Shown here: positions 1 to 34,384 of the stretch, piece after piece
Layout of the letters: each line of letters starts with the position of its first letter
Numbering within the stretch: the first letter of the stretch is position 1
From: Hyphochytrium catenoides
Taxonomy: Eukaryota > Protista > Hyphochytriomycota
Assembly: GCA_900088475.1 (NCBI GenBank)
Contig: FLMG01002853.1
Coordinates: 1-34,384 of the forward strand
Length of the DNA stretch: 34,384 nucleotides
Reading direction: 5' to 3'
Program-made: the position numbers and the translations under genes
Notes under the pieces: model-generated
Told to the model about the DNA's origin: nothing
Databases searched by the model: none
The model's input: the letters and a program-made list of their open reading frames with translations, nothing else

Positions 1-2242
1 CCTCTTTCTCCAATGGTCTCCTTGAGACTAGTCAAGTCATCATCGGCACCGGGAAAGCTGCCTAGTGCTTTGGCAAAGTAGAACTTCTCAATCGTCTTCT
101 CCTTCATTTTGTCGTTCATTTTCCGAGCAGCCCACGAACTCTTCGCAAAGAGGACAATGCCTAAGGATATTGGATAGAGGGGGAAAAGCGCAGAACCCAA
201 AAGACGTGTAAGGTTCCTTACATGAGAGAGGTCTATACAACGAGACACTGGACGCCATAGTATCCTCGACGAGAGAAAGAGAACAAGCGGAAAAAGGGAG
301 CATGAGCATTCGTACCAGAGAACTGCTTTCAAAGTAAGAGAGAGGTCAGGGGACCTCACTACTATCCAGGGGGAACAGAGAACTAGAAAGGGTGCAAAGG
401 CAATTATGGGCAGTAGTGAAGACTTGTGCAAGAGATCCGAAAGAAAAAGGAAAGAGAACCTGACGTGAGCCTGTCCAGCCTATTGATGATATGAAGATGC
501 TCATAGTTCTCTTCTTTCCTTAAGATCCAGACCTGAAAATATGTTGACACGAGGAAGGGACAAGGGCGAGCGAGGGAAGGATCGCGTATTGAGACCGAGG
601 AGGAGACCGGAGAGGACATATCCCGCAGAAGCAGGATAATCCATAGTAATCCTTCTTTGCCGTCCCAGCCTCTCAACCGCCTGGGCAGTAGCGAAAGTGG
701 GCAGGAAGGAGCGGAGAACTCACCAACGAGTTGTACCGGTATGGCCCTCCTGGGTGGACCGGAATGGTCGCCGGTTTATTGACAATGATCTGAGCAAGGT
801 CTTGTCGTCAGAGAGCTCACGCACCCATAGGACAAATACAACAGGGCTTCATGGCACAGTGAGACAGAAGATTGTTATGTGCAACGCAGAAGCAGAGCTG
901 GCAGAAGAAAGGAGGAGCAGATGACAGGGTCTTACAAGTTCATCGGTTTCTGCGACGACTAGCTTGGTAGCGTGGCGTATGGAAGGCTCATGCCGGTGAG
1001 TCTAAAGCGAGGAAGACGACAAGCGTAAGACGCCAAAGAGAGACTAGTCAGTGACTAAAGCATCCTTTCCGTTCTATTGATCTACTGCTTTCGAAGCCAA
1101 AGGGTCGACTCTTTCGACAGGCATACACAAACTCTCTCTGTCTCTGTCGTCTTCCCTCCTTTCTCTCTCTGACTCTCTCTCTCTTACATTCTTTCTTTCT
1201 CTTTCTCTCTCTCTCTCTCTCTCTCCCTCTTTCTCTCTCTCTTTCTCTAAACAGTTGTTATCGGAGAGATCTCGCTCGAGTCACAAGGCTCTGTACCGCC
1301 ATTTTCTTCCGACACCGTGTGGTTACCTTGGTCTGTATGAGATCTTGCCGACTGATTGTTGCTGATTTATCAACAAACTTGCCATTTATTGTTACAAAGC
1401 CAGCCTCGATCAGCGTTTCCTAGGAAGATAAAGTAACGGTCAGCTCTTATTGTGAGAAAGAACGGGGTCGTAGACAGAGCATGACTATCAAGAGCGCTAG
1501 GTGATCGACACGATTTGCCTGGATATGCAGGGACGGAAAATACCCTTGGGACGCCAACGAGGGTAAAAATAAATAGACTTTCAGCATTGGAGACAGGGGA
1601 TAGCATGGGACGGAGGAGGAAGGTTAGAAGAAGAACAACCGACCTAACAAGGACAAAAGGTACCATACATGGTAAGAGAGAAAGTGGCACAAAGTGAGAG
1701 AAAACTTGCGCGGAAGTAAGAGAGAGAGAGAGAGAGAGATTTCAGAGACACGGAGAGGGAGAAGGAGAGAGCGCGAAGTGAGAGAGCGCGAAGTACCACG
1801 AGTTAAGAGCCCCGGAGTAGGGGCACGAGAGAAGAGGATGGACGAAAAGAAGACAGGTCACGTACATAGTAACGCTTGCTATAGCCTCCAAACTCATCGA
1901 CAAAGATGTCAAGCACAGATTTGTGGAACCATCGCTCCTTAGCATGAGACTGGAATGTATACGTGTACGGAACCACGTGCCGCATCCCTAACGACAGTAT
2001 TAGGGCAAGCCGCAGGAGCCAGAAGAAGAGGAAGGAAGCGAGGATGAGGGATCCAGATAGCGAGAGGTTATGAGCCGGCCTATAATAGAGACTTGAGGCT
2101 GAGGGCGTGAGACGGTGAGAGAATAGAGGGAGAAAGAGAGAAACTGAGAGAGAGAGGAAAGGAGACATAATAAGGGGAAGTTGAGGCTTGAGGTTGAAGT
2201 TGAGGTACAGAGAGAGAGAGAGAGAGAGAGGGTGAGAGAGGC

Positions 2243-2276
<34 letters not shown>

Positions 2277-2843
2277 GGAGAGAGAGAGATTTTGGGACGA
2301 CCCAGCAAGTAAACAAGGTAAGGAGAACTGACAAGAGAGAGACCGTGAGCGCAGACGGAGAGACATGCAAGCAACGCAAGCCCGAGGCGGATCTCGAGGA
2401 GGGCAGAAGCACGAGAGATAAACCCGCCGCAGAACGTCCGTTAGCTAGCAGCACCTCAGTGACCTACCATCTTTGATCTCATAGCTTGTCTCTTCGAAAT
2501 TGTTCAGCTCTCGCTTCCGTTGCCCTTGCGCTCGACCGTTAGCTTTCCGCCGGCGAGGGTGGCCATCTGTCTCTTCTCCCTCTCTTTTCCTCTCTGACGT
2601 CGCTGCATCTTCTTTTTTCTCTTGTCCTAGAACAGGAGGCGCTGTAATGGCATCGCTGCCATCGGGAAGCTTTGCTCGTTTCATGGCTTGCTCCTCTCTC
2701 TTCTCCTGGGAGCTTTCGGCGTCCTGGTCGGGTCCTTGCCCTGGCTGCTCTCCCAGGAGTACACTTACTGGCGCCGAGGAGGACGGAGACGAAGGCGTAG
2801 GAGCGCCAGAGGGGACGCTTGCCTTGCCTTCAGGATCCATCAT
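1..2843 (-). CDS. RPUSD2: RluA-family pseudouridine synthase, RPUSD2/Pus9/Rib2-like (3' end runs off the window)
   Basis: Phase-consistent GT-AG exons 2843-2468, 1987-1866, 1419-1327, 1001-936, 789-724, 532-460 and 160-<1. They give GMRHVVPYTYTFQSHAKERWF, the S4-like EAGFVTINGK..THRHEP, motif I VNKPATIPVHPGG, catalytic motif II NRLDRLTSGIVLFAK, and KFYFAKALGSFP. Confidence 0.9.
1130..1248. repeat. CT-rich microsatellite in RPUSD2 intron
   Basis: Imperfect (CT)n tract seen directly. Confidence 0.9.
2209..2289. repeat. (GA)n microsatellite in RPUSD2 intron 1
   Basis: Imperfect (AG)n tract seen directly. Confidence 0.9.
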
Positions 2844-3221
2844 GCCTGTTGCACTGCTGTGCTAGAGAGGGCGAGGTATGGCAGAGACTGTGGTTGCCTT
2901 ACACTGGACTGGTTCGCTTGCCGACGGTACCCCTGCTATCCCCGTCAGGTCTTCCTCGTTTGATCACTCTCTCTCCCACTCTCTCCAATACTTTGCTGTC
3001 TCTCTCTCTCTCTCTCTTCTCTTGCTGTCGCTTGCTGCTACTTCGCTTGGGGTTCGTCAGTCTGTCTCTGATGCTCTTTCACTCCTTTCCTGGCTCCTCC
3101 TTCCCTTCTGCTGCCTCATCACTCAGAGCGGGGTCCCTGTTCTGATGGTTTTATTGTTGGTCCATCGCTGCTGATCGGCCAGTGAGGACCCAGCCGCTAA
3201 CGGTCTGTAGGGTATCTGTCA

Positions 3222-3660
3222 TTTCTTTCTCTTTCTCTTTCTCTCTCTCTGTCTTTCTCTTTCTCCTTCTCTTTCTCTTTCTCTTTCTCTTTCTCCTTCT
3301 CCTTCTCTTTCTCTTTCTCTCTCTCTCTCTCTCTACTCTCTACTCTCTCTCTCCCTCTCTCTACACTCTCTCTCTCTCTCTCCCTCTCCTTTTCTAGTTC
3401 AACCTTCCTGGCTCTTTCGCTCTCCACCTCCCTTCATCTCTCTCTGTTGCTCTCTGTTCTCTACTGTTCTTCTTCTCTCTGCTTCCTTCCTCTTCCTTGT
3501 AGGAAGCTTATCTCGTACAATTTCTCTCCTCCTCTCTCTCTCCCGCTATATCAAATTCTCTCCAACCAGCTTCTCTGGCTAGTCCTCCTCTCTCTTCTCT
3601 CTCTCTCTCTGTCTCTCTCTTTCTTTCTCTGTGCCTCTCTCCCTTCCTCTCTCTTCCCTT
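3222..3660. repeat. Long polypyrimidine/(CT)n low-complexity tract in the divergent RPUSD2-CobW intergenic region
   Basis: CTCTTT and CT repeats. They account for the spurious EKEK and SLSL ORFs. Confidence 0.9.
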
Positions 3661-3850
3661 GAACCCACCTCATCACTCTCCCGCGCTTCCCCTGTTCTCC
3701 ACCTTCACAGCACGGACCGCAGGCTAAAGTGAAGAACTGTTCGAGCAGAAGCAGGAGAGACAGAGAGGGAAAATTTTTTAGAGACACGAGAGGAGGAGAC
3801 GGAGGAAGAGACGAAACAAGAAGCCTAAGCAGAGTAAAGAGCAGTGGAGA

Positions 3851-3950
3851 AGGGAGAAGAGGCAATAGCAGCCGAGAGAGAGAGACACAGCGTAAGGAGA
3901 GAGGGAGAAGAGGCAATAGCAACGGAGAGAAAGAGACACAGCGCAGAGAG
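3851..3950. repeat. Two-copy degenerate tandem repeat, ~51-bp unit, just upstream of the CobW ATG
   Basis: AGGGAGAAGAGGCAATAGCA...AGAGACACAGCG at 3851 and again at 3902. Confidence 0.8.
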
Positions 3951-3989
3951 AAAGAGAGAGAAAGGGAGAAAGAGCGAGAGAGGGGAAGG

Positions 3990-4415
3990 ATGGCAGAGAC
4001 GACGAATCTGTTCTTGAACTATGAGAACTCTGTCCTCAGCCGCGATCAGATGACGCGGATCCTTCCCATCACAGGTGCGACCCTTAGCTTCCTGGCCAGC
4101 AAGTCAACTCTTCCCCTGTCATTCACCCTCTCTTCCTACGAGCAACTGTTTGGGTCTCTCCCTCTCACTGTCTCTTTCCCTTTCCTCCTCAATATCCTTT
4201 CTCTCGCTTACCTGTCTCTGTCTCTATTCCTCTCTTTCTCCATCTGCCTGTCTTGCTTCTCTTTGTCAGTCTTTCGCCCTTTAGCATCCCTCGCTTTCTT
4301 CCTTTTCTCTCTCTCTTTCTCTCTCTCTCTCTGTCTCTCCGTCTCTCTTTTTCTCTCTCTCACACACTTCCTCTTTCATGCTTCTCTCTATCACTCGCTC
4401 TTCCCCTCTCTACAA

Positions 4416-4461
<46 letters not shown>

Positions 4462-6755
4462 GTCACTCTGTCGACCCTCTTCTCATCACATTGTACATCT
4501 CTCTCTCTCTCTCTCTCCCACTGGGCCCCGTTGCCTGTGTCTCCCCATCGTGCAGTGGTAACAGGATTCCTGGGCGCGGGCAAGACAACATTGCTGAAGA
4601 ATATCTACAAGGCAAAGCTCAACCTCAGAATTGTCTGCACAGTCAACGACTTTGCAAAGCTCAACATTGATCACGCGGCTCTCAAGAAGTGCGCCGCTAC
4701 TGCTGCGTCTCTCTCTCCCTCTCCTTTCCCTCTTCCGCATCCAATCGTGAGAGACACGGAGCCCAAGCACGAAGAGAGAGAAACCGAGCGGGGAGACGTA
4801 GTTGGGATCTCTGACGGCTGCGTCTGCTGCTCGAAGTTAGAGGCGTTCAAGGCCACAGTGTGGGACTTTCTCTCCTCAGACGAGCTGGTAACTGAGAACA
4901 TTGACTTCTTCATTCTTGAGACCAGTGGCGTCAGCGAGCCCGTCTCTCTCATAGAAACTCTAGGACAACGCTTTGGCAAGATGACACGAGCCAGGTTGGA
5001 CGCGATCATTGCCGTCATTGACAGTGACTATCTGCTTTCAAGGCTGGACGAAGAGGAGAGGCGGCGGAACTCGATGGAGGAGAGAGAAGAAGGAGAGGAG
5101 CAGGGAAAGACTGAGAAGGAGAGAAATGAGCAGCTGTTAACAATGATTGAGCAGATGAAGAATGCTGACGTCGTACTGCTAAATAAACGGGACCTGGTGC
5201 CAGAGGAGAGGTACATCTCTCTCGCACTCTCCTCTCGGTCTCTCTCTCTCCCACACACACTCTCTCTCTTCTTCGCCGTGTCTAGCCTTCTCTTCTTTGC
5301 TTCAATATCTCCCTTCTCATCTCAAGAGCAGGCTTTGGCTTCGGAAGTCACATCCTAGGAGGAGCTCGGAAAGCTCCTGAGTGGTGTTTCTTTGATCAGT
5401 GGTCTTCTACGGTTGAGCGTCACCTTTTGACTTTCCGCTTCTCTCTCTCTCCCCCCACTCCCTCCTCCCTCGCTATCTTTTTCTAACTCTTCCGATGTTT
5501 GTCCTCGTTTCTTCGAACCGCTCTTCAATAGGAGAGAAGCCCTCTTGGAGAAAGTGAAGGGCTGGTGTCGAGAAGGCGCGAGGATCTACGAGACCGAGTA
5601 CTGTCAGCTCCCTCTTCCTTGCCTCCTAGAGGTGGATGTGGCTGAAACTTGCTCGGAGGTCGTCTGCCATGAGAAAGGACTGAGCCAGGCATTTATCCCC
5701 AAGAACAGAGGCGTGAGACTCGGTGAGAAGAAGAAAGCAGGAGAGAAGAGGACGTATGGGAGAAGGGAAGAGCATATTGTCTCTTCGAGAGTATCATCAG
5801 TCACCTTCCAGAGCACCTCAGGCTTGTCACTGCCAAGGTTCCAGCGGTGGCTGCGGTCAGAGGCCCTCAACACAATCATCAGAATGAAAGGTGAGCTCCT
5901 TGCACGACTCAACAAGGGAACAGCCCTAGACCTTATGGAGGGGACACGACGATGAAAAGAGGTATCAGGGGGTTAAAGGGACGATTAAGAGCTATGGGCC
6001 GACGCGCATGTCTTCTTCTGACAGACAGCTGAGTCACTGGGTGGGACAAAGAGAACAGCGAAGAAGAGAAGAAGGAGAAGAGATACGGAGATAATAGCAC
6101 TCACCCTCCGCTTCTTTCAACTTTATCTGTCGAAATCTCAGGATATCTCTATTTTCAAGAAGATTCAAGCGAACGATATGAGTTCCATCTTAGCGGGAAT
6201 AAACGGATGGAACTTGCTCCAGACGGACGCTGGCTGGGCCCTCCCTCTGTTCAGCTCGTCATTATAGGTCAGGCTCTAGACGAGCAAGCCCTTCAAGAAC
6301 AGCTGATGGCTTGCTGCCAAGAAAGTGAGGTCCCGTCCTCAGCAATTTCTATCGCCTCTCGAGTCCTTGCTTCTGACCACGCAGAAAAGCGGGTCCTCCG
6401 TTTGCGCAGTGTAAGTGGAGGAGGAGGATTGGGAGAACTTGAGCTAGTCTTTCCCGCCCATGGCTCCCTCACACACGAGGAGTTGCGGATGTCACACGGT
6501 ATCAACTTCAAGAGCCTTACGTCTCAGTTTATAAGCAGAGTCCACTTGTCAGGTTCTGGCTTTCTCCTGCTCCCACACTGCAAAGATGAACAAGTAGGAA
6601 GGGGAAGCACAGTACGGGAAAGTGAAGAGGCGCACCTATGTCTTCGCTTTGCAATGACAGACGAGGAAGAACAGTATTTGGTTTACATGCATGAAGCAAC
6701 GGAGATTGTCAATAGGTACCTAAAGGGGCTTAGCCTTTGCAGGTGTGGAGCCTAG
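3990..6755 (+). CDS. CobW/COG0523 (G3E family) P-loop GTPase, putative metallochaperone, ~570 aa
   Basis: Exons 3990-4074, 4556-5210, 5532-5890 and 6142-6755, all in phase. Motifs: ILPITVVTGFLGAGKTT (Walker A), VNDF, GCVCC (CxCC), LETSGVSEP, LLNKRDLV, and CobW_C RMKGYLYF...FHLSGNKR...QLVIIGQALD. Confidence 0.92.
4300..4518. repeat. (CT)n microsatellite in CobW intron 1
   Basis: Seen directly. Confidence 0.9.
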
Positions 6756-7047
6756 AACAAGCTTCTACTCACTTAGAAAGAAATCCCTACGGCAACAGGA
6801 AACATCTGAAAGAACTCTAGACGCAAGGGTAATGCAGTGGACCATCAAGCTTACAGCATTGACGCAGGAGAAGACGTGTTAACATATACAAAAGGCTCAG
6901 ACAACCCTTAGCTTGTCAGCGGCAAAAGGTGATAGCAACGCAAGCAACCCTACGTCCAATCAAAAGCGACAGTGCTTGTTGGCAGAGGAAAAGGAGAAGC
7001 GAGACAATGTGACGAAATGGTGACTCCTGCAGTGTCTTTCTCTAGAG

Positions 7048-10000
7048 TCATAGAACTTGTACTGTCTTGTTAGGCTTCATAGCCACCGTACTATGTATGT
7101 CCCTTCCTGTCGGCCTCCAACACGGAAGTAGCCTTTGGGGAATGCTTACTCGGCATCCGACATCCCTCCAGTGGATCTGCACTTGGTGTAGGTAAATCGC
7201 AAGAAGCTCGACAGCAGCCAACGCCGCAAGATTTACTAGTGAGAGAATCAGAAGGGTCAGCCTCTGTCCCCAAGTCAAAGGCTCCAATTCCAACCAGGAG
7301 CTCGCCCATGAAGGCGGACTCAACAGGATGACGTAGCACACGATTGTCAAAAGTAAAGTCGTCCCCAGGAGAGGCAAGTTGTTGAGGATGCTTTTCCTAT
7401 AGGGAAAGCCGGAGTTAAACGCGAGGTTTGTCCAGATATATTGGAAGTTGACAAAGAGAAACACCATGGTGCACAGAGAGTGGCGGACAATAAGGTCATC
7501 CCCTGGCTTCCTCTCTCGAAGGACAGTCTCCTCTCCTGCGTTCATAACACAGAGCATCTGACAGAGAAGGTTGCAGACGAGCGTGCCAATCGTAGAGACA
7601 ACGACTGAGAGCTCAAAGAGAGAAGAAGGAGGAGGGAGAGGCTTGAGCTTCTCCGCTGGGGGCGTCCTCCCCATGAAGATAGCGAGAGGATAGATAAGCA
7701 GTAAATCTATGAAAAGAAACTGGAGGTCTCCGTAGATTGCCCCGTGATAATAGAGGAACAGAACTGACGAGAACTCTATCCAGGAATAGAGTACCATAAA
7801 CTTGAAACAAGCGATGGAAGAGGCAGAGCTGCATCTTCCTTCCTCTATGACAGCCCTGATAGACTGTATAGAGGTGTACTGCGATGTAAATGGCGCGGCA
7901 ATGGAGGCAGCAAGCTCACCCTCAGCGCTAGACTCGTTGTATAAAGAGACTCCTATGCGTGCCTCCTGCAGGGCTCCGGCGTCATTAGCACCGTCTCCAC
8001 ACATAGCCGTTCTTGCGTGGAGCTCTACCTCAAGGCTGCGCATCAGAGCTTTCTTATCCGCAGCAGACATCCGAGCAAAGACGTGGCAGGAACGAAGAAT
8101 GTTCCTTCTAAGAGTCTCAAGCTCGTCAGAGTTCTCAGAAGCTAGAAATGAAGGGTATGTGACTGCCTTGGCAAGAGGAATGGGAGCTAAAAGCTTGCGA
8201 AATGCCGCTCCTGTTATCACCGAGGACCACTGAGCATCAGTTTCCGACTGCTCTGGACTGACCACAGCTAACGGCAACTCCGCGCTCTCAAGGTCACTTG
8301 CAGCAGGATCAGTTCCTGATGTCTGCGGATTGCCGGCCAGGCGGTGGATGGCCGTAGCCGCCGACATCTCTTGGGAATTGAGGGCGTCCACAAATTTGAG
8401 AGAGCCTGTAGAGCTATTGACATCCACGATGAGGCAGCGGCCGCTTGGGTTCATTATCGCTGTCATCTTAGCTACTGAGAGAGCGGTCCGCACGTGGTCA
8501 CCAGTGACCATGAGGCACTTCAGCTTCGCCTGACCCAGCAGATTATTTATTACTCGGGTCGTGTCGGGCTTTAGTTTGTTCTCCAAGATCTTTGCAATAA
8601 AGAGAGAAAGCAAGTAAGTACGCGTGAGTCAGAGAACAGTGGAGAAGCATCGTGTCCAAAGAGATAATTGAGGAGGGACAGACTACTTAGGAAGAGCTTT
8701 AAGAGTTTGAATAGAATATCAGAACAAGAAGACATAGAGTTCAGGAGTCTTCAAACGAGGGACGAGGAGGAATTCGCATTCTTTGTCGCAATGACTTACC
8801 ACCAGACCCTCAAAGGTCAGATCCTTCTCCAGCTGTGGCCTCTTCAAATTCATGACACTTTCAGTCTTAGGAATATCTCTAGACGCCAAGCCAAGGAGCC
8901 TGAAGCCCTGAATCCCAAGCTTGTCAAGGACCTCAAAGAAATCACGGGGAAGAGACTTTGGGAGACAACAACGTGAAAGAACCTCAGGCGCTCCTTTAAC
9001 GTATAGCTTCCAGCTTGTCTCCTCCTCAGGACCGTCGCGAGCTCGCTCTGTTAGGACACTCATCCGTGCAAGCTCCGAGGAGAAATCAAATACTCTCTTT
9101 ACCACAATCTGCCCTCCTCCAAGCGGGTGGCTAATCTTCATTACACAGTCCTCCTCCCGCTCCTGCTCCAGCTCGGCCATATGAAAGCCAGAAACCTCAA
9201 ATAATCGAAGATCCACTTCATCTCCTAGGAGCCGACCGTCCGCCGTCCGAATGAGGGAGTGGCAGCAACCCATAATCGTCGCGATACTTTGAGGAAGCGC
9301 AGCAGCCACGGGGCTAAGCGGTTCCAAAAAGGAGGCTGTCTTGCATTGGATTGGAATGGAAGGAAACGAAGAGCAGGGCAGGATTTGATGGACCTCTAAG
9401 CCCAGTTCTGTCAGCGTGCCAGTCTTATCGAAGCAGAGTGTATCCACTGTGCTTGCTTTGGTGATGGCTTCTGGGTCAGTGCAAATAATCCTTCGAGCGC
9501 GAAGACGATGAACCGCAAATACTATACCAAAGGTGACCGCAGCCGGAAGAGCAGGTGGAACTATGGTCGTGAGAAGGTCTAGGCCGTATATAGTTCCTCT
9601 CCAAATGGGCAAGTCCTGAAGAATAAAAAGAGTAACGACGACACCTATCAAACCTACCCAAAACATCGCAAAGAGACAGGCAATTGCATCCTTCTCGAGC
9701 TGCTCCCTGTCTCCCTTCTTACTTCCCTTTGACGTCGACTTTAGTATGATTCCTTTCAAGANNNNNNNNNNNNNNNNNNNNNNNNNNNNNNNNNNNNNNN
9801 NNNNNNNNNCAGCGGCAGAGATTAGCGTCGTCTCGGTACCACTTTCCGTGAGGAAAGAGGGAGACATGTACCAGGGATACTTCCTGACAGGGGAAGACTC
9901 TCCTGTCAGTGAAGCCTCATTGAGGACAGCGATGCCATCTATTAGCGTGGCATCGCACGGGAGTTTGACGTCCTCAGAAAGAATGAGAAGATCACCAGGA

Positions 10001-11412
10001 ACTACTTCATGTGAAGAGACACTGAAGATAGTCCCCTCTCTGCTAACCTTCACTAAGGAAGAAGCGTTAGTCAACCCTGCCAGTCTCTTCCGATTATTGT
10101 GCAGTTCTGTTGCCTCATTCCATGAGGAAGAGAGGAGGATGGTCAAGATAGTTACCGCGTAGAACCAATACGCCTCATAGATCCACAGACCGATTGAAAA
10201 GATCTGAAATGCGAAGAATGGATGGCTCACTTCGTCCAGAAAGAGAGAGAAGACAGAGGGCACATCAACTGGGATGGCGTTTCGTCCAAATAGCGAAAGA
10301 CGGAGCCGCGCTTCTTGGTGGGTGAGTCCCTGGAACTCCTTTCTCCTTAAAAAGCCAGTCGATGGGTCTACCTCTTGGTGATAGAAGTCGGACAGAGAAG
10401 GAGTAAGAGACTTCTTCATTCTGACAAGAACTCGTTTCTTCTTCCTTGCCCTTGGGCTCCCTCCCTCATTAGCGGTATACTCTAGAAGGCAATATCGGCG
10501 AAACTGGAACTCAACCATCCAGCAAGAGCGTCTACTAGGGTCCTGTGGGGTCAAAGAGGAGAGACCAACGAGGTAGATGAGGAGGGAACTTGTTGTTAAA
10601 AGATGAACTTGTCGTTTAAGGGTGGCCAACGTGGATCAAGCGACAGAGGCTAAGAAAGAGGCCGTAATGGCTCTTGCGGACTGATGACAATTACGAAGCT
10701 TGCCGGGGCCAGAAGACATAGTCACAAAGCAAAACGTGAGATGACAAGAGAAGAAGGACCACGAAGTATGAAAAATCATAAACGAAAAGAGAGACAGACA
10801 GGCAGGCGGACAGACAGAGAGGCGCAAAGAGCAGCAGAAGACCGTTGGTCCTCTAGTTAACCACTAAGATACTTCACTCACCGCCTCAAGCGCTTGGATC
10901 ACACTGGCCCCACATGGGACCTCGGTAAACTTGCCTAGGTTTGCACTTAAGAACTCTACTTCTGAGTCTGATAGCTGATGGCACTCTGAAGCTTGCACCC
11001 ACTGCCCATCGCTTAGTCGAAAGATCAGAACATCTTTCTCCGTTATCTCTTTTGCAACCCGGTGTTGGCAGCGGAGAACGCTGCGCCTGTCACGGGTGAA
11101 GCATATGGGGAGGCCTATAAGAGAGAGTGAGAAAAGAGAGAACGCGATGGCTTTGCTCTTGCTGGGTCGATAGATTTCCATCTCCTCCACCTGCTCTTCA
11201 GCCACATCTGTCCCTTTCTTTTCCCTAATGTCATTCCGTCCCGCTCTGTCTAGCACCTCTAGCGGCGCGTATTCGACCTCTTCCATGGCTCCTTCTGGCT
11301 GCTGAGAGAGAAAGACTTCGTGCTCTGACTCTCTGCCTTCAGCGGGCATCCAGATGGCGTCCTTCTTGATGACGTCTGAAGCTAGGAGTGGGTCATACAA
11401 AGCTTCTGACAT
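7048..11412 (-). CDS. P5B-type P-type ATPase (ATP13A2/ATP13A3/Ypk9-like putative polyamine transporter), ~1270 aa
   Basis: Exons 11412-10882, 10542-8800 (contains an N gap) and 8589-7048. Motifs: LTGES, PPALP (P5B signature), CFDKTGTLT (phosphorylated Asp), KGAPE, MVTGDH, MCGDGAND, YGDLQFLFIDL. The true start is uncertain; further 5' exons are possible. Confidence 0.93.
9762..9809. other. Assembly gap inside ATPase exon 2
   Basis: Run of N. The frame is preserved across it. Confidence 0.99.
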
Positions 11413-11556
11413 TTCCCCATTGAACTCCTTAAAGTTGGAGCTCTCCGAGCTCTAAACATAAAGCAAATAGATCTAGGAAAGAAAGGTAGACCTCTTGATC
11501 AGGAATGCGGCCCCAGAGTGGTGTTTCGAGGTGAGAAGAGATAGAGACAGTGTTTG

Positions 11557-11565
11557 AAAGAAGCA

Positions 11566-11597
<32 letters not shown>

Positions 11598-11720
11598 NNN
11601 NNNNNNNNNNNNNNNNNNNNNNNNNNNNNNNNNNNNNNNNNNNNNNAGAGAGAGAGAGAGAGAGAGAAAAGAAGCAAGAGAGAGAGAGAGAGAGAGAGAA
11701 AAGAAGCAAGAGAGAGAGAA
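11557..11720. repeat. (GA)n tract with repeated AAAGAAGCAAG unit, spanning N gap 11598-11646
   Basis: Three copies of AAAGAAGCAAG separated by (AG)n. Confidence 0.85.
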
Positions 11721-12584
11721 GGAAGGAGAAAAAGCAGGAACCACTAAACTATGCTAAGGTGGATGGTCGGGTGTAGGCTGCTTCTCGTAGAATCACAACG
11801 GATCACACTAGGGAGAGACGAGAGGGCACGCGGATCGAAGGGAAGAGAGAGAGGCGACCGAAAGGGAGACAGAAGAAGTATGAGAGGGAGGGAAGGGAGA
11901 GAGAAGAAGGATGCCGAGACTGAGAGCAGGAAGCGCACTCGAGACGACCCTTGGGGCCCAGGCAGACCTAGCGACTGTCTACTTGTCTGTACAGTCTGAG
12001 TCCCTGCTGCTGTCCTTCTACCTCCTTCTCCTTCTCTCGCCGTCACACAGTCCCGGAGAGCTAGCTACAGGCCCTTGGGGTTGCCAAGGAAGATGGGGAA
12101 GATCTGTGAAGGCGTTGGGGCCGAGGTGATTCGTGCTTTTCTGAGTCTTCTGCAAGCAGGAGTGCAAGTGCGGGGGCTGTTACTGCGAGAGACGGCGGCA
12201 AAACTGGCAGGAGAGAGAGAAACGGGATCGGGAAGAAGACAGAGCGTAGCGAGAGAGAGGAGAGAGGAGTATAAACAGAGGGAAGAGACAGACAGAGAGA
12301 GAGAGAGAGTGACAACTACACCGAGGGAGAGATAATCAAACAGGACATCATCAAATCAGTTACTAGTTTAAGCATGGTTGCTAACGGCCATCTTCGCTGT
12401 GGACCGTGATGGCAGTAGTAATATGGGCTCTTGCTCTCACTTAAGCTGTAATGGGATAGGAATAATAATACGAGACCAGGGGGAGGACTCTGGATGGTCT
12501 GCGTTCTTGTCTGTGCTTCTGATGTCAGAGTTGGTTGGTCTGCCACTTCCATCCTTCGAAGCGCCAGACAGGGAGAGAAAGGGG

Positions 12585-12737
12585 NNNNNNNNNNNNNNNN
12601 NNNNNNNNNNNNNNGAGAGAGAGAGAGAGAGAGAATGAGAGAGTGATATATATATATAGAGAGAGAGAGAGGGAAAGACAAAGAGAGTGAGAGAGAGAGA
12701 GAGGGAAAGACAAAGAGAGTGGCAGAGAGAGAGAGAG
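12585..12737. repeat. N gap followed by (GA)n/(TA)n tract and duplicated GAGGGAAAGACAAAGAGAGTG upstream of HCCS
   Basis: Seen directly. Confidence 0.85.
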
Positions 12738-12886
12738 TGAAGAGTGAAGAGTCAGCATTGAGCTTCAGCTTCTGCACCACTGACATCGGCATTTGAAGTT
12801 TGAAGCTTGGCTGTCACGCTAATCGCAAAACTTAAGCAGAGAAGGATTATTTTTGACTGAGTGCCCTTACCAAGCGCTTCGCAGCG

Positions 12887-14552
12887 ATGGGGTCAGGACA
12901 GTCTAAACAAAACTCTCAGCAAAGTGCTACAGCGCAACCGTCATCGTCCTCAGCTCGAGATGGGGTACCTCAGGGGTCCAGTGCAAAGGCAACAGGCGGT
13001 TGCCCGGTAGATCACAAGAAAGCAGCTCCAGAGGCTGCGGCTACTGCCGCTAAGCACTTGGCAGCTTCTGAGACGGATGGGTGCCCTATCAGCAAGAAGG
13101 GAGCAGGAGCGGCGGCTGCGCTAGGGGGAGGCTGTCCCGTCAAGGGGCAGGAAGCAAACTCCGTACCTGTGTACAACGTTTATGGCGAACAAATTGACCC
13201 GAAGAACATGATGCCCAACGCTAACCAGGAGCCTGGACCGGGACAGAAGTACCCAATTGACACCACCCGTGTGCAGTCTTCAATTCCTAAGGGAGGAACG
13301 GAAGGAACATGGCTCTATCCATCTCCTCAGATGTTTTATAACTCGCTGAACAGAAAGGGCAAGGGCGATGATGTCAATGAGGCAGATGTGGATGTGATAG
13401 TTGCCATCCACAATAACATGAATGAGCGCACCTGGAAGCAGATCGTCAATTGGGAAGCGGTCTACGGAGTGTGAGTCAATGGCACCCTTTCCACCCTTGC
13501 GCCTTTGCTCTTCAAACTCTCCTTTCTTATTCTTCTTCCTCCTTCCCTAAAAAGGCTAACACCTCTGTTCCCCGTAGCCCTCATCCCAAGCTGCATCGCT
13601 TTATGGGACGACCCGATGAGTATAGCCCGCTGGCAAGGCTCAAGTACTGGCTTGGGTATGTGTCTCTTGAGGGGCCTTATTTTTAACCTTTAGTGACCTC
13701 TCATACTACTTTACTGCTTTGAATTCTGGACTTGGTCGGCGGGAACGCTGCTCCTCGACGTCTTTTCTTTACTGTCTATCTCCGTACCCGTTGCTCCTCG
13801 ACGTCTTTTCTTTACTGTCTATCTCCGTACCCTTCCACTATCAGTCAACGTACAAGCCACATCATTGCGTATCCTTCTTCACTGTGTACTTCCTCTTATG
13901 GATTCATCTTCCCATGTTCAGGGTCCGACCCCTTCCGTTCGACCGTCACGACTGGTACATCCTCCGCGACGACGGGAGTGAAGTGCGCTATGTGATTGAT
14001 TATTATCACGATGAAGAGAAGAGCAAGTTAGACGAGGTCCCTGACTTGGACTCTGAGGACAAGATCAAGAGCGTCGATATGGTGGTCAGGCCAGCTTTAG
14101 ACTCTCCATCCGCCTTGCTGCACAGGATGAAGTATGGCTTGCTTGGAGTTGGAGCAACTCCACCGCTACTGGGACAAGGAGAGGAGGGGCATTATTCACA
14201 GTCTTCCTCTTCAGCAAACCTAAAGGCTGACGAGGAGATGTCGGTGGAGGAGATGAAGGCAATTTTTGACAAGATCAGAAGTAACTGTGGGGAGAAGCTC
14301 ATTCAATTGAGAAGTAGTCAAGGAGAAGAGGAGCAGCACAGAGCTGCGACAGCACTTAACTACTGCATGGCGACGGTGGTGGGCTGCAAGCAGGAGGTGA
14401 AGGCCTTCGATGCAGCAGTTGCTCGCGGCTCAGATAAGGATATGGAGGCTGCGTTTGGCAGTATTTCGGAATGTATAGAGAGGTTTCAACAGAGGGCGAC
14501 TCCCGCAATGAAGGCCGAGGCTAAGGCTAAGGCACAGGCAAAGAGTAGCTAA
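12887..14552 (+). CDS. HCCS: Holocytochrome c synthase (cytochrome c heme lyase, System III), ~430 aa
   Basis: Exons 12887-13470, 13578-13655 and 13922-14552. N-terminal MGSGQSK, three CP motifs (GCPVDH, GCPISK, GCPVKG), [28 protein letters not shown] (heme-ligand His), [27 protein letters not shown]. Confidence 0.96.
13749..13832. repeat. Two-copy tandem duplication (43-bp period, 41 bp identical) in HCCS intron 2
   Basis: TGCTCCTCGACGTCTTTTCTTTACTGTCTATCTCCGTACCC at 13749 and at 13792. Confidence 0.95.
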
Positions 14553-14922
14553 AGGAGGCTGTATTATATTGCTTAGAGAGGTTTGCTTTTTATTCATCTT
14601 TGGTCCCTTTTGCGTGACGTAGGGGGAAAGATGGAAGCTGGAAACATTGGCGGTAGTCTTGAGTCTAATGACTACCATTCCCTGGAAGATAGTTTGACCG
14701 ATTCTTCCGTAGTGCTTCACATAAATAAATTATCTGTTCAGGAGGCACTGGTAGTGCTAATAGAGCAGTTATTCGGTTGGCTGGACCCAGCGATGTTTCC
14801 CATCTATCTCAGTCTTTAGTCTCGCTCTTGCCAGAGAGATCTACCAGGACGCGAAATAAGCCACAATCTGAATGGCGCTGGGATTTCCTTCGCTGTCAAA
14901 GATGCTAGTCAGTACCTCCCGT

Positions 14923-16979
14923 TCACTTCTTCTCTGGTTTGACATGGTCTTTCTTTTTTCTTTTGGTATTTGGATCACTGTTTGAAGCCTTCTTAACAGT
15001 CTTCCCCAAGCTCTCTGCCTGCTTGTTTTGTGCCAGATACCTGATGAGCCAAAGCGCATCAAGCATTGACAGTGTGAGTATAAAATTGTTCAGGCCAGAT
15101 GCAAGACCTAAAAAGGCGTCCTACTTTAGCCTAAGCTTCTTGAAAGCTTCTAAATTGGCATATGGCTTCTTAGTAAGAGGATCACGATATTTCGCAGGCA
15201 GTCCAGTTATGCAGCACTTGGCCTTTGAGGGATCTGTGTTGCAGCGCGTAAGCTAAGCCCATAAGCAAGTAACTTAAAATAGAGTGGCATGACCATAAAG
15301 AGAACATCTAGACGGCCAGGCGTAGCACAACTCAACCATCTACCCTAAGGATTGGCAAGCTCTTAATGATGAAGAATGGCATAAGACTCGTTATCGGAAG
15401 CAGTTCCTTTCCTTGAAGAAGTGGATTAGAGAGAAGGTGAACAATGTCGAATGGAGCGGAACGTACATGGGGGCGCCGTGCTATTTAGCACCGTGGGTAC
15501 ACTCTCCATGTCAATGAAGGTCAGGGTGTTGAGGGCTTCAACTTGGGTGCTCCTATACCTAGCTATGGGTCCCCTATACAGTTTCTTAGGGGGTGGCTGC
15601 TGTTTCTTTTCTTCCTCTATCTTCTGCATCAGCTTAAGTGAACGAATGTTCTCAATCTCCGTGCGGGCGGCTTCTGCCACCAGATCTGCTTGCTTGAAAG
15701 AGACGAGAGGTCTCTTCTTCACGGCCTGTTGCTGCATTGTACTCAAGTCAGCCCTCCTTCTTGACTGGACTTGACAATAGTGTATGTAGGGTAGCTTAAC
15801 ACCAAAAAGACACAGAACGAGGCATACATTAAGGTTTCAGAAAGGAACCCAAGCAATCCATTGTCCATTCTTAGTGAAGACAGGAAAGAGAAGAGACTCA
15901 CCTTCTTCACTTCTGATTGCATCAAGCTGACCGACTGGATGGTCTTCGTCTCGGTTGATTTCCGTAGAATACGGGGGACGGCATCTATGAAGAGGATTCC
16001 CAAGGGGCTAAGGCCTCCACCATTCAAGCTCCACTTGCCTTGCTCTTCAGCAGCTACTAAGGCTAGCGCTTTCTTATTCCATGGCCCTCGGACCTTTCTA
16101 CTCCCTTCTCATTCTTAGACATCCTGCTAAGCTTGCCCAGTGCTCCACTCACTTTGACCACAATACATTACACGGCTCTCCACTTTAATGCCTCCACTTA
16201 CCTATAAGGTTAGGCCCCTGATCCTTCTTCACCTTTGTCCTTGACTGCGCTGGTCGTTTAGCTTTGTATGGCTCTCTATAGGCGGATGCCTTGCTCTGTC
16301 ATTGCCATTGAAAGCGAACAGCCATCAAACACTAGTCTTCTCAATCCACGTATTCAAAGGGTCTCACCCTGGCAGTCTCCTTTCGTCGAACCTCCTTTTC
16401 TGCTGCGCCGGCATCTTCTTCTTCCTCAGACTCAGACATAAAAAAGTCGGAATCAAATTTGTCCTTGACCTCTACGCCAGGAATTGACCAGAACATCGTC
16501 ATTAACTTCCTCTCTTCCTAAAGTTCTTCCGTATAGAGTGTCCAGATTGCAGATATCTTCAAAGAAGGCAAACGCAGGAGAAGCAGCCACATCCAAGTTG
16601 ACTGATACAGATTCTTTCCTACCTTCTTCTACCACAAACTCCTCATCATCCTCCGCCTGCCACGCCTCCTGGTTCCAAAATTGCTCATCGGCATCAAGCT
16701 GCTCGCCCACCAGCTGGCCCATACGAGTTCCCCTTGTAGATCTTGAAGGCAGGACCTGTGTGAGGAGGAAAGGCACGGCTGCTTACCTGGCTATCGCCCA
16801 ATTTATAGGCATGATCTTTTTGTTACCTTCAACTCTTTGGAATCGGGAATGACCACCGAGATTCCGCTATCGGAGTCACTGTTCTCCACTTGTTCGTCCA
16901 TATCCTCATCGTCTTCTCTGTTCGAATTTTCAACCTCGCTGCTCGTATCTTCCTCATCATCACTTAATCCATCAACCAT
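14923..16979 (-). CDS. VPS72: VPS72/SWC2/YL1, H2A.Z chaperone subunit of SWR1/SRCAP
   Basis: About 8 GT-AG exons (16979-16827, 16755-16623, 16471-16368, then four more, last 15040-14923). YL1 N-terminal LPSRSTRGTRMGQLVGE..DEQFWNQEAW, KFDSDF, ILRKST, QADLVAEAARTEIENIRSL, and YL1_C CCITGLPAKYRDPLTKKPYANLEAFKKLR. Start codon and last exon are less certain. Confidence 0.9.
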
Positions 16980-17515
16980 GGGCTCAGCCAAGCCTGTCTC
17001 TTCCGCTGATAGAGCAGAGTTACAAACTGTTTGAGTGACTAGCAGCAATAGGTCATGCGGCCAAACCTGGCAATCACCTGTTTGTCCATGCTTCACTTCC
17101 TGCTTCTGCTTGACCCCCATAGCTGTGCCTTGTGGCGAGTCAAGGCCGCTGCCAAACGAGTTGCTTTTGGAAGATCAATCAGATGGCTAGAGGCTCTTCT
17201 GTTGCCTCACCATGATCGCGGACACTTCGGCCCTCCTCATCTCCGGAAAGTGCAGGAATCTTAAGCAGTCATCTTCTGCTATTGACACCACTCAGCAGCC
17301 AACAAGGTCCTTTACTTCATCTTGTCATCGTCGCTAGCAATAATATAAATACGCCTTGTCTCAGGGAGGTTAGTCAGGGAGACTGACCTACTATGGTAGA
17401 GGCAGAGTCAACAAAAGCACAAGAAGTCCAGTCATGCAGGGAAGCCTTATTGCTTGATGATGGTGATCATGAGTAGCTGTAACTCGTCTGCAGATTGTTT
17501 TGAGACGGAGACAGG

Positions 17516-17738
17516 TCTAAGCTTGCGCTTAGTTCTTAGTTCCCTTCGTGCAAGCCTCGCTAGTTTCGGAGTTCAAGGTCAATCCAGAGTCTCTGTCAAT
17601 CTATTGAAGCTCTATACTGTAATAAATATCAATCCAGAGTCTCTGTCAATCTGGAAATCTCTGACTGAGAGTTGTAATGATTGGCGGCTTCATGGCAAAT
17701 AAGACCTCTAACGGTCAGCAACTTTGCCTGGCCGTACA
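17516..17738 (-). repeat. 3' LTR
   Basis: On - it starts TGTACGGCC directly after the PPT. It matches 19869-20066. The terminal CA is mutated to GA and it carries small internal duplications. Confidence 0.88.
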
Positions 17739-17749
17739 TCCCCACCACT
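17739..17749 (-). promoter_or_regulatory. Polypurine tract of the LTR element
   Basis: AGTGGTGGGGA on -, abutting the TG of the 3' LTR. Confidence 0.8.
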
Positions 17750-18046
17750 AAGCTATGAATCACTCATTTTGACAATCTGGCAAAAATAATGAGGCTCTCA
17801 TAGCCACACCATCCAACTCTAACAACCATCTCACTCTCGATCATCACTCACTCATGTCTCTCTTATTGTTGGCACGTGGCACTACCTATTCCTACTCTAA
17901 CTCTATGCTAGATGAGAAACCGTGGGTCTGGCATCACGGCATCACAGTTCTGGGTTCTACCAAGACCTCGGGTGGAAACTCACCATTCTACTCTAAAACA
18001 TACGGTGCTAAGATTCTTCAGGTGCCATGTCAGATCTCACCCTTGC

Positions 18047-19367
18047 TTAAAAGAAGAAGATCAAGACGATCCTCCACCAATACCAGCATGAACAATAGAA
18101 GCCGAGGGTAGAGGAGTAGAGGGCCACCCTCACGATCATCATTTCCTCTTGGATATGGCTTGAGATGCTCGTATGCACTTGGATCCGTCCAGAGTGCTTT
18201 CTCTTCTTTTCGGTGTGCCATCTCTGGATAAGCTCCTTCGTTGGCTTGATGAGGTAAGTGAAATCAGCCATCTTCTCCAATACCACACATGGACCGTGCC
18301 CAAAGCTGATCCAGCTTCTTGGAAGTACCAGGACGCTGATTAGGAATGTAACGAGCAACTAGGTCTCCCTTCTGTTAAGAGATTGAAGGTTTTCCAGACC
18401 ACCTTCGAGTTCCTTCAACCTCAATCCGTTCTCTCGTTTTATCCAAGTTGTCCCTAGCATCCTGTAAGACCTTCTCATATGTGCCCAGCATGTGCTGAAC
18501 AACTTCGCTCATATTGTTCAGGTGTGAGAGATTTGGAGGACCTCCTGGAACACCATAAATGAGATAAATCGGCAGCGTTGGATCCCTTCCGAAGAAAAGC
18601 TTGAAAGGAGAGTATCCAGTCAACGAATGCACACTCACGCGGTAAGCTTTGAGCTTTCTATCCCAATCTCTTTGATCTTCGGACACATACTTCTTCAGCA
18701 TAATCCTTCTAAAATTCTAAGAGCTCTTTCAGCAGCAGCTGTCGCTCCTTTCGTATGTGCTGAACCAATCTTGCCTTGAATGCCTAAGACCTTGTATACT
18801 TGCTTGATCACTCTGCTCTTGTTTAGAGATGAGCCACCATCAGTGATGATGAATTGTGGGCAAGAATATCTGGCTAGGTACTCATCCAAAATCTTCTGTG
18901 CAATCGTCTCAGCCTTCAGATCCGGTAGCGGATAAGCCTCTATCCACCTCGAGAATAGATCAATTACCAGGAGAATGTAAAGGTTCCCGTCCTTGGATTC
19001 AGAAAGCTTAGCCGTAGCGTCCATCAGAATAACCTGATTTGGCCAATATGCCGCAGCTGACAAATAGAAGTCCTTCATTCGCTCACCCAAAGGATGTAGT
19101 TGACATTCCTAGCAATGATTCAAGAAGTGTTTGACATCGCTGTACATTGCTGGCCAGAAAAAGCGTGACTTAAGCTTCTGCAACGTCTTCTTCAATCCAA
19201 GATGCGCTCCAAAGTAGGCTGGGTTGTGACAAGCCTCAATGAGAGCCTTTCGTAGAGCAGAAAGGTACTACCAAACGCATCTTCTCCAGATTTGAAAGAA
19301 TGGTAGATAACACTTCCGTCCACACTCTTTCTTCATCGCTCTTTTCATTTTCGTTGACAGGCTTAGC
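18047..19367 (-). pseudogene. Degenerate gypsy-type integrase (zinc finger, rve core, C-terminal region)
   Basis: RLVVP/SALRKALIEACH..AHLGLKKTLQKLKSRFFWPAMYSDVKHFLNHC*EC, VILMD, YILLVIDLFSRWIEAYPL, IITDGGS, AAER, DWD, TGYSPFKLFFGRDP, GPCVVLEK..TYLI. It has several frameshifts and an in-frame stop. Confidence 0.93.
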
Positions 19368-19857
19368 TATTCCCTACCCACCACCATTCTGAGAACCAGG
19401 GGATGGTGTCGGGCTCGTTGTCTTTCCATCTGGAGGGAGTACCCCTACAACAGTGAGAAGGCTGTAGCTCCCAACGCTAAGCCTGTCAACGAAAATGAAA
19501 AGAGCGATGAAGAAAGAGTGTGGACGGAAGTGTTATCTACCATTCTTCCAAATATGGAGAAGATGCGTTTGGTAGTACCTTTCTGCTCTACGAAAGGCTC
19601 TCATTGAGGCTTGTCACACCCCAGCCTACTTTGAAGCGTATCTTGGATTGAAGAAGACGTTGCAGAAGCTTAAGTCACGCTTTTTCTGGCCAGAAAAGTA
19701 CAGCGATGTCAAACATGAATCATTGCAAGGAATGTCATCTACATCCTTTCGGTGAGCGAATGAAGGACTTCTCTTTGTCAGCTGCGGCATAATGGCCAAA
19801 TCAAGTTATCCTGATGGACGCTACGGCTAAGCTTACTAAATCCAAGGACGGGAACCT
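18981..19857. repeat. Long inverted repeat: arms 18981-19367 and 19476-19857, 108-bp spacer
   Basis: Manual alignment of arm 2 to the reverse complement of arm 1 gives about 16 substitutions plus one 5-bp indel (~95% identity). Confidence 0.96.
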
Positions 19858-19868
19858 CTCAGCTACTA
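19858..19868 (-). promoter_or_regulatory. Probable decayed primer-binding site (tRNA-iMet-like)
   Basis: TAGTAGCTGAG immediately after the CA of the 5' LTR. It resembles the iMet-type PBS TGGTAGCAGAG. Confidence 0.5.
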
Positions 19869-20066
19869 TGTAAGCTTGCGCTTAGTTCCCTTCGTGCAAG
19901 CCTCGCTAGGTTCGGAGTTCAAGGTCTTTATTCGTCAGAAATTTCAATCTATTGAAGCAATCCAGAGTCTCTGTCAATCTGGAAATTTCTGACTGAGTGT
20001 TGTATTGATCGGTGGCTTCTCGGCAAATAAGACCTCTAACGGTCAGCAACTTTGCCTGGCCGTACA
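19869..20066 (-). repeat. 5' LTR (198 bp)
   Basis: TGTA...TACA inverted termini, contains AATAAA on -, and is followed by the PBS-like motif. Confidence 0.9.
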
Positions 20067-20509
20067 CAGGCACACAGGGATTATCGAAAATAAAAATAAT
20101 GATGGAGACCAGGAATCCAAAAACCAAAGTCAAACCGGCAGATCAGACCATCGATAACCGAGGACTGATAAGGACACCCCCCAGTAGTGGTCATGGTGTG
20201 GGTGGAACGGTTGGTGGTGCCAATGGTTTTGTATGACGATTCTGATTGAGCTTCTGATGCCCGCTTCTGCCGCTGCTGAAGCTTTCTTATTATCGAGCTC
20301 ATCCAGCTCTTGATGATAGAAGAACCCTAGGGGATGAAGAGACTAGACTGATAGAGCTAGTAGCAGATATTCGAGACTTATCTGCCCGATCTGTAGGTCG
20401 TGGTAGTGTGCAACAGGGAGTAGGAGACACTTCTTCTGCGTCCTTGGTCGCGACCAAGCCACTGTTACTCCTCTGAATTTGATCAGAAAGACATAAGGCC
20501 ACGGACACC

Positions 20510-20901
20510 ATGCCGCGCAAGAAGGTGGACGAGCGCGTGCGGACTCTCATTGAGAACTCCGTCAAGACAAAGCACAGAAGCTTCTTCGTTATCGTGGGAG
20601 ACCATGGGAAGGATCAGGTAAGGATCAATCTCTTCCTTTCTTGCCTCGTCGATTGCGCCACTTTATCAAGGCTCTTATGAGCTCTGGCTTGAGGGTCAAT
20701 CTATTCTCCTGCTGCATACATCTATGGCCGCGCGCCGGGTGCTAATGTTTCCCATCCAGGTACCAAATCTTCATTATATCCTCTCAAAGGCTCAAGTCAA
20801 AGCCCGCCCCAGCGTCCTTTGGTGCTATAAAAAGGAATTGGGATTCTCCAGGTATAGGGGCACCATTGAACCTTCTCAGTCTTACCTCTTGTGTCTTCTG
20901 T

Positions 20902-20956
<55 letters not shown>

Positions 20957-20971
20957 TTCTTTCTTTCTTCG

Positions 20972-21003
<32 letters not shown>

Positions 21004-24000
21004 ATGCTTTCCGCTTCATAAAGCGCTCTCACCTTTCCTGTCTGCTTCTCCTCCATGTTCACTTCCCTTCTTGGGCAACATACTCCACCTCCTTGGATTG
21101 CTCTCTTTCACATACCTTCTTTCACTGCTTCTTTCCTTCCGCACGTAAAACGTCCTCTGCTATTGTCTCTACTCCTTAGGGTCTCTCTTTCCTTTTCCGC
21201 TCTCCCTGTGTCCCTTGGCCTTCTCTCTCATTCACCGATGATCTATGTCTCTTTTGGCAACAGCCATCGCCAGAAGCGGATGCGTCAAATAAAGAAGATG
21301 ATACAGCGGGGACTCTACGATCCCGAGAAGGATGATCCGTTCGATCTTTTTATCTCTTCAACCAATATACGATGGATGTACTACAAAGACAGCCACAAAG
21401 TACTTGGGCAAACCTTTGGAATGCTGGTCCTACAGGTGCGTTAAACCTTTCACTGCCACGAAGAGGGCGAGCGAAAAGAGAATGGGGCACGAGAAGGAGA
21501 CAAGAGTGAGGTCTCTACGTAGATCGTTTGGCCCACTTACTCTTATTCTATGCGTAGGACTTCGAAGCTTTGACTCCCAACCTACTCGCCCGAACCATTG
21601 AGACCGTAGAAGGAGGAGGTATCGTCGTCCTTCTTCTAAGGACAATGTCCAGCTTGACGCATCTATATAACATGACCATGGTGAGTGTGAAGAAACAGCT
21701 ATCCGGAAAGGACAGAAAAGCTGTCCTTCTTGAAAACTCAATCAGTTATTAGCCAGATATAGTACCTACCTCCCATCTCCACTTCCCGCCGTACATTGAC
21801 TATGTTTTATGCGGTCAGGACGTACACGCTAAATTCCGGACAGAGGCCCATAAAACCGTGGTTGCTCGATTCAACCAGCGCTTTATCCTCTCCTTCGCCC
21901 ATTGCAAGAACAGCATTGTTCTTGATGACGAACTGAATGTCTTGCCGATCTCCAGACACTGTAGAGACATTGTGCCCATACAACAGGTACGTTCGGACGA
22001 TGGTGAGCTCTGCACCGGACACATACAAGGAAAAGGCATTTGCCTTGTGCGGAAAGAGAAAAATGTATTCTTCTTGGGGAGACTGCCGCAAAGAGAAGTG
22101 AGAGGCCTCCTGAAGTCTGAGAGCGCTATTTATTTCCAGGAGGAAGATGCCGACAATACGTTGACGCCAGAACAAAAGGAGCTCAAGGAGTTAAAAGAGT
22201 CCCTTGCTGATACTCAGCCAGTAGGCAGTCTGGTTAACGGTGCGAGGACACTAGATCAAGCAAAGTAAGGCCTCTCTTTCGTACTTTTCTCTCCTCGACT
22301 TTTTTAAACGCCGACGACTGCTCCTAGTAATCTTTCTCCTGACTTCTCGGATACAGTTCTGGCGCTCGTGTACGCTTCAGCTTCCTTGGTACCCTCATCT
22401 CTCGTGTTCCACTTCTCTTTGTGGTCGCATCCTCCCGTCTCCTACTTACTGAACGAAGATTTTCAAGAGAATCTCTGTTACTACATGGCTGATAAGCTGC
22501 TCTCAACTGCAACTCTCGTCTTCCTATTAGAGCAATCTTAACATTTGTGGAAGGCATAGCGGATAAGTCCTTGAGAAGCACCGTTGCTCTTACGGCAGCA
22601 AGAGGAAGAGGCAAATCTGCATCGCTCGGAACAGCAATTGCTGCAGCAGTTGCCTACGGCTATAGTAACATATTCGTCACTGCCCCGACTCCTGAAAATT
22701 TGAAGACTGTCTTCGAGTTTATCTTCAAGGGCTTTGATGCTCTCCACTATAAGGAACATCTAGACTATGAGGTCAGTGAACTGCCACCCCGATTGCTTTT
22801 TGAAAGCGCAGTCTACAGAGACCTAGTAGACTATAGCAGGATGAGGAGGCTGCCTATAGAGGATACGCCGATGAACGAGGAGGATCGCGGATGAGACTCA
22901 CCTTCCCGTTGCTCTTTACATGTAGATTATCCAAAGCACGAACCCAGACTTCAACAAAGCTGTTGTGCGAGTTAACATCTTCCGAGAGCACCGCCAAACG
23001 ATTCAGTACATTCAGCCCAATGATCATCATAAGTTGGCACAGGCAGAGCTCGTGGCGATTGATGAGGCCGCGGCAATCCCTCTTCCTGTAGTAAAGAAGG
23101 TATGTTAGCGGGAAAGATAGAGGTGGATGGTGCCGAAAACTTATATTAGGAAGGGTGGCTCTCTATAAAGATGCGCCCAGCCAGACGAAAGAAAGAAGTA
23201 AGATGGGAAATCGGGCGCGTGGATCACAGCGGAGAGATGAGGTTACTGAGAGTGTGCGCGCGAGAGAGAGACTTCTTTATCGCGATGAAAAAGGGAATTA
23301 AGTCTTTTTACTCTTCTTTGGCGCTTAGCTTCTAGGGCCTTATCTGGTGTTTATGTCGTCAACGGTGAATGGTTATGAAGGGACGGGACGGTCTCTCTCC
23401 CTTAAGCTGATACAGAAGCTTAGAGAACAGCAGAACGCGAGTGTCTCGACGGCAGCTTCTCAGGCGTCTGCCACCATCCATAACTCTGGCGGCGTCAAAA
23501 AGAAAGAGAGGAAGGTGAGCATGAGGCGCATATATTGTGTATAATATATCTATTTCTAGGGGCTACCTACCTACCTATAGTTCTTAGAGCTTGTATCTCT
23601 TCCTTTCCGCGTTAGAAACTCTCGTTCCTCCGGTAGTACTTGCATGGCATGAGACCTTGACGATTTCGTGTCCCTGCGTCCCTATAAAGGCGATTTCTTC
23701 TTTTTCTTATAGAAATGAACTTACCATCAATTGTGTCGTTCGGGCAGGTTCATGAAGAGAGATGGCAGGAGGAAGCAAGAGCAGCAGCGGATGCTTCAAC
23801 TGGTATCAGCGGTACAGGTCGCATTCTCCGTGAGATAACTCTGGAGACCCCTATAANNNNNNNNNNNNNNNNNNNNNNNNNNNNNNNNNNNNNNNNNNNN
23901 NNAGCTATCGTCTTGTCTCTGGCACCCCTCATCCTTCGGAGTGCGAACTGTACTACGTGGATAGAGATTCTCTGTTTTCCTATCATAAGGTAAAGCGGAT

Positions 24001-27000
24001 ACTTGATAGTGTTGCGGCTTCCTCAGAGCGTCCTTCCGCTGGCCTAGCCGAGCAGCACCCGTCGTGGGGCTCACTGACATTGCCAGATCCTGATCTAATG
24101 GCCGCTCCTTATTTTGCCCGTACCGCCCTTGCTCTACAGCTGTCGGAGACGTTTTTGCAAAGGATGATGGCTTTATATGTATCCTCTCACTATAAGAACC
24201 AACCTAATGACCTCCAGCTTATGTCAGACGCACCCGCGCACCAGGTAGCCCCACAGACATGATCCTAGCTTTAGATAGCAGCTGATCCCTCGACTTCAAT
24301 TTTCCCCATATCTAGTCTTAACTAAGGGTATCCGCCTTTTGGTTGGGCCTGTTCTCCTTTCTGAACTTCTGTTTCTGCAGCTCTTCGTGTTGCTTGGCCC
24401 TCAAGCTGAAGCTCAAGGCAATGACGGTGGCCTGCCAGACATTCTATGTGTGGTGCAGGTAATATGATCTCTGCCGTTCTCATTGCTTTTTTTTTTCTTT
24501 TTAAGCCGTCTTACTTCTTTGCCCACTTCTCTTGGATAGGTTGCTCTCGAGGGGAAAATCAGCCGCGAAACACTGCAGTCTTCTCTTGGACGTGGACAAC
24601 GCGGTGCCGGAGATCTCATTCCGTGGACCATTGCCCAACAATTCCAGGACCAAGAGTTCGCTGCATTATCGGGCGCTCGTGTCGTCCGTATTGCTGTGCA
24701 CCCAGATGTACAGAACATGGGTTATGGAAGCAGGGCTCTAGAGCTTCTCGCCAGGCACTATCAGGTACGAAAAGCACGGGCATGGGGGCACCTTTATAGA
24801 TCAAACCGACGCAAGGCAATGGACAAGACAATCGGTTGCCAGGAGCGTCCCTCGCTTCTTACCAGGACCTCCTACCACGGCGCACACATTTCATAGCCAG
24901 CCCCACATTGTTCATTTGTTCATTGACATTGTTGACTTGAATTTAATTTGCCAGTTGTCATCTTACAGGGCTCTACTTGTCTCGCACATCCGTTTGTTCA
25001 GCTCCTCCTCATTGTGCGTCTTTCCGTCCTTTCCAGGGGTTACTGTGCTCTCTGGACGAGGATCAGGAAAGCCTGGAGGAGCCGCCGCCCGCTGGCTCCG
25101 GAAGCGAATCCTCAGATGAGGAAGAAGAGTCATTGCTGTTGAAGGTTTGACAAGCAAGGCGCCATGACTTCCTTCAAGCAACGCATGTGTTGTCATGGTT
25201 ATTATTGCTCTTCGACCCAGCACCACGCCGTTGCGATCTTGCTATCATCTGTCCCGACATCGATACTACCTACCTCTTCCCCTGACTCCGAGCTTAGACT
25301 CACTCCCCCCTTCTCTTGATTATAGGAGAAAATCAAGCCCAAAAAACAGTTGGCTCCCCTTTTGGTTCCCTTGCCAGAGAAGAAGGCCGAGCGTCTGCAT
25401 TGGTTCGGAGTCTCATTCGGCCTCACCCCGTCTCTTTACAAATTTTGGAGCAGAGGAGGGTTAGTTGGAGGCCTTTGATTTCTGTTCTATCGCATGAGAC
25501 ATCCCGAGCTTGCGCGTCTTTGGATATTGGAAAGCTCGTGACTTAATTGGGATCCCAGCACCTTTAATTAGCCAGGGACCTTTCACTCTTTCTGCTATCT
25601 AGCCTTTGCCACCTCAATCACTAACTGTGGGGGGGGGCTAACTCTCTCCCTGACGTTTTAGATTGAAACCCCTTTATGTTCGTCAAACGGCGAACGAATT
25701 AACAGGGGAGCACACAGCGATCATGGTTAGAGAGCTGAAGGGAGATGACCTGCCAGAAGCTCCAGCTGAAGGATGGCTGCAGGGCTTTGTTGATGATCTG
25801 AGGGTACTGAGCAATATGCGCGTTACGCTCTTATCTCATCGGTCATTTCTCCGTCGTTGACTCAATTGGCAGTTATCTGGACTCTTATGAGACCTCGCCG
25901 GTGTTTGTACCTGTTCACCATCACGTGGCCCTCTGTATACATCAGTATCTCCTGCTTCCACCGCTGTGGGTGATCACCTTGCCAGCCTCGCTCAGACATC
26001 TCACGGCTAACATCACTTCTGCGCAGCGTCGCCTCCTCTCTCTACTCTCATTTGAGTTCCGGTCATTTGAGACATCGACAGCTTTGAGCCTGGTGGCTCC
26101 TCCATCCTCGTCCGAGAGCGGTGGCTCCAAAGAGCTATCACCCGAGGAGCTTCGAGTTTGGATGACTGGACATGATCTCAAGAGGCTAGAGTCCTATGCT
26201 AGGAACCTGGTACGCTACGGCTATTATCTGAAATGCCCTGCCATAACTCTCTTCGCTATTGACCTCACGCGCTGGTGTTGCTAAGATTCCTTTTCGCTTG
26301 TCTTTAAAAGCTTCACTAACTTACGCCGATGTCTGCCGTTGGTCTATTTGAATATAGGTGGACTATCATATGGTTGTCGATCTGCTCCCGCTGCTCTCTC
26401 GCCTGTTCTTCCTTGGCCGCCTTCCCTCTGTTTCGTTGTCTCTGCTTCAGACCACAATCCTTTTGGGCCTGGGTCTTCAGCACAAAACAGTGGACCAACT
26501 GCAGGCCGAGTTATCTGTACCATGTAAGGCAACTGAGCTGCAAGGGTCAGCGAAGACACTGAGAGTCGATAGACTAGGAGAGCTTTCAAGCAACAACTTA
26601 GATTGACCCGTCCCTTTGCCAACGTCTCTGCTCGCTCTACTCTTCAACTGTATAGCCCACCAACTACTCGCGATGTTCAACAAGGCGATCCGCAAGCTTA
26701 GTACTGCTCTTAGAGAGCTGCAGGAGAAGGAGGTGGAGAAAGAGATGGATTCTTCCTATATCAAGGCCAGAAACGTAGAGAGAAAGGCAAAAGAGATGCT
26801 CCCCACTCTTTCAACGCTGAAGGAGGACCAGGAGAGCGGAGGACGAGAGGCGACTGAGGAACTCCAGCAAAAACAGAAAGCTCTAATTGAGTCGATGGAC
26901 CTCTCCGCGTATGAACACTTCTTCTCTCTATGCATTACACTCTCCTGCGTTATTTGCAGCCGCAGCTCTGCTTGCTATTTATCTGATGGACCGTGGGCCT

Positions 27001-27336
27001 CCCACCAACTTTACTTCCTCTTCATCGTTTAGCAAGGTCACCGTCTTTTCATCCTCATGTGATCTTATCGCCAGTGCGCATCTATTAGCATCCACTGACT
27101 GCTAAATCTCTATGTTTAGGTTCGCTATCGGAGGCAAAGACGAGGACTGGGAGAAAGCACTGAAGAACGGGGTAAAGGGCACTGTCAGCATCAAGTCAGA
27201 TAAGGCTAAAGAGAAGGAGAGTCAAAAGAATGGAAAGAGAAAAGAGGCAGATGCTGGAGAGGAAAGAGCACAGGGAGAGAAGAAGAGCAAGAAGCATAAA
27301 CCCTCTCAAAAGGCGAAGAAGAACAAAGGGAAGTAA
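20510..27336 (+). CDS. NAT10: RNA cytidine acetyltransferase NAT10/Kre33 (18S rRNA/tRNA ac4C)
   Basis: About 20 GT-AG exons: MPRKKVDERVRTLIEN, VLWCYKKELGFS, QDFEALTPNLLARTIETVEGGG, RFNQRFILS, Walker A TAARGRGKSASLG, IDEAAAIPLP, SSTVNGYEGTGRSLSLKL, SHYKNQPNDLQLMSDAPAH, GDLIPWT, GNAT RIAVHPDVQNMGYGSRAL, LTGEHTAIM, Lys-rich tail ending TAA. N gap at 23857-23902. Confidence 0.97.
20903..20996. repeat. (CT)n microsatellite in NAT10 intron 2
   Basis: Seen directly. Confidence 0.9.
23857..23902. other. Assembly gap within NAT10 coding region
   Basis: Run of N. The frame differs across it, so the gap length is only an estimate. Confidence 0.97.
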
Positions 27337-27843
27337 TGCTTTTGCATGCTTCTGTAAGATCGAGGACGGGGCACGAAGCTAAATGATACTCTTTTCTTCA
27401 ATATCGCAATGCGACCACCTTTATGTCACTCCCGCTTTGGCCATATATCTATGGGCTGCTCCTCGGCTAGTGCCCATCTCGGCCTTACTGTGGTTCGCAG
27501 AATTGCGGATGTGTCGGCAGGGCCTATATTGTTGACTGTGCTAGCTCTTTGATGTGAGCCTTATGTACGAGTGGGTCAGCAGATCGCCATTCACGATAAT
27601 AACTCGCTTCGAGAGAGTTACTACTGGTGATTTGAACATGCTTGACCACACCTGCCGCCTCTCCGCCCGCGGCTTGATAAATATATATATCCATCCTTTA
27701 TCCCGTGTACCACTAGACACGACTGTCTTCTATATATTTCCTATGATACTAAGGCTCTTTTGCTAAGGCTCTTGCTTCAAAGGAGGCTATATTCGGGGTG
27801 AGCTATGGTTGCTCGAGTGCCTACGACTTTTTGCATGTGCTCC

Positions 27844-30800
27844 TCAGAGATTGAGGAAAGAGACCACTTTTTCTATGGCTGCATTTTGATACACGTGGCT
27901 CCACTGGACCCCGTTGTGCCTTGCTATACCCTGGATGTCGGGGGGAAGCTCCGATAAGGCCGGCCACTCAAACTCATGAGTCACTGGCACCACTGTTTTC
28001 TGCCACTGTATAGCATGGGCGATCTCTTTCCGAACCTACATAACGGGACGAGTTCAATAGTCAGAACCTTTCTAATCTGAATAAAGGTTCGCTCCTCCAA
28101 AGCTGAGGTCCCATAAGCTATGATGCTGGGCGTATAGCCTGGCTTCTAGATTTCTACTGGTACGATTTGTCTAGACCAGCCAACGCCGCTCTTTCGGTGC
28201 AAGGAGAGGAAAAGGGGAGGACAGAGAGGACAGTAAAGCAGAAGATGTTTTGGACGTACCCAGTCACTGTTCATTGGATCCTCTATGCATCGGTCCAGCG
28301 AGCCTTTGGTCAGTATAACGACCACATTCTTTGAGCACCGTAGATACTCCAAAAGGGAGTTGTCGAACTGCGGTCCATGGAGCATGGGACAGAGGATCAT
28401 TAGGGGATGGGAGGAAGATGTACAGCAGAATGAGAGGGTTGAGCTCATGCGGTCCACAACCAAGGAGGAACAGCAAAACACTCTCCGCTTATTGAAAAAC
28501 AAGAATACTTCCGTCCAATGGCCGCTTCCCAGCAAGAAGATAGAAGTGCTAAGGCCCGCTCTCGTACCTGTCCTGGACCCAGATTATCAACGTCGAGGAA
28601 GACTCTTAGCCCCCTCTGCGTAAGACAGACCTACAGGGGTGAACAACGAACGTAAGAACCTGCTACCTTCTCCGTCTATAGAAAACGCTTAGCCCTTCCT
28701 ACAGCCCGCCAGGGCTTTTAGTGGTTCACAAAATCACCATTCTAAGTTAGCTTCTTCTTTCTTTCAATCAGGTGCATCTGCAGTGTGAACCACCTCCTGG
28801 GTGCGGGCTTGCACAACCACTGAGGATCTTACCTTGATGAGTTGGGCTAACTGGCTCCCATTGGATCGCCGGTAAGAAATAAATACGTCCACAGCAGTCT
28901 GGCTGGGTGTTCTGATCAGGCCCAGGCCATGCTGGCCATCTGCCGACTTTCTCTCTCCCTCCTCTGTCAGTCGCTTTATATCCCTAAGAATGCGCAAGCG
29001 GTGGACTCCGTGAGAGATCCCCATATCTCGCAGCAACTCATCTGTTAACTGCGGAAGGATCTCGCCTGCAATAGCGGGTGAACACGCAGCACGTCATTAG
29101 GAGATGGAGAGATATGTCTTCAATTGGTAAGACTCAGAATTTGATCGTTGAAAGGGAGAGGCGAAACCAGAGCAGTGCAGGTGCCGGTCCAAGCTAGGCA
29201 AAAGCGAACCAGCCCTAAAGTTACGAGCAAAGTCGAACGGCAGAGGAAGGATGACGCTTGTAGATGAGGGTGAACAATCAAGACCTACCATCCACCCAGG
29301 CTTCAAAGAAGTTCTGCTCATAGCATGCAAATCGTTGCCTTCGTACCCAACGGCAAACATCTTCCACCGTCCAACTGTCTGTGCTTTTCTCTTGGGCGTC
29401 CGCTTCGCCTTCCTTCTTTCCAGCTTCATTATAGTCCGGCACTCTTTCCATTAATCTCCTCAAAAGATCAGCAGCGAAGCGGTAGATAAAAGCGTCTGTG
29501 TCCATGGCGCAATCCTGAATTACCGCCATCGTCTCTACAATGTCGATCGGCAACGTGCACAAGGTAAATTTAGTGACTCAACTGTACCCGTACAACCAGA
29601 AGACGTAGGATAGCTCAGCTAGAGATATTAGGGATCGGTGTGGAAGGCATCACTCAATTCGCAGCCATGGGTCTAGGCAGATGGAAGGTGGGCCTATAGC
29701 GCCAATGTTTGAACGTGTGACCCTTGTGAAAAGAATCAGCCAAATTGAAGCACGGATACTTAGAGGTAGATTCACCTTCTCTCCTGAGCAGATCGCCGTT
29801 CTCCGGTACACTCTTGATACAGCGACCAATGCGGTTAAGAGCCGCAATACCTACTAGGCGAACGACTGGTAGGTCCTTTCTCCATGCTAAACGGACAAAG
29901 CTATCGCAGTTCTTGGCAGTCCAAAGGATGTAGGTGAACAGCGCGCCAAAGTCTGCGCTTGTGCGTAAATAGCGCGCTACTTTGTGCAACGCCTGGCTCT
30001 TGCGCACGTAAAAGGCTGACGAGTCATGAAGACACATTAGGGCAATAACTCGACAGGCACCGAAGGCGATATCATCCGTAGCTGCAAGGAGCGGAATGAG
30101 CCACTCATGGGCCTGTTAACAAAAAGTAAGCAAGCATTAACCCATCAGCTTCCCAACGGATAATGCGAGAAGAGCGAGATGTACTCTTCAACCGACTAGA
30201 TTAGGGGGTACCATCACGCTTAGCAACCGACGGATTGTAAAAGAGGGGGCTAAAGGAAGCAGAGCAAGGAAGAACTTGAATGCGCTGGCAGCAGGGAAGA
30301 GAAAAGAGGGCACGACGAGGCTTCACGCTTGGCGCGGTCCTTGACCTAGGACGGACCTGAAGCTTGGCCAGCTCCAAGCAATAGTCCTCAACTAGGCAGA
30401 AGTTGTTGATTGCAATTAGGGCGGAAAGCTCCAGTGCCGGGTTTAAGGACTTGCAGCAGTCAATCAACGAAGGAAAGGTCCCACAATCTCGTAGAAGTGG
30501 AAGCTTATCGTCAAAGAGCGCGAGGCGGCTAACGATTGAACACGCGTTGAGTCTGCACCAATTTACCGAGACGAGAGCACAAATACGAGGTGTCAGCCGA
30601 CGAGCCTGATGGCTGCTATTGCCAGGGAATCACCAGGTCTACAAAGACTCTAGTCGCAGAAAGCTTGTTCACACTCACCGGGTTCGGATACAGTGGCCAA
30701 ACCCTAATAGAGAGACAAGGGTTTGCAAGCACCTCTCATGAGTAACGCGAAGGGTCCTCTCGTCGCTGTGGCGAATGAGGTTCCACAGCGCCTCTACTGC

Positions 30801-32735
30801 AGCAGACTGGGCATCACCCGGCAGTAGATCATGTTCGATCATCAGCTGCAGCAGCTCCACACCGCCTAGTGTGTCAACAAGATCATCAACGGAGTTACGT
30901 CTTGATGAGGGAAGTTCGCAAAAGTGACAAAGTGCAATAGAACTGGGGAGCAGCGACACCAAGGAGACTTTAACTGGATTGTCGCAACGGAGATGCTTAG
31001 TCTAGTCGGACATGGCGATTAAGAACATAGAGAAGAACTTTGCAAGCCACTAACCTGCCGCTGCAATCTCTTCTCTGATCTTGTTCTCAAGCCGTCTTGC
31101 TTCCTCTTTACCCCCGTCCGTCCAAGCAGACCACCGCAACAGGGCATATGACCCATTGCGGAGTACGGTTTCTGAGGAAACCTCCGCCTCGGGCACTCCT
31201 TCTGAGTGCTCGTCTATGCATCTTAGAGCGCTGGCACCAAAGATGCTATCCACCCGTCCCCAAGCATATCGAGGAGGGGCGGAAAGTGTTCTGTGAGGTG
31301 ACGACGAGAAGTTGGTGGCTTCCTCATCTTTGGCTTGCTTCTGCAACAAGCAGAGATCCTCCATGCAATCCTGGGTATTGCAGAGCGCAGGGAGTGAACG
31401 CCGCATCAAGGCGCAGATCCTTTTTATCTCGGCCCTTTCTTCGTCAGGTGCCAGCATTCCTGGCACCCCTGCACAGCCGACCACCCTTCTGTACAGTTGG
31501 TCATCGACTCCAGGGCCTTTTCTAAAGCCCAAGCCATAGAGGAGTCGCACCGCAGCAAACTCCTCCACAGTCGGATCCCGTCCATCCCTTCCTTCAAACT
31601 GCCCGTATCCCACCCCTACAGCTGGATATGCTGCATGGACTTTCCTTCTCCTTTGCCTCGCGTGGTATTTTAACGCACTAACAGCTAGAGCGCGGCCAAT
31701 TCCTTGGCGCCGCCTCTCTGGTTCAACGCAAAGGAAGTCCAGTGTCCCATCCTCCTGCGTAAAGACTGTGTCTGCTAGGACGAGACCGACCACCCGACTT
31801 AGAGAAAACTTGGCATTGGAAGACACCTCAAGGGCAACGACAAGATTCTTGCTATTCTCAAGGAGAATTTCTATCGCTTCATCTTCAGCTAAGGTGTCAG
31901 GGAAGCTCCTTATTAGAAGCTGGAGAGAGGACAACGGCAGCAATGATCAGCTCCGATGAAGAAGACGAAAGAACGGATCAGATTGACGTAGGATGTAGAC
32001 GAAGCTCGGACATGCCCTGTGGCGGGGAGAGAGTTGGACGCGCTGCTAGGTGCAGCAATATAAAGAGACAGGAGAGGGTGCATGCCATTCAAAGAGGGGA
32101 AGAGAGCGAGAGAGAGACAAAAAGAAAGACTTATAACCGCGAGGCAGAGATTGATACAAGGGAAAGGATAGAAAGAGCAACCTAAGAGATCCGCAGACTA
32201 AAGTTAGAGAGGACGGGCGTATGGGTATGTTACTGAAGTCTTCTGACGAGGGACGAAGGGCATTGAATTGGCTCCTTACCTGCTTGCACTGTTGCTGCAG
32301 CTCCATCGAGCATGCCTCGAGCTGCCCTACCCACTCCTCTTGGTCCTTGACCAAGTCATAGGCTGACCCCAGCTTGATCCCCTGCGGCAGCTTCTTCGAT
32401 GAGGGCATTGCAGAGGGGATGAGGTCAAAAACCATGGAAAAAGAGCAGTCAAGCCTGTCTCTTTCTCTGTCCGAGGAGGAAGAAGTGAGAGAGTGGAAGG
32501 AGCTTGATCTCTTCAGGGGCAACTCTGAAAAGTGCGCAGACGTAGAGCTGTCAACTGGTCCCTCCACCTGGTTATGTCTATGTCCAGGTGTCCCCGCCCT
32601 CCAACTGCTCTCGACCGCCCGGCGGATGGACGATGAGGAGGAAGAAGCGGAGCCCTGAGACGTCATAGCTGGCACCGCGCCAATCTCTGAGAGCTGAAGT
32701 CTGGGAGGCCCAATACTCTGTTTGATTGTCTCCAT
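27844..32735 (-). CDS. SARM1-like protein with N-terminal GNAT domain: GNAT-ARM-SAM-TIR, ~996 aa
   Basis: Ten phase-consistent GT-AG exons: 32735-32280, 31919-31055, 30973-30679, 30552-30357, 30112-29776, 29534-29289, 29065-28833, 28630-28568, 28367-28260, 28035-27844. TIR: DVFISYRRSNGSQLAQLIK..VFLDVDNLGPGQFD..SLDRC..DWVRKEIAHA..FEWP..LPPDI..NGVQWSHVYQNAAIEKVVSFL. SAM: WTVEDVCRWV..F..VDGEILPQLTDELLRDMGI..HRLRILRDI. ARM: AHEWLIPLLA, LLRRLMERVP. GNAT: LCVEPERRRQGIGRAL. The start codon is tentative. Confidence 0.88.
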
Positions 32736-32835
32736 GTCTCGCTCCAATCGCGGCTCCCAGTAAGATTGATTCCTAAGGGCTGGAGTCTCTTTAACTGTCC
32801 TATCTGTCGCCAGCTTCTCGGTCCTCTCTTCTGTC

Positions 32836-32902
32836 TCCAGCTTGTATGTCTCTTCAAAGCCTGCCTATCCAGCTTGTATGTCTCTTCAAAGCCTGCCTAT
32901 CC
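32836..32902. repeat. Perfect two-copy tandem duplication, 32-bp unit, upstream of the SARM1-like gene
   Basis: TCCAGCTTGTATGTCTCTTCAAAGCCTGCCTA at 32836 and at 32868. Confidence 0.95.
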
Positions 32903-33425
32903 CTGTATCTCCGACCGTCTGCGTGTCTCTTTCAATATTCTGTGAGCTCTTTCCAGGTGTAGAAGGCTCTGTAGCTATCTTTGTCTCGTGTCAACCGAGT
33001 ATCCTAGTTGCTTTCTGATGTCTTCTCCCGTCCACCGGTGATAACGGATGAGCGCTTCCGGTGTTGAAGGCTCTGGATGATGCACTTGATTCTTATCAGA
33101 CTCTGAGGCCTGCCTGCCTGGCTCTTACCAGTGCGTCCAAGAGGAAGCGCTCATAAGGTCGGCCCGAGTAGATTCTTCAAGAAGGTTGCCAGCGTTGGTC
33201 TCTCCACCGTCTCCTCATGAGGAACTTGGGCCGGTTGTGTCTCACGACGGACCCGTTTGGTACCTCTTCCACATCCAGGCGAGGGGCTTGTTGCTTGTTG
33301 CCCCTGACGCGGTAGACGTTGTTCCGACTGGCCCCACTTCTGCAGGGCGTGTAACCAAGAGGGAAGAAGGAGGGAGGGAAAGCCTGCTGTGGGGAGGAGA
33401 GAGGCAACATCGAGAGCATTGCTGA

Positions 33426-33525
33426 GAGGGAGGAAGAGAGAGAGAGAAGGGGGGAGAGANNNNNNNNNNNNNNNNNNNNNNNNNNNNNNNNNNNNNNNNN
33501 NNNNNNNNNNNAGAGAGAGAGAGAG
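33426..33525. repeat. (GA)n tract spanning N gap 33460-33511
   Basis: Seen directly. Confidence 0.85.
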
Positions 33526-34384
33526 GATGAAGACATGCCATTGTTACGTCATGTGAAGATACCTAAGCCAACGCCGCGCGCAGATTCTGGAAGGCAGTAG
33601 TAATGGCGCTTCTCTAAAATTCTACCTTTGAAACGTTGTCTCTCTAGAACTAGTGTGCGTGTGTTCTTATGTACCCCTTCCCTAAACCTATGCCGCTGCC
33701 ATCATCCTTAAACGCTGTTTTGCGCTGTCTCTCCTGCGCCTGCCCACATCTCCCTTCACTGTTCCTTCACTCTGTCTCTCCTCACAACCGCTGACCTAGA
33801 GAGGAAGTATATGTTCTCCGGTGTCTTTCTTCGTTGGTGGGCAAAGGACAAGGATTGGAAGGTCTCATGTCAAGACATCAGTTGAACTTCTTCTCTGAGC
33901 GCTCATCCCAGCGCCATCAGTCGCCAGAGCCACGGTCCAAACTGTTCTCTCCCATAGTGGAGACAGGCCTGAGAGCTTTGTTCCTTGCTGTGGCATGGGT
34001 TGGCACTAGAGTTCCTTAGAGCGCCAGCAACTGTCGAAGGTACTTTCAATACCCTTGCGTACAGGCTTGACGATAGCTGAGGTTGCGCCTCGTGGTCCCT
34101 TGGAGTGAGACCAAGAGTAGATGAGAAGCGGCCGGGCTCAGGATAGATAGGAGAGGTAGACGGATATCATTCAGCAGTCAGCAGGATTTGAAAGTTGCTC
34201 TCAGGGTGAACACCCTGAGGGTTGTGCTATTGATGCCAAGAGCGGCTCTTCTTTTGCTCTCTACTTATCGCCGCTTAATCCATTCGTCATTAAGTCGTCT
34301 TCTAGCTTCTATCAGATCTCTTCCTTGTTGAATACCTTTATTGAGGCCATCGTGCCCTTATGACAGAGTTACGGGACAGGGAAC

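Follow-up and report, generated by a model that had tools for sequence, protein, structure and literature searches.

A Hyphochytrium catenoides gene joining a GNAT-type domain to a SARM1-type ARM-SAM-TIR protein

The minus strand of contig FLMG01002853.1 from the soil protist Hyphochytrium catenoides, analysed here as a window of 34,384 nt, carries a gene (32735..27844) whose 10 exons form one continuous open frame. From N- to C-terminus, its product of 960 aa comprises a Ser-rich N-terminus, a GNAT-type domain, a helical linker, armadillo (ARM) repeats, one SAM domain, and a TIR domain, and an in-frame splice observed in RNA joins the GNAT exon to the ARM exons. The fusion is probably real and the protein a SARM1-type enzyme. 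Our main reading is that of a SARM1-type NADase in which the GNAT would feed a further metabolic signal into the ARM lock, with a probability of about 0.45.

SARM1, an animal cell-death enzyme, is a model of metabolite-gated NAD+ destruction and a drug target, and little is known of its history before animals or of how varied its regulatory inputs are. With its very SARM1-like TIR, single SAM, and acetyl-CoA-type domain, this stramenopile relative amounts to a natural experiment in rewiring the ARM lock. It also bears on the question whether free-living microbial eukaryotes use NAD+ loss driven by TIR domains for cell death or for immunity; a 2026 preprint states that evidence for TIR-regulated programmed cell death in microeukaryotes is at present lacking (PMC13142454). 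The weight of the finding is limited, since it concerns one gene in one lineage, with thin RNA support and no demonstrated conservation.

Gene structure and the splice between GNAT and ARM exons

The exons and the intron that separates the GNAT and ARM parts are located as follows.

Exon 1, 32280..32735, minus strand: aa 1-152, first ATG of the frame at 32735, Ser-rich N-terminus, no family match
Exon 2, 31055..31919, minus strand: aa 153-441, GNAT-type domain, then helical linker
Intron 2, 30866..31054, minus strand: 189 nt, GT..AG, phase 1, seen in an RNA contig of run X2
Exon 3 (revised), 30679..30865, minus strand: aa 441-503, starts GGVELL, first clear armadillo repeat
Exon 4, 30357..30552, minus strand: aa 503-568, canonical armadillo repeat
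Exon 5, 29776..30112, minus strand: aa 569-681, ARM-like helical repeats
Exon 6, 29289..29534, minus strand: aa 681-763, end of the helical region, acidic linker, and first SAM half (from ~29379)
Exon 7, 28833..29065, minus strand: aa 763-840, second SAM half, linker, and TIR box 1 (DVFISYRRS, from 28895)
Exon 8, 28568..28630, minus strand: aa 841-861, TIR strand betaB and BB loop
Exon 9, 28260..28367, minus strand: aa 862-897, mid-TIR, last residues Asp-Trp
Exon 10, 27844..28035, minus strand: aa 898-960 and stop, C-terminal part of the TIR

A sequence-only reading of this DNA had proposed ten exons with nine phase-compatible introns, and this model holds on translation, with GT..AG borders and no internal stop (996 aa as first drawn); the revised coding sequence has 960 codons, all open. 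Junctions 6|7, 7|8, and 8|9 are colinear and gap-free with a homologous fragment (P0001). As also stated by that reading, no start codon lies ahead of the GNAT domain: the frame of exon 2 opens just after a stop at 31943 and has no ATG, and an upstream exon is therefore needed. Exon 1, which ends at the phase 0 donor GTAAGG (32279), supplies it in our model. No RNA contigs were found for exon 1 or for its junction with exon 2, which counts against the main reading.

Sequence variation in DNA run X4 points to constraint on the exons, all 27 half-depth SNPs being outside them (0/27 exonic). Of the 5 exonic differences between sequence sources, 4 are synonymous, and the sole amino-acid difference, G373E, is found in the helical linker, outside the GNAT domain. 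The GC3 of the GNAT exon (0.53) is within the range of the remaining exons, and hence gives no sign of a foreign insert.

According to a 213-nt RNA contig of run X2, which has 90 and 123 nt flanking the joint, position 31055 is joined to 30865 in frame and with GT..AG borders. It is the single RNA contig across intron 2, has a depth of 2.1, and belongs to a run that is presumed to be RNA and has an organism label unlike that of the DNA runs, and the RNA support for the fusion is thin, a further point against the main reading. A second RNA contig, X1, covers 31096-31291 within the GNAT exon. Overall, RNA contigs support 3 of the 9 junctions (31055|30865, 30679|30552, and 29776|29534). Junction 30679|30552 is confirmed by a loose end in RNA run X3, and 29776|29534 is crossed by an X3 RNA contig with just 19 nt on one side, short of the 31 nt that the bridging rule demands.

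This one spliced transcript bears out the earlier claim that the GNAT exon is fused in frame to the ARM-SAM-TIR exons, as well as the use of the donor that closes the GNAT exon (31055|31054). The 81-nt intron 2 with its acceptor at 30974, however, proved wrong, as the X2 contig uses 30866 instead and the intron is 189 nt long; the branch-like GACTAAG cited in its favour is not part of the acceptor seen in RNA. In the X2 RNA, the 36 residues with which exon 3 was first drawn to begin belong to the intron; with the acceptor at 30866 the protein therefore has 960 aa rather than 996.

Domains of the predicted protein

The TIR domain follows the order of human SARM1, exon 7 aligning to residues 521-581, exon 9 to 603-638, and exon 10 to 639-699, all gap-free. 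The alignment of exon 10 has an E value of 1e-14 with 29/61 identical residues (48%), that of exon 9 an E value of 2e-4, and exon 7 also matches TIR-1 (E 1.8e-9). In PDB, the TIR exons have no significant matches besides SARM1 and TIR-1. Searched by itself, exon 8 matches no SARM1 structure in PDB; its 21 residues correspond exactly to what is missing between SARM1 positions 581 and 603, and it runs colinear to fragment P0001. In the exon 10 alignment (query 1-61 against 639-699 of the full-length chain 7knq), Glu901 (28026-28024) takes the place of the catalytic SARM1 Glu642, and the Trp that closes exon 9 aligns with SARM1 residue 638 and is kept. The SARM1-like TIR announced by the sequence-only reading is thus supported by both the alignment and the catalytic Glu, and by its sequence the domain is of the SARM1 class, group 24 of PMC7075850.

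The loops of the TIR are conserved to different degrees. The EE loop reads H-V-Y-Q and retains 3 of the 4 residues of the H-(D/E)-Y-Q motif. The BB loop is DNLGPG (aa 855-860) versus E-(R/K)-L-E-A-G in the family, with only Leu and the final Gly retained. Its position 1 carries a conservative Glu-to-Asp change, and the basic residue of position 2 is lost, which speaks against the main reading; the first two positions of this loop are reported to be important for catalysis (PMC7075850).

An armadillo-repeat domain is present N-terminal to SAM, as in the SARM1/TIR-1 family. Exon 4 matches designed armadillo repeat proteins (E 3e-9), exon 3 matches an engineered ARM protein (E 5e-4) and weakly beta-catenin, and exon 5, which has no sequence match in PDB, scores 0.96 to Arm, KAP, ARMC9, and LRRK2-ARM clusters in the Atlas feature search. 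By sequence, no SARM1-specific similarity of the ARM region was found in PDB, and the NMN/NAD+ pocket may therefore be absent, a point against the main reading. The SAM domain (aa 733-798) is split over exons 6 and 7, with one Pfam match each for SAM_2 (21.8 bits, exon 6) and SAM_1 (27.6 bits, exon 7). Its exon 6 half matches the Aveugle SAM, and the domain can be aligned to either SAM of TIR-1. Of the SARM1-like ARM-SAM-TIR order proposed earlier, all three components are confirmed, the TIR being of SARM1 type, but SAM is single where SARM1 has two in tandem, which also weighs against the main reading.

The open frame of the GNAT exon spans 297 codons. The GNAT-type domain occupies approximately aa 153-300 (31919-31476) and is followed by a helical linker of ~140 aa that has no family match. 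Two characteristic elements were found where the sequence-only reading had placed them.

GNAT motif A, 31686..31742, minus strand: strand beta4 and helix alpha3 with the acetyl-CoA pyrophosphate loop, located by profiles and direct reading
Motif-B-like helix, 31524..31559, minus strand: ends in RLLYGLGF, located by motif pattern

The GNAT call comes from sequence profiles. Pfam assigns the exon to the GNAT clan, in agreement with its earlier identification, with Acetyltransf_1 above the curated cut-off (23.5 bits vs 20.7) in a partial match to profile positions 42-94 of 116. Four further GNAT-clan families match the same motif A segment, each below its own cut-off, and NCBIfam reports weak matches to RimI and MshD and no specific GNAT subfamily. 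In the Atlas feature search the exon scores 0.94, and every top match is a GNAT. The motif A loop R222-R-Q-G225-I-G227 fits the Q/R-x-x-G-x-G/A pattern, aligns with the equivalent loop of MshD and ORF14, and is predicted to bind the acetyl-CoA pyrophosphate. In the motif-B-like helix, Tyr280 probably takes the usual position of the general acid.

The match is, at the same time, narrow, with ~55 residues around motif A and a cut-off that is just cleared, which counts against the main reading. A 20-residue Gly/Asp-rich insertion separates strand beta5 from the motif-B helix, and two single-sequence AlphaFold models of the GNAT part, built without an alignment, have pLDDT values of 34.9 and 37.9. 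An exhaustive single-sequence search of 1.84 billion representative proteins returned 0 relatives of the GNAT exon, and conservation of the fusion therefore cannot be demonstrated. The low-confidence models and this search likewise count against the main reading.

Proposed working and alternative explanations

NADase activity and autoinhibition by the ARM repeats are inferences from homology with SARM1, and whatever the GNAT does is likewise a reading of the architecture. The SAM domain would mediate self-association of the protein, the ARM repeats just upstream would hold the TIR domains separate as long as no signal comes in, and the TIR domains, once free to pair, would cleave NAD+ via Glu901. 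The GNAT may act as a second metabolic input to the ARM lock by binding acetyl-CoA or CoA, or alternatively by acetylating the protein itself or a partner; either route would tie NAD+ destruction to acetyl-CoA status. Given the fusion, a regulatory role of the GNAT is possible at somewhat less than even odds. The stricter proposal, in which the GNAT is a working acetyl-CoA/acyl-CoA sensor or a self-acetylating switch gating a SARM1-type NAD+ destroyer, is unlikely. If it were true, a single protist protein would weigh acetyl-CoA and NAD+ for metabolic shutdown or cell death, a dual regulatory logic that to our knowledge has been described for no TIR enzyme.

A real fusion is also compatible with a GNAT that forms an independent second catalytic arm, an acetyltransferase effector or enzyme, opposite the TIR, with ARM and SAM controlling or assembling both. 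The intact motif A and motif-B tyrosine fit this arrangement, as they suggest an active enzyme over a mere binding module, and so does the ~140-aa linker, which sets the GNAT apart from the ARM repeats. Bacterial GNAT toxins acetylate charged tRNA, and TacT and AtaT occur in conflict systems; one review reportedly mentions both GNAT and TIR toxins. The domain, however, has no similarity to the defence-system GNATs in PADLOC, belongs to no specific subfamily, and points to no substrate, which leaves a second catalytic arm on the unlikely side. Still less is expected of a decayed remnant of exon shuffling, i.e., a GNAT-like segment that serves as a spacer or dimerisation surface with neither ligand nor catalysis. 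Decay would account for marginal profile scores confined to motif A, the absence of a homologue in the search above, AlphaFold models without a confident fold, and the Gly/Asp-rich insertion. Yet the diagnostic R-x-x-G-x-G loop is perfectly preserved, the 865-nt exon contains 0 half-depth SNPs versus ~4 expected at intron-like evolution, and the lone amino-acid change between sources falls in the linker; such a remnant is quite improbable.

The remaining two alternatives are weaker. The locus might encode two products if most transcripts kept intron 2 or ended within it, a GNAT-only protein ending at TAG 31050 and an ARM-SAM-TIR protein starting from Met449, with the spliced form as minor read-through. 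Retention of intron 2 would indeed stop the frame at TAG 31052-31050, directly after the donor, an in-frame ATG (Met449, 30842-30840) is found 24 nt into exon 3, and the junction is spanned by one low-depth contig only. The X2 splice, however, is clean and keeps the frame (chance 1 in 3), no RNA contigs over unspliced intron 2 were found, and the gap between the parts is just 189 nt, similar to the other introns of the gene (126-360 nt) and too short to hold both a terminator and a promoter. Separate products are thus very improbable. Finally, by analogy with plant NLR-ID receptors, the GNAT could be an integrated decoy of a host acetyltransferase targeted by an effector of a parasite or virus, and modification of the decoy would release the TIR. 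Its place on the sensor side of the protein would suit a decoy, but no related stand-alone GNAT that it could mimic was found among the 1.84 billion proteins or elsewhere in the window, and we know of no pathogen of H. catenoides; the idea is hardly credible. The SARM1-type NADase with an additional GNAT input remains our preferred reading.

Comparison with known systems

Animal SARM1 and TIR-1 are ARM-SAM-SAM-TIR NAD+ hydrolases. The Hyphochytrium protein shares with animal SARM1, C. elegans TIR-1, and Drosophila dSarm the order of ARM, SAM, and C-terminal TIR, and differs from all three in having a Ser-rich N-terminus, the GNAT, and the ~140-aa linker ahead of ARM. Its TIR aligns with that of human SARM1 in order and gap-free over 561-699, and both carry box 1 (DVFISYRRS) and a catalytic Trp-x-x-x-Glu segment; of the EE-loop motif, three of four residues are retained. 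In contrast to the tandem SAMs of SARM1, which form an octamer ring, it has one SAM. The SARM1 mechanism combines NAD+ or NMN binding at the ARM domain with a ring of SAM domains (PMC9153377).

Outside animals, SARM1 homologues have been described from choanoflagellates (PMC6040629), and SARM1-like proteins, few in number, from amoebae, green algae, and dinoflagellates (PMC13142454). These likewise have a SARM1-class TIR with the catalytic Glu, and the Hyphochytrium gene fits their sparse pattern; among SARM1-like proteins, the two papers mention neither stramenopiles nor an acetyltransferase domain. No paper describing a GNAT joined to SARM1 or TIR was found in the literature. The statement of the sequence-only reading that no GNAT was known in this family is thus supported, but protist SARM1-like proteins as such had already been reported.

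NLR-ID receptors differ from the Hyphochytrium protein, which has no NB-ARC or other STAND module. With the GNAT superfamily the protein shares the motif A R-x-x-G-x-G loop and a motif-B-like helix whose Tyr is spaced as usual, and it departs from that superfamily in the insertion before motif B, in having no subfamily, and in its fusion to what by homology is a cell-death-type NADase. The mycobacterial cAMP-binding protein acetyltransferase also combines a GNAT and a nucleotide-sensing allosteric module in one chain; there, however, the GNAT is the output, whereas the likely output of the Hyphochytrium protein is predicted to be the TIR NADase. Taken together, the GNAT-SARM1 fusion is a genuine, lineage-specific variation on a known family.

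Gene model and RNA across the GNAT-ARM junction

The features on which the gene model rests are the following:

32735-27844, minus strand: ten-exon gene, predicted to encode a Ser-rich N-terminus, GNAT domain, linker, ARM repeats, SAM and TIR
31919-31055, minus strand: exon 2, the GNAT exon
31054-30866, minus strand: intron 2 as spliced in RNA

All exon borders proposed by the sequence-only reading are GT..AG with compatible phases, and its ten exons translate to 996 residues with 0 internal stops. As it also claimed, the GNAT exon has no start of its own: a 297-codon open frame opens after the stop at 31943 and holds no ATG ahead of the domain, so that its start must be supplied by an exon further upstream. 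Exon 1 as proposed begins with the first ATG of its open frame (32735) and ends in phase 0 at a strong donor (GTAAGG); no RNA cover was found for it in the three RNA-labelled runs. An assembly gap (N run) lies at ~33459-33510, ~0.75 kb upstream of the gene and with CT-rich low-complexity flanks, which makes a further upstream exon hard to exclude. A 32-bp perfect tandem duplication (2.1 copies) at 32836-32902, ~100-165 nt ahead of the predicted start codon, is likely part of the 5' leader or promoter. Within intron 1, a CT-rich low-complexity stretch (31948-32124) reaches ~8x the local DNA depth and is for this reason probably a genome-wide simple repeat.

Parts of the gene are present in three RNA-labelled runs, and most of it in three DNA runs sharing one organism label; the three RNA runs (X1, X2, X3) and one DNA run (X4) were compared across 27700-33000. 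The GNAT-to-ARM join is seen in a single 213-nt contig of X2 (depth 2.1), which covers 31143-31054 and then 30864-30742; that this run is RNA is the tool's guess, and it carries a different organism label from the DNA runs. After a one-base shift of the cut, the contig defines an intron of 189 nt with GT..AG ends on the minus strand. The exon 2 donor is the one originally given. The acceptor is not: the RNA places it 108 nt further downstream than 30974, and the 81-nt intron 2 was dropped in favour of the 189-nt one. The reading frame is kept under both, and the join in RNA is in frame. The RNA-supported acceptor removes 36 residues, leaves exon 3 starting with GGVELL, a typical armadillo-repeat opening, and makes the intron a better fit, in length, to the others of the gene (126-360 nt) than one of 81 nt. 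With this acceptor, the coding sequence comes to 2883 nt (960 codons) and is open. As for the other junctions, a contig from X3, a soil metatranscriptome, ends at 30679 with a loose end made up of exon 4 bases 1-8 (junction 30679|30552), and another junction (29776|29534) is joined in an X3 contig with just 19 nt on one side. RNA support for the GNAT-SARM1-like fusion is direct though thin, and the observation is real.

Domain assignments

Domain searches were done exon by exon. According to these, the evidence for a SARM1-type TIR domain is strong, with SARM1 and TIR-1 matches in the expected order and the catalytic Glu in place. Exon 7 matches SARM1 521-581, box 1 included, as well as C. elegans TIR-1; exon 8 has 21 residues, an exact fill for SARM1 582-602, and returned nothing relevant on its own in the PDB sequence search; exon 9 aligns to SARM1 603-638 and ends in Asp-Trp, just ahead of the Glu642 segment. 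Exon 10 (63 aa) aligns to human SARM1 639-699 with an E value of 1e-14 and 29/61 identical residues, its residue four facing catalytic Glu642. The only significant PDB matches of the TIR exons are SARM1 and TIR-1. In addition, one of the fragments retrieved with exon 7 (P0001, metagenomic, 135 aa) gives a gap-free alignment to the spliced model over junctions 6|7, 7|8 and 8|9, confirming colinearity there.

The ARM and SAM assignments are good. Pfam SAM_1 and SAM_2 each give one match, split across exons 6 and 7, and no second SAM domain was found with Pfam. Exon 4 matches designed armadillo proteins (E 3e-9), and exon 3 an engineered ARM protein and, weakly, beta-catenin. By language-model features, exon 5 lies close to ARM clusters (0.96), with nothing relevant in the PDB sequence search. 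The ARM repeats and the SAM domain of the earlier proposal thus stand; for the ARM part, no link specific to the SARM1 ARM domain was found.

The GNAT assignment is probable. Acetyltransf_1 scores 23.5 bits on the proposed exon against a cut-off of 20.7, and Acetyltransf_7, Acetyltransf_10, FR47 and Acetyltransf_CG share its 55-residue stretch at motif A (Pfam). NCBIfam matches to RimI and MshD are weak, as are the four PDB matches, all to GNATs; the top Atlas clusters are all GNATs as well (0.94). R222-x-x-G225-x-G227, the acetyl-CoA loop, is fully preserved; a motif-B-like helix with Tyr280 follows it at a plausible distance. Single-sequence AlphaFold models, with pLDDT values of 35 for exon 2 and 38 for the 150-aa GNAT core, are too poor to confirm the fold. 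No match was found for residues 1-152 (Pfam) or for the 140-residue linker (searches including PDB).

Relatives and genomic neighbourhood

With the GNAT exon as query, HMMER run exhaustively against 1.84 billion representative proteins gave 0 matches at E 0.001; the protein itself was not recovered either, so the proteins of this genome are evidently absent from that library. Word-index searches with the GNAT core and with exon 10 gave 0 matches each, JGI metagenome scans with the exon 10 protein and with the 3'-terminal 26 nt of exon 2 as DNA were both empty, and PADLOC had no match for the GNAT exon. The word-index search with exon 7 returned just three short SARM1-like fragments on contigs below 2 kb, which are uninformative on the fusion. 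Two SARM1-like fragments from unknown eukaryotes (L001:227-532 and L002:1013-1258) have the exact stretch DVFISYRRSNGSQLA in common with the gene; their ORFs stop no more than 4 residues away from where exon 7 ends, a hint that an intron lies close by and may be in a shared position. Upstream of its fragment, L002 carries another SAM ORF, an arrangement like that of animal SARM1.

In the literature, SARM1-type TIRs were confined to metazoans in a 2020 survey (PMC7075850), a 2018 paper describes choanoflagellate homologues that have the catalytic Glu (PMC6040629), and a 2026 preprint (PMC13142454) reports a few SARM1-like proteins from amoebae, green algae and dinoflagellates and states that evidence for TIR-regulated cell death in microeukaryotes is so far lacking. 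None of the three mentions an acetyltransferase domain or stramenopiles, and no GNAT + TIR or GNAT + SARM1 architecture was found in the literature searched.

The neighbours of the gene (P-type ATPase, CobW, cytochrome c heme lyase) are ordinary nuclear genes, and its DNA depth equals that of its surroundings, on which grounds contamination with animal DNA was dropped. Nearby ORFs include:

12887-14552, plus strand: cytochrome c heme lyase over two ORFs (profile positions 6-174 and 236-296), presumably exons of one gene
20724-21176, plus strand: ORF with a weak match to TmcA_N (NAT10/Kre33-type RNA cytidine acetyltransferase)
27112-27336, plus strand: Lys-rich tail ORF

The last two may form one long gene, which would run convergently into the SARM1-like gene from its 3' side. 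The TmcA_N-type ORF is not related to the fused GNAT; no paralogous pieces were found within the window, and an origin of the GNAT as a copy of the adjacent NAT10-like gene was dropped for this reason.

Sequence variation and possible role of the GNAT domain

All 27 half-depth single-base differences in X4 fall in introns or the 3' flank, with 0 in 2883 coding bases, and the gene's five indels listed at depth are all intronic. The half-depth variants span 27700-30350 (introns 4, 5, 6 and 9 and the 3' flank) and form two haplotypes of about half depth each. The non-coding position of all variants on two haplotypes suggests a heterozygous diploid with exons under strong constraint. Between sources, exonic differences comprise four synonymous changes and one Gly373Glu, the latter in the linker. 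For the GNAT exon (865 nt), the intron rate predicts ~4 variants and 0 are listed, the contigs having a gap at 31368-31524; this gives modest support for constraint.

By homology, the C-terminal two thirds are most likely a SARM1-type machine. SAM self-association would gather several TIR domains, which the ARM repeats would keep in an inactive arrangement; upon release, the TIR domains would associate in pairs and cleave NAD+ through Glu901. The GNAT domain lies on the regulatory side of the protein, its cofactor loop intact, and the preferred reading is that it would provide an acetyl-CoA-linked input to the ARM lock, through sensing or self-acetylation. A GNAT domain serving as a second catalytic arm is somewhat unlikely. 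Decay of the domain into a mere spacer, set beside the intact loop and the variant-free exon, is unlikely, and two separate products, one through a retained intron and the other through a start at the internal Met449, are improbable next to the in-frame splice in RNA. An integrated decoy is very hard to credit.

The fusion concerns one lineage-specific gene, no conserved counterpart was found in the searches above, and its function is predicted from sequence; the combination is readily testable. What is new is a predicted SARM1-like NADase that carries an additional GNAT domain, a combination so far unreported, in a lineage from which the family is also unreported. In comparison with SARM1, the protein has a single SAM domain, an altered BB loop (DNLGPG) and an ARM part in which SARM1-specific features are not detectable, and these differences advise caution against assuming control identical to that of SARM1. 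The gene is an added-domain form of a SARM1-like NADase rather than a new kind of system.

What the first reader, a model, noticed from the sequence alone, without database searches (positions are those of the whole stretch)
27844..28895. TIR domain is SARM1-class and keeps the catalytic glutamate
Seen: the spliced TIR reads DWVRKEIAHA, with the motif split by an intron between W and V so the ORF track misses it. Established (from memory of human SARM1): DVFISYRRNSGSQLA, FIDVEKLEAGKF, DWVHKEI (catalytic Glu642), FEWP and NGIKWSHEYQEATIEK all align without difficulty. Inference: an active NAD+ hydrolase/cADPR-forming TIR in an apparently non-animal eukaryote. This bears on whether SARM1 is ancient in eukaryotes or spread horizontally.
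Basis: partly seen in the sequence, partly recalled or inferred. Interest (0 to 1): 0.7.

Follow-up and report, generated by a model that had tools for sequence, protein, structure and literature searches.

The report
Protist SARM1-like NAD-cleaving TIR gene
A spliced gene in this microbe ends in the same kind of NAD-destroying TIR domain as the animal cell-death enzyme SARM1, with every key enzyme residue intact, but similar protist genes are already on record, so it adds a member to a known kind.

Summary
On the minus strand, four exons (28895-28833, 28630-28568, 28367-28260, 28035-27847) encode one complete TIR domain. A 224-nt GT-AG intron splits D-W | V-R-K-E, and the Glu codon (28026-28024) aligns with SARM1 E642.

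Three of the four exons have SARM1/TIR-1 as their best, and essentially only, solved-structure match. Exon B is too short to find it alone. All residues known to matter for SARM1 catalysis and self-association are kept, except H640 to R and E686 to V. The "SS loop" has the animal length of 10 residues; bacterial kin have 7.

The gene is not a full SARM1:
- It has one SAM domain, not two.
- Only the C-terminal two thirds of the SARM1-type ARM domain are detectable.
- The NMN/NAD+ sensor residues were not found.
- A GNAT-like exon lies upstream.

Its nearest relatives (up to 60% identity) are uncharacterised single-SAM ARM-SAM-TIR proteins of protists, such as Picozoa and metagenome picoeukaryotes. 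In trees it falls outside both the animal and the bacterial clade, but single-exon tests cannot fix its place.

Allelic differences between DNA runs (13 synonymous, 3 not; all indels non-coding) support an intact gene under constraint. Enzyme activity and splicing remain untested, because no RNA runs exist.

The scan noted other SARM1-like genes elsewhere in this genome.

The parts
27844..27846 (-). stop codon (TGA) of the gene
27847..28035 (-). TIR exon D (63 aa). It starts V-R-K-E, and the catalytic Glu codon lies at 28026-28024. It carries the FEWP and WSH.YQ motifs.
   Evidence: phmmer against PDB: human SARM1 639-699, E 1.2e-14; residue table
28036..28259 (-). intron, 224 nt, gtacgt...tag, phase 0, between W and V of the DW|VRKE motif
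   Evidence: Two allelic indels fall inside it (28234, 28237).
28260..28367 (-). TIR exon C (36 aa). It carries the end of the BB loop (F603 equivalent) and a 10-residue SS loop C-I-E-D-P-M-N-S-D-W.
   Evidence: PDB: SARM1 603-638, E 2e-4; loop length
28368..28567 (-). intron, 200 nt, gtacga...cag, phase 0
   Evidence: Four allelic SNPs and one indel fall inside it.
28568..28630 (-). TIR exon B (21 aa), carrying the BB loop (VDNLGPGQ)
   Evidence: Aligns between exons A and C without gaps. Identity up to 67% to protist kin. One allelic SNP, synonymous.
28631..28832 (-). intron, 202 nt, gtaaga...tag, phase 0
28833..29065 (-). exon with the C-terminal half of the single SAM domain, a linker, and the TIR start (A-V-D-V-F-I-S-Y-R-R from 28895)
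   Evidence: Pfam SAM_1 profile positions 29-63 of 64; PDB TIR-1/SARM1
29066..29288 (-). intron, 223 nt, gtaggt...cag, phase 1, splitting the SAM domain
   Evidence: tblastn of single-SAM relatives runs straight across it. One allelic indel falls inside it.
29289..29534 (-). exon with the end of the ARM domain and the N-terminal half of the SAM domain; the upstream boundary is provisional
   Evidence: Pfam SAM_2 profile positions 2-32 of 66; ARM profile 23 bits; splice candidates
29776..30112 (-). ARM exon (provisional boundaries); the best match in the gene to the SARM1-type ARM domain (EWL.PL motif)
   Evidence: hhalign against an animal-only ARM profile, P 7.6e-5; hmmsearch 35 bits; splice candidates
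30357..30528 (-). ARM exon (provisional boundaries) holding a canonical armadillo repeat
   Evidence: PDB designed armadillo proteins, E 1.8e-5; tblastn to P0005, E 7e-7
30679..30865 (-). ARM exon; the acceptor is uncertain (30865 or 30973)
   Evidence: weak ARM profile match
31055..31919 (-). exon with a GNAT-like acetyltransferase motif (R-R-R-Q-G-I-G-R-A) and a helical tail; it ends in a CAG|GTTAGT donor
   Evidence: Pfam Acetyltransf_1, E 5.7e-5; protein-atlas features 0.96, all ten best hits GNAT; 7 synonymous to 1 non-synonymous allelic SNPs
32280..32735 (-). provisional first exon, Ser-rich, starting at the first ATG (32735)
   Evidence: The ten-exon model is in frame, has no internal stop, and gives 952 aa.

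Best explanation
**What it is.** The stretch is the 3' end of an intact, intron-rich, minus-strand gene (about 27844-32735, provisionally 10 exons and 952 aa). The protein runs, from N to C terminus:
- a Ser-rich N-terminus;
- a GNAT-like domain;
- armadillo repeats homologous to the C-terminal two thirds of the SARM1 ARM domain;
- one SAM domain;
- a TIR domain.

**Which family.** The TIR belongs to the SARM1-like TIR class, in its eukaryotic form. The whole ARM-SAM-TIR module shares ancestry with animal SARM1. The gene itself belongs with uncharacterised single-SAM proteins of protists, not with the animal orthologues.

**How it most likely works (inferred from SARM1, not shown here).** The SAM domain makes the protein self-associate. 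The ARM region, perhaps with the GNAT head, holds the TIR domains apart. A trigger frees them. BB-loop-mediated TIR-TIR contact then builds an active site around the Glu at 28026-28024, which cleaves NAD+ to nicotinamide plus ADPR and possibly a cyclic ADPR. The result would be NAD+ loss or a nucleotide signal in a stress, death or immune response.

**What differs from SARM1.** The NMN/NAD+ sensing pocket of animal SARM1 was not found, so the trigger is probably a different one.
For: **Shown**
- Four collinear exons with canonical splice sites.
- Three of the four exons (A, C and D) have SARM1/TIR-1 as their best PDB match, and no other solved TIR at E<=1. Exon B, at 21 aa, found no TIR on its own.
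- The equivalents of Y568, R569, R570, D594, G601, F603, D627, C629, W638, E642, W662, H685 and Y687 are all kept. Mutating these residues cripples SARM1 (PMC8266388).
- Eukaryote-type characters are present: SS loop of 10 residues (bacteria 7 in 24 of 24), W662, W683, Q688, V639 and G601.
- Summed over the exons, group profiles score 175 bits for protist SAM-TIR, 143 for animals and 141 for bacteria.
- Pooled identity is 60% to Picozoa P0009 and 59% to P0005. Animals average 48% and bacteria 46%.
- The two Pfam SAM halves fit together as one domain.
- The ARM profile hits the upstream ORFs in collinear order at 35, 23, 9 and 4.5 bits.
- The protist and animal ARM profiles align at 97.6% probability over 206 columns.
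- Among allelic differences between DNA runs, 13 are synonymous and 3 non-synonymous in exons, 24 SNPs are non-coding, and all 12 indels are non-coding.

**Inferred:** catalysis, oligomerisation and autoinhibition, all by analogy with SARM1 (PMC8266388, PMC7688312).
Against: - No RNA run exists for this organism, so no splice junction has been seen in a transcript.
- Boundaries upstream of 29534 are provisional, as is the link of the GNAT exon to the rest.
- H640 is R and E686 is V. In human SARM1, H640A and E686A lower activity (PMC8266388). However, R at 640 is the rule in protist and bacterial kin.
- A single SAM cannot form the tandem-SAM octamer ring of SARM1 in the same way.
- The tree backbone is unresolved. 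AU tests do not reject exon D, or all four exon rows, next to the bacteria (p 0.055 and 0.21), nor exon D with the animals (p 0.20).
- Product chemistry cannot be predicted from relatedness (PMC13142454).
Confidence: 0.75

Rival explanations
1. It is a true one-to-one orthologue of animal SARM1, inherited vertically from an early eukaryote, and works the same way, including NMN/NAD+ sensing.
For: The whole-module order ARM-SAM-TIR is shared, and ARM homology between protist kin and animals is strong. The SS-loop length is the same as in animals. SAM-TIR proteins of this type occur in Picozoa, a glaucophyte, a choanoflagellate and sponges, and an ARM-TIR relative without a detectable SAM occurs in Rigifila.
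Against: There is one SAM against two in 13 of 14 animals, sponge included. The pocket residues W103, E149, Q150, R157 and K193 are invariant in the animals sampled, and R110 in 10 of the 14. None of these is detectable in this gene or in its protist kin. All four exon rows lie outside the animal clade, which has 99/92 support. The distribution is patchy, and the named hits are all animals.
Confidence: 0.15
2. The TIR is a recently acquired bacterial TIR fused to eukaryotic domains, unrelated in descent to SARM1.
For: Exon D scores slightly higher against the bacterial profile (74.8 bits) than against the animal one (69.5 bits). It carries the bacterial-looking R-K-E-I-A-H-A-I string. AU does not reject a place beside the bacterial clade.
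Against: Three spliceosomal introns lie inside the TIR. The SS loop is 10 residues, against 7 in 24 of 24 bacteria. W662, W683, Q688 and V639 are the eukaryotic states. The bacterial clade excludes all window rows at 98/81 support. The flanking SAM and ARM are homologous to those of SARM1-like eukaryotic proteins.
Confidence: 0.05
3. The TIR is a non-enzymatic scaffold or adaptor, or the gene is a decaying pseudogene or a contaminant from an animal.
For: Activity is untested. H640 and E686 differ from the animal residues. No transcript data exist.
Against: The full catalytic and BB-loop set is kept. Frames are open and splice sites canonical. The 13:3 synonymous excess, with no exonic indel, indicates purifying selection. 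Three DNA runs of the same organism label hold the locus with its neighbours. The gene is not nested among animals.
Confidence: 0.05

Closest known systems
Animal SARM1 / C. elegans TIR-1 / Drosophila dSarm (NAD+ hydrolase; PDB 6O0Q, 7ANW, 8P2M and others)
   Same: It is the best, and essentially only, solved-structure match for TIR exons A, C and D. The catalytic Glu, the SYRR motif, BB-loop G601/F603, an SS loop of the same length, and W638, W662, H685 and Y687 are shared. The domain order is the same, with a homologous ARM C-terminal part and a homologous SAM.
   Different: This gene has one SAM instead of two. The N-terminal ARM third with the NMN/NAD+ pocket was not found. H640 is R and E686 is V. 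A GNAT-like exon lies upstream. TIR identity to animals is only about 48%, and the gene lies outside the animal clade.
Uncharacterised protist single-SAM ARM-SAM-TIR proteins (P0005 and P0003 from metagenomes, Picozoa sp. COSAG02 P0009, P0010/P0155 on a 382-kb intron-poor eukaryotic contig)
   Same: These give the highest identity (52-60% over 140 TIR positions) and the highest profile score. They show the same ARM, one SAM, TIR order, and tblastn runs collinearly across the SAM intron. Exon B groups with P0005 (95/71) and the exon A tail with the Picozoa group (89/82).
   Different: None of the 381 fetched relatives has the GNAT-like part or the Ser-rich N-terminus. No relative is closer than 56% identity on exon D among 1.84 billion representative proteins.
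Bacterial SARM-like TIR proteins (TIR-WD40, TIR-kinase, TIR-beta-propeller; e.g. P0019 in a pilin/aaRS context, Clostridia MAG P0028)
   Same: They have the same TIR_2 class, the same SYRR, D-W-x-R-x-E and H-x-Y motifs, and R at position 640.
   Different: Their TIR is N-terminal with no SAM or ARM. Their SS loop is 7 residues, and they carry F662, Y683, F688 and L639. They form their own clade at 98/81 support, which excludes the window rows.

Membership tests
SARM1 (animal NAD+ hydrolase SARM1/TIR-1/dSarm) | C-terminal TIR of the SARM1-like class with the catalytic Glu (E642) and the NAD-site and interface residues | tested here: met
   Y568, R569, R570, D594, G601, F603, D627, C629, W638, E642, W662, H685 and Y687 are kept. 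H640 is R and E686 is V.
SARM1 (animal NAD+ hydrolase SARM1/TIR-1/dSarm) | SARM1-specific (SS) loop before the catalytic Glu | tested here: met
   The C...W segment is 10 residues, as in 11 of 11 animals; bacteria have 7. Loop definition from PMC8266388.
SARM1 (animal NAD+ hydrolase SARM1/TIR-1/dSarm) | Tandem SAM1-SAM2 domains that build the octamer ring | tested here: not met
   The two Pfam half-matches complete a single SAM. Only a 223-nt intron lies between them. A SAM profile finds 2 domains in 13 of 14 animals and 1 or 0 in the protist kin.
SARM1 (animal NAD+ hydrolase SARM1/TIR-1/dSarm) | N-terminal autoinhibitory ARM domain homologous to SARM1's | tested here: met
   Met only for the part matching ARM-profile positions 105-327 of the 336-position profile built on mouse residues 60-405. 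Collinear hits at 35, 23, 9 and 4.5 bits. Animal-only profile P 7.6e-5. Protist against animal profiles 97.6%.
SARM1 (animal NAD+ hydrolase SARM1/TIR-1/dSarm) | Allosteric NMN/NAD+ pocket (W103, R110, E149, Q150, R157, H190, K193) | tested here: inconclusive
   No window ORF matches the first 104 profile positions. W103, E149, Q150, R157 and K193 are invariant in the 14 animals, while R110 (10 of 14) and H190 vary. None of them aligns in the protist kin. At this divergence, absence is not proven.
SARM1 (animal NAD+ hydrolase SARM1/TIR-1/dSarm) | TIR nests within the animal SARM1 clade | tested here: not met
   The animal clade (99/92) excludes all four exon rows. AU on exon D alone does not reject joining it, p 0.20.
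SARM1 (animal NAD+ hydrolase SARM1/TIR-1/dSarm) | Glu-dependent NAD+ cleavage | not testable with these tools
   Needs an enzyme assay.
Protist single-SAM ARM-SAM-TIR proteins (unnamed group) | ARM, then one SAM, then a SARM1-like TIR, with the highest similarity to this group | tested here: met
Bacterial SARM-like TIR proteins | Short (7-residue) loop, the F662/Y683/F688/L639 states, and an N-terminal TIR followed by a sensor domain | tested here: not met

The most novel reading that the evidence does not exclude
The ARM(C-terminal part)-SAM-TIR core is an old eukaryotic NAD+-destroying executioner module found across distant protist lineages. Animals later added the second SAM and the NMN/NAD+ sensing head. 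In this protist a different head, a GNAT-type acyl-CoA-binding domain, would gate the same NADase. That would link acetyl-CoA or acylation state, rather than the NMN/NAD+ ratio, to NAD+ destruction.
Probability: 0.15. Interest if true: 0.7.

Novelty: new variant of a known kind. Interest (0 to 1): 0.42.

Why it matters
SARM1 is the executioner of axon degeneration, and its TIR is the animal link to bacterial and plant NAD+-cleaving immune TIRs. This gene and its kin show that the ARM-SAM-TIR module as a whole, not just the TIR, occurs outside animals and choanoflagellates. The second SAM and the NMN/NAD+ pocket look like animal additions.

That gives a concrete, testable order of events for how a bacterial-type NADase became a regulated cell-death switch. 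It also offers a simpler single-SAM enzyme with a different N-terminal head for study.

The gain is limited, because SARM1-like sequences in several protist groups are already reported (PMC6040629, PMC13142454). This one gene cannot settle vertical descent against horizontal spread.

Tried and rejected
- **Profile search.** The search with the 15-sequence full-length alignment A1 returned only its own first sequence. Its words come from the variable first 500 residues, so the search was wasted.
- **Structure of the GNAT exon.** Single-sequence AlphaFold2 gave mean pLDDT 35. The model is unusable and no fold search was made.
- **ARM ORF against PDB.** phmmer with the ORF 29657-30115 found nothing. 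Profiles were needed instead.
- **TIR exons against Pfam.** The single exons are too short to reach TIR_2.
- **AU tests.** All were inconclusive: exon D with bacteria p 0.055, exon D with animals p 0.20, all four rows with bacteria p 0.21. The test of bacteria plus exon C did not finish.
- **Host lineage by the CobW neighbour.** The best hits reach only 30-42% identity. The window row falls in a starred 14-row set with the 11 oomycetes, but on a very long branch that the tool flags as unreliable. This is a weak hint of stramenopile affinity only.
- **RNA genes.** Rfam and tRNA scans of the window found nothing.
- **RNA runs.** None exist for the organism, so reads could show only DNA.
- **Readings considered and rejected.**
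  - Animal contamination is unlikely: introns are 200-245 nt, the neighbours are protist-like, and the gene is not nested in animals.
  - A pseudogene is unlikely: frames are open and the SNP ratio is 13:3.
  - A second SAM hidden in the 223-nt intron is unlikely: the intron shows no SAM-like frame, and the two SAM halves flanking it complete one domain.
Full report
**Observation.** The gene lies on the minus strand. Three-frame translation and the raw sequence give four TIR-coding exons:
- Exon A: ...29065-28833. The TIR starts at about 28895 with A-V-D-V-F-I-S-Y-R-R.
- Exon B: 28630-28568.
- Exon C: 28367-28260, ending N-S-D-W.
- Exon D: 28035-27847, starting V-R-K-E-I-A-H-A, with the TGA stop at 27846-27844.

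The three introns are 202, 200 and 224 nt. All are GT..AG and phase 0. Unspliced read-through loses the Glu. The Glu codon is at 28026-28024.

**Is it SARM1-class?** Each exon was searched on its own by reference.
- Exon D matches human SARM1 639-699 (E 1.2e-14), with its Glu on E642.
- Exon C matches 603-638.
- Exon A matches the SAM2/TIR start of TIR-1 and SARM1.
- Exon B (21 aa) is too short to find SARM1 alone.
- No other solved TIR (TLR, MyD88, plant or bacterial) appears at E<=1.

HMMER with exon D against 1.84 billion representative proteins gave 420 hits at E<=1e-3. None exceeded 56% identity. So the organism's own protein and any close relatives are absent from that library.

All four exons align in order and without overlap to the TIR of 110 hits.

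**Residues (mouse/human numbering).**
- Kept: Y568, R569, R570, D594, G601, F603, D627, C629, W638, E642, W662, H685 and Y687.
- Changed: K597 to N, K602 to Q, H640 to R, E686 to V.

PMC8266388 lists most of the kept residues, and also H640 and E686, as important for activity or multimerisation. It defines the BB loop (594-605) and the SS loop (622-635).

The C...W part of the SS loop is 10 residues here and in 11 of 11 animals. It is 7 in 24 of 24 bacterial kin. W662, W683, Q688, V639 and G601 are also the eukaryotic states.

**Relatives.**
- Eukaryotic kin include Rigifila ramosa, Picozoa sp. COSAG02, Cyanophora paradoxa, Salpingoeca urceolata, the sponge Sycon and many animals.
- P0155 lies on a 382-kb intron-poor eukaryotic contig next to MAT1 and ankyrin genes.
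- P0053 lies in a similar eukaryotic context.
- The D-W-L-R-R-E group is bacterial. Its members are TIR-WD40, TIR-kinase and TIR-propeller proteins, in a pilin and aminoacyl-tRNA-synthetase context, plus a Clostridia MAG.

**Tree.**
- In a careful IQ-TREE analysis (59 rows, 150 columns), bacteria form one clade (98/81). Animals form one clade (99/92), with Rigifila and P0023 beside them (98/90).
- All four window rows lie outside both clades, in an unresolved set of protist SAM-TIR proteins. Exon B groups with P0005/P0022 (95/71). The exon A tail groups with the Picozoa group (89/82).
- Group profiles scored exon by exon sum to 175 bits (protist), 143 (animal) and 141 (bacterial).
- Pooled identity is 60% to Picozoa, 59% to P0005, a mean of 48% to animals and 46% to bacteria.
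- AU tests are not decisive.

**Rest of the gene.**
- *SAM.* Pfam finds SAM positions 2-32 at the end of the ORF 29577-29281, and positions 29-63 at the start of exon A. These are the two halves of one SAM, split by a phase-1 intron (29288-29066). Single-SAM relatives align straight across that intron. A SAM profile finds two domains in 13 of 14 animals, sponge included, and one or none in the protist kin.
- *ARM, window against profiles.* A profile of the SARM1-type ARM domain hits the upstream ORFs collinearly at 35, 23, 9 and 4.5 bits. An animal-only profile hits the 30115-29657 ORF at P 7.6e-5.
- *ARM, protists against animals.* Protist and animal ARM profiles align at 97.6% probability over 206 columns. 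So the C-terminal two thirds of the ARM domain are homologous.
- *NMN/NAD+ pocket.* The first third carries the pocket residues (W103, R110, R157 and others; PMC7688312). These are largely invariant in the animals sampled. That third was not found in the window or in the protist kin.
- *GNAT.* Upstream lies a GNAT-like exon (Pfam E 5.7e-5; atlas features 0.96). None of the 381 fetched relatives shares it. The ARM frame has no start codon of its own, and the GNAT ORF ends in a CAG|GTTAGT donor. A fusion is therefore likely, but it is unproven.

**Independent support for the model.**
- DNA contigs of three runs of the same organism label cover the locus, and they differ by about 1%.
- On the provisional ten-exon model (2859 nt, in frame, no internal stop), the listed SNPs are 13 synonymous and 3 non-synonymous in exons. 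A further 24 are non-coding. All 12 indels fall in predicted introns or upstream of the start.
- For this check the frames were counted across exons inside a script. No joined sequence was printed, saved or sent to any tool.

**Host.**
- The gene has spliceosomal introns of 200-245 nt.
- The neighbouring genes are NAT10, a cytochrome c haem lyase, a P-type ATPase and a CobW GTPase.
- The CobW ORF has no hit above 42% identity. Its named hits are mostly oomycetes. It groups with them only on a long, flagged branch.
- Earlier scan notes call the genome an oomycete-like stramenopile. I could test that only partly.
- An animal origin is unlikely.

**Literature.**
- Choanoflagellate SARM1 homologues with the Glu were reported in 2018 (PMC6040629).
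- A 2026 TIR atlas places SARM1 in a mainly bacterial clade. [quoted passage not shown]
- No held paper contains both SARM1 and stramenopile.

**Verdict.** This is a real, intact, SARM1-like gene of the protist single-SAM type, with a probably unique GNAT head. Its activity and its trigger are untested.

**Left out under the operators' note.** Any search, fold or tree with the joined spliced protein.

Noticed in passing
window 31055-31919 and 32280-32735 (minus strand): A GNAT-like exon and a Ser-rich first exon appear to be spliced onto the ARM-SAM-TIR gene. None of the 381 fetched SARM1-like relatives has them. This is the subject of another note on the same stretch.
   Followed up: partly
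window 27700-33000: DNA runs of the same organism label differ by about 1% over the locus, either as two haplotypes or as strains. Indels occur only in non-coding parts.
   Followed up: partly
window 31948-32124: Contig depth is about eight times that of the flanks, in a CT/GA-rich low-complexity stretch inside the predicted first intron. It is probably a repeated simple sequence.
   Followed up: no
window 30265-31313: Four 151-nt records of a rhizosphere metagenome run match the ARM and GNAT exons at 95-100%. This suggests that the organism, or a very close relative, lives in soil around roots.
   Followed up: no
window about 20700-27340 (plus strand): An intron-rich NAT10/TmcA-type RNA cytidine acetyltransferase gene converges on the SARM1-like gene. 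The two 3' ends are about 500 nt apart.
   Followed up: no
window 7048-10629 (minus), 12887-14552 (plus), 4378-6755 (plus): The neighbouring genes are a P-type cation ATPase in two large exons, a cytochrome c haem lyase, and a CobW/G3E GTPase.
   Followed up: partly
relatives P0004 (Rigifila) and P0023: The two non-animal TIRs that sit next to the animal SARM1 clade have ARM repeats but no detectable SAM domain.
   Followed up: partly
P0019 locus (no DNA fetched): A bacterial contig carries three SARM-like TIR genes in tandem (TIR-propeller, TIR-propeller, TIR-LRR) between aminoacyl-tRNA synthetase genes.
   Followed up: no
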